The translations under genes and the position numbers were made by a program. 64,000 bases of DNA. It comes from Selaginella moellendorffii. Taxonomy: Eukaryota; Plantae; Lycopodiophyta. Below the pieces are notes generated by a model that saw nothing but the letters and a program-made list of their open reading frames with translations, had not been told where the DNA came from and searched no databases. The stretch covers positions 186,001 to 250,000 of the forward strand of contig NW_003314316.1 of NCBI RefSeq assembly GCF_000143415.4. The letters run 5' to 3'. Positions 1 through 64,000 of the stretch are shown piece after piece (position 1 is the first letter of the stretch; the number at the start of each line of letters is the position of its first letter).

Positions 1-3000
1 GACAAGAGGCGGAAGGAACCAAGACATGTGCCGTACAGGGATAGCAAGCTCACTCGACTTTTACAGGTTTGCGGGAATCACTTTGAAGTCCTGTGATGAT
101 TTAATAAGTGCCTCGTGACAGGATTCACTTGGTGGTAACAGCAGGACTGTGATGATAGGTATACAGCCTTGGCGATTTGTTTCCTTTTTTCTAATCTAAA
201 ATCCTTTTCGCAGCTTGTATCAGTCCGGCTGATTCAAATGTCGAGGAAACTCTTAATACTTTGAAGTACGCAAATCGGGCAAGAAATATCCAAAATAAAC
301 CAATTGTGAATAGAGATCCAATCGGGACAGAGATGCAGAAACTGCGACAGCAACTCAATCTCTTACAGGCAGAGCTTGTTTGTGCTCGTGCAAGTGAATG
401 CGCACCTACAGTTCTTGAGGTAAGGTCTTTTACAAAATCTAGCAAACATAATTGAAATTGAGTGGCTTCGTAGGTTTTGAAGCAAAAGCTCTCTTCGTTG
501 GAGACTAGCAATGAAAAACTACGCAGGGAGTTAATGGAGTCGCAAGAAAGCTGTAACAGTCTTTGTCAACGTGCTCTTGATGCTCAGGTGGAGCGTGATA
601 GGCTCTTACAGGTAGTTGAACGTCGTCCAACATCTGGTTATGACGAGCACACAGCTGAGGTAGAACGACCTTGTTTTTTCTTGTCTCTCGGTTTAATCTA
701 ATTGCTCGATTGCAGCCTACCAGCTTGCTGCAGAGTTACATGAGAACAATTCATGATTTAGAAGCAGAGCTACAGCTATTACGCACGTCGTGTTCTGGCG
801 ATGTTCGCCGCGTTTCAACTTCATCCGATGGAGGGTGCTCCGACATCGTTGACGGAAACCATGGTCTTCTATCAGAAACACGCTGCTTAATGTCGCATCT
901 GATTGAGAATTATGCAGACGTTTTTGAGGAGGATGCCATGACTGCTAAGGAGGTGGAGCATCATCTGTTTCTAAGGGAGTGTATGGATAAGGAACTTCAA
1001 GAGTTGAATATGCAGCTGAAGGAGAAAGAGGTAAACTTAAATTTTTAGAAACTGTGGCCAGGATTTTGAGATTTTCTTTTGAAAACATGATTTTTATCCG
1101 ATGGTTCACAACCTGAGCTTGTACTCTGCAGGCAGAAATGACTCGAGTTGCAAACAATGATGCTGCTGTACTCAAAGACCATTTCGATAAAAAAATACTG
1201 GAGCTTGAAGAGGAGAAGAAGAAGCTTCAGGTAAACTAAGCATTAGTCTTCTGTTTCTAATCATTTGAAATTATCAGATGGAGAAAAAGCTATTGTCGTC
1301 GGAGCTCGAATCACTTCATTCCTCTTCGGATGAACAGACCAAGAGGATTCAGAGTTCATACGCACAGAAGTTGAAAGATCTGGAAACTCAGGTACTATAT
1401 TCTCTTACACACTTTTTTTCTTCTTTTATTTTTATTAATTGTTTTCTTTCTGGTAGATTTCTGATTTAAAAAAGCAGCAGGAAAAACATGCACAGCTCTT
1501 GAGACTCAAGCAACGGAGTGATGATTCGGCGCAACGATTAGAGAATGAGATACACCGAATCAAGCAGCAGAAGGCAATGTTTTCTACCGGGCAGATTTTC
1601 AGTTGGACTTACTTTGCAAGCTTACCATCTCCAGGTGCATTTGCAAAACCGCATAAAGCAGGAATCTGAACATTTTAGAACATGGAAGGCTTGCCGGGAG
1701 AAAGAACTAATGCGCTTGCGCAAGGAAGGTAGGCGGAATGAGTATGAGATGCACAAGCTACAGACCTTGCATGAAAGGCAAAAACAGGTGAATGAAGGTG
1801 TTTATTGTCACCACCATTTTAACATTTTGGCCTTTGCAGGTACTGCATAGGAAAACTGAGGAAGCAGCCACAGCTAGTCGAAGGCTTAAAGAAGTCCTTG
1901 AATCTCGAAAACAGGAAGCTCGTGAAAACCATGTGTCAGGAACACCCGCTAAACTGACTGCGAAGACATTTCAGGTTTGCCTCAGGCGTCTCTTGGTTTG
2001 TTACTAAGCATTGATTTCAACTTTTGTAGCAATGGTTTGATAACGAACTAGAAAGTGCTGTTAGGCTGCGAGAGGCGAGGCTTGCTTACGAGAAGCAAAA
2101 TGCTTTGTAAGCACACTGGTCTCTCTTGGTTCAAATATTAACTTTTCTCTTTCAGCCAAGAGGGAGATGCGCGTTCGGACGCTCAGAACGCACCGACGAG
2201 GTATGCATTGCTTTGTCTATTTGGATGTTTCAGCTCATAATCGTTTCCCAACAGCCCGTGCGACACGGAGGCTCCTTCAGTATCATCTTTCTCGAATGGA
2301 CGTATTGATTCGTTGGAGAGGACGAGCACGGCAATTACCATCTCGACCACGGCAGTAGATTTAGAAGAGGAACAATATAGAGTCAGGGGACCAGTTCGGT
2401 GGCAGCAAGTGCGTACGCTTGGAGATGCCAAGGATCTACTCAACTTCGTTTTCAACGTTGCAGCCTGTGCAAGGTTATTGAACGGAATCTCCGGACGTTT
2501 TCTAACAACAGTAGTTTTGTGATTTGCTGCAGATGCCAGCTAGGTGATAGAGAACACGAAAATAAAGAACTCAATGAGAAAATCAATCTCTTGCTGGATG
2601 AACTGCGGCAAACCGAGTGTCAGAAGAAGCAACTAGAAGAGCTGATGCCCAGGACCACCAATAATACTGGTGTGTCCGATGCTCATGCGGACGAGCTCCT
2701 CCGGCTTGATATTGGGGGGCTTTTGGAAGAGCAAGTTATGAGTTTCTCCAATCCAGACGAACTTGGAGACGGGGTAAGTGTGTCGAATTGTGTGTGTGTG
2801 TGTGTGTGTGTGTGTTTTAGCAGTGTCTTCTTTTCTTTGCAGGCATGCCAGAGCATAGAACCAAATCCAGAGAGCTCAGGAAGGACTTGGAAATGGAGGA
2901 AAAGTGGCACTCAAAAGTGGCCGCTCCAGTTCAAGTGGAAGTGGCAAAAGCCTTGGCGGATAGCTCAGTGGACGCAAAAGAACGAGAAAGCTATAAGGCC

Positions 3001-3037
3001 GGCTTCCAGTGCGCTCAGGGTCCTGGACATGATTTGA
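1..3037 (+). CDS. Kinesin-4 (KIF4/FRA1-like) motor protein, 3' portion, multi-exon, begins before the window
   Basis: Spliced exons give [62 protein letters not shown] (motor end), a coiled-coil stalk ([19 protein letters not shown]...[10 protein letters not shown]) and the plant kinesin-4 tail [14 protein letters not shown]. Stop TGA at 3035-3037. Confidence 0.93.
2789..2815. repeat. (TG)n microsatellite in a kinesin intron
   Basis: tgtgtgtg... run seen directly. Confidence 0.9.
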
Positions 3038-3133
3038 TTCCGGGAGCTCCTTTTTACAAGTTTTTCTACTCGAGTTTTAGCATCCCAGAGCAGGCATATT
3101 TTGACCAGAGTCATGACCATGAAGTTTAAGTTG

Positions 3134-4861
3134 TCAACGCATTTTAGACCAGAGTGCCACCCCGGCAACGCTCCGGGCATCGAAGGGTCCGTCTAGAGCA
3201 TATTCTAGCGCATTTTCACCCAGGATGGCATCCCCTTGCTCCCTGCAAGCTCCCGCCATGGACATCCACGCCATGGAGCTGGGCTGGTACGGCATACACC
3301 CGGCCAGCTCGGCGGCCTTACACACCTCCCCGGAGCGCGCGAGCATGTCCACCATGCACACGAAATGCCTGGCCCCCGGCTCCACGCCGTACGTGGGCCA
3401 CATGGACACGAAATGCGCCCACCCCGTCCGTACGAGGCCCGCGTGTGCGCACGCTGCCAGGACGTTAATGAAGGTCACGCCGTCGGGGGCCTCGCCGTGG
3501 AGCACCATGGCATGGAAGATCCCCAGCGCATCCCGCAGATGCCCGCTCTGGGCATATGCCGCCAGCATGGCGGTCCAGGTGACGCGATCCCGGGAAGATT
3601 CCATGGCGTCAAAGAGATCCCTGGCCACTTCCAGGTGGCCCATCCTACCGTACATGGACAGTAGTGCATTGTGGGCCTGGGCGTCGTCGGGCCGTACGCC
3701 GCTGGCCAGGAGCTCGACATGGACGAGCTTGCCCTCGCGCTCGGCGGGCACGGCAGCGCAGGCATCGATCGCGGCCACAAATGTCTCGCGCGCTGGATTG
3801 ATCCCTTCCACGATCATGAGCTTGAAGAGATCCAAGGCCTCGCTGGGCCGCGCGCTCTGGCAGTAGCCAGAGATCATCGCGTTCCAGGCCACCGTGTCTC
3901 GATCGGGCATTTGATCGAAGATTTCTCGGGCACAGTCGATCTCGCCAAGCTTGTTGTAGCCTGAGATGATCGTAGTCCAAGAAATTGGATTAGGATGAGG
4001 CATGCGAGCCAGCAATCGCCGGGCTTCCTCCATTTGCCCTTTTTGGGCATATGCGGAAATAATCACGTTATAAGTCGCGGCTTCCGGGTCTTGGACCCGA
4101 TCGAAGAGATTCCTTGCTTCTCGGAGATCGTCATCGCTGCCGCCAATGTATGCGGCGATCATTGTCGTCCAGGATGTGGAGTCCTTGATTGCGATGCGAT
4201 CGAACATCCAGCGAGCGCGAGAAATATCCCCTATTTTGGCATATGCCGCGAAGAGGATCGTCTGCGCGACCACGTCCTGTTGTTGCAACCCATTAAAAAT
4301 TTCTTGCGAGCGATCGATCCGCCCTTGAGCTACACAAGCAGCCATGATCGAGGTGGACGAAACGAGGCCGAATTGTGGTGATCGATTAAGCAGCGCCATC
4401 GCGAGATCCAAATGCCCAGATTGGGCAAGCGCTGTGATTATCGCGTTCCAAGACACTGGATCTCTCTCCGGGCACTCACAGAAGAGATCGCTCGCCGCTA
4501 CCACTCTATCCGCCCTCGCCAGCGCCGCTATCACCGTGTTGTACGACACCACGTCCCGGGCGGGCATCTTGGCAAAGATTCTCTCCGCCTCGCCGGGCTG
4601 GGAGTGCCGTACGTGCGCCGCGATGAGAATATTCCAGGAGAAGAGGTTCCGTGCGGCAGCGATGGCGTCGAAGGCGTTCCGTGCGTCCGCCAGGCTGCCC
4701 ATAGTTCCGTACATTTGGACCAGGGTGTTGGCCAGGAGAGTGTTCTTTAGGTAGTGCCTGGTCGCGGCAATTTGGACGTGGACGCGGTGGACGTCGATTA
4801 GGGTCGCGCAGCGCTGGATCAATCCCAGGTACCTGTGGAGCTCTTCCTTGGCCAAGAACAT
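3134..4861 (-). CDS. PLS-class pentatricopeptide repeat protein with an E-like C-terminus (probable organellar RNA-editing factor), intronless
   Basis: Repeated 'A..F..MP.RD.V.W..MI' motifs, then PDGVTFINVLAACAHAGLV...G...F.SM...YGVEPGARHFVCMVDMLARSG...MPYQPSSMAW. No DYW domain. First ATG is at 4861 (4864 is TTG). Confidence 0.93.
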   Translation of the reverse strand: MFLAKEELHRYLGLIQRCATLIDVHRVHVQIAATRHYLKNTLLANTLVQMYGTMGSLADARNAFDAIAAARNLFSWNILIAAHVRHSQPGEAERIFAKMPARDVVSYNTVIAALARADRVVAASDLFCECPERDPVSWNAIITALAQSGHLDLAMALLNRSPQFGLVSSTSIMAACVAQGRIDRSQEIFNGLQQQDVVAQTILFAAYAKIGDISRARWMFDRIAIKDSTSWTTMIAAYIGGSDDDLREARNLFDRVQDPEAATYNVIISAYAQKGQMEEARRLLARMPHPNPISWTTIISGYNKLGEIDCAREIFDQMPDRDTVAWNAMISGYCQSARPSEALDLFKLMIVEGINPARETFVAAIDACAAVPAEREGKLVHVELLASGVRPDDAQAHNALLSMYGRMGHLEVARDLFDAMESSRDRVTWTAMLAAYAQSGHLRDALGIFHAMVLHGEAPDGVTFINVLAACAHAGLVRTGWAHFVSMWPTYGVEPGARHFVCMVDMLARSGEVCKAAELAGCMPYQPSSMAWMSMAGACREQGDAILGENALEYALDGPFDARSVAGVALWSKMR

Positions 4862-5350
4862 CAAAGCATTGATTGATCGATCGATTGAGAAGAGAAACTA
4901 TGGATGGATTGATAGATTTGGAAGAATGTATCGCATGCAATCAGATAAGCGCTCGCGCAGCCATTTTGACGTAGAATCTCTCTCTCTCTCTCTCTGTGTT
5001 CCTTGGAGAAGACGTAGCGTAGCGTCTTTGCGGGCGGATTCCAAGAGCCTACGCTCAATGCGGTTAATTTCCAAAAGAAAGACGCCACCATCAACAACAA
5101 CAAAGCAAACGCAAACGCACACACAACCATCACACGAAGAAGGCAAAAAAATGAGATAAAAATTCGGGCAGGGCCAGGGCTAGGGTTTGCCAGTTTCTTT
5201 GGAGGGCGAAGGCGCTAGAGGGCAGCGGCGAGCGCCTCGACATCGGGCCAGGTTTGGGGATTTTGGATTCGGTGTGGCCGCAGCCAGCAAGGCGAAGATC
5301 CGTCGCGACGGCGCCCCGGTTTATGGGATAGAGGGGGCTGTGCCCGTTTC

Positions 5351-7993
5351 ATGGGAGGGGGTGACACTTGCAGCAGCGACGATGATGAAGAGGAGCAAAG
5401 ACACGGGCCGCCGCTCAAGCGCATGAAGCTCTCCTCGCCTCACCAAGATTCTCGACGCCAGCACCATAATCTCTTGGCGCCATTTCCACTGCTGTCGCCC
5501 AGGCAATCCTCGTCGCTCTACCGCTCGCCAAAGCCCCACGAATCGCTCGGCATGGGTCCGCCGATTGAGAGCCAGATGATGGGGAGCAAGAAGCAAATCC
5601 GCCGCGTGGAGTTTGTCCGGATCATCACGCAAGCCTTGTACTCGCTGGGCTACTCTCGCGCCGCGGCATTGGTGGAAGAGGAATCCGGGGTCCCCTTGCA
5701 GCTGCCGGTGGTGTCCGACTTTCGCCGCGAGGTTTTGGACGGGAGGTGGGAGGAGAGCGTCGCCACTCTCGCCAAAATCGGTCCTTTACTGGACGAGACG
5801 CACAAGCTGGCGGCGTTCCTTATCCTCCAGCAAAAGTTCCTGGAGCTTCTTGTTGATCGCGGCGACGTTCTTGGCGCCCTGCGAACTCTGCGGACGGAGA
5901 TCTCGCCGCTGGGCGTGAACAGGCAACGCGTCCATGAGCTGGCGAGCTGTGTCGTTTGTCCCACCCGAGGGGATATCTTGGAGAAAGTGGAGTGGAAGGG
6001 AAGCGACACGAGGCCAGGATGGCGCTGCTGGAAAAAATACAAGCTTTGCTGCCGCCACACATTATGATCCCGGAGAGGCGGCTAGAACACCTTGTGGAGC
6101 AGGCGCTGGCGGTGCAGCGCGAGGGATGTATTTTCCACAACTCCGCTGAGACGGCACTGTCGCTCTATACCGACCACCAATGCGGACGTGACCAGATCCC
6201 GACTGAAACGGTCCAGGTACTTCATACTTCGTGCTTGTAGCTAGTTGTGGCTGGGTTTTGGTGAATGTAGGTTGCAGCAGTGTGTTTGTCTGTGTGTTTT
6301 GCCTCTTTGGTGAACTGTTCTTGGCTCTGTGTGTGCGTTTTTTCGACAATGTTATTTTAATTTTGATCTTTCTATACATAGTCCATTCTGGATTGATTCG
6401 TGTGTCCTGGGCTTCCATGTTTCAGGTACTAGAGGCTCACGACAATGAAGTATGGTACTTACAATTCTCGCGTGATGGCAGACACTTGGCGTCCGCATCT
6501 AAGGATTGTACAGCTATAATATGGGAGGTCAGTGCTCATGGATCTAGTTGCTTTCTCTTGGATGCTCTGGAGTCAGTTCTAGATCTTTTCTTTTCGTTCT
6601 TTTCCGCATTTGCTCTCTGAATTCGCTACCTACTTAAGTTTTGAATTGGTTTTTCTGCTCCTGCTCTAGTTCTCGTGTCTCGGTCATACAGTCTTCTTCT
6701 CTTCTTATGGTGCCTCCATGTACAGGTTGTAGATGATGATTTTGTAAGGCGGAAGCATACACTTGCCGGACATCACAAATCGGTATCGTTCGTAGCGTGG
6801 AGTCCAGACGACTCTATGATCTTGACGTGTGGAACTGAGGAGGCAGTGAAGCTGTGGGATACAGCAACAGGGGAATGCAAGCACACGTTTCAGAAGGCGA
6901 GCCACGGCTTCACGTCGTGTGCTTGGTTTCCGGACGGGAAAACCTTCGTCACCGGGGCCGCTGATAAGTGCATGTACAGGTGGGACTTGAGTGGTGCCGA
7001 GCTAGAAGTGTGGAAACCCAGGATGCCCAGGATCATCGACTTGGCCGTGACGCCTGACGGCAGCAACGTGGTGTGCATCTGCCACGACAAAGACATTCGA
7101 GTTTTCAACTTGGAGGACAAGACCGAGAGAGTGATCGAGGAGGATCACTCCATCACCTCGTTATCAGTCTCGCTCGACGGACGCTACCTCCTCGTCAACT
7201 TGGTGAGCCAGGAAATCCACTTATGGGACATGGCCTTGAACTCCAGGTCGCCGTGCAAGTACAAGGGCCATAGGCAGGGGCGCTACGTGATAAGGTCGTG
7301 CTTTGGTGGATCCGATCACGCATTTATTGTTAGTGGGAGTGAAGATTCTCAGGTAAATCTTTCTTCTTTTCCTAGTTCTTCGTTCTCTTAGTTCCGTCCT
7401 AGTTCTAGTGTGTTCACTTGCTTGCTCTTGTTTTCCATTCTTCGATCTTAGCTTCTTCACGGACAGTTCTTAGTTCTTGAGTTCTCACTTTGCTGCCTCC
7501 ACAAGTTTCTGTGAGTTTCCTTTGTTTGTTCTTGCGTTGCTTCGGGCTTAGTTTTGATGTTATCTTAGCTTCTTCTCGTACTGTCCTCGACTACTTTCTT
7601 AGTTCTTGAGTCCTCACTTTGCCTCCAAGTTTGTGTCCTTTGCTTGTTCTTGCTTTGCTTCGAGTTTAGTTTTGATGCTCTTGAACGGGTTTTAACTCTT
7701 GTTTCCTTTCTTGTCAGGTGTACATATGGCATAGGGGCAATGGGGAATTGCTAGAGGTGCTACCAGGCCATTCCGGCACTGTGAATTGCGTGAGCTGGAA
7801 TCCCAGCAATCCTCACATGTTTGCATCGGCTAGCGACGATCACACCATCCGGATTTGGGGCCTGAGCGCCACTAAGCGCGACCGCCACCGCCGATCGTCC
7901 GCAGCATCGCCCACTCCAAAGAGCAACGGTGGAATTAGCCACATTGTCAATGGCGGAACCCGAGAGCTTCTCGAGAACCTCAGACCTTTCTAA
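5351..7993 (+). CDS. WDR26/GID7-like LisH-CTLH-WD40 protein (CTLH E3 ligase subunit); apparent 1-nt frameshift near 6007
   Basis: Lis[20 protein letters not shown] ([14 protein letters not shown]), [23 protein letters not shown] repeats ([18 protein letters not shown]; [15 protein letters not shown]; [13 protein letters not shown]). GT donors at ~6217, 6528 and 7353. Confidence 0.88.
7447..7680. repeat. Imperfect tandem duplication (~115-130 bp) in the last WDR26 intron
   Basis: cttagcttcttc...ttcttagttcttgagt.ctcacttt...gttcttgc.ttgcttcg.g.ttagttttgatg occurs twice. Confidence 0.7.
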
Positions 7994-8273
7994 AAAGAAT
8001 TCCAAATTCTCTCTAGTACACATCCCTTCCTTCTTCCTCCACTCTTTTCTAGGGCTCTTCCAAGAACAATAATGGCCACTCGTTACTGATTCCTACAAAT
8101 CTATTGGGGAATTCCCATTGGCCCACGTCATTCGTATTCTTGTGGCCCTGTGTGGAGCAGTACATCTGCGTGGCCACTTTCCATATCGGGCTTTTAGCCA
8201 ATCCGCCTGTTTTAGAAAGTCAGCATATTCGTTTTGCGCATTCATTTTGCCGGGAATATGCCCTGGCGCAGGA

Positions 8274-9483
8274 ATGGCGATGGCGAGAAGAATGGGCGCT
8301 TCCCTTGCGCGGCGCGGCGTCGCCGGCGGCCGGGTTTTGCTCGCGAGGAGGAGCTCTTCCGGATGCGCCTTGGCTGCCGCTAGCGATTTCGATGAGTATC
8401 GGCGGTCGATCAACGGCGGGATCAGCCACAAGGCGCTTCTTGTGGATGCGGCGGGCACGCTCTTGATCCCGGCACAGCCGGCTGCTCAGGTATGGCCGCG
8501 GCGCCTCCTTCCCTCCTCTTCTTGATCCTTCCTGGCGAATATTTCAACCCTTTTCTCGAAGATTTCGTCTCGCATTTTGATCTGATCGAGTTTCGTGCCA
8601 AGGTCTACCGCGAGATCGGGAAGAAATATGGCGTGACGTACACGGAGCAAGAAATTCTGGCCCGGTATCGATGGGCATACTCGCAGCCGTGGTACCAGTC
8701 GCGATTGAGGTGACTCTTCTTCCCTTTCTTCTCTTTGTCTAGAAGATTGATCGAAGCTCTCAAACAAATGTTTCGATCTAGATATGTCCGAGACGCGCGG
8801 CCTTTCTGGGAGTACATCGTACAGCACGCCTCTGGGTGTTCGAGCAAAGAATATTTCGAGGAGCTGTATCATTACTACGAAACACCTGAGGTATGATCAC
8901 GCACAGTGTTTTCTCCTTTCAAGAAAGCTTTGTTTAATCTATCCTCTTCCTTTTGATGATGCGTGACAGGCCTGGTATGTCTCCGACCCAGATGCTGGTA
9001 TGGTCTTTCAAGCTCTCAAAGACGCGGGTGTCAAGATCGCCGTCGTCTCAAACTTTGATACCAGGCTGAGGCCGCTGATGAACTCGCTGGGATGTGATCA
9101 CTGGTTTGATGCCATGGCGATATCCGCGGAGGTGTGTTGTTTTCTTGTCTCTTCATCTGACTTGGTTTGTTTGTTTTTTTTTTCTTTTTCTTTCTAGGTG
9201 GAAGCCGAGAAGCCAAACCCGACAATTTTCTTGCATGCGTGTGAATTGGTGGGAGTCAAACCGGAAGACGCTGTGCACGTTGGAGATGACCGACGCAATG
9301 ATATCTGGGGTGCCAGGGATGCAGGCTGCGACGCTTGGCTCTGGGGTGGAGATGTTCAATCGTTTCGTGATGTAAGCTTTCTTGTCTGTTTTTTTCCTCG
9401 TATTATCTAGCTTCACACTTACAAAATCATAACAGGTTGCAACTAGAATGGGAGTCAATCTTCCCCAGGCGAAGGCGAGGTAA
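8274..9483 (+). CDS. HAD-superfamily hydrolase (HDHD3-like), probably organelle-targeted, about 6 exons
   Basis: Motif I LLVDAAGTL, motif II VVSNFDTRL, EAEKPNPTIF, motif IV HVGDDRRNDIWGARDAG. Ala/Arg/Ser-rich N-terminus. Stop TAA at 9481-9483. Confidence 0.88.
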
Positions 9484-10809
9484 AGTGTAAGGCGAGCTCC
9501 AAGTGAAAGAAAAGTACAGTCGCCTCTTGTATAGTTTCCCGGCTTTTGATACAGAGTTTCGCTGTAAAGCATACTAATGTGTGGACTGCTTGCAGCTGAG
9601 AACTGCATTGTAATTTTGCTTCTTATAATGACGCGAGATTGGACTGCCATCTCTATCAGCTCAGCGTAAATCTCGTTTCTTTTCCCAATGTTTCTTTAGC
9701 AGCAGGGCAGCGCAAAGAGAATCAAGCTGGCAACAGGTCCTAGAGCAAAAGAGCCTGTTGGTACGCACTGCCATCTATTTTCTGAGTTTCAACGTTATAC
9801 TAAGCTATACTACAGGGAGATGGAAAGGCCAGCCAGCGAGAAACGCTCAAAGCCCGTCCAGGAAAAAGGCGATTTGCTTTGTCGTCAGTGCCGACTAAAG
9901 CAGCATTTGTTTTGTGTGGACTCTTCATCAAAGTTAAAGGTAGCACAGCAATGAAACCGAGAGCACGACGAGACACAACTACCTTAAAATCGGGTACGAC
10001 ATTCGGGCACCATTGTTTTCTAACACCTTTTCTAACACCAACTTTGTGTTGCTGGAGCTAAGTTGTCTTAGTCACGCGCAGGGACCCAATGGCAAGCAAT
10101 TTGATAAACAAGCCGACGCCTCGTCTTCTCCAGCTCGCTGTATTGTGAAAGCTCCGGCCTTTGTTTGCGAGGTGGCCGACCCATGCGAGCGCCGACGGAG
10201 CAATCAGGTGAGACCGATGAATCCCACACATTTTGATTTCCTCTCAGAGCCATTTTCTTTGCTTTGCAGGTGACTCTTTGTTTCCCGTGCGCAGGGAATG
10301 AATATCGATTTCCTGGGATAGCAAAAGCCTCGGAATGATAGCTGTTGCTTCGTACGCACGAGAGTATGTCTGGCCAGACTTCACGTGTGCGACACAAGGT
10401 CCTCTCGTTGTGCTTCTCCCATGATCATGACTCGTTTTTCTTCTTGTTTTCCAGCCCTCTTGCGCGTTGGCTTAATGCTTGCTTGGTTGCTTCCACAGTA
10501 CAAGGAGCGTATGCAAAGATGGCGGTAGACGCATCCGGAATCTCGAGAGAGTATCTGTGCATGGCAAGTGTTTGTTTTCTTTCTTCTCCGGATTGTAATA
10601 ACACACTTTATCTCCGATAGTATGTACAGAGTTGCCGCATACGTCACTTGACGACAGTGAAGGAAAGCCTCATGTCTCAGTATAAAAGGCCAGGTTTGTT
10701 CTGGATTTTATTCATTCGTTCTTTCCTTCTTCGGAGTGTTCTGAGTGTGTTTGTGTGGTCCTCTCACAACACAAGCTCTATCCATCTTCTCCAAACTTGC
10801 AGAGTGATC

Positions 10810-11345
10810 ATGAGTGCCAATCTCGTTCTTCTTATCCTGGCAATGCTGCTTCTCTCGTTCCTGGGAGACAGTGCTCGTCTCTTGCCCACTGCTGAAGGTA
10901 GTCTAGTTGGTATTTTGTTTGAAAATCCAAGCTCACTCGTGGTGTGTCTCGCTTGCAGGAAATGGGAATGGCATTGCAGCAGCGGTGGAAGAACCGGGAA
11001 TGCATGAGCAAGAGGTAGGAGAGTGCACAAGAAGAGAGAGAGAGAGTGTGTGTATTTTGAGTTCTCATGAATTCCTAGAGTTTTAATTGACATTTGTGTT
11101 CTGGACAGATATATCCTCGAAAGCTCTGGGCAAGGTTAGACTATCCAAGCCCTGGAACTCATCCAGGCAATCCTCATGAACATCAACTTGAAGAAAATGT
11201 GGATTACTATCCTCCTCGCAACCACAACGACTCACCGCCGGCCCACAAACACATCCCTAGCAATGAGGATCGTCCCGAGCGGCACTTGGTAGATGCATTA
11301 GACTATGTCCCTGCTCGCACCCACACACCATCGCCAGTGCACTAA
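10810..11345 (+). CDS. Small secreted pre-propeptide (126 aa, exons 10810-10897, 10959-11014, 11109-11345) with three Asp-Tyr peptide motifs, RGF/GLV/CLEL-like
   Basis: Canonical GT-AG introns join in frame. Signal peptide MSANLVLLILAMLLLSFLGDSA|RLL, acidic pro-region, then DYPSPGTHPGNPH, DYYPPRNHNDSPPAH and C-terminal DYVPARTHTPSPVH*. Confidence 0.8.
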
Positions 11346-12987
11346 GCAAGCAGAGCTCTTGCTCTACAAACAGGTCCACGTCCTTTGAATCCACATAAAA
11401 ATGCTGACAAAAAAAAAGAGAGGTAAATCCGAGTGTGAGCTTCGTCTCCTCCCACGATCGTCTCGCATTCGGTGTAAATCAGCTAGAGAAGAAGATCAGG
11501 TAGGAGAGTTACAAGTAACACAGCGTGAGCAATAAACTTTGGTTTTGGATTAAATTGAGTGAGATTTGATTGTTTTTGTCAGCATCATGTCTTGGGTGAT
11601 TTTATTCTGATGCAGCGCGCGCTTTGAAACATCACGCTCGAGCAAACAGCTGTAACTTACAAACCGCATCCCAAATCTGTACGCACAGATTGAGTTTCTG
11701 TTGATCTGATTGGAATAAGCCTGGCATGCTATAAGTTGGGAAGAGAGAAACTCCAAAACAAAAGACATATGCAGAGTTCTTGCTCCTGACGGATTCTAGC
11801 TTCCATTTCCCTTCCAATCATCCAAAGTGTTGTTTTTTTCTCTTGAAACCATAGCACCAAATCTGCAAGATCTCCTTCCAAATGCCCATGAAAAAAATAT
11901 TGGGCCTTTCTTGGAGGTGATGGTCGCGTTACTACGACTTCCTCCACCTTTTGTATTTTCCCGTGTCAGGCAATAGCGAAGATTTGGTTGTACTTATCCT
12001 CGTTACAACACGAGGAACCCATGATTGACAGCAACTTGCAAACTCATTGGCACACTCAGCTCATCCGCGGCCAGGCCCCGCTCCTTGTTTGGAATTTCTA
12101 AGTTTCTAGTGGAGGGAAGCGTGTGATAACGCCATGATTCATCCACAGAGAGCAAAGAAATATATATGGCCATTCTCGCCGAAGTGCTCGGTGGGGGCCT
12201 GGCTTTCTCTGGGCATGGACGAGTGAGTAGTCATCTCCAACATATAGATGGCAAAGAGGTTAGAAGAGAAAAAAGAAGCAAACAGTACCGCAAACAAGCT
12301 TTCTATGCGTTGTTTGTAACAGTAAGCAATTGACCTTTGCTCCTGAAGCTTTGAAACTGATTTGAAAGAGTCGCGTCTCGTCGCGTCATTCATTCGCTCC
12401 ACATTGCACCGGTGTCAGCTTTGTTCTTCTCTCCCTGCACAAAAAATCTGATGATTCAGAGAACAAAGTGGCTTGCTATATTATCACAGCCATCATACCC
12501 AGCCGGAAGTGAGCCTCGAATATCATCCCCTCCCAATCCTAGTGACATCCATGCTCCAGATTCACCACGCTCCAAAAGCGATAAAGCAGCAAGCCACCAC
12601 GCGACGCTTCTCCTCCTAATCCTCCTCCGCCTGCGTGACACTTCTTAGCCTTAGCATGTAGTTCAAAGCTAAGAAAGAACAAAAGAGTTTCACTTACACT
12701 CGTCACTTCGCATGCACCTGACCTGTCCATTCTAAATCTTGAAATCTTTTTATATTTACCCCATTGACCACACACACTCCCTGTGCATGAATCTCATAAG
12801 CGAGCGAGTCAATGGTATCTACACACAGTGAACGCCTCACCTGTAAACAGGAGACCGCCTTGTTGAGAAAACAAAGAAAGAAAATCGCCTAAAAAGAAAC
12901 GAGGAATGTTGCTCTTACTTTGACGCCTTTTACCGTAGAAAACGTCGACAAGTCAGATCGCTCATGACGCAGAATAAGCCGCCCCAG

Positions 12988-14768
12988 CTACAGCTGTGCC
13001 TTGTCATCGGGCGGCCTTTCATCTTTGTAGCTGAACAGGAGGGGGGCTTCCGACTTTGACAAGGCTGTCAGGATTGCGCTAGAGAGAAGACAAGGCACCA
13101 AATACAGCAGAGCGGGCTGGGCTGCACCAGAGACAGAGTTCGCCACTGCACACAAAGAAAGAGCACTTGTTTTGTAGCACAGACCAGGCCAGACCATAAC
13201 ACTTACCAACCGTGAGAGTCAGTCCAGCTACGTAAGCAATAACTGAGTTTGAAAAGTATGTCTTTTGTGGTGCTGTCGGGATTGTATTGTTCTGGAACCC
13301 GGCACACCTGGCTTGGTCGAACCGGAGCATAAGAGCTATAAGCAACCCTGGAGCAGCGATGTCACCCAGGCCCAGGATCGATTCAGGGTGTGCAACTTCC
13401 GCCTGGAATCATCTTTAACAAGAACAGATTAACGAACCGACTAGTTTTCATACCTTCCAGCTTGGAAACACGAGTTTAACAGGCCCATCAAAAGCTGACG
13501 AGGTCGCCACCTGATCCAGACTAAATTCAAGTTAAAACTCTTTTCTTGCAGAAATCTCGTTTAGAAAACGTACCGTGACCATCACATTGTCACCAAAAAT
13601 TTGAGAAGAACCAAAAACCCAAAAAACGTCATAGAACAGCAGCCCGCAAAGCATCACGGCAGCGGTACTGAAGCTGCGAGGAAACACCCCAGAGGTTCAG
13701 GAACACAGATTAAAAAATGTAGAACTGCTAGTCACCTTCCAACAGAAAGAAGTTGCAAGAGCTCGGTCACAATACATACTGCCATAAGATTGTTGAATGT
13801 GAAAGGTGCTCCGGGTTGCTTGCTGGCGTAAGCGACTCCAATTCCAGCTGCAAGAATTGTTCTAAGAACACAGCCAATAACTCGTGGAAAAAACTCATGG
13901 CCATACCAAGCAATGCAATAATGTCGGCCGCAGTGACGGTAAGGCAGACAGGTTTTCCTTTGTCCGAAGCAAGCCAAGATGGCACGTCTAGACAACAAAA
14001 GAATTATCAGCACAAAAAAATGTAAAAAAAAAACAAAACAAAATAAAGCACTTACTGATTCGGACTGGAAGTGAATCCAGACGCGGGAAGAGCAACTTGA
14101 GAGGATTGGTTAAGTTATTTGCCACGGCAAAAGCTCCAGCGCAGCTTAGATAGATCGAGATGAACGTACGTAGATCGAGCTCCGGGAAGAACCTCAAGAG
14201 GCAGTAAAAACCAAAGAGTGATATGGAGCACAACACAGGCGCGGCGAGGCCTTGCTTGAAAGAAACCTGTTGCGTTTGCTGCCTCGCTAAACTAAGAAGG
14301 AAACAATGCAATGCACCCCTTTAGAATAAAAGAGGATGAAAAGGGAGCAAAGAAATACAGACCTTCGGTGGCTTCCAACGTAGACTGTCCACAGCGACAG
14401 GGAAGTAAAATAGATCGCGGCCGACCACTCGAATCGAGGCAACAATGGCACAACTGGGACTGCAACGAGCAAAGCTCCATAGGCAGCCTACACGCAAACA
14501 AGAACGATAATCTCCTTAGAAAAAAGAACCTACAATCGGAGACACTGCTCAGTCTTACCAGCTCTTTCGTAGTCCTCCCCCATTGCCATCCCCTCAGCTC
14601 CAGCACGTCGCCATTGCCATCGCTAGTCGCCGCGCACACGAATCTCACCCCGCGTCGCTGGAATTGCCGAAGAATGTAACGCCGCTCGCGCTCCAGCCGA
14701 GCACCTCCGCTGGCTGCGACAGGGGAAGACGAGGTCGAGAAGAGCGCCAAGCTCAATGGCAACACCAT
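12988..14768 (-). CDS. Signal peptide peptidase (A22B GxGD intramembrane aspartic protease), multi-exon, transit-peptide-like N-terminus
   Basis: Spliced exons give LLFYDVFWVF (YD), DNVMVTVAT..FDGPVKLVFP, ILGLGDIAAPG (GxGD) and AQPALLYLVP (PAL). Confidence 0.9.
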
Positions 14769-15993
14769 AGCTGTTGACCTAAAATGATAACACTAAACTT
14801 TAAGTTCTGTTAATTTGCTGCTGTTTTTTTTTTTTTTAATGCAAGTTTTGGAGTGATATGGTATGTATTAGTAATAAATAAGCATAAATAATTAGAGAAA
14901 ATTTTAACTGTGTTACTAAAAAGTTATAAAATTCATGAATAAAATATCTAAAATAAATGAAGAAACATATGTTTGAAATATGCAAGGATTTTTTGTTATC
15001 ATAGCACATAAATATTTATTTAGAAAAACAGAAAATAGCAAAAAGTCACAACCAACAGATTAAGAATATCCTAAAATATGTGGATATTCTAAGTACACCA
15101 TATATATAGCTTAATATAATCCACTACTATAATCAGAAGGGGCTAGTATTTTAAGAGCAATTTTATTTTTGCACTAACTGCCACTATATTCTATAGTTCT
15201 ATAGCTAATACTCTAATTGTGTTTTTGTTAATATTGTTATTAGTCCCATATATCTTATTTTTCCATATTATAATTTACTTTTTGTTAAAATTAAGATTAC
15301 CATAATTGCAAGCCCCCAGGCTGGGTTATTTCACCTTCAGATCAAAGTTTTATGTCCATTGAATCCATAGAGTCCAATTAAAATACATATTTTGCAGCAA
15401 GACAACTTAGGTATCACTCTAAAATTCCCATTGATACACACTACTATCTGTTTTCTGAGTATCAAGATTATACTAAGCAATACTATAGCAAGCACAAAGC
15501 CTACTCCAGAAAAGGCAATTGACTTTATCATCAATATAAAATATCATTTGTTTTGTTTTGTGTGGCAAAGTTAATAACATATAACATAAAACCAAAGAAT
15601 AAGATACAACTAAACTAGGTAGGCGTTAAAATCAAGTTTTACACTCAAAGACCTTCTTTTTCTTTAATAATTGATTTGGACTAGGAGTGAATCTAGATTT
15701 ATACATGTTTTACATTAACATGTATAAATTGAAGGAAGAATCTCAAGAGGAAGTAAAAACTAGAAAGTGATATAAAAAATACTTTTAGTGGCTTTTTTTT
15801 CCTAGTAGAGAGAGAGAGCTTTGTCCTTTGTCATATATGAATTAGGTGTAATGGAAAAAAGTTAAAGATTTAGCTTTATTAATTTTAATTTATAAGAGAG
15901 AAAGTATATAATAAATAATTTGCTACTATAAGTACTGGGAATAGGTATATTAATTGGGATTTAAACCCTTACTATTAGTGTATTACCTAACAA

Positions 15994-15995
<2 letters not shown>

Positions 15996-16061
<66 letters not shown>
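15996..16061. repeat. (TA)n microsatellite, ~65 bp
   Basis: Direct observation. Confidence 0.97.
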
Positions 16062-16063
<2 letters not shown>

Positions 16064-16329
16064 GTGTGTGTGATTTTCAAGAAATGCCTTATATATTTTT
16101 TGGTTTTCAGTGGAAATAATAACAATGATAAATATAACAGTATATATGCTCTCGTGACACATTACAACATCACATACTTATAAAATATTTTGTAAAGTGG
16201 TAAAGATAAAAATGGAAACACACAAGTACTATGGGTAATATTATAAAAAGAACATGTGGAAGTATATGAAATGAAAAGTGAAATGAAAACATGTTTATTT
16301 ATTAATTTTATAAAATATATAAATTTATA

Positions 16330-17800
16330 TTATTGATAGAGAATAAACATCAATAATCTTGGCAAATCTAGTTAGCTCTGAAAGTCTTCTATAATTTAGC
16401 AATAATAAAGCTTTCTTGGTGTATATAAATGTCCACTTTAGGATTTTGGTATGAGGTGTTGATAAAGATGTAATATATATGCTTGCAAGGAGCATATACC
16501 TTCTCATGTTCTTTGTGCTTTGTAAACTCTAAATATATGTAAAAAGGAAAGTCTTGAATGACAATTGTGTACTTTCCACCTTTTATTGACTATATACTCC
16601 TTTGCAAACACAATGATGTACTTCATAAAAAGAATCTTATATTCAAGCATTTGAGCTAAACTTATTTTACTTTGCTTTTACTTAAAGATAGTACCAATAA
16701 ATTTAATGGCTTTACCTTTTCTTGCTAGCCTCTTGTGCATCTCTGTGAGAATAATTCACTCATGTCTCTAACTCTCTTCTCAAGATTAAAACCAAATTTC
16801 TCAAAGTTTTCAATTTCATTTGAGGTGAGTGCAACTCCATTAGTAATAGCCATTTTTTAGGTACTACATTAGCTAGCTTCTTCCACAGGTAGTAACTTTG
16901 CTGAGAGGTTAGCAACTAGAACTTTGACAACAACCGCAATTACTATAGTGTGGAAAGTTGCAATAGTGGTGGCTTACTAGCATTAGAACCAATTAGGCCA
17001 TCTAATTAGGCTGCCTATTGCATGCTTTAAGTCAATACCTTTGTCACATCTTCAAATTTAGTCACTATAATGTCTTCAAGATGCTTTGTTTAGTTGGCAT
17101 TGGTGTTGCAACAATACAGCCATTACCATCTCGGAAATTCTACTTGCTTTTGTTCCCCATAAAAACATGGGGCTAGAACAAAAACACACTTATCACCATA
17201 AATCTAAACTTAACATTTGCCCCTTGAAAACATCTTTACACATCTTATATTGGACTACATTTGGCATATTACCCATTACCTTGTCTCTTGCTACAGTAAA
17301 TGATTTTAACTTATTGTGATGCACTCTCTTCATCAGCCACTTGAAGTGGCTTCATCTGGAGGCAGTGTCTAGGAGTAAAATGGTACTCAATATTAAGCTT
17401 GTGAGAGCTTTTTACTCCAATGTCCATACCAACATCTTCACTAATAAAGGAAAAATGATGCTTTAAGTGGACAATCTTCATATCACCAATAAAAGCTCAA
17501 GGAGTGTACTCCATAGATGTGTTGTGGACCACTTCCTCAAGTACAATTGCCACTAATCGGGAGGGTGGAGTTAATTTTCTCTTCATCCTATCATATAACA
17601 TCTTAACATAAGGCTTTATTTTCATGTATCTTCCTTTCTCGAATGCCAATGCTTTTAAAGATTATTTTATAGTGCATATCAAATCTAATAAACACATTTA
17701 TATACAAACTTTTAAGGAGCTCAAGGAGAACATAAAAACCATGATGATTATAACTTTTCTTAGTAGTTTATATACTTGGTTTTAATCTTGGGAATAAGGT
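16330..17800 (-). mobile_element. Highly degenerate hAT-like transposase remnant (boundaries approximate)
   Basis: Minus-strand fragment WTFIYTKK...RRLSEL resembles the hAT C-terminal dimerisation motif (W..F..IHTKKRNRL...RL..L). Many stops. Confidence 0.35.
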
Positions 17801-19274
17801 TTACATTGATAATATTTAAATTCTTGAAATATCAGTCTTGGAAATGGGGCTTCATAATCATAGCTTAGTTATAAATATAAAAGCTTCTAGAATTTAAATT
17901 ATTATATATACACATGCTCTATTGTTCTAATAAAAACCTACTTTGCTATGTATATATTCATTTTTACATAGGCCAATTTTCTAAGGAAATAAATTGCAAG
18001 GAAATATAGACCATATTATAGTGGCAAAGCACACTAGCCCACTGCCATTCTCTCATATGAGTTTACCTTTCAGTCTCGAAAATGTAGATAGAGTTGATTT
18101 TTTTATGTGATATTACTTTTAAGTTTTCAATAAATTTTGATTTCTTTTATTATTATTCCCAAACAACTCTCAAAAACTCTTATTAGGGATTCACCATATA
18201 AATTACAAATGTCATGGTTCTTAGTGCTTTCTGTTGTGTTATTCATTTTTTTATTTTTCTTGTTCTAGATTGTTATTTTAGAAATAATAAGAGCATTTCT
18301 ATCAATAGTGACAATGGTCTTCACTTTCACATATGGGTAATAATGATTAGGAGTGTAATATGGAAATTGTAGTAGTGAAACAAAATTAACATTCTCACAT
18401 TCTTTTAATCTAAAGCTCTTACTCATAGATTTTTTATTTCCTTACTTCCCATATTCTCAAGAACCCTAGAAAAATCTTTTGAATGAAAGAATAGTATGTA
18501 ATTATGTTGCAGATGTAAAACTAGTCAAAATATGAAGTAGTTAAATCAAAATATAACAATTCTAATAGTTACAGTAAAATAATATAGCTTTTTAATATGT
18601 AAGCCATAAATTTTCTTTTTCAATTTCCTACCTTACTCATCTATCTGACCAACTTTTCTTTGGCATTAATTAAGTTCCCTTTCCAAGGTTCACACCTATT
18701 GTACCAGCTCCTACTTGGACATATTTAAATTCAACTACTCATTGCATGAATAACAATCTTAGCCATCCATCTATAAATTCTTAAATTTTCTCTTAATCCC
18801 CCTCTTTGAGTTAAAATAGGTTTAAGATTTAGCTACACTCTCTACAAGCACAAGAAGCTAAACATACTAACCATCTAGGTTCCTAACATTCCTTGATATA
18901 ACAAGATTTGATTATAAAACCCCCTAAATCCCAAGCCTTGGATGCATCTTTTACTTTAGAACCCTAAGGGGAAAACACCATAGCATAATGGCTCAGTATA
19001 GATACTTTTACTCCCCCACCTTCATCCCAAAGGGAAACCCAAGCTTTTTAGAAAAGAGTGAGGACTAATGAGTTGTATAGTAATCAAATGAGGCACCACT
19101 TTATATAAGTTGAGAGCACCATTGTTAGTTTCCTTTTTGGGAGTGAGAGTTACTCTTGAGCACTTCCTTGGGAGGCTCTAACATCAACTTAATTTGGAAG
19201 CATCATTAGAAAATTCTTTTAAGACTAAGTCCTTAACCTCATAATCCTTACCATACTTTTAGACCCTCTGTAAG

Positions 19275-19920
19275 TGTAACATATGTGATTATCGGATGAG
19301 ATTTAAATATACTATCACCATGAATTTTTGGAATCTTGAGGGATAAATGGGGATAAAATAACTATTAAAGGCTTTTTTATTAAATAATTGCATTTTTTTC
19401 AGTTGATTTAAAGGAGAAAGATAGGGTGCACTATATGTGGTATCAAAGCAAATGGCATAAGTTCAATTCTCATTGATTAGTGGCTATTTAAAATATAATA
19501 TACCTTTGAAAAAGATATATTCCTACCTCTAAATTTAAAATTGTATATATTGGGCATCCAAGCGTATGTCCTTCCTCTTGTGAAGCATCCACAAATGAAG
19601 GTATCCACCATGGGACTGTGCTACAAGTAATTACCTAACATGGAATAACTAGTCTAGATAATAGAAAGATTGATAGATTTAGTGTGGAAATGGAGGTGTT
19701 AGTATCCCTTAGGTCAGTAAGGGTTGTTAGTCAAGTTAATGAGGACATGATATCTCTGAGCACATATGATCATCATGGGATGAAATTTAGATATAGTGTC
19801 ATTATGAATCTTTAGAACCTTAGGGGATAAATAGGGATAAAATAGCCACTAAAGGCTCTCTCATTAAGCAATTACCCTTTTTCCAATCGGCTTAAGTGGA
19901 GAGAAATAAGGTGTGCTATA
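19275..19920 (+). mobile_element. TRIM-like mini LTR element (LTRs ~19275-19435 and ~19757-19920)
   Basis: ~160 bp diverged direct repeats; tRNA-Met-type PBS tggtatcaaagc at 19438-19449 right after the first repeat; non-coding ~320 bp interior; degenerate TSD gtaag/ataaa. Confidence 0.65.
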
Positions 19921-21937
19921 ATAAACCCCTCCCCCACCCCCTTTTGAGCTTTTGCCCCATGATTTATATTATTTGGACTTGACTTTAGACTTGGTCTCAT
20001 CTAATTAACTTTTTATCATTTCAGTTGTGATTTTAGGGATCCTTTAGCATATGACACCTCGAGGAGCTAGTTTTTTACAACTCCACCACCTATAGAAAAA
20101 ATTTATTACCCACATCAAACATATTTATTCAATTCTACAACTTATTGACAATGGCTTCGAAGGCATCCTTCAACTTAACAATATGCCTAAATTAGTGTCC
20201 TCAACTAAGAACTTATGACACTGAGATATAGATGTCTCTATACCCTTCATCTCACCTCACCCTAGTAAAATATTGGGACTTAAACCTAGTTTTGCTTTAC
20301 TAGAGGGTTAGGACTCGGATCTAACCTTCGTATAATATGTTTATGAATTCAACATCCCTTTAAAGAATTAAGTGTTGCTCCTTACGTTTGGTCAACCTAA
20401 CTAAACCCATATTAATTAGTTTATTGTTGGTGTGCCATAGGACCCAACTTGGGACATTTCTCAATTTCTCAAATAAATGTCTTAATTGAACTTTATATGA
20501 GTATATAAAGTTTTACCTCATAGAAATTACTCACTAGATCTCATGCAATCACCAAATTCTCCTTTAATTTCTATGTTTCTTCACAAAATGGAAATTTTTT
20601 CCACTTCATATGAAACTTTTTCACCTCATATCCTTGTCACATGCTTTTGTAAAAATTGAGGATGGCTTTGACTTCATATTCATTTTCCTTGGATAACCTT
20701 GGGTAAGGGTTTTACTTGGTCTTTGTGAAGTAGATCCTCAAAGTATAACTTGAGTAAATTTATATGGAACACAAGGTGTATCTTCCCCATCTCCTGGAAA
20801 AGTCGAAAGCAGTAAGCCACCTTACCAATTCAAGCCTTGATTTTATAGAGCCCCACAAATCTATTTAAAGAACTTAAAATCACTTCATTCTAGGAATACA
20901 TGCACTTTACCTTTGAATTAATTTCTAGATAATCCCACTTGGTAATATTAAATTCTTGATGTTCAACCACACTTTCTCTCTAAGTCGGAACTCTATGTAT
21001 TTAGACTTTTGGTTTGCATATTTAATTTGCTTTTGTTAAGCCCATTCTAAACAATCCTTCATCAGATTCCAAATGTTGAATTTTTTTGCCATAAATGCCT
21101 CTACTACTAGTAACTTTCCATAGTACTTGGTTACACCAAGTTTTATAAGATTTTCAATAGTTTGTCTATTGATGACTTTTTATGGACTCACCCCAATATT
21201 CAAATGTGGTGAGTTGTTGTAATATATTTCTACAAGTCTTAAATGACTTATTCAATTAGTTTTGTTTCTTAAGACATAGCATTACAAATAATCCTCCAGT
21301 TGCCTATTCATCCTTTTTGTTTGCCCATCTATCAAGAAGTGTTATCACTATCATACTTGACTCAATACTTATTACCTGTCTATAGGTGATAGGTTGTACT
21401 ATTCTAAAAGAGTTCTCTCGAACGTGTTGGTGAAAATCTTATCTCAATATAAGATTATTTCTTTTAGCCTTTCCCACACTTGAATTACTTATTCAAAGGA
21501 CAACTTCACTACACCTTTTGCATCCACTTCTATTGTGATGGGTATGAAATATGTTATTTTAAAAAACTGATCCACCACCATGAATATCACATCATACCTT
21601 TAACTTGGGGGAAGTCCTATAATGAAGTCTATTGTAAGACATTTCCATGGACAATCAAGGATTGGAAGGCTTTGCAAAGCTTTATTACCCTTAGTCATAG
21701 CCTTCACTTGTTGATATTTGCCATATCTTGCAAAAAGTCCATCATAACACTCTTCTAAGGCCACTTTTCTTAGTTTCTCTTGTGGAATATACACCTTTAT
21801 TTGCTTATAATAAATGAGTTTATTGCATTCCATATAACCAGTATTTTCTTCCTTATGTGGCTTGCCTCTTTAGTAAGTATCTTGTGCCTCTAAGTTCCTT
21901 AGGAACATTTCTTGTGTTAGACTATTATCTTCATATG

Positions 21938-22574
21938 TGTAAGCTCCAGAATTTGGACTTCTCGGAAGTTACCCAACCTAATACTATTCAAACCCAAGGA
22001 TATTCAACCCTAAGTATCCCAAATAGGGTGCATTTTTTATTCATGGGCCCTTTCCCTCTATATTTGAATTCTAGGGACTGTCTTTCGAGTTGTTCCCTTC
22101 GGTTGTTTACAATCCACCATGCTTTTTTGCAAGTTCATGCCTTCGTGAATAGAAGTTGAGAGCCGCAGCTCTCCCAAGAGCCCCACTCTTTTGACACTTA
22201 TTCACACCCTCATGAACGAAAGCTGAGAGCCACAGCTCTCTCAAAAGCCCTGCTCTCTTGACACCTTCCCCTTGGGTCAAGCCTAGTGAGAGCAAATTAG
22301 ACCTGCCAGATGTCAATCAATATGTGGTGTGATTCCCCTAGCTAGCTAACAAAGTCGGACCCGAGACCCCTCTGATACCAAATGTAAGCTCTAGAATTTA
22401 GACTTCCCGGGAGGTCACCTAACCCAGTACTATTTAAACCCAAGGATGCTTAACCTTAAATCCCAAGACCCTTAACCAATTGGAAAAGGGGGTGCACTCT
22501 TATTCATGGGCCCTTTCCCTCTATATTTGAATCCCATAAACCGTCTCTTGAGTCATTCCCTTTGGTTGCTTACA
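21938..22574 (-). mobile_element. TRIM (terminal-repeat retrotransposon in miniature) nested in the gypsy pol region
   Basis: TG...CA LTRs at 21938-22111 and 22383-22574; PBS tggtatcaga (reverse complement of 22371-22380) 2 nt from the LTR; ~270 bp non-coding interior; TSD atatg/atata. Confidence 0.85.
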
Positions 22575-25500
22575 ATATATTGTCTGCACATCATCTCAAA
22601 AAAGTTGTTGTTACACTGAATACCACCAACTTCAAGTTTTCTTTCTAACTTAGAACATTCGCCATGATATTGTTCTTCCTAGGTTTATACAAAATCTCAC
22701 AATCAAACTCAACTAAAATATTGACCTATTAACTCTATTTTCCTCAAAAGTTGGGTTGTGATAAGAAATGTTTTATTGTTATATTATTTGTGTATACTTT
22801 AAGTGCCTCCCAAGGTAGTGTCGCCACTCCTTGAGTGCCTTGACCAACATAAATAGTTTGTTTTCATGAGTAGGCCACTTTGGCTAAGCTTTGTCCAACT
22901 TCCTTAAGAAGAATGCCACTAGGTGATTATTTACTTCAAAATTATATTCAACATAAAATTTAACACATCTATTTCTACTTTACAGTTTACCAAAGTTTAT
23001 ACTCACTTCCTCAGTTTCCCTTTGATGTGGACAAATGTTGCCTCATATTTTGCTATCCATACCATTTTCTCTTTTCTTGTTTGATCTATTTAAGACAAAG
23101 CTACTCTTGAATAGTGTTTAATGAACTTCAAATAATAATTTTATAACCCCAAAAGTGCCCTTAATTTGTGTATATTTGATGGTTATTTCCATTTCTAGAT
23201 TGTTTGAACCTTTTCAGAATCCACCTTGAACACGTCTTTGCCTACTACATGCTTGAAAAACTTTACCTCTTATTGAGCAAAGTCACACTTGCTCTCTTTA
23301 ATGTACAACTTGTGTTCTTTTAGTTTCTCAAACATTTTTATTAGGTGTTCGGTATGCTTCTCTAGTGTCTTACTATAAACCAGGATATTGTCAATATAAA
23401 TGATTATGAAGTGATTTAGATAGGGTACAAAGATGTGGTTCATTAGCACTAAAAATGTTGTTAACACATTGCACAGCACAAAGGGCATCACTAAGAACTC
23501 AAAGTTTCCATATATGTCCTATAAGCTGTCTTCTCGACGTCTTCTTCAGCTACTCTGATCTAATAATATCTTGACTTTATGTCAATTCTTGAGAAGTATT
23601 TTGCCTTTCCCAACCTATTGAATTGGTCCTTAATCCTTAGTGAAAGATACTTGTTCTTCTTTACATACTTATTGAGCAATTAGTAGTTTATACATATTTT
23701 TCTTTTTCAAAAATAATACTAATCCCCATACAACAACTTGCTCAACCTAATATACCCTTTATTAACAAACTCCTCAAATTGGCATTTGAGCTTTTCAAAT
23801 TCCTTTTCATTTAACCAATAGAGGGGACAAATCATTGCTTTAGCACCCTCAACCAACTCAATCTTATGTCGAGCATGAGTAGCCCTACTAACAACTCCTC
23901 TAGCATGGTATTTCGAGATTAATTTAACACTTGTTAAATCACTAAAGGCACTTCCTTTGTTCCTATCTTTTCGTCGATTTTTATCAAAAGTAAGTACAAA
24001 AATATTGTTTTGATTCCTTTAGCAAGCTGTCTTCTTGTAAATACTAGATTCAAACAAGAGTCCTTAAACCTACTTTGCCCTATCTTTAGATTCTAAGCCT
24101 TCACCTTAAATTGTTCTCTAAGGGCATTTGCTAATACCATTAGGTTCTTACCTTATCCATGCAAAGCTATTAAAAACCAATAAAACTAATCCATCCTAAA
24201 GATTACATAAAATCCTATCATGTTCAAAACAGTGAAATATATATCCACTTTCCACATCTCTACTTTCACTCTTGCTTATTGAAGTACCTTATCGGTGCTT
24301 TGCTTACTTTAAATAAACTCTATGGCCCTTGATATTCTCAGCTACTGCACCATTAGTTCAACTTGCCAGACTGTATCTTCAACTATAAAATTTTCTTAAG
24401 CACCCATGGCAATAAAAATCTTAATAGAGCTACCTTTAAACTTCCCTCAAAGGGCTTAGATGTTGTGAGTAACTCTCTACCAAAGTTGCTTGCGAAATGA
24501 GTAACTTTGAGCTAAGAATTAGATCACATACCTCCATTTAAACTTCATCCGACTTAATAACCATATTCATCTTGGCCTTCTTTAGGTAGGGACATTTTCT
24601 AGAAAAGTGTTCAACTTCACTACAATTGAAATATATATTATTCTCACACTATTAGTGGATTTGACTTTTTTATTGGTAGGTTTGTCTCTCCTAATCTGAC
24701 TCTCCCACATGCTTACTTTCTAGCTATTGCTACCTTTTTGAAACCTCGAGAATTCATTCTTAGAGAAACTCTTTTTAAATTTTCCTTTTCCATACATCCC
24801 TCTTATTCTAGATCCCTTGCTAAATGTGGACTTGACCAAGTTGAATTTTTTTTTCCAAATTATCATTAAAATCCATCTTAATTACTACATTCAATACTTC
24901 CTTATAGTTTGTCAGATTTCAGCACATCACCTCGCCCCAAGCCTACGTCTGCAAGCTTAATATAAAATCATAAAACACATCCATATCACCCATATCCGTG
25001 ATAAAGATCCTCTTGGCTATAAATGCATTCATATATTCTTGAATGATTCCTATTTTCCTCAATCTACTCAGTTCATTCCTCATATGTAAAGTAATATTTT
25101 GGGGAACATAAATTACTTAGATCCTCACCTTTATCATTTCCTAAGTGGCCACTAGTTCTTTTGCCTCTATCATTCTCCACCAAAACTTAATATTGTTTAC
25201 TAAGATAATTTTTCGTATGGGACCTTTTCCAAATTTAGTAACCATGACATTCAAAAATAATCCTCTATATCATAAAATTAATCCTCCACCACTTTATAGT
25301 CATTCACTCCTTTAAAGACTAATAGAAGCTTTGGTTTGTACTTGGGAATTACTTAAGGGATTGACTCTATCTCAATTTATTCGACTTTGTTCAATCCTGT
25401 TTCAATGTCTGCCAAAGGGTCCATACCTTTTGTATTATTAGTAGTTGTTGTCTTTTGTTTTTTCTTCGTTTCTCATCATGCTTTAGCTTGCATATAAAGG

Positions 25501-26247
25501 TCTCTAACAAGGCATTGGTATGTGCTAATTATTCTTTTAGAGCATCCAATCAAGCCTTGGATGACCAAACTTTGCCACAAAATTTATCCATAGCTTTTTA
25601 TTCAACCAAAGGCTCCATCTCTAGAAGAGGTTTTGTCTCTACATTAGTGCATTACTTTCCTTTAGCTATCTTCCAATAATTTGCCTCTATCCTTCACTAG
25701 AATTAAGAAAAATGTTCAAATTGTAAACCACAAATTTTCCTTTTCCAATTTTGCTAGTATACCTCTTATATCCGACCATTTTTGATTCTTTTACCAAGGT
25801 TCATACTTATTATACCAACTTCTACTTGGATCTATTTAGATTCAACTACTCATTACATAAGTAATAAATATAACCATCCATCCATGAATTCCTAAATTTT
25901 CTCTCAATCCCCCTTTTTGAGATAAATTGGATCTAAAATTCAACTACACTCCCCATAGGCATAAGCAGCCAAACACATCAAGCCTCTAGGTTTTTAACAT
26001 CCCTTGATACAATAAAACTTGATCATGGGACCCTTTAAATCCCAAGCCTTGGATGCATTTCTTATTTCAAAACCCTGAAAGTAAACATCATAGCTTGAAA
26101 GCTTAATATAGGTACCCTTACTCCCCTATCTCTATCCCAAAGGTAAAGCCCAAGCCTCTAGGAAGGAGCAAGGACTAATAAGCTACATAGTACTCAAGTG
26201 GGGCAGCATTTCATATAAACCAAAAACACCATTATCAATTTCCCTTC

Positions 26248-26519
26248 TAGAAGTGGAAGTTGCTCTTGAGCACTTTTTTGGGAGGCCTCTTTGGCATCTC
26301 TCGAGTCCATGCTCATTCTCACTTAACCTTAACTCAGTTTAGAAGTGCCACTAGAGAAGAACAAGCTATATAAGTTCATGGTATAGAAGTGAGAGTTGCT
26401 CTTGAGCACTTTTTTGGGAGGCCTCTTTGGCATCCCTCGAGTCCATGTTCATTCTCACTTAACCTTAACTCAATTTAGAAGTACCACTAGAGAAGAACAA
26501 GTTATATGAGTTTATGGTA
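26248..26519. repeat. 136-bp tandem duplication
   Basis: tagaagtg..agttgctcttgagcacttttttgggaggcctc...atggta at 26248-26383 and 26384-26519. Confidence 0.9.
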
Positions 26520-26599
26520 GATGATTGTCATCATTTAAGACAGAAGAAGAGAGAAGCTTATTAAACCTCAATCCCTAGGGAAATGATGGATTAGGAAAA

Positions 26600-29500
26600 T
26601 GAAATGTGGGTGAAAGGGATTTATTATACCGCCTTAGCATGAAGCTTATAATAGCATTAATGGTGTTTAACATACTACTTGGAGGGTTGGCAATATTTAG
26701 GGAGGAGCCTATTTTGAATCAAATAGACCAACCTCCCAACCCTTAAGGTATTCCATCCTTAAATCCCTAGGTTATGAGATATTTTTAGAATATTCTTGTA
26801 GTTTATATCATTCTCCCTCCCTTATGAACTAGCCACAAAAAACAAGCTAAATGAGCCTCACATGAAGTGAGTCCAAGGCAATATGGCTATGGATAAAAAA
26901 TATATACATAGTAACACCAACATCATGACAAACGGCTATAAAAAAAACAAAGTAAATATGACAATACAGTTATGGAAATAAAGGAATGAGAATAGAGTAA
27001 ATAGTTCAAATTATATAGCAATACAGCTTTAAAACTCAATTTTCCCCTTCCTAAAGAATGTCATCCAAATCATAACTAAAACTTGGAAACACTTTCATGT
27101 TATTCTCAAATTCCCATATAACTTCATCTATAGAATAGCCATTCCATTGAACTAACAACTTTCAAGTTGTCTTATGGCATGTTTTCACCAATCTTTGAGA
27201 AAGAATATTGGTTGAATTAGCCTTCTCAACATTAATCTCTAGGACTTAGATGATGGATTGATCCACATGTAAACGACTATTCTACTTTAATAACTTAACC
27301 CCACTTTTGACTACTTAGAGGAATCTCACTCACAACCTTCATAAATCATATTCCTAACTTGGGGGACATGTTAGTCCCATGAATAGCATCTATGCCACTT
27401 AGCCTTTGCACTTGGTCTAAGTGTTTTATATGTTTAATCCCATGATAGACACCCAAATATACCACTAATATATTAGTATGTTATGCTAAAACTATATCCA
27501 TTCACCTTTGTCTCGTGAGTAGTCTAAAACCACTTGTACCACAATCTCGTCTCCTAAAAAGCTATTCGTCTGCAAGTGGTCATCCCATGACCACACCTTA
27601 ACATCATTATAATGCCTAGAGACATAGGGAGCACCCTTCCCTAATATCCCTTTTTCAGTCCACACTAAATCCCTTTCAGACCATATCCTTGCTCACCAAC
27701 ACTATTATTGGGTCAAGCCCAAAGGCTTAACCACTATGTCTTGTTGACCTCTGAGACATGACTTTATCCTTGGTCACTACACAAGAGGATTGTTCCTCTT
27801 CCTTTCTATAGTTTAGGGCTTTTAAACAATATCTCAAAACACTACAACTCTACATAAGTCTCATAGGTACTCTCCCCACCTTCTGCCTTTGAGTGCCCTA
27901 GCCATGTGACTAGAACAAGATTCTGATGAGCTATACTAGGTATCTAAGTAGGTAGTGCCACCCACACTTGAATTGGGAGCATTAACCATTTGATTTCTCG
28001 AGGGAACTAAAGCCGATTTTTAAACACTTCATTAACTTACCTTTTTTGTCTATTTATATTCACTCTAGCCTTGAACTCCTCAATGATTATATCATCACCC
28101 ACCATGTGGGTATAGCCTTTATGGGTCACACTAGCTTTTCCTAGCCTTTCCTGGCCAAATTCCCTTTTATACTTTTGGAGCTCACCAAACCCCTCAGGGT
28201 CTAGGAGACAATTGCTTTGGGCTTTCACTCTCAGACTCAGACTCAGATTTGGACTCGAACTTAGACTCAGACTTGAACTTAGAGTCACACTCAGTCTCAA
28301 TCTCAGTCTCAGTCTCAGTCTTGGTCTCAGTCTCAGTCTCGGTCTTGGTCTCAGTCTCGGTCTCGGTTTCGGTCTCAGTCTTGGCCTCAACTTCAGACTT
28401 GACCTTGGACCCAGTCTCAGTCTCCATCTCAGACTCAACCTTGGACTCCATCTTGGGTCCATCTTAGACTCCATCTTTGGTCCATCTTGGACTCCATCTC
28501 GGGTTCATCTCAGGTCCATCTTGGGTTTATCTCATGTCCATATCAGACTCCATCTTGGACTCCATCTCAGTTCCATCTTAGGTCCATATTGGACTCCATC
28601 TCAGATTTCTTCTTAGACTCCTTCTCGAATTCCATCTTAGACTCCTTTTCGGACTTCCTGACACTTCCATATGTCAAAACACTTGCCATGTGTCAATCGT
28701 TCTTGTGTCCCTTTTGAAAGACTTATTCACCAATTGTTTTGTACTTATTCCTCGAGCACTTTATTTGGAGTTCTACTCCCACTCTCAACTTTCTAAGTTA
28801 GAACTTTTGGTCCAAATATGTTATGCTTATTGGACTTCTATTTCAACCATTACCATGTGGCACCCTTTCGGCTCCACTTTGTGGCTTAAGGATTTGTGTC
28901 TCACAACTCCACCACTCATAGACAACATTTGATATCCTCATCGAACAATAAACCATTTTATAAAGTAATCCCATTATAGATTATCATTTTCATTTTTAGC
29001 ACTAAGCTAATATTCGTCAATGGTTCAACACCAAAGGCTCATTATACCTTGCCTATCCTCTAAGGAGTATAGTTTTTTCCAACTTAGAGTCTCATTAAAT
29101 CACTAGTGGTAGTTTTCTACCTTTAGTTGTTTAGTTCTTGTTAAACCCATTAGAGACACCTTCTATATTTCAATTTTACTATTCATTCTAAAGTAGTTTT
29201 GGCCTCCACTAACATAATTATCACATCTTAGAACTTTAATATTGACATTTCAAGTCAATTTCCTAGGTGTGTTTAACACCTTACATTGCATCGGTTATGT
29301 AAACACCACTTCCCCATCCTAGGAAGTTTTTTACTTGAGGGCACCATCATCCTTTTTTTTATTTCATACCACCTTTGGCACTAAATTCCATTTATCTATA
29401 ATTTATATTAAAGTTATCCATAGCTCTATCATTTGGCTACTTTACTGCTCCATCTTTTAAAGCTTTCACCTTTGCCAAATTAGAGCATTTGGGAATTTAT

Positions 29501-31500
29501 CCCTAAAAATATATTTCTTTTCCCATAATGGGTCATGGAAATCATTAGAAGGAATCTAAATAACAAATTAGGCAAAAAATATCCAAATGGTAAATACTAA
29601 TGGCTTATTGTTTACCACTAGTCTTTATTCCTATCCTTTGATTATTGCACTATGCAATATAAGATTATTACCTCCATCCTTGAGGTATTTTCTTAGTTCC
29701 ATAACAAAGGCTTTGTTTTGCCAAGTCTAAAGGTCTCTTTAGCATTATCTACTATGGGCTTTATCCATTACTCAATTTTGTGACCCACCCATGAGTATTT
29801 TCTTAGAGACTATTTTTTGAGACTTACAATATTATTGCATTGCCACAACTCATTTCTTTTATGTGTCCTTCCCACTTAGTCACCTTGACTAAGCCATACC
29901 ATTACCAATAGTTCAAATCAACACTTCGAACTAAGAACTTTATTGAATAAAATCACAAGAACTTTATCCTTGTTTAGCCATAAAATCACATAATGATTTA
30001 ACCTTAACACTTTAACAAGTTTGCCAATAGATAATAAGTCTTCTAGACTTTTAAGTTATTGACCATGATTTCGAGGGCATCCCTCATACTTGGCAATATG
30101 CCCAAGCTAGCGCTTTTAGCCAAGGGTCCATAACAATTGAGACTGGGTGTTCTTATCTCATTCATTATATATTTAGTACTATTTGTACCAAAGTGTTCAA
30201 GTTAAATATGTTGAGTTTTCACATGAAATAATCTAACCATGCATAATGACTTTGGGGCATCCCCCACTTGGTGGTGTGCCCAAGCTAGCCTCCATACTGT
30301 GAGTTTATAACCACCAAAAACATGAGTGTCCTTATATTCTAACTCATCATCACACCTTAGTGAGTTGGGACTCAAACCCAAGTATTAGAGAGTTGGGACT
30401 CGAACCTAACCTCCATATATGCATCTACAGGTAGCATCACCCAGGATGTTTGGTGTGAGTTCTTATGCCGATATGCCAACTTATGTGTAATGCACACTAC
30501 AAATCACAGCTTAAGAACTTAATTCCTTTGAACTTCCAAATCCTCTCACTTTAGAAGCTACATGACTAGCTTGTAATCATGCATAGACTCCTCCATGTTT
30601 GGTCTCATGGGCCACCCTCTTGAAGTTATTACCTTCAACTAGGTTTTTGTTAGTCCGACTTGCCAATCCCATTTAACAAGTTACCCAATCAGCATAACAT
30701 AGTTCTTTGCATAAGTGTGAAAATCCTCAAATATCAACTTTTGTTTAAATTTATTTCTTTGAACACTTGGGAATTATTTCCCAAATTTTGATAGCCTCGT
30801 CTTATAGCAAGTTTCAAAACCACATTTCTGTTATGCCACTTTGATTTTGCATATCCATATGAACCATTTACACTTGGCTTTCTAAGTATTAACTTACCCA
30901 GAATTGTCTTTAAGAGCATTGAAAGGACTTTATCCCTTAGCTTGCTAAAGTTTCTCCTTTTGTAAGCTTCTTCATTACCACATGGTTTAATATTAGCAAT
31001 TCCATGTATTTAGACACACCATAGCATCACAATTGTTAGTAGCAACACCTTCAAACACCCATTTGATTCTCCACTCTCAATTTGTATAGCCATTTTTGGC
31101 TATACCATTCAATTCTATCCCTTTATTATTTGCTTTTGGCCTCACATGTTTTCTTCAATTATTCTCCTCTAGACTGAGAGGATAGCTTTACACTTTCTAC
31201 CATGCTTTAGCAAATATTCTTAAAGATGAACTGACCTAATAGCGTAGGGAGTGGTTTTTCAATTTGGATATACTCACCTTATTATCCCACATATCGGGAT
31301 TAACATTACTATTTATAAACCTTTATATGTTCGTTATTAGCATTGCTAAAATTTTTTTGGCTTTGTCCAATTCAAATGGATGGACTTTTCCTGTCTCCAC
31401 AACCTCAGATGTTAGATAGCACCTCCTATCTGTTATTCACTAGCGACTTAATTCTTTGGGCGTTATCTAATACTCTAATGATACCAAACATCATTTTCTG
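26600..31500 (-). mobile_element. Very degenerate retroelement-like sequence (class uncertain)
   Basis: AT-rich, CpG-poor, stop-riddled sequence contiguous with the gypsy remnants; PBS-like ctaatgatacca near 31475-31486. Confidence 0.4.
28229..28640. repeat. Degenerate short tandem repeats, (CTCAGT/CTCAGA)n followed by ~12-nt GACTCCATCTTG units
   Basis: Direct observation; these produce the spurious ETETE/RLRL/SVSV ORFs. Confidence 0.9.
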
Positions 31501-31549
31501 GTGTTTTAGAGTGTTTAAATGTCTTAATGATGGCTTTATTTGACAATGA

Positions 31550-34150
31550 ATATTTCCTTTTATGACATTGACTCATTATATCTCAACATAAGCAATTTAT
31601 CCCTCAAGGGATATATCTAACCTCCTTATTATCCCAATAAGAAGTTTTATGAAGTTAGCTTCCACCAATTCAATTATTATGCCTCACTTTTTGTTTATTT
31701 ACTTTATAGTCATCAAGTCCTACAACTCATTGCTAATGCTTTCACACCTTTATCATTATTTGAGTCCATGCATTCTAATTGCATGCATTATAGCTTAAGT
31801 GATGCCAATCCCATTTCCATTGGGATTTCTTTGGCAAAAGGTTTTTATAAACCAACCAACTTGATTCCAAAACCTCATCCTTTAAAATATTTAGTGTCTC
31901 TACACTATCGACCCTATGAGCCTACTCTCACGACACTACCCACTTGTATTTAGGTCTTGCTATGACCATAATAGTCATTTCTTATATCAACTATTAGTTA
32001 GCACTACAACATAGTGTTCATATACCACCTTTCGCCAAAGTTGCTTTTTTCTGTGAACACTTTTTCCCACGACTTTAGTATAGCCTATCTGCCTGCCCAG
32101 GAAGCTCTACACATCATTCACACACTTCAGAGCAGAGTACTTTTAAATAGCCACAAGTTTGTCATGATCAACTTGCAAACCCTCACGAGAAATACATTAC
32201 CCAAAATAAGTGTCCTTGGACCCAAACACACACTTCGACCACTTCAACTTTAAACTAACTTCCCATAGTCAATCTAACACTTTACGAATATCACAAATAT
32301 ATTCCTCCCATGTCCCGTCCGAGTGGATCAAGATATCATCAATGAAGTCATTAGTCACCTTTAGCATATTGCAAAAAATGTCATCCATCATCCGCTAGAA
32401 AGTCGCTAGAGCATTGTTCAAACTAAATGACATCACTAAGAATTTATATAAACCAAACTTGTATAAACTAAATAGTGTACAAAAAATAGTCTTAGGAATA
32501 TCTTCTTTGGCCATCGGTACTTGCCAGTACCTAGAAGCAAGATCTAGCTTGGTGAACTGACTTCTCCCTAGACAATCCAAGAAATCAGTAGTGTAAGGAA
32601 GAGGGTACACATTCGGGATCATCATTTCATTTAATGAATAATAGTCGATGCAAAAATGACTACTCCCATCAAACTTCATTATAAAACAAGGTTCACATGC
32701 CTAAAGACTCTGCGACTTTTAAATAACACCCTTTTCCAACATCTCATTAATGTTTGCACATAAAATCTTGATTTCTTTGGATGACCAATGACAAATAAGA
32801 ACCTTGATTGGATGAGCATCCCCAGTTGGAATCAAATGACATGTGGTAATCTTAGCCCCAAACGATAGATTAAATTCAAAGAGATCAACATACTCCTTCA
32901 TGAGCTGGTCAATTAATGTAACACAAAGACCGTTAGAGGGATTGGAAAAGGGAAAAGCAGAACAAAATGGAAATATAAAAGGAAGTAATAGGGAGAAAAA
33001 GTAATGGAAACAAAAGTAAAAGCAAATGAACGAAAAAGTATGGAAATGAGAGAAATGAATGAAATATAAGAAAGTACGAGACAAAGGGGAAAAGCCTCAA
33101 AATCACACTTGGCATAAGTGCATTACAACCAATTTATACCAAGGATGAAGTCAAAAGCTTGACCCAGCATGACTGCAACTCAAGCTTGAGATCACTTACA
33201 CGCACAACTAGGTTCGCCTCATCCCGTGCACATGCATATGTATGACCATTGCTATAAAGAATAAAAATTGACTCTGCCACATGACGTAAATGTAGATGGC
33301 AACATGTGGCAACAAGTTGAGTAATAGAAGATAAACTCGAACCTGTATCAACCAACACAAAGAGAATAACATGAGACCTCTTATTATAAAAAACAAGCAT
33401 GGAAAGTAAACATTGGATGAATTGATGCTAAGTAAACCTCTTGATAATACTTCCGAAAGAAATATAGAGGGGTCACTGACTTATTCACACAAGGTCTTTT
33501 CATTACTTATGCAATTCCTTGTTTCTTAGATGCATCTTGGCGTCCAGACCTTCCACGGCAGTAGCTCCAATAGGACGTTGTTGATGCCAAGGTTTCCACC
33601 CAAGAAATGGAAGCCACCAATTTAAAAAACATCAACAACACCAATAAGTGTGACCAACTTCATCACACACCTAGTAGTGAACATTATGGCCACAACCACG
33701 TCCTCGCTCTTGTCCTTGAACTTGAGCAACAGTAGCATCAACTTTCATTGGAATAAGGTCATCTCCCACATGAAGTAGAGCTGAAGGACATGCAATGAGA
33801 AGTGGAAGAGGCGATATTTCATAATGTTGCGTCAAGCGAAGGGCATTGTTAAGGTGGTTTGAGCAAGTGCATACAGAAGTCTTATAAGATCTTGATAAAG
33901 TGTTGGCCACAACATTCCTAACTTGATCTGCTTCAATATATTTGGCTCTACACGAAACAAAAGGCTTCGGAAACAAATGCCAAATTGCATCACTAACTTA
34001 AATGGTCCTTGACGAAAGTGATGTAATTGTTGGAAAACATCATTACAATCGTTGACATGTTTGAATACGTGTTTGAAGACATCCAGGAGAATACTCTAAT
34101 CTTCATGAGTAGTTGCGCTCAAACCATTATACCACTACAGCACCGTCCCT
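31550..34150 (-). mobile_element. Second decayed Ty3/gypsy element (protease, RT and RNase H remnants)
   Basis: Protease LVDTGSSLSSI (33134-33400); RT FCIDYYSLNEMMIPNVYPLP...FTKLDLASRYWQVPMAKEDIPKT (32395-32679). Confidence 0.8.
32917..33127. mobile_element. Solo LTR-like insertion (211 bp) between the protease and RT remnants
   Basis: Termini TGTAA...TTACA, purine-rich interior, flanks attaa/accaa (TSD differing by two C/T transitions). Confidence 0.6.
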
Positions 34151-34924
34151 TAGAAACATATAAAAAACTCATGTAAACGTAAAGTATCATCCCAAGAATG
34201 ATATGTGGCAATCACTGTGAAGTGATCGAACTAATGGTACACATTATCCCTAGGATTCCCACGAAAGAACTCTAACCAAACATAAGGATTAACACCAAAA
34301 GCAAGAGGAACTATACCACATCCCATGAATGTTATTATCAATTGAGTTTAGTTGTTGAATTACAATTGCACTAACTATTGTTCCAAAGTTAAAGGGGGAG
34401 GAGATTGCTACTCTACCATGAAAATGAATGAAAATGAAAGAGTGAAAAAAAAGAAATGAAATAAAGCTAAAGGGAAAGGGAGATCTAAACAATGCAAAAG
34501 CTAGACCTAAACCAAAATCTCAAAAGGAAAAAAGAAAGTAAATGGAAAAAACTAGATCTCAAAAGTTAGATTTAAACCAAAATCTTAAATCTAAACACTC
34601 CTCAAGGACAATCAAAAATGCTTTTTATCTCCACCAATATGAGTGCATAGAATATGGAAAGGAAATACAAAAGATGTGTATATCAATTAGCTCAAAAACC
34701 CTAATTTATATACAAAAGCAAGTGGTTTAAATTAAAACTAATTCTATGGTTACCAAAACCCCACTACGCTAATATTAATATATAATATCATAACCATACA
34801 CTCATGTCAATACTTTGATCTATAATAAGGAATATATCTTTTAGTTACTCATTATAGTTATAATTAGAATTGGATTATGTATTAGATGTGGATTTCAAGA
34901 GTTAACAATACTAGGTTTTGTTAG

Positions 34925-35322
34925 TTATTTGTTGTCCCTGCTCTTGAACACGCTTGCACCAAAGAAGAGGAACATCCAGATGAATGCTGCCACCACAATC
35001 TGCGCCTTGGTGCTCAGATCATTCAGCTTCCCTGCAGAGTAGATAGAATCTAAAGGACGTCACAGAAAAACAGTTGGGACTGGCTCCTCCTACCTCCCAA
35101 ATTTCCAAAAGACTCCTCGTGCGGTTCATCTTCGCGATTGTTGCTGCTGTTGCTCCCGCCGCCATCACCAGCCGCAATCCTCATGCTCCCTTCTCGTCCA
35201 CGAAAAAATCTACCCGGCAGTGGCACCCGCAGGCGGCAGGGAGGAAGAATCCGATGGTGCAGCAACAGAGGCGTTGAATCGGTGCCGGGTGTGGCGAACG
35301 TGGGACTGATCAATCCCCTCAT
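34925..35322 (-). CDS. Small putative plastid membrane protein of unknown function (111 aa; exons 35322-35094 and 35031-34925)
   Basis: A GT-AG intron joins a transit-peptide-like exon in frame to KLNDLSTKAQIVVAAFIWMFLFFGASVFKSRDNK* (one C-terminal TM helix). Confidence 0.65.
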
Positions 35323-35577
35323 CCGATGGGAAACAGGAACAAATTACGCATGAGAACTAGTACTGCTGCGGAAGGAGGCGATGCCAAATCGAAGTAGCAA
35401 AAAAATATCTACCCACAATCAACATACTAACTTACGATCAACGTAGAAAAACCACGAATCAACAGCATGGCAGCACATTCCAAAGCGATAAGAAAAAAAT
35501 CCCTCCTTGCAAATGGATAAGAAAAGAAAAGCACAATCAGGGCAAGCAACGTCTCCTCTCCCCGCGGCAAAATCGCC

Positions 35578-36321
35578 ATGGCTTCCATCTCCGCGGCCAC
35601 GAGAGGACTCCGAAACCCATCAGGTACGCACTGGCACTTCACGCAGAGACCCACCGGCATTCTCGCTCCGAGGACCAGCATTCTCGCGCGATCCAACATT
35701 CTTGGAACCCAATTACGCTGGCGAGTCGTCCTCCCGCATCACCACCACAACCACGCTATCCGCGCGGCCATCGGCGAGAATCCCACCAACAACCCGGACG
35801 ACTTCGTGGTGCTGGGCCTGGGCCACTGCTTCATCGAGGACTCGAACGGCAAGCTCCAGGACCACTTCGTGCTCGAGCCCATCGGCGCGGGCGCGCTCGA
35901 GTGCATGGAGAACGGCGGCAAGACGTGCTACAAGCACGTCGCCAGCATGCACTTGAGCACCGCGCTGGCGCAGGATCACTCGCAGCTCCCCGAGGAGCTC
36001 CGCAGCGGCGCCTTCTGCGAGGACTTCGCCTTCCGGACCAAGTGCGCGGCGCGCTCCTGGATGCGCGACTACCCGCAGGAGAAGATCGTGCGCTACATCC
36101 CGCTGGGGACAGTGCGCTCCGACTTCAACTACAACCTCGAGGACAAGCGCGTGCTCAACAAGGTGAACATCGTCACCGACGCCGACAACATCAAGCAGGA
36201 CATGAGCATCGACGTCTACGGCCGGAAAAAGGACGACGATGCCAACACCGCCACCGACGCCGCCCCGCCCTCCAAAAAGGAGCTCGAGGAGGATCTCATC
36301 TCCAGCTTGTACAACGCTTGA
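35578..36321 (+). CDS. Intronless putative plastid protein of unknown function, cyanobacterial-type
   Basis: 247 aa ORF with strong GC3 bias. Transit-peptide-like first ~65 aa, then DDFVVLGLGHCF...LEPI...IPLGTVRSDFNYNLEDKRVLN...DNIKQ, which I recall resembling a conserved cyanobacterial hypothetical protein. Confidence 0.8.
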   Translation: MASISAATRGLRNPSGTHWHFTQRPTGILAPRTSILARSNILGTQLRWRVVLPHHHHNHAIRAAIGENPTNNPDDFVVLGLGHCFIEDSNGKLQDHFVLEPIGAGALECMENGGKTCYKHVASMHLSTALAQDHSQLPEELRSGAFCEDFAFRTKCAARSWMRDYPQEKIVRYIPLGTVRSDFNYNLEDKRVLNKVNIVTDADNIKQDMSIDVYGRKKDDDANTATDAAPPSKKELEEDLISSLYNA

Positions 36322-36919
36322 ATCTCAATCGTCTTGGCCTTCCAAGTTTTCCAAAGTTTTAGATCGATCAACATGAACAGCCGAAGCCCACCTTGAATTG
36401 TCTGCTCTTCCAGCCTCGCCATCTTCCCTCCAGCTTGCGTCCCAACTAGTTTTATCTGCTTAGGGGCACACACTCCATCCAGTTAACAAGAACACACCAC
36501 GCATTCTTCAGAGTTGCATCATATAAACCAAGAACTTGTATACAAAATTGTCAGTGAGAAAAACAACACCCAGGCAATAGGACCATTCGCTTGCAATCCC
36601 TGCCTTTAGCTACTAGTTAATATGTTACTGAATAGCTATGCATCCATCCACACACCTAGATATAATATGTACACAGAAGCTAAGACCTCTCTAGCTAGCA
36701 CAAGCAATCCACAACCAAATTACAAAGGGAGTAGCGGTAAAGACAGTACCTCCGGCTTGCTTTTAGAGTATTAGTAGAGCTGGCCTGAAGCGGTGTTTTT
36801 GCTGCGGCTAGCTTCTTGATGTGTGGGACAGACACAACGCGAGAAGCGAGCTCGCGGTGTTGCCTACTTGGTGAAGGTGATGATCACGATGGCGATGGAA
36901 CCACCAGCTTGAGGTTGAT

Positions 36920-39900
36920 CTAAAACTCCTCAACTTCCACTGTATCAATGCGTGTCAATTATCAGCGTCAATCTGGTGTGTCACGGCTTACCGCCGGGAT
37001 TGGCATCCTGTTCTGTAAACTCTTCATTCGTTCGAGCCTGTATGGCATTCAGCTGCTCTTGGTTCATGTGACTCAGCTCCGCGGGAGACATGATTTTGAT
37101 GCACCGGACGCAGCTCACAAATTCCCTGCGGAAAAAGGAAGTGAGCCACCACCTTACATGGAGGACGATTTAATCGAAACTTACTCCCAAGGATCGTCGC
37201 CAACGAGCAAAACATCGTTTTCGTTGTCCACGAACACGAGCTGCCAGCCTGATCGGTGCGGGTCTTCAAGCTGTCCCTCAAGTCCAAACATTCGAGCCAG
37301 CTCACTTCTCAGCCCATCGTAACAGTTCAGACGTGTTAAGTCCAGAGACCTTCCGACAGAGCCTGTCTTATACACCTGTTCACAACGAGACCAGTAAGAT
37401 TTGTAAGCTCTGGAAAAAAAATCACAACAAAACTGGCACATTACCTTGGTGAATGTTCTCGGCAACATGTGCTGCGCGCTAGAACTTCTCTGTAAGTACG
37501 CAGGTTCTTCCAAGGTGCCGTTGTCTGAGCTCAAGTGGAGATCAGAAGCAGTCGAACTGAGAACTCGTTGCTGACCATCCTTCGATTTCGGCCCCTGGCT
37601 CGAAGGAGTAATGCATTCGGGCTCTATGCTGACCCCAAAGAGGAGATGACTCCTGGAATCTAGAGGCAACGTATCTTGCTCCTGCTGCTGCTGAGCATCC
37701 TTGAAAGTTAAACCGGCCGTTACACCTTGCTCAATGTCATTAATAGAGAACACGGCCCCACTGCCAGAGTATCCGTCCAAATGTCCGAACTGCAGTGGCT
37801 GTTCTGTAGGAAAATCCTTCTCTCCCACGTACCAGCCGTGAGTATCCTTGATTTGGATGGCTTCTTGCTCACCGCCTATGTTTCTTGCGTACTGTTGTTC
37901 CAGCATACTGCTCTGGTAAGATCTTCCATAGGAGCTCAAGGCAATATCACTGGAGTCCCCACGCTGCTTCAGGGATTGAGGCCCACTTGAGAGATGCAAT
38001 GCAGACTCGGACGATTGTTGCGAGAGTTGAACAACCTGCTGCTGCTGTTGCTGCTGCTGCTGATGCTGATGGCAGTTATACTCGTGAGCTTGTTGCTGTT
38101 GGGGTAACGCAGACAGTAGTTGCGTATGCTGCTGCTGCTGGCCTTTCATGTGAATCTGCTGCATGGGCAAACCTTTCGGCGTTTGCGAATGCGTTGCGTC
38201 TTGAACCCGGCTGCAGTCATCGGGACGAAAAAAGTCCGACCTCGCCCCTGACGCGGCAGAGTCCGGCCGTTGATGGAGCTGCATGAGTTGCTCCGAGTAC
38301 ATGTTCCATGACAGGTTCTTTTCCAAACCTTCGCTTTTGATCCATTTTCCTGCGTCCACAGCTTCAACTTCTCCTGAATGTGAAAACAAACATGAGTTAA
38401 AAGCCTCGAGTATCACGGGGCTTACTTGCTATTGGATTGGGCCCCAACGCCTGGGACCACGGCCTTTTGGATCGAAAAGTGAAAGACGGAGAACAGACGA
38501 GGTATGGTGTTGAAGCGGGTTCTATCTCCCAAAGGGATATGCGTTGCTGCTTTTCGCCAGCGGCAGGCTCGTCCCACTCAACCTGTGAGTACAAGTCAGG
38601 AAAGAAAAAAAAAATCTTTAAAGACCTTTAATGAGCGCCAATGAGAATTCGGCCATCGCACTGGATCCAGATCACCGGAACCAACAATCGTACCTGTGTG
38701 CCTAAAATCATCAAAACAAAAATTTGACACCTTCAAATAGGAAGCCCATTGTTTACCTTCGGATTCCAGACTCCTCAGTCTCGAATTGCATTCGAAACCT
38801 CATGCCTGGAGAGACTTGCATGTTGTTATATACTGCATTGTAGTACTTTGACAAAGGGATCACAAATTCTGATGGGCTAGCTCTGCAAGAAAAAAATCCG
38901 AATCATCTACTGCGAATGCGTAGTCGTCGTCACCTGGGATTGTAGAATATAGTAAATCGACTGCTCGTAGAATTCGCGTGCGCTGCGGCCGCAAGAATAC
39001 CAATATACATGCTATCAGTTGACAGCAGCGACAGTGGCATGGATGCTTGCTGCCGGTTTGCACGCCTTATTCCAAGAAGAAGTTGCCCCTTCTCGTCCCT
39101 GTGGACACTTGTCAGTTTCGCAGGACGAGAAGCAGAATTGCTAACCTTATGAAGAGAACAGCGTCGCCAGTTTGCAGGCGCTTGGCGCTGACAAAAACGC
39201 TCCATCCCGTCGTAAGAAGGTGCCGCCGTGGCTGGCCTGCAATGCCGGCACATAGCATTGCTTACACGGGATCCATGGCTAATGAAGAATACCTCGATAG
39301 ATGTGTCTGAAGCGCCATTCCGTGTCGTGTAAATCCCTCGCAACAATCTCCTGGGCCGGAGGTTGCTGGGAAAAGTCCTATAGCAGAAAGTTTACAAGTA
39401 AGCTCGTGACGACAGTTGAAATGCTACACATACCAGAGGGGGGAACACTTTCTCGGCGGCCCTACGAGGGATAGAAAACCCGCCGTGTGTACTTGTGTCA
39501 CTTGCTGTCAGCGTTTTACAAAAATACTCCGACGGCTGCCGGTTCTGTCTGCCCAAGTCAGACACCATGAACGAATCCTTCTCTTGCTACAAAACCATGC
39601 GAGCGAGAAATAAAAAAATGAGTAACAATGATCCGGAACAGTAAACTCGAGACAACTTACAGCATTCATAGGCTGAAGAGTCATCTGGGCATACACTTCA
39701 TCCGTCTCGGTATCAGCCTGCGTATGAGAAGAGTGTACGAGAGACCCTTAGAGCTCACTCACTCGCTCGCAAAGAACTAGAACTTACATGGAGAGTGATG
39801 TTGTGGAGTTGACAAACGAGATGGGGCGGAAGATTGGGATAGCTAGGAATGTCGGCATCGGCCTCCTTCTGGGTCGAGGCAGCCACCTTGAAGAGAAGGA

Positions 39901-40154
39901 GAACCTTGGAATCAGTCTTAAGCTCTCCGGTGGAGGAAGAATCCCGCTTACCTGTTCGCTGTGGCCTTGGGGGAAGTAGACCACTCGAGTCCCAACAGAG
40001 GGCAGAGAGACGAGCGGCCCAGCACAGGCATGCCAAAGCTCCGGATTTGGACCTCGTTTCACACCTGGAGTGAAGCATTGCGGCTTAGAGCTCTGATACA
40101 CTCCTAGCTCCGCTAACATTGAAATCCGGCCGAAATGTCATCCTTACCTTCCAT
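36920..40154 (-). CDS. Class A auxin response factor (ARF6/8-like: B3 DBD, Q-rich middle region, PB1 domain)
   Basis: [14 protein letters not shown]...[37 protein letters not shown], poly-Q region, [44 protein letters not shown]. 7-nt first coding exon ATGGAAG at 40154-40148; stop TAG at 36922-36920. Confidence 0.93.
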
Positions 40155-40188
40155 TGCCACTCGCGATGCGCAGCGCCGGGCAGGAGAA

Positions 40189-40393
40189 TCACCTCACCGC
40201 GCTTCTCATCCCGCGCATTCTCACTCGGCGCGGCGCCGCGGCCAAACCCCTGCCTCTAGATCACCCCCACACCGCTCCACATTGCCACAATGCTTCCAAA
40301 GCCACCAGATCCGAGACGATCACTCGAAGCAGCCGCTCAAAGAGACCCTAGCAGCGCCCTCGCGGCTCCAAGGAGCCAAGAAATCTGCCACAT
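40189..40393 (-). promoter_or_regulatory. Three uORFs upstream of the ARF start (40393-40337, 40282-40256, 40218-40189)
   Basis: ATG-stop frames MWQISWLLGAARALLGSL*, MWSGVGVI* and MRGMRSAVR*. TSS unknown. Confidence 0.5.
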
Positions 40394-42124
40394 TGAGGAG
40401 CTATGGAGCTACGCCGCCGGCCTATGCGCAATACGAACCTCGTCCAGCCAAATGCAGCGAGACCTAACTAGCGAACACGAAAACGCCACCAATTGTAGCG
40501 GTCCGCCAAATTTTGGCTTAGCGGTTCCCCATGGCAGTACGCTGTCTTTGGAGCATGGCCTGGGCATCACCCCTGTGTGTCTGGGCACATATATGTCATT
40601 CCACGTACCGGTCTTTGTCCGAGGGATTCTTCTAATGTCCGCCAGTTTACAACCCCACAGCGTTAATAGACCCATCGGTCCATTGCGTCTTGCTGGCGTG
40701 GTCGGGCAAACGCCGTCGGATGCGCTGGAATTTGGTCCCTGAGATCCCCCGCGAGAAACGTTGTAATCATTAATGGTCCCACGCACATGGTTCCAGACGT
40801 GGACGTGGCGACATAGCAGCCGTGAGATGCCATCGCGTCCCTAGTTTTGGTATCCCCCTCCGTTGGATTCATAAGGGCGGGATTCCGAAAATGGACGGAC
40901 ACGACGGAACGGACCCCAGTGTGCCATATGCCCCATCCGCGCCATACCGGAGCCGCCGGTCCGTACCGGTCCATGGATAAGCTTTGAATGAATGAATGCT
41001 GGCACACACATACATACCCCTTTCTTTTTCAGAGGAACCATGGCATCCATAAGCTTTCAGGAATCGATTAAAAATTCGGTGTAAAGTATTTAGCTCCAAG
41101 GTTGTAGACGACGAATAAACAAAAGGATGGCCTAGGGCACGAGTGCCTATGTTAAACACGGCGAAAATGGAAATCAGACGTAAGCATGAGAGGGAGATAT
41201 CGACGTTTTTTCTGTATTCTTGTCCACTGAAAAGAAAAAGCTCTGTGGGTGTCTGATTTGACATGACATGGCTTTACTTTAGGTTAGCACAGCAGCGCAT
41301 GCCCCATCTTATCCCAAGCACCAATCGTATAATACGGCCGCCGGGGACATTTCTTTTTACGTGAATCGATTCCATGATCATTGACAAAATGGATTATTGC
41401 CTTCCATAGTGCGATTAATATTTTAAACGCCAAGCACATTAGTGATGTTGTTTGATCACAGATGGAGGTTTTCTCCCACCATAATGGAGCCCGAAAATTC
41501 CGCGAAGCCCGGCCGTGACCTATTCTCTTTTGTGGCCACGACGAGTGGAGGAATCCCCTCTCGCGCCCCTTTAAACAAGTAAGCCTTTTAACTTTACTAC
41601 CAAGTGAATCAAGCGAGATCAGATCCGCGGCTGTGCATTGCATTGCGCCCAAAAAGCGCAACACTTGTCAGCCCTGGGGAAGAATTTTGAAATCTTCAGC
41701 ACGGAGAATGCGACACCCAAACAAACGAAGATGCCGGAGAATATACTGCTAGCTTGCCCTAACTCCAGGAACAGGGGGGCATCTTTTTTGGCGTTGTGAC
41801 AGCAATCCCTGCCGCCAGTTTGTGGCCGGCTGCCGACACGTGGCTAGATCCAGGGCCGCGAGCTTGCGCGTTTCTTTGCTCGTCACCTAGTGGGAGCTAT
41901 TTCCCCCTGTTGCTTGTCGGATGTGTGGGTTTATAGGTGAAATTTTTGTTTGTAGGGCTGCTAGTTTGTCGCATCGACCGATCGATCATTTGCAAAATGG
42001 GGGAACCAATCGATCCATTCGAGATTTTTGACTACTCTACGTTAGGTGGCTGATCGCTTTCATGTGAGCTATATTCCGGTACGGTGTTCTAAAAAACTCA
42101 AGGATCTGGAGACATTTTTTCCGG

Positions 42125-43711
42125 ATGGATCGGCTGCTAGTGATTGATCCAAAGGAGCTCGTCTTTGATTTCGAGATTGGGCAGCGATGCAGCAGCTTCG
42201 TGATTCTCAAGAATGTCATGTTCACGATGCCGGTGGCGTTCAAGATCACCGCGCCGTCCAATGCCGGGGTGGCCAATTCCAAGAAGTACACGATGAAGCC
42301 ATCGCAGGGGATCATCCCTCCCGCCGGGAGGGCCACCGTCGAGATCATCCTCAACCCCCAGCAATCCCTTCCGGACGAATTCCCAAACTCGCTCGACAAT
42401 TTCGTCGTCAAGAGCTTGGTGGTTCCCGGCGGGAATCAACACAACAGCGTCTCCAACGAGTGGTTTGAATCCAAGAAGAACTTCGTCTACGCCGACGCTG
42501 GATTGAAAGCCTTCTTCAAAGGATCGGCCATCGTCTCCGCTTTGGTTGCCTCTCCGGATTCGACGATGGAAGACGTGCGAGAAGTCCTGGAACGGGGCGT
42601 GGACTTGAACAAGCCCGGATCCAGCGGCCCGGATCGATCCCCGCTCCACGTCGCCATAGCTAGCGGACGGCCCGAGATGGTCCAGCTCCTTCTCGAGTTT
42701 GGCGCGAATGTTGAGGTCCGGGACAGGTTCGGCAAAACACCGATGCACGAGGCTGCTGCCGCGGGACAGACGCTAGCCATGGAGCTCCTTCTCGCAAACG
42801 GAGCAAACACAGAGGCCCGGACGGAATCCGTCGGATGGACAGCACTCCACTTCGCCACGTACGCACATCATTTGGACGCGGTTCGAATCCTCTTGGCGAA
42901 GGGCGCGGATGTCAACAGCACCGCCGGGCCGGAGGAGCGTACCGCGCTGCACATTGCTACCGCCGGCGGTGCACAGCGTTGCTTGAAGCAACTGCTCGAG
43001 CATGGTGCCAATCCTAACGCCGTTACCGCCACTGGGCAGACGGCGCTCCACATCGCGGCGGGCCAGGCCGACGTGGCGGCATCTCGGCTGCTGATCCAAC
43101 ATGGCGCCTGGCGGAATGTGCGGGATTTGAATGGGCATATTCCGTTTGACGCCGCTGTGGAGGCGGGAGCTGATAAAAGCTTGCTCGATCTGCTCAAGCT
43201 CGGCGATGATCTCCGGCGCGCAGCCAGGAGGGGCGATCTCAAATCTGTGAGGGTTTGTCTTAAGCAGGGCGCCGATCCAAACGGGAGGGATGAGAATGGA
43301 TGGACCGCGCTCCACTGCGCGGCATTCAAGGGGAGTTTGGAAGTGGTGAGGCTCTTGATCGACAGGAATGTCGATGTGAATTGCGAGGATTGCGAGGGAT
43401 ACTCGCCGCTCCACTGCGCGGTGGAGATGGGGCACAGCGAGATCGTCCAGGTTTTGATGAGGAGAGGGGCGGATGTGAATGCCAAGATCAAGAAAGGGTG
43501 TTGTGCGGTCAAGATTGGGAGCTTGATGGGCGAGGATGGAATCGTGGGATTGCTGCTGGACGGCGGCGCCAGGGACGCGAGATCGTTGGTTAGTAGCGTC
43601 TCCACAATAAATTTGGGGAAAATCCGCGGTAGCGATGATTCGTCTCTCAAAAAGAAGAAGAATGGCGAGAGGTTTCCAAGATCCAGGACATTGAGCTGCG
43701 AAGCCTATTGA
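42125..43711 (+). CDS. VPY: VAPYRIN / VAPYRIN-like (MSP/VAP domain plus ankyrin repeats)
   Basis: N-terminus MDRLL..DP.EL...GQRCS....LKNVMFTMPVAFKI...KPSQGIIPP...PDEFPNSLDNF (MSP), followed by ~9 ankyrin repeats (SPLHVA, TPMHEAA, TALHFA, TALHIA, TALHCAAFKG, SPLHCAVEMGH). Confidence 0.85.
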   Translation: MDRLLVIDPKELVFDFEIGQRCSSFVILKNVMFTMPVAFKITAPSNAGVANSKKYTMKPSQGIIPPAGRATVEIILNPQQSLPDEFPNSLDNFVVKSLVVPGGNQHNSVSNEWFESKKNFVYADAGLKAFFKGSAIVSALVASPDSTMEDVREVLERGVDLNKPGSSGPDRSPLHVAIASGRPEMVQLLLEFGANVEVRDRFGKTPMHEAAAAGQTLAMELLLANGANTEARTESVGWTALHFATYAHHLDAVRILLAKGADVNSTAGPEERTALHIATAGGAQRCLKQLLEHGANPNAVTATGQTALHIAAGQADVAASRLLIQHGAWRNVRDLNGHIPFDAAVEAGADKSLLDLLKLGDDLRRAARRGDLKSVRVCLKQGADPNGRDENGWTALHCAAFKGSLEVVRLLIDRNVDVNCEDCEGYSPLHCAVEMGHSEIVQVLMRRGADVNAKIKKGCCAVKIGSLMGEDGIVGLLLDGGARDARSLVSSVSTINLGKIRGSDDSSLKKKKNGERFPRSRTLSCEAY

Positions 43712-43932
43712 TCCCGGACAACATTCTTTTGTAATCAAAATTGAAAAAGGAAAAAAGAAAAGCTTTGATTGGTTAAAGGTCGCATTCTTGTATAGATTCC
43801 ATCGAATTAAATAAAGGAAAACTGAAGAGTTTTGATTGGCTAAAGGTTGGCGGAGTTTACCATCAAATTAAAAAAGAAGTTTTGATTGGCCATAGTTCGG
43901 CGGCTACGAGGCATATGCTTCTTCCATTGGCC

Positions 43933-44005
43933 GGGGACGGAGCTCAATTGGTAGAGCATTCGCCTTGCACGCGAAAGGTACGGGGTTCGATACCCCGCGC
44001 CTCCA
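43933..44005 (+). tRNA. tRNA-Ala(UGC), with non-canonical U8>G and an A5-C68 mismatch
   Basis: Cloverleaf GGGGACGGAGCTCAATTGGTAGAGC...TTGCACG...GGTTCGATACC...CGCCTCCA; G3:U70 Ala identity pair; TTTT immediately downstream. Confidence 0.85.
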
Positions 44006-44042
44006 TTTTATTATTCTATTTAAACGCCCCATATATCGTTTT

Positions 44043-44717
44043 TTACTCGGAGTGCTTCTTCGATGGCTTTTGGACGATGAAGCTGATGCACTGGACTTGC
44101 CTGATGTTGTCAAATCCAAGAACCCTAATGTAGGCATTGGGATACATAGATTTGCACTCCTCGATTTCCCTTAAAACTTGAGCTGGATCACTGCAGCCAA
44201 ACATTGGGAGCTTCCAAAGAGTCCAGTAGCGACCGTCGTAGTAACCAGGTTCTCGCGAGTTCTCACGGCTAATCGCCCCAACCTTATTAGATCAAGAAAC
44301 CCGTCAGGAACTCCCGAAGATAAAAGTAAACTTGAGAACATTACGTGATCGAATTCGAGGCAGGGAATCCAGTTCTTGCTCAGCATGTAGTCGATCTCTC
44401 TGGCAACGTTGTCGGGTGACAAAGGGGGCAAATACGAGAGCGTTTCGAACCGGGAATTGGAGAGCGGGCAAACAATCTTGCAAGATTTGCGCTCTGGATT
44501 TGAGAGGATTAAAAACGATATATAATCTTACCTGCATGCAATTCACGCGGCTGCCACTCGAAACCCTGGATGTCTTTGCGATCAAATTTCGGAAAGCTCT
44601 TGTTGCTCCCTTGAGCGGCCATAGGAACGACGATCTTGGCGAAGATCTAGATGTTGATCTGGGATGATCCCACACGCCACCGGGAAATCGCAAGAACACA
44701 CTCGCAGCGGCTGCCAT
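44043..44717 (-). CDS. rbcS: Rubisco small subunit, divergent (T-type-like), 3 exons
   Basis: Transit peptide ...RVNCMQ | [44 protein letters not shown] | [30 protein letters not shown]...[27 protein letters not shown]. Confidence 0.92.
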
Positions 44718-44871
44718 AAGATCGTCAATCACTCTCGCCGGTGATTAAATATCCGGGTATCGCACGAAAATAATACTCGTTGCGAAAGCTGCCTACTTTT
44801 GTCACTACCTCGATATTGCATGTGCGAGGTGGCAAAATTTAAGAAAACTAGGGTATAGTATGATTCCTTCT

Positions 44872-44951
44872 TGTTGACAGTGGGGTTCGAACCCACGCCC
44901 TATCGGACCAGAACCTTAATCTGGCGCCTTAGACCACTCGGCCATGTCAAC
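44872..44951 (-). tRNA. tRNA-Leu(AAG)
   Basis: Reverse complement GTTGACATGGCCGAGTGGTCTAAGGCGCCAGATTAAGGTTCTGGTCCGATAGGGCGTGGGTTCGAACCCCACTGTCAACA: perfect acceptor stem, long variable arm, A and B boxes. Confidence 0.95.
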
Positions 44952-45602
44952 CGCGATGATACGTGGAAATCTTTTTGACTCCACACCACATTTGCTACAT
45001 TTGAAGCTTCGCAACTTACCTTTATCTTTGTGATCATCCCATCATAGTTTTGATTCCATGAAACTTCAGCGCTAGATAGTTCTTAAAACCTTTTGGCTAG
45101 TGGGAATCGCCCGGACCCGACTGGAACAACTCTTTGACTCTTTCAGATTGGCTTTGAAATTCCTGCGAGAGGAGATAGATTTGGTATTCTTCAAAGATGG
45201 AACTAACAGCACATTTTCATCATCCAAGACGTGTCTCCAGATCTTTCCATGGGACCACTGCCCTTTTAGGGCAGGCATGTAACCTCAAATTCCCGTGCCG
45301 TAAACAACCACACAGGGGCGGGTGTACGGCATTTGACAACGTTGGTTTCGTACACGGCGGTACTTGGTAGTCGGTGGCTGTACACGTCAGCTTACTGCCT
45401 ACACGTTGTCGCACTGGCAGCCGCTGGATTGACACACACGGTGGGTCGCCGCCGTCGATCTTAGGGAAGCTCGTTGAGGGTTTCCGGGCATTTAAAGGGG
45501 CAGGAGCGGTCTCCATCGATCGATCGTAGCATCTCGATCCAAACGAGTGGGATGCGTGTAAGCCTGTGAGGGTTGTGGATCGATCGATCAGTGCGGTCGA
45601 TC

Positions 45603-48225
45603 ATGGATTCTCTGCTCGGCAAGTCGATTCTTGCGGCATTTCCTCGATCGCGATCGCAGGCGCTGGCGGATGCCGCCCCTCGGCCTTGCGCGGCGAAGGT
45701 GAGCAATGGCCAGCAGCCGGCATCGACGTCGTCCAGTGCTACGAATTCTGGAACGCTGCCGCTTCCGCCACGGTCTTCGCTCCCCGGCCCGTTGAAATTT
45801 CTATGGTTTTCCAAGAATCAGGGTGAAATCTCGCCCAGCGATCCATTCTCGGTTCCCGAATCGCTGGAGACCAGCAATGCGAGCGGCGAGCTGCTGGTGG
45901 GATCGGACGCTGCCGACGAAGAAGTGATCGATCCAAACGGTAGGTCTTGGGCTCAGAATATTTGGGGATTGCGGGCTTTGATGGGGAGAAGCTCCATCGC
46001 GCAAGAAGAATCTGGAAGCGTGATGGTTGAGGACGACACCGCCATTCCACCGCCATCGTTACCGCCAAGGCAAGGTATTCCAGAATCCGAAAGTGGAAAT
46101 TTAGAGGAAGAGAGAGCAGGGGCTCAATCGTGTCTGGAATGCGAGGTGGATGGCTGCTCGATTGAAAGCTCTTCGATGCTGGAAGTTTCTCACGTCCAAG
46201 TCTCTCACACCAGGGAATCCTTCTCCAAATTTTTGCAACCGGTGTCCTTGCGAGAGGCCAGAGTGATCGCTCGAATGTCACACCTTTGCAACCTTGCGTA
46301 TAGAGTCGGCGACATCGAGGTACGAAACTCTCGCTAGATTTTCTTTCTTCTCTTTTGTCTTTTCTATCGCCAACTAACTTGTGCCGCGTGCTCTTTCGTT
46401 CCAGCCCAGTAATTTACTTCACACCCACGGCTTGGAATTTATAACTTCGTCTTTGGTCAAGAAAGAGCAAGCGCTGTCCAAAGAGCGAGCTTCTTCAGTT
46501 TCTTCCAATGAAAACGAAGAAAGCGATGGAGGGTCCCCTCGTATTGGGCAGAGGTTTTCCATATCTCCAGCCTCGGCGTATTCAGTGGCGTCGGCTGTAG
46601 CATCTTACCTTCACTCTCAGACAACGTCGCTCCTCCGCCATAGAAAAAAAGTTAACGAGGCAGCTGGAGATGCACTTAAAGATCAGAGATTTGGAGCTGT
46701 GAATGGGGACGGGCAGGAGGAGGCGGCGGATTATGAGTCGTCAGAGATGGCTACTTTAATCGCCTCCTCGCCTGTGACTGCGGTGGTGGCTGCCAAAGAG
46801 GGCACAAAGGATGCAGTGGCCAAAGACTTGCAGTCCCTGCACAACTGCCCGTGTGAGTGGTACTGCTGCGACGACAGGAAGAGCTCCACGCGACACTTTG
46901 TTATTCAGGTAATCCGCTTTTGATTTGCGCTAACAGGAGTTTTAGCTGGCATGTCTTCAATCTCCAGGGATCCGAATCGCTGGCGTCCTGGCAAGCCAAT
47001 TTGTTATTCGAGCCGACGCACTTCGAGGTCAGCTAACTCCATTTTCTATGTGTGGAGGGTGGTGTTTTATTATTCTTTCGTTTGTGGACAGGATAGTAGC
47101 CTTGGTGTCTTCGTTCACAGGGGTATTTACGAAGCAGCGAAGGGACTTTATGAGCAGTTGCTGCCTTGCGTCCTCGAGCATCTACGCTTGCATGGGGACC
47201 AAGCACGGCTTTGCTTTACAGGGCACTCTTTAGGAGGCAGCCTTGCTACGCTCGTGTCCCTAATGCTCCGGATTCGGGGGGTGGTGCAACGAGAAGCGTT
47301 GTTGCCTGTCTTGACTTTCGGCTCGCCATGCATCCTGTGTGGCGGCGATTACCTCCTCGACAAGCTGGGCCTACCAAAAGATCACATTCGCTCAGTCATG
47401 CTACACCGCGACATTGTTCCCAGGACTTTTGCGTGTAACTATCCCGATCACGTCGCGGAGATTCTCAAGAGATTAAACGGCAACTTTCGGGATCACCCGT
47501 GCCTCAACAACCAGGTAAGAAAACTTTTTTCTTCCTCGACATCTTTCTAGTCACACTCAATACTGAACTTTGCGATGACACAGAAATTACTTTACGCGCC
47601 AATGGGCCAGTTTATACTCTTGCAACCCAGCGAGGACGTTGCCCCGCCGCATCCACTGCTACCGCCGGGTCTAGGACTTTACGTGATGAGGCATCCGGGG
47701 GAAGGGAACTGTAGCAGCAAGGTAGAGTTTAGAGCAGCGCAGCGGGCCTTTCTCAACTCGCCACACCCGCTGGAGATCTTGAGCGACCCGGGTGCTTACG
47801 GCTCCGACGGGGCGATCTGCAGGGACCATGATCCACGGAGCTACATGAAGTGTATCACGGGCGCAGTGCGGCAGGAAGCCAAGAGGAGTAGACGATTGAA
47901 GCGGCAGCAGCGGCGGGGACTTTGGTGGCCTCTTATCACGGCGGAGTTGTCATCCATGTTTAGAGACGGTGGTGGTGGTGGTGGTGGTGGTGGACAGGAT
48001 AGAACTTTTTTAGTTCCAGGAACCACAACAGCAGGAAGAGGGGCAGTGGTTCTTTCCGGATCGTCGGCGCCGGGGCCAAGTGTGGTGGCGGCGGAGAGAT
48101 TCTACGCGGGTGTTGTTCGTGGGATCCACGAGCACAGGAGGCAGGGTCAGGTGGTTCTTCTATTCTTTTTCTCGGTGAAGCTGGCGCTCATGCAAGGCTT
48201 TGCTGCGTTCTTCGCTTGGGGGTAG
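45603..48225 (+). CDS. Class 3 lipase / phospholipase A1, PLIP-like
   Basis: [12 protein letters not shown]...[19 protein letters not shown]...[80 protein letters not shown]. Confidence 0.9.
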
Positions 48226-49463
48226 TCGAGGTCGAGGACTCCAGGAAGAACAGAGGAAGTGTCATCTTTTTGGATTGGAAGAAATCCAATCGCCGGGGAT
48301 AGAACTTCTCATTTAGAAGAAATCCAATCCCTTGGGGATAGAAACTTTGAGGAGGACATTTTTTGTACAAACATTGGGGTGTAAATATTACTGTCGGCAT
48401 CGATTTATTCTATTTATCTCGTTACCTGAAATAGCGAAGAACACGGCACGCAAGTGTATAAAAGTTGGGGAGTGTGTCCAAGCTAGTAGTTGCTGTCGTG
48501 CAGCTTTTGGGATACATTTCTTCGGACGTGAGCATCGCAATGCAATGCGGCGAAGGACACGTGGACATTAAAAAAACAATTTTATTTATTTGTGTTTAGA
48601 AAAACCACATGACGAAGAAGACAAGGACCATGGACAAATAGATAATGTTCCCGTACAAAATCTCCTCGTGTTTTTCCCATTTGATCTCTCTTTTGGGGAT
48701 TTTTAGCTTTAAATTCTAGTGGAATGGGATGGTGGCTCTGTCAACCACCAGCAGCTGCAGAATGGAAAAAAAAAGCTTCTTTTAGTCCATCAGGATCAGC
48801 AAAAAAGAAAAGAGAGTGATCGATCGATCGAGCGATCAATCGCGCAAGTCGTATAGAGCATGAACGTAGTAGAGAATAGATTGATTCGTAAGTTACTATA
48901 CAGTCATGTTATAAAAGTGGAAGCAACGCAGGAGACGAGGGAGAGAGCTATACAAAAAAAATCCACTCACTGCCTTTCTTTACTTCATCTTCTCTCGATC
49001 CCGGAGCTAAAAAAGAGAGGGAGGAGAAAAACAAAGGAGAAAACAAAGCTGACGAACATGGAGGCACAAGCCGCGATGAGAGAGAGAGAGAGAGATAAGA
49101 AAGATGGAAATGGAGGGAGACTCGCGAAAAAAAGGATATAATACATTACCACCACCGCCGCGCCGCCACCGTCGTCGCATCGACCACCACCACCATCGCC
49201 GCCTCCACAAAGTAAAGCTTGTTCTCGTCTCTTCTTCGTTGGCTCCGTGTCTCACTTCCAAGTGCTCTAAAAACTCTGCTGCTTCTGCTCTCGTCACTGT
49301 GATGAAGATGAACTGAGGAAAACTCCTGCTGCTCTGCCGGTTGATGAAACTCTCACTTCTCTTTTCTTTTTTTATGTCTGTCGGTCGAAGAAATCCTCCC
49401 CTCTCTGCCGTGCGACCGGGAGGAACTTTTCCCTTTCTTTTCTCCTTGTTTGCTCGTCTTGAA

Positions 49464-50575
49464 TCACGGACTCCTGGAGGCCAAAGTTAGGTGCTCGACG
49501 CTTGTCTGCAGCGCAAGCCTCTCCGACACATCCGCCAATGATTTGAGGTTGCACTTGATCACTGTCTCCACGAAGAAACATGTGTCCTCCTTACTGTTCC
49601 CTTCGGGAGTGTCCACAACGTACGACTCGATCGCCAATGTCCCGGGCCTACCGTTGATCATCTCGGAGTGGAGCGTGATTATAGACCAGTAATTCTGAAA
49701 GAAAAGATCCACTGCTGTGAGATGATGATGAAAGATAGCATTCACGAGCTGTAGAAAAAGGAAAATCCAGCCGACACTGTGCGAGTGAAGCGAGGGAGAT
49801 AACGAGGCGATAAGAAAAATAGTTTAAGAGAAAAAGAAAACAAGAGGAAACTTCGAGAAACTTTGGATGAGATGGGAAGAACAATTCGAAAAGAAAAGCG
49901 AGAGAGAGGGAGAAAAGAAAAGTGTACCTTGAGTCGATGATCTCCTCCAAGGATCCGGTAACTAAAGATGTGCTCCTCCTCGTCCAGGATCTCCAGCCTC
50001 TCGGTGCTGCTCGTGGCTGGAAGCCCCGTTACCACATTCACGTTTCGGATGCTCCCGACTTTGCCATCGCCATTCACAGTGCAGCTCTGGATGAATCTCT
50101 TGTAGCCTTGCGGTTGGTCAAATCTCCGGACGAGCGACCACACCTGCGCAAGAACAAAAGAGAGAAAAATCTCAGCTAGAGAGTAAGATCAAGCGCTCTT
50201 GGTTGTGAGAAATCGAGAGAGATAGGTGTTTGGGAGGTGACAAGAAGTCGAGAGATCGCAAAGAATGGATGCTCGGATGCTTGGTTGTGAGTAATCGAGA
50301 GAGCTACACCCTTTGGAAGAAAGTGGAGTTTGTTAGATCACTAGAATGCAAGAAAGCAAGCAATGTACTACACAGATTTCACGAATCTCGCATCAAATTC
50401 CTAGAACAGCACGATCTCCTAGCAAATTCCTAACGAGGAGAGTGAGAGGGCTTACCAGCTGCACGGGCGCATTGATGCGTTTGATGAGGATGGATCCACA
50501 CTGATACTCTTGCATCTCGTGCTTGTGGTAGCGCCATATGTGCTCCTCCTCCCTAGACAATGCGTTGCTGCTCAT
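49464..50575 (-). CDS. PYR/PYL/RCAR ABA receptor (PYL8/9-like, 3 exons)
   Basis: IWRYHKH...QCGS...INAPVQL|[18 protein letters not shown]...[15 protein letters not shown]...GGDHRLK|NYWSIITLH...[33 protein letters not shown]. Confidence 0.93.
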
Positions 50576-50665
50576 CTCATCGATCGATCGATCCCTTCCC
50601 CTGCTAGAGCGGCTAGAGCTCTCACTCGCTCGTTCGATTAGAACCCTAGAAAACCAAAAGGGAAC

Positions 50666-50670
<5 letters not shown>

Positions 50671-50704
<34 letters not shown>
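50671..50704. repeat. (AG)n/(CT)n microsatellite in the PYL 5' leader
   Basis: Direct observation. Confidence 0.9.
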
Positions 50705-50708
<4 letters not shown>

Positions 50709-51541
50709 AAAAAAAGAGAAGAACAATTTTCGTGGATAATAAAAACTTTCCAGGTAACACCTGTATCAGATGTTACCGCTCCCACGAAACGACCTATACG
50801 GTCCCACGCGCATCAAGGAGTAGAAAGTCGCCTTCCCCGGCCAGGGGGAATATTCCCCACCTCGCGGAAAAGAATAATTTCGTGCTTGGCTTTTCAGGCC
50901 CATCAAGAGCTTCACATGCTTCCCTTGTGCGCTGCCTTTCACGCTTCTTTCCTTGGAAGCTACCTCCTTTAGACATAAACTTAACTTCTTCTTCATCCAT
51001 TTGCTTCTTCCATTTTGGAGCTCTCGATCGATTCAATAGCTTGGTCGCTGAGAGCTTGGAAGATCACGGGGTCATTCCAGAACCCAAGGAGAAACTCTTC
51101 GCATAAGAAACCAAAGTTAAAGTTTCCAGTCAAAAAACCAAGCTGAAGCGTTCTTTCAAACTTGACACAGTAGCTCGCGAGCGATTGTCTCGGTCAAAAC
51201 CTCTAGTCTGGGATTAATAAACAAAAGCAAAGCTTTCTCTACACAAGATGGAGCTTACCTTGCAGCTAAGTATGACTTTGAGGACGATGAAAGACGACGA
51301 ACGATCCATTCTTCGAGGCTGTCCACGCATGAGATCGCTTGGGGCCAACCAGATCCTTCCGCAGGCCGCTTTCAGCCACCCCCCTCATCCATGTGAATTC
51401 GTCAATTCCTTTTTTCCTTTGTGTCGTTATCCCTGGAAGAGTTTGGTAAGTGAAGTATGCGTTCCTTCGAAGGGGGAACAATAAAAGGTATGAAAGGGAA
51501 GGAGCTTACCAGCTTTTATTTGTTTCTTTTCTTGCGAAGAC

Positions 51542-52461
51542 CTAGACCCTGGAGCTCGCAAACCTCTTCTCGAAAAGCCTGCGCAGTAAATAGACTTGGA
51601 GCAGGCTTGCAGAGATCAAGGCCGCCGACTCCACCACGGCTTTATAAACCACTCGCTTGCTCATTGCGTTGTTCACTGCAAGCACCATAAAACCGGAGCC
51701 GAGTCCAAACACGAGCCAGTCAGTCACTCCCCTTGGACGGGAAACAGAGAACAAAAACGAATTTAAGAGCCAAGCGACAATGCACTTACAGACGGATTGA
51801 CGCTCAGTCTGAGCTTGCAGCCAGTGCTGCTCGAAAGAAACACTGTAGAGAGCCTCCTCAAGTCTCGCGATCTGTCCCATCAGTGGGTCAATGTGGTCTG
51901 CAAAGCAACGAGCGTCACCAAAAGTTCACGAAAAAAAAAGAGAGAGAATTTTGTTCTTACCATCCTTTGCATGATCGTCCGGCGGGGGAAAGTGGCCAAC
52001 GTAAACGTCGAAAGCAATGGTTTCGTGAACTGGAGAGAGATTGTGGAAGCAAAACTTGTAGAGGCCTTTGCTATGTGCCACAAACTGGCTCTTTTCCTCG
52101 GGCTTGTTGCGAACATCGTAGGCTTGAATGCCTCCAGGCCCCTCGACCTGGCCAAAGAACACAAAAAAAAAACCATAAGACTTTGCTGTGATCCATGAAA
52201 AAAAAATCCAAGCACTGCTTCTTCTAAGCTAGAGATTTCCTTCCTGTGCTAGACGATTACCACTAGATCCACGCCGGCTTGCTCGAATCCCCAGGTACTG
52301 TCCGATTTGACCACCACGTACGAGACATGGACCAAATCGCCGTCATACTCCACCGGATGAGCGAAGCACTCCTTCCTGTCGATCACGAATCGCAGCGCCT
52401 GTGCGGAGCTCGCCGAGAGGAGAAGAATTGAGAGAGCCAGCGGCAGCAGCGGCAGCGCCAT
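51542..52461 (-). CDS. p24/TMED family protein (p24beta-like), 4 exons
   Basis: Signal peptide, GOLD domain (LRFVIDRKECF...GLYKFCFHNLSPVHETIAFDV), coiled coil LEEALYSVSFEQHWL, TM helix and YLLRRLFEKRFASSRV* tail. Confidence 0.92.
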
Positions 52462-52532
52462 CGTGAATCGCGCCACGATCTCTCCTATAAACCCTAAATA
52501 GGGCTCTAATGGGCCAAACGCGCTTCTTTTCT

Positions 52533-52986
52533 TTAGTTTTTTCTCTTCGCCTCGATCCAGGGATCCGGCTCCTGGCCAAATCCGCTGCTCGGATCTTCCC
52601 AATTCTCGCGCGAATCACCGTCGGCCCTGCGGCTGCCGTGCTGCGCGATGTACTCCTTCATCCAATCCTGCCTCTTCTTCTCGTGCTCTTCGATGCCGAA
52701 GATTATGTCGAGCATCGTCCCGGTGGTGCCGTAGATGAGCAGTGGCGCCAGCGATTTGCGTTTCATTCCCACTGGAATCGCGGCAAGCGCCCCCACAACC
52801 GAGAAGAGCCACCAGCTGCGAGGTAGTAGCAGAGATTTTCAGCAAATGTGGCTTCAAATCGATCGATCTCTACCTACGAAATGGAACCTCCTTGTCAAGA
52901 TCGATCTCCGGAGGGAGCTGATCCAGAAGCTCCTCGATCTCCTTCTGCTTTTGGCGGCTCCTCTCGGTGCCCAACACGCTCCCCAT
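52533..52986 (-). CDS. Small conserved plant membrane protein of unknown function (131 aa; exons 52986-52874 and 52815-52533)
   Basis: A GT-AG intron joins MGSVLGTERSRQ...EVPFRS to WWLFSVVGALAAIPVGMKRKSLAPLLIYGTTGTMLDIIFGI in frame. The KSLAPL..GTTGTMLDII motif is one I recall from uncharacterised land-plant proteins. Confidence 0.75.
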
Positions 52987-53189
52987 TGCTCCCTAAAACC
53001 CTAGCAATCCCCCCAAGGATTTTTGGGGGCTTCTAAGATGAACGGAGGAGATTAATATTTCACGTACACAAGCCAATTTACACGTTCCCTCTCTCGTGTT
53101 CTTCTCATGGTACTCGAGCCATACTCGAGCCATACTTGAGCCACCATTGCGAGCGAGGAAACTGTCGATCGATCCATCGAATGGAGCGA

Positions 53190-56100
53190 TCAAGCCGATT
53201 GTGGAACCAGCTGCTCGGCGATGGTTTCATCGCTAAATGCTTCGTTTGCTTCCGGCGTGTCTTCCTCGCTGGGCGGAACGAGCTGCCAGAACTTTGGAAG
53301 AAATGCGTCCCAGTTTTGGAGAATATGGATTGCTCTGCTGCTCCCAGTCTTGTCCTGCGTAGCGCGACGAAAACAATGAGAAAAACCATTCCAGTACCTT
53401 GTAAAACAAGAGTAAAGAGTGTTCTCTCTTCTTACCACATGAGCTTGGATCAGTCGACGAAGCTGGACTTGTCCCGCGGGAGCGGTCACTCTTTGCATCC
53501 TTACAATCTCTTTGTTCACCTGTTAAGTTTGAAAGAGAACTTAGAACGGCGAATCCAGAAAGTTCTTCACTCGTGTACCTTTGGGGTGAGCGTGTCATCT
53601 TCGTCCAGGAAATATGCCAAGCCACCGGTCATACCAGCACCGACGTTTCGGCCAACTCTGCCCGACGAAACGTTAAAACACGAAAGAGAGAAGGAAAGTT
53701 TGTTTTTCGTACTTTCCGAGAGAGACTACGCAGCCTCCAGTCATGTACTCGCAGCAGTGATCCCCGGCACCTTCCACAACAGCCTCCGCGCGGCTGTTTC
53801 GAACCGCAAATCGTTCGCCAGCCTTCCCGCGTGAATAGAACTGGCCTCCAGTAGCTCCATAGAGGCATGTATTGCCAATGATTGTGGAGTCCTCAGGCAC
53901 GAAGCCGGTCTTCTCGGGTGGAGTAATAACTAGCTCCCCGCCAGCCATTCCCTGAAACAAAACATTTTCTTTCTTCTTTTGAATGATAGAAGAAAAGTCA
54001 GTAAGTCACCTTGCCAACGTAGTCATTAGATTCTCCAATAAGCCGGATGTTCATCCCCGGAGTCAAGAAACATCCAAAGGATTGGCCTGCGCTGCCAATA
54101 AATCTACGCAGAAAACGCATGTGTGAGAGATAATTCGAAAGCACGCATACATGCGCACTTACGTTATGTTCAACTGTCCAGCGAAACCGGTGTCGCCGTA
54201 AGCTTTGGCGATGGAGCCTGCAATTCGTCCACAGACTGCACGATCGACATTATAGATCTTGAATGTCTTGGATATCGTCTTCTCGTCAGCGATTGCCTCC
54301 GAGATCTGAAGCATGCAAGCGTTATATACAGTGTAAAGATGATAACAAATGATGATAACAGATACTACCTCAGGATCAGCCAACACCACATCGTCAAGTA
54401 CAGGTCCGTTGGTATGAACATTTTGACGCCTTATTTGGGTGCTTGAAAGCTTTGGCAACCCAGCGTTCTGTAATGCACGAACTTACAGCGAGCGAAAGGG
54501 TATAAAATAGAAAGAATACCGATAGCAAGTAACTCAAGTCGAGTAGTCGCGTTTTTACGAGGGGAACATGTCTTGGTTGCAAAAGCTCCGTTCTTCCAAT
54601 CACGTCGTCGAGCTTTTCATAGCCAAGATGAGCAAGCAGGCCCCGCACCTATTTATAAAAAATGATGAGAGTATGGACCAAATACAATCCATTATCAAAG
54701 AAAACTCCTACCTCTTCAGCAACGTACAAGAAGAAATTACAAAGATCATTTGGTACTCCGGGAAATCGAGCACGCAACTCTTCCCTCTACGCATTGTTTA
54801 GAAAAGCTTCATTAAAAGAAAATAATCACGTCCTGAAGAAAGTTACCTGGCTAGCAACACCAACTGGGCAATTGTTGGTATGACAGATACGAGCCATGAT
54901 GCATCCCGTTGCTATCATCGCTACCGATCCAAATCCATATTCATCAGCTCCCATAGCAGCAGCCATCAAAACATCCATGCCGCTTTTAAATCCACCATCG
55001 ACACGAAGAACAACTCGTTCCCGAAGCCCATTCAACAAGAGAGCCTGACGGAGAAAGAACAAGAAATAAAGAGCTTAAATTCGAGAAAGTTTGAAAAGTT
55101 CGTTCGAACTGCACCTGTTGTGTCTCTGTCAACCCGAGTTCCCAAGGGCCCCCGGCATGCTTTATTGAGCTGATTGGACTGGCCCCAGTTCCACCGTCGT
55201 GTCCAGATATCTAAAGACAAAACGTAAGTTGGCAACAAAGGTTGAAACAAATTGAAACGCACCTGTATAATGTCTGCATTAGCCTTGGCAACACCGCTTG
55301 CTACAGTGCCAATACCCGCCTCTGCAACAAGCTTCACAGATACTTTGGCACGGGGATTCACCTGTCAACACAATGCATGAGAAGCGGAACGACAAATGTC
55401 GAACACGTACCTGATGAAGGTCAAAAATTAGCTGTGCTAAATCCTCGATTGAGTAGATATCGTGATGGGGAGGAGGAGAAATAAGTGGCACACCAGGTTT
55501 GGAGTTTCGCAGGACAGCAATGTAAGTACTAACTTTCTTTCCAGGCAATTGGCCACCTTCCCCGGGCTTAGCACCTTGTGCAATCTTAATTTCGAGCTGG
55601 TCCGCATTCGCCAAAAACGTTGGCGTGACACCAAAGCGTCCAGACGCAACCTTAACACCCGAATACCAGTTTAAATGAGATCTCTGAAAACGACTGCGCA
55701 CCTGTTTGATCACACTTGTCGCGGTATCCCCATTTTGCAATCCTCTAAGATGTGGTAATGTCGGCGAATAACCATCCACTACGTCCGTCAAATGCCTCCA
55801 GCGTACAGGATCCTGAAACGACCATTGATAATCCACCATAAAAGAACGAAAATATACCTCGCCTCCTTCGCCAGAATTTGATTTGCCACCTAGCCTGTTC
55901 ATTGCAATTGCAATCACTTCGTGTGTTTCCCTCGAAATAGCTCCTAGGGACATGCCTCCAGTACAGAAGCGTTCCACGATACTGGTGGCAGGTTCTATTC
56001 TTGACAGTGGAATGGGTTCTCTGTCGCTTTTTAAAGTAAGGAGATCCCGAAGAACCTGTAAATCAGGTTGGGACGCTCAAGAAAATGATTTTGAACAGAA

Positions 56101-59100
56101 ACACCAAACTACTCACATTTACAGGACGGTCACTCAGGTGGTTTTGATATACAGCATACGCGCTCTCATTCTTCTCACGAACTGCTTTGTGAAGAAGCTT
56201 CGACATCTCTGGGTTATTTCCGTGATATTCGGCTGGAACAAAAGAATGTTAGAACAACAATAATTTCATATTCAAACATTACCGCCATTTCTAAACTGAA
56301 TAAATCCATAGTTTTCGAGTTTTTTGGCTCCTTCGTCCGACAAGCCTTTGGCCCAAAATGATACAGATTCACGAGCGAGCTAAATTGCGTAAAGTATCCT
56401 TTTAGTTAAGTCAGGAAAAATAAAGCAAACAACGAGCCAATCAAATACCTCATCTAAAGTCACTCCTCCTATACGTGAGACGCTTCCCCTAAACGCGGTA
56501 TCTACAACTTCTTTTCCAAGGCCATAAATTTCAAAAATTTGTGCTCCACAGTAGCTGCAAGAACGATTAAGCGTTAGTACGAAAATATCTTGCGGAATTA
56601 TTAACGAACAAACCTTGATAGAAGAGAAATTCCCATCTTCGAAAGAATTTTTAACAGGCCAGCTCTAACCGCCTGGTGCTACAATGTTAGTATAGATGTG
56701 TTAACAAGACAAAGATCTTCACCTTGCGAAAATTCTGCTGCGCCTGTTCTATTGTCACGGTGGGTATTTTACCATTCTTCATCAGCCCAACAGTTCTGTT
56801 GCTCAGACGCCATTGTCTACACGTTTCTAAGGCCAAATAAGGACAAATTGCACTGCAACAAGTTAAACAAGTTTAGAATGATAAAAGAACACAAAAGCAG
56901 AATGCGCAACATTACCTTGCACCATACCCAACAAGGCATGCAAAATGGTGTGTACTGAAGCATTGAGCAGTATCAGCAATAAGAGATGCTGACGTGCGAA
57001 GTCCGTTCTGAATAAGGTGGTGGTGTACTGCTCCTACCGCAAGCAGCATCGGTATGGCAGGCTTAGTGGCTACCTGCACTTCAAACGAGCGTTTAATACC
57101 GGACACTTTAGCCACTATGGAGACAAGCATACCAGGTCATTTGCTCTGTCGCTCAAAATCAAAAGCTGTGATCCTCCACGTACAGCCTCATCAGCAACTT
57201 CACACAGCTTGTCCAGTGCAGAAGAAAGTGATCCTTCAAGTCCATTACTAATATCAAAGAACGTTGGAATTGTCGAAGCCTTCAAAACTGGATCCGTCTT
57301 CAAAGTTTCGAGCTCTCCTTCGTTCAATACCGGGCTCAGTAACTTCAGCTGCACATGCAAGACAATAGCTGGATGATTAAACTGCAACTATAACCCGCAC
57401 CTGAGCAGCATTCTCAGCTTTTGGTTCCAGAATGTTTTCTCGCTTCCCAATATTGACGTCAAGAGACATCACAAGTCCCTCCCGTAAAGGATCAATAGCA
57501 GGATTTGTTACCTGCAAAACATTAATCTTTATGTCCATCCAAAGCCAATAGCTCTAGTTACCTGAGCGAATCTTTGCTTGAAATAGTCATACAGCATATG
57601 ACCTCTCTGAGACAGAACAGCCAGAGGGATATCGTCCCCCATACAAAACGTCGGCTCTTTGCCTTGCGATGCCATGCTTTCTATAACCATTTGGACATCC
57701 TCAGATGAATACCCAAATGCCCTGAAATCTAAAGACATGAGCACATGTAAACCAGCATAAAACAATAAACGGCTTACTGTTGTCTCTGAAGGAGCTTATC
57801 AGTGTCCATAAACGGTTCAGCTGAAAATTTACAAACGGGAAGACTACGGCTTTTCTCATCCAGCCATTGGCGATAAGGATGTGAAAGAGCGACCCTCTTT
57901 TTCACCTCCGTATTTTCGGATACCTGTAGTAGCTTCATCACGTTATTACAAATGCAAAGCATGTTCTTCTTCTTGCCTTTCCAGAGTTCAAGTCTATGGC
58001 TATCATCATCCCAGGGCCTAAACGACCTTTAGAGATGATATCAGAATCCGGAATCGGGAGAACGCCCACCTATGTAACGGCATGGTTGTAGTTCTCTTCA
58101 AGTATAGCTAAAGGTAACGTGCTTCCATACCTCAGAAGCGACATACAGCATTCCATCCTTCGTTTCCCAATATCGAGCAGGACGGAGCCCGTTTCGATCA
58201 AGGCAAGCGCCAACTGTCCTCCCATCACTTCAAATACATCCGTTAAGGAACGTCTTCCTTTGAAAAAAATTAGCTTGTACCTGAAAAGGAGCAATGCAGG
58301 TCCGTCCCATGCTTCCATCTGGCCTGTGTAATACTCGTAAAAGTCAATAACCTGGTACAGACCGGAGAAATAAGTAACAAATCAACTGCTGTTGGCATAA
58401 CAAACCTCCGGATACTTGATGGACAGTGTAGGGTGATTTTTGTAAGCCTCTGGAACGAGCATCATCAGAGTTGCTTCCGGGGTTCGTCCGCTCCTCATTA
58501 AAAGCTGAGATAGATTACTTTTAGAGGCTGTTCAGTTCGAAATAAATAGCATACTTACTTCAGCAGCCATGTCAAGGTTGGCCGAATCAGAAGCCCTGGG
58601 ATTTCCAAAAGGTCGAAGTTCCTCCTCTCTCCCCCGCCAGACGGCACATTTTAGAGAGGCCTCTCTTGAACGCATCCAGTTAAGATTGCCCTTCGCAGCT
58701 ATCACTGTAAGATGAAGATTCGCGACGCTCAGAAGGCGCTGCTTACCTGAAGTGTGTTGATCTCTCCGTTATGTCCCAAGAATCTCATCGGTTGAGCTAG
58801 TGGCCATTTCGGATTGGTGTTTGTGCTGTACCGTCTGTGATAAATCGCAAAAGTTGATGTAAAGCTCTTCTCGCGGAGGTCCAAGTAAAACTGGCCAAGG
58901 ACTTCCGACCGCAACATTCCCTTGTAAACGATGGTCTGAGCAGACAGGGAACAAAAGTAGCACTCGTCCCCCCATGCTTCTCCTTCGATTTCCCGTTCGA
59001 CCAGCTTTCTCGATATATACAGCTCCCTTTCAACATCCTCCACCGTACTCTCGCCACTGACCTTGACAAACACCTGTTCAATTGTTGGAAGGGCCATTTT

Positions 59101-59885
59101 CGCGTAGTATCCGACGACTGAAACGTCAACTGGAACTTTTCGCCATCCCAGAATCTCAAGGCCTTCACGATTGAAGACTTTGCAGATAGCTAGAAACGAA
59201 ACCCGAAAAAAAAATACCGAGAGAAAGTCAACTATAAGATGTCGCTCAAATCCTATGAAATTCACTCACCTTGTTTGGCAGCGATGGCCGACGCTTCGTC
59301 TCGTGGAAGAAAAACCATTCCCACTCCAGAGTTGGACTGATCGGGCAAAGGCAATCCTTGCTCCTGAAACCAGCTGTTAAGCATGTCCCAAGGAATTCTC
59401 GTCATTAAACCGGCACCATCGCCAGAATCGCTATCGGCACCACAGCCGCCGCGATGCTCCATGCAGCCAAGGGCTGTCAGTGCATCCTCGATAACTTTGT
59501 GAGAGGACTCTTGCTTGGTGCTGGCTATAAACCCCACGCCACACGCATCGCGTTCCGCTAGGATGTCTTCTAGATCGGCCACCTAGAATTTCATCCATGA
59601 AAAATTTGCTAGAAGAGAAAATTCGCGTACCTGGAAGCGTGATGGCGAAGAATCCCTGCTTTTGAGAGACTGTGCGCGAGTGGAGCCATCGGGAAGAGCC
59701 TGCGCCCATGCCCGATATCGATTGTCGCAGGGATTATGGAGAAATCGTCGTTGCAATCCACCGAATGCTGGAAACCTGGCCCTGGCGGCGATAGCAATCG
59801 AGCTCGAACGCGCGGCGGCAGCTCCCCGAGAATCTTGGAACCTGGAAACGTAGAGAGTAGGGCTATTTGCCAGATACACAGCCAT
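53190..59885 (-). CDS. GLU1: Ferredoxin-dependent glutamate synthase (Fd-GOGAT), ~30 short exons, plastid transit peptide
   Basis: [11 protein letters not shown] (catalytic Cys), [96 protein letters not shown]. No C-terminal NADH beta domain. Confidence 0.97.
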
Positions 59886-60080
59886 AGCGCGATTGAGCTG
59901 GAATCGATCCTGGTGATGAGAGAAGACGCCGCCTCCTAATCTAGCATTAGCCCAGCTCCATCCACCGATCGACCGAAAGGAGCCCCCTTAGGTAAGTGCA
60001 GAGAAAGCACACAAACAATATCGTCCTTCTGACAAGGAATGAAAAAAATTATAGGAATGCGCTACATGGTTGGAAATCAT

Positions 60081-60098
60081 GCCACGTGGCAACACGTA
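60081..60098. promoter_or_regulatory. Palindromic G-box GCCACGTGGC plus an adjacent ACGT element, ~195 bp upstream of Fd-GOGAT
   Basis: gccacgtggcaacacgta seen directly; typical of light/ABA-responsive promoters. Confidence 0.6.
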
Positions 60099-61237
60099 CC
60101 CTAAACTCTATAAGTTCTAATATAAAAAAATATAACTATAAAATTGATAAAAGTTAAGCATAAATATTCTTACATAGCTCTATTGTTGTCCAAGTTAAAA
60201 GGCAATAAAAAAGTTCTTGGATGAAGTAATGAAGGTTTCACACCACACTATAGTGAATAACAATCTTTTTGGCCATTGGCATTTTGATTGTTAAGAGGTA
60301 CAAGCTTATATTATTATAGTAAGTTTAATGTTTTTATCAAAGAGTAATACAATATTTCAATAGATTATGATAAATATTTAATATTATTGCATTTATTTTA
60401 TTTTGGAACCCTCCAAATACATTGTTTGATGGTATTATAAACAGCAATATCCATTGTCCTCAACACATGCCATTTATTGACCAAGTAAATATTATATGAC
60501 CATATCACATTAAATGTTTATCATACATTACATGAACTAAATTACAATCTAATTGCATATGCAAAGAATAATTTCTATTACGAGGTTGAAAAAATTCACC
60601 ACTATATAGATTTGAAAATCTTGAATAATCTTTTAAACTTCTAATGCAGTTGTACTTTGGTTTGAATTTCATCAATTATAAATCTGTTTATTGACTGCTT
60701 TAATATTAATATCAATCTTTTCATTAGTGTTTTCAACTGTATATGAAATGCTATACCTGCCACAATATATCCACTTATACCAAAATTTTAACATTTCAAA
60801 ATCACGTTGTATAATCTCCCGTAACATCCTAAATAGTATTAATCTTATAGATCTACCAGGATATATGACACCAAAGCTGGGAAGAACGAAGAAACAGATT
60901 TACGTCCCAAGGCCGGAGCCATTAACTTCGTCCCCGGAGTGAGCGTGATGCGGTCTTATGCCTGCATAAGTTTTCCCGTTTAGCTTTCGGTGGTTTGACC
61001 ACAAACACACAAGCTTACCTCCAGACAGGATCACAGAGTTTTGCACGTCTTCCTCACTGCAAATCTCCAGTTATAAAAATAGTGAAGAAAGCACATTGGA
61101 CAGTTCCTGTGCCGCTCTGTGAACCTTCGACCTCTCTTAAAATAAGTACTCACCTCTTGCAAGATGTTCGTATGCTTTTCCTATGGCTCGATGTTGAAGC
61201 TGGGTATGAATGCGCAGCCAAGTGCAGTGCCCGTGTC

Positions 61238-61337
61238 NNNNNNNNNNNNNNNNNNNNNNNNNNNNNNNNNNNNNNNNNNNNNNNNNNNNNNNNNNNNNNN
61301 NNNNNNNNNNNNNNNNNNNNNNNNNNNNNNNNNNNNN
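61238..61337. other. Assembly gap (100 N)
   Basis: Run of n. Confidence 1.
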
Positions 61338-62480
61338 GAGAAGATCTTGTCTCACTTCCTTCGGCGTGAGTCGAGCTGTGAAATCCCGAGAACGTGTGTT
61401 ACCAAAGGTAAAATCGACTAGATTGATTGGAGTGCGGCAGTGCGGATCCTTGTCCATTCTCTGGCTCAGATTCTGGTGCAGGCAGGCCAGGCGCAGCAAG
61501 ATCACTGCGCGGAGCTGCAAAATCCCGAGAATGTCGCAAGGGCGTATATCTGATTGGAGTACCTGGAGCAGATCGGCCGAGGGCAGCAAGATCTTTCGGC
61601 GGCAGCGCAGCAGATTCCGGCGGGCCGCTCGATTTTCCCCGCTGCGCCCTCTCTCCCCGCCCCACCGAAACTTACGACTATCATTTTAGGGCTTCCTCCA
61701 GGGCAATCTTCGCGATCACGCTTTCTAATTAAGAAGGTAGAGAAGTGACGTTGCCTTGCTCGATGAGTCCAACTGTGATTCTTGCATGTGTTTTTAGCTA
61801 TCTGCGAAGTCTTCAATCGTGAAGGTATCGAGATTTTGGATTCCAGTTCACGTTTCAGTTTTGCGAGAGTAGGCTTTTACATCAACTTTTGCGATTTTCA
61901 CAGTCGGAGGTAAGCTGAAAACGTTTATCTTAAAACTGGAGCTGCTGAAGTCCGCTATCTCAGCTAGCTTTTAATGAGGAGCGGACGAAGCAACTCTCAT
62001 TCCAGAGGCTTTGTCCATCGATAGGTTCCTGATTTCTCCCACTTTCTATGAGCATGGGATGGACCTGCATTTTCAGGTGTCAAGTTAATTTTGAAACTTC
62101 TTTGGTATGTGAGGTAACAGGTTCCATCCTGCTCGATATCTTTTGAAGTCTAGAAAAACATTATCAGTGCTAGTGTCAAGGATCTGCTGCTTGTTGAGTC
62201 TTATGGGAAAGCCCATACTAATATCCATGCTTGGGCAGTGATACTTGCAATGATATCATAGATAAAGATTTCACTATTGTAATGGAGGAAAAACATTTGG
62301 TAGAAAACGGTTCACTAACTTCGTTTTGGATTAAGGTAACGTGGTTAGTTAGTAATAGAGACAATTGCTCATAAGTAGTTCACAATTACAGTGCTGCCAA
62401 AGAAGATTTATAGAGAACCAATCAAGTAATATATGTACTTTACCATTATAGTTACATTGGAAAACAAATAGTTAAAAAGT

Positions 62481-62532
62481 TTTTGAGGGACTGTGCTCAA
62501 GTGGAGCCATCCAGAAGAGCCTGCACCCATGC
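62481..62532 (-). pseudogene. Diverged copy of a fragment of Fd-GOGAT exon 1
   Basis: 46/52 identity to 59660-59711 by manual alignment. Confidence 0.75.
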
Positions 62533-64000
62533 AATAGCGTATATATCGATTGAGCATTTTGCCATCCAAAATGTGCTTAAAATCTAGCTTGTGGACTGAA
62601 AAATGCACATCCACAAGCTAACATGTCAAAACAAAAAAATGACATAAAGACATAGTGCAAAAAATTGCATATGTGGTGTGGTGTTAATTTGGACTTTGCC
62701 ATGTATATGTGATGATCACCATTACATTCCCACGCATAAGGAAATTAGTTATAGTTTTATGATTATATAACTTAGCTATGGAAATTATACTTGCTTATAA
62801 TGGTGAAAATATATAAGCATAGAATAAAGTTGAGGTGTGTATGAAAATAATGAAGTTGAGGTATATTTTATTTTCAGATGTATTATATGAGTTTTATTAT
62901 ATTAGTTCTAGAGTTAATCACAACGGTTTGATTGAAGAATATCCTAAAAATACTTGAATTTTCTAAAAGAGTAAAGGAAAAAAGACAATAATAAAACCAT
63001 AAATAATAATGTATAATTAGTTAAACATTTTGAAAGGCATAGAAATTTGATTAAAAGAAAATACAAGCTGCTTTTAGCTCCAGTGCATGTGATTTAATGC
63101 CCATAATTATATACACTTAATGGTAGTGTTACTTGTAACAAAGTAAAAATAAAATTTCTAAATATTTATCCTTAAGTAGATTAACACTCATAATGTGTTT
63201 CTTCATTTAAGAAGAAACCAGTTAAATAGATTGAGACAAATTCCAATAGTCACAGAAATGACTTAGCAATGAATTTATATAGTGATTAGTGCTCAAATAT
63301 ACATCACTAATAACTTAAGTAATAGAAATAGAATACATGAGAATAATATATCAAGAATCAATATACTTTGAAAGAAATTAAATTTGTTATGCTAACAAAT
63401 ATATGCTACCCTCTTATTTGATCAAAGGTGGTTTTGTTTTTCAAAGCTAAATCAAGTTTTTAGTCAAGTTTATTCTAGTTTTGTTTCTCTCTCCCTCTCT
63501 ATTTCATAAGATATCTGTGTACATACATCAGGTGGCTCGGCATATATAAGCTACATTTTATTATTTTGTTTTCTTATATAATAATTTATTGTTCCTACTT
63601 ATCACGGCAAAAATATTAGATAAAATATTAAAAATAATTAGTAATATAAATGAGCTAGTAATTACTAAAATTATCTAAACAAGTTCAATTAGATTAAGTG
63701 GTAGTATGAGACATTGTTAATTTGTGTTCCTGTCGAAAGACAGCGACACAGAAAAGTCTGCTTGTACGAGTAAGAGCAATGCCTATCTGAGGTTGAAGAG
63801 GAGGAAACGCAGAGGGCTACAGAGGTGCACGCAGGAAATGTGACTCACAGAATTTCCTTACTCGAGCTTGCACGTCGCGGCAGGAAAGAGCTCCGGTAGA
63901 GCTCACTCGCCCACGGCGGCAGCAGAAATTCAGCCTGAGGATCACCTCTAGATATTAGTACATTCTCTTCAGATCAGTGGTTTAAAGTAGTGTTTAGTAT

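Follow-up and report, generated by a model that had tools for sequence, protein, structure and literature searches.

How many ligands can one precursor of the RGF/GLV/CLEL peptide family carry? The question is raised by a locus at 10810–11345 on the forward strand of a 64-kb window (the whole stretch of Selaginella moellendorffii DNA that was analyzed), in which the sequence-only reading had seen three peptide motifs in tandem. As that reading noted, RGF peptides normally occur once per precursor; all 203 RGFs of a published survey have one domain, and five S. moellendorffii genes are listed there (PMC8708909). That each precursor has one domain is a regularity seen across the family and no part of how it is defined; with three modules, this locus breaks it. 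We consider it probable that the locus is an expressed gene encoding a secreted pre-propeptide of 126 aa, of the RGF/GLV/CLEL Group H type, in which the peptide module is triplicated.

Translation of the sequence exon by exon gave exactly the two-intron, 126-aa model that had been proposed, running from an ATG at 10810 to a stop codon at 11343–11345 and built from 29, 1 (split codon), 18, and 78 residues. Coding exon 1 (10810–10897, forward strand, as are all gene features described here) encodes MSANLVLLILAMLLLSFLGDSARLLPTAE plus 1 nt and holds the start codon and the predicted signal peptide. It is followed by intron 1 (10898–10958; GT..AG, 61 nt), coding exon 2 (10959–11014), which encodes an acidic and variable pro-region (NGNGIAAAVEEPGMHEQE), and intron 2 (11015–11108; GT..AG, 94 nt), which contains a (GA)n/(GT)n run. 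Coding exon 3 (11109–11345) encodes three RGF-like modules in 78 aa and then the stop. The 3′ UTR spans 11346–11581, with AATAAA at 11531–11536.

Transcript evidence came from contigs of four public runs (X1, X2, X3, and X9, from four studies) placed on 10300–12000. The runs are presumed to be RNA; transcriptomes would account for their spliced joints, for a poly(A) tail, and for contigs that add up to 25–57 Mb. At the contig level, both coding joints (the 61-nt skip, 10895>10957, cut +2; the 94-nt skip, 11012>11107, cut +2) were present in all four runs, so the proposed spliced transcript exists. One contig in run X3 ends at 11581 with A8 followed by Illumina adapter, 45 nt past the AATAAA, which places the poly(A) site there. 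The contigs also included a second, identically spliced version of the sequence with 28 differences in 299 nt (exon 3 plus 3′ UTR). The structure of the gene, its splicing, and its expression from both alleles are thereby established.

The spliced model was searched in databases exon by exon; as a whole, the product was studied only in the form of the RefSeq protein LOC9661910 isoform X2, an “uncharacterized protein” of 232 aa whose last 126 residues are exactly those of our model. When the exon 3 product was run exhaustively through HMMER against 1.84 billion representatives, there was a sole match, XP_024520489.1 (“uncharacterized protein LOC9659969”, 176 aa), and a search with XP_024520489.1 led back to LOC9661910 isoform X2. 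These two RefSeq proteins are the only database relatives. Both are from S. moellendorffii, in keeping with the assignment of the gene to a lycophyte. The neighbors of the XP_024520489.1 locus (GL377678.1) match those in the window (LisH-WD40, HAD hydrolase, the gene itself, and Peptidase_A22B), and the locus is colinear with 341–15563 of the window, which indicates that it represents the second haplotype of the heterozygous plant that was sequenced. Pfam scans of what exons 1 and 3 encode matched no family. With the 78 aa of exon 3 as query, a word-indexed search among proteins of 43–136 aa (a range that the longer RefSeq models exceed) gave no candidate, and an exact-sequence look-up with the RefSeq 232-aa protein returned no contig. 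Neither the word-indexed search nor HMMER on the exon 3 product found an orthologue in another species. There was no paralogue within the 64-kb window by blastn or tblastn and no third copy in the protein databases by HMMER. Motifs as short as these are invisible to whole-protein searches.

The point at issue between the RefSeq models and ours is the start of the protein. In the contigs, the exon with ATG 10810 is joined to a spliced 5′ leader (10335–10809) with exons at 10335 (or further upstream)–10398, 10455/10499–10563, and 10621/10630–10809; the contig joints define leader introns at 10399–10454/10498 (GT-AG) and 10564–10620/10629 (GC-AG). These exons agree with the RefSeq 232-aa protein, which reads them as a 106-aa N-terminal extension, and one isoform of the window allele is indeed open from 10335 through to the stop. 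Were the reading from ATG 10335 correct, the hydrophobic stretches would be internal and the protein would be membrane-anchored or non-secreted. We regard this as very unlikely. Alternative acceptors seen in the contigs shift the frame (isoforms using the 10455 acceptor put the leader out of frame), and protein database searches found no homologue of the extension. Moreover, three indels in the leader of the other haplotype (2 nt lost, 3 nt gained, and 8 nt of (GT)n gained) break the upstream frame. To keep a long ORF, the RefSeq model of that haplotype, XP_024520489.1, has to turn to another acceptor and to a donor, at 10693, whose use leaves out the signal-peptide segment; the donor-10693 isoform is also present as a loose contig end in run X3. 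The 126-aa ORF, on the other hand, is unbroken in both haplotypes, and ATG 10810 was therefore taken as the functional start. Starts at ATG 10672 and ATG 10335 were rejected, since the indels of the other haplotype disrupt both frames. The extension is probably an artefact of choosing the longest ORF, judging from the sequences of the two haplotypes. The warning that annotation could miss the gene is not borne out: each haplotype has its RefSeq model, unnamed and probably mis-started, that of the window allele having a longer N terminus than ours.

One 1.8-kb contig reaches more than 1.3 kb further upstream and probably enters the adjoining HAD-hydrolase gene; a two-gene contig is not proof of a single transcript, and contigs are blind to transcript starts. 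A TATA-like box (TATAAAAG, 10681–10688), recognized from sequence only, is a candidate promoter element. From ~10715 to 10809 there is no ATG, so if this candidate box serves, ATG 10810 would be the first ATG of the transcript. The long spliced leader carried by the contigs holds several upstream ATGs, and on such transcripts translation from ATG 10810 may be inefficient. The product that starts at 10810 opens, as had been claimed, with what looks like a signal peptide: MSAN is followed by a 14-residue hydrophobic core (LVLLILAMLLLSFL; 11-residue Kyte-Doolittle mean up to 3.55, hydropathy being the basis of the judgment) and then by a stretch of small residues, GDSA.

All three of the DY-initiated, His-terminated motifs described earlier were reproduced from the sequence. 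Module 1 (11118–11177) consists of RKLW, an R-x-L-x subtilase-type site, then ARL, and then DYPSPGTHPGNPH (13 aa, 11139–11177). Module 2 (11178–11246) is the most degenerate and has EHQLEENV before DYYPPRNHNDSPPAH (15 aa, 11202–11246). Module 3 (11274–11342) has PERHLVDAL before DYVPARTHTPSPVH (14 aa, 11301–11342), with the stop directly after. D1, Y2, H8, and the terminal H recur in every module and are the same in both alleles. When the 78-aa exon 3 product was shuffled, three occurrences of DY.{5}H arose once in 200,000 shuffles and three of DY.{5}H.{4,6}H never; with the DY positions fixed, H8 fell in all three modules in 254 of 200,000. Six-frame translation of the 64-kb window yielded six DY.{5}H matches, three of them here and the other three in AT-rich repeat DNA. 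This rarity, both in shuffles and in the window, argues that the recurrence of the module is not due to chance. Modules 2 and 3 also resemble each other (alignment score 49, p ≤ 2e-4 in a shuffle test) and are joined by a DNA repeat, 11211–11226 and 11310–11325, in which 14 of 16 bases match at a spacing of 99 nt.

To which family do the modules belong? Lycophyte “Group H” RGF-like peptides have a conserved eighth H and a conserved last H, some are 14 aa long, and most Group H proteins of lycophytes stop at the end of the peptide (Furumizu & Sawa 2021, PMC8329595). Module 3 forms the C terminus of the protein in this fashion (...PVH, stop), while modules 1 and 2 are internal and end in His. 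The terminal His had been called divergent, a description that does not hold for lycophytes, where a last H is a hallmark of Group H peptides (PMC8329595) and hence normal. The pro-motif R-x-LVD-x-[ILV]-DY occurs in the sequence table of the same paper in Selaginella acanthonota, S. kraussiana, S. selaginoides, Isoetes, and many ferns, and LVDH[ILV]DY was found 31 times in that table. Here the pro-motif is full in module 3 (RHLVDAL-DY), partial in module 1 (RKLWARL-DY), and weak in module 2 (HQLEENV-DY).

Similarity was assessed by local alignment to eight published RGF-like C-termini, with 5000 shuffles for comparison. For module 3, p ranged from ≤ 2e-4 to 4e-3 over the eight (≤ 2e-4 to 8e-4 over those of ferns and Selaginella), and its score of 64 against Osmunda ERFLVDHIDYPSARTHPPTEPPH was reached by none of the 5000 shuffles. 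Module 1 gave p ~4e-4 to 6e-2, with values of ~5e-4 against its best matches and against DYPS..THP peptides, and of ~4e-4 to 8e-4 against the RGF-like C-termini of Sticherus, Osmunda, and S. selaginoides. Module 2 was the weakest family match (p ~2e-3 to 6e-2). The RGF/GLV likeness of the three modules that was noticed at first sight is therefore statistically significant. Each module has Pro in its second half (module 1, P9 and P12; module 2, P12 and P13; module 3, P10 and P12). Positions 9 and 10 read P-G, N-D, and T-P, respectively, and the Pro9-Pro10 pair, “highly conserved” in the family, is in none of the three. PMC8708909 demands only that the peptide's second half contain Pro, and maize DYAGPRTHTPSHN is an accepted member with T9-P10 and no such pair. 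From these sequence comparisons, we assign the gene to the RGF/GLV/CLEL family, lycophyte/fern Group H type.

Other Asp-Tyr sulfopeptide families share the DY start and a Pro/His-rich composition, and a multi-copy PSY precursor exists (OsPSY7; PMC7913133), so the modules might instead be PSY or CIF/TWS1 ligands. We consider this highly improbable. The PSY pattern DYxxxx[AP]NxxHxP (PMC7913133) fails in all three modules, where positions 7–8 are T-H, N-H, and T-H and position 8 is thus H, not N. The pattern of the ~21-aa CIF/TWS1 peptides, DYxxxxPxPPLxxPxPF (PMC8462819), fails in both sequence and length, no module having PxPPL or being long enough, and the RGF-specific H8 and LVD pro-motif are present. 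A PSK reading was also rejected on the published pattern. Of the 78 aa of the exon 3 product, 14 are P and 9 are H, and there is, as noted, no Pfam match; this would also suit a small Pro/His-rich secreted or cell-wall protein with structural DY repeats. That interpretation we find less probable still, given the specific similarity to RGF-like C-termini, pro-motif included, the coincidence of protein end and peptide end as in Group H, and a module spacing and R-x-L-x sites that suit the processing of a precursor.

The two haplotypes gave a first view of the constraint on the modules. In exon 3 they are separated by 18 changes that are synonymous and 8 that are not (pS 0.34, pN 0.044, pN/pS ~0.13), from which we conclude that the frame is under purifying selection. 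Exon 2 differs by 4 amino acids in 18 codons, and intron 2 by a 12-nt indel. Within the modules there are 7 synonymous changes (a divergence of 0.23) and 3 non-synonymous ones; all three of the latter lie in modules 1 and 2, at positions 3, 4, and 14, which vary in the family. Module 3 and its pro-motif have zero amino acid changes. As no orthologue from another species was found, the conservation of modules and spacers could be compared only between the two alleles, and the ratios of non-synonymous to synonymous changes (3:7 in modules, 10:14 in spacers) did not differ significantly (Fisher p 0.70), a comparison that has very little power.

These data bear on whether the precursor yields one ligand or several. 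If module 3 alone were processed, by analogy with all RGFs described so far, modules 1 and 2 would be duplicates decaying within the variable pro-region or docking sites for TPST or subtilase. Several observations agree with a single ligand, beginning with the one domain found in each of the 203 surveyed RGFs. Only module 3 combines the full R-x-LVD-x-L-DY, the C-terminal place, and an amino acid sequence that is the same in both alleles, whereas module 1 lacks Pro10, module 2 lacks Pro9 and Pro10, and the two together hold every non-synonymous change within a module. Module 2, in addition, has no basic R-x-L-x site, HQLE standing in its place. Against this, D1, Y2, H8, and the terminal H are kept throughout despite the synonymous divergence of 0.23, and the changes that have occurred are at family-variable positions. 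Module 1 has its R-x-L-x site spaced as in module 3 (RKLW and RHLV each begin 7 residues before the peptide), and it resembles published DYPS..THP peptides (p ~5e-4). We hold a single-ligand precursor to be possible but somewhat unlikely. Under the preferred interpretation of a triplicated module, module 3 is very likely a ligand and module 1 likely one, while the status of module 2 is uncertain.

A route from this precursor to its ligands can be proposed by analogy with the biogenesis of Arabidopsis CLEL6/CLEL9 and GLV1; secretion, sulfation, the cleavage sites, and any activity beyond the terminal module are inferred in this way. The signal peptide would be cut off in the ER. An SBT6.1-type subtilase, for which sites of the RXXL/RXLX type are described (PMC4983112), would then cleave in the Golgi at R-x-L-x, that is, at RLLP after the leader and at RKLW and RHLV. 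TPST would sulfate the Tyr of each Asp-Tyr, and prolines would be hydroxylated. N-terminal maturation is Asp-dependent (PMC7162652), and an Asp-dependent subtilase would expose the N-terminal DY. Only modules 1 and 2 would need trimming at the C terminus, since the stop codon comes directly after module 3. Once free, the sulfopeptides of 13 to 15 residues would be perceived by RGI-type LRR receptor kinases; orthologues of both TPST and RGI have been reported in S. moellendorffii (PMC8462819).

Comparison with known precursors shows both what the gene shares with Group H and where it departs from it. S. kraussiana ZFGK-2006594 (69 aa, ...RRVLVDNIDYREAATHPPPKNHHV), S. acanthonota ZYCD-2034010, the Osmunda protein used in the alignments, and Semo 412527/441866 (DYTPAAIHPPRSH) are Group H examples with a single module, against three here. 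These precursors and our gene have in common a signal peptide, a variable pro-region, R-x-LVD-x-[ILV]-DY, the DY start, H8, the terminal His, a precursor that stops with the peptide or shortly past it, and the occurrence of 13- to 14-residue lengths. They differ in the tail, which is usually PP[HRK]xH in Group H and is PGNPH, NDSPPAH, and TPSPVH in modules 1, 2, and 3. Arabidopsis RGF1/GLV11/CLEL8 (DYSNPGHHPPRHN) and Marchantia MpRGF (DYAEPDTHPPESN) are DY peptides of 13 residues in which Pro comes right after H8; module 1 (DYPSPGTHP...) has DYxxPxTHP in common with MpRGF and, with RGF1, DYxxPGxHP. Those two peptides end in Asn and occur as one module, whereas the modules of this gene end in His and number three; the expected TPST, subtilase, and RGI pathway would be alike. 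Tandem ligand modules separated by spacers, as here, are found in OsPSY7, which has four PSY copies in one precursor (PMC7913133), and in multi-domain CLE and CEP precursors (cited in PMC8708909), all of which belong to other ligand families with other receptors. In our gene, the three modules are unlike in sequence and length, so they would yield three different ligands, not copies of one.

The second sequence version raised a separate issue. Where the haplotypes were aligned (15.2 kb), they diverge by a median of 1.0% per 200 nt, and the only internal stretch above 5% is 10841–11440, with a peak of 13%. The island itself (10941–11375, no strand assigned) covers exon 2, intron 2, and the exon 3 CDS, with ~11–14% substitutions against a background of 1%: 10.7% in exon 2, 13.8% in intron 2, and 11.0% in exon 3, falling to 1.7% in the leader, 1.6% in intron 1, and 1.5% in the 3′ UTR. 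Since the excess is mostly synonymous and intronic, it points to a much older coalescence of a 0.4- to 0.5-kb segment. The cause might be balancing selection, acting over a long time on the part that encodes the ligands, or gene conversion from an unseen paralogue. The combined proposition that this one gene supplies three different sulfated RGF-type ligands and that its ligand-coding segment is kept as two ancient alleles (~0.34 versus a background of ~0.015 synonymous divergence) by balancing selection is improbable as a whole. If it were true, a heterozygote would yield up to five ligands from one locus (five, not six, because module 3 is identical in both alleles), and a family regarded as having strictly one ligand to a gene would contain a hormone “polyprotein”. 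The allelic island over the ligand-coding part is in any case a population-genetic puzzle of its own.

The gene is outside the five S. moellendorffii RGF genes listed by PMC8708909, and PMC8329595 lists the same five; the three peptides are absent from the supplements of both papers. A search for the three peptides and both LOC numbers found no literal match in the searchable literature, and a phrase search for multi-domain RGF/GLV precursors retrieved only unrelated papers. A 2026 survey (PMC13503966) counts six RGF genes and five DY motifs in S. moellendorffii and might include the gene. A three-module RGF precursor thus appears to be unreported, although multi-module architecture is known for CLE, CEP, and PSY. 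The gene may be the counterpart of the R-x-LVD-x-I-DY genes of S. kraussiana, S. acanthonota, and S. selaginoides.

The case illustrates how longest-ORF annotation can conceal a gene for a peptide hormone. Neither RefSeq model has a signal peptide at its N terminus, and secretome-based surveys of the family would therefore drop them. RGF/GLV peptides control the root stem-cell niche, and lycophyte roots evolved independently of those of euphyllophytes; for this reason, the RGF repertoire of Selaginella is used in reasoning on the origin of root signaling. To that repertoire, the locus described here adds an unlisted Group H member, which, if the triplicated reading is true, would give the RGF family its first precursor with more than one ligand module, the modules being non-identical.

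Alignment of the window to L001 (GL377678.1), the other haplotype of the sequenced heterozygous plant, revealed a sharp island of divergence at the RGF-like gene. Window positions 10841–11440 differ from L001 10500–11100 by 9–13% substitutions, against a background haplotype divergence with a median of 1% over 15 kb. Within the gene, the island falls on exon 2, intron 2 and the coding part of exon 3, and its flanks (the leader, intron 1 and the 3′ UTR) differ by ~1.5% between haplotypes. Comparison of exon 3 in the window with that of L001 gave a pS of 0.34. The haplotypes also differ in length, by a 3-nt CCT insertion at window 10671 and an expansion of a (GT)n run by 8 nt at 10744, both of which are also found in transcript contigs, and by 12 nt in a (GA)n run within intron 2 (~11030–11045).

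The 5′ leader (window 10300–10809) is itself spliced and contains several upstream ATGs. Its acceptors are used alternatively (10454 or 10498; 10620 or 10629), and one of its introns is of the GC-AG type. In public run X9, a 1.8-kb contig joins the leader to sequence lying over 1.3 kb farther upstream, a linkage that may reflect either read-through from the HAD-hydrolase gene or overlap of the UTR with that gene. An alternative donor (CAG|GT, window 10693/10694) is spliced to the exon 2 acceptor at 10959; this isoform appears as a contig end in a second public run, X3. The 10693-to-10959 splice eliminates both the start codon and the signal peptide but retains the frame from the ATG at 10672. 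The RefSeq model of the other haplotype, XP_024520489.1, is built on this splice. The isoform is probably non-productive.

Genes beside the RGF-like gene, at window 5351–9470 and ~13000–14800, are common to both haplotypes. These neighbours are a LisH/WD40 (WDR26-like) gene and a HAD-family hydrolase gene, both on the plus strand, and, downstream on the minus strand, a Peptidase_A22B (signal peptide peptidase) gene. Farther upstream, L001 carries genes for a PPR protein and a kinesin. Haplotype colinearity stops at ~15563, where an AT-rich block (window 14000–34000, 30–38% GC) starts. Window 19275–19920 matches L001 16987–17793 at 79–87% identity in inverted orientation, which suggests that transposon content differs between the two haplotypes.
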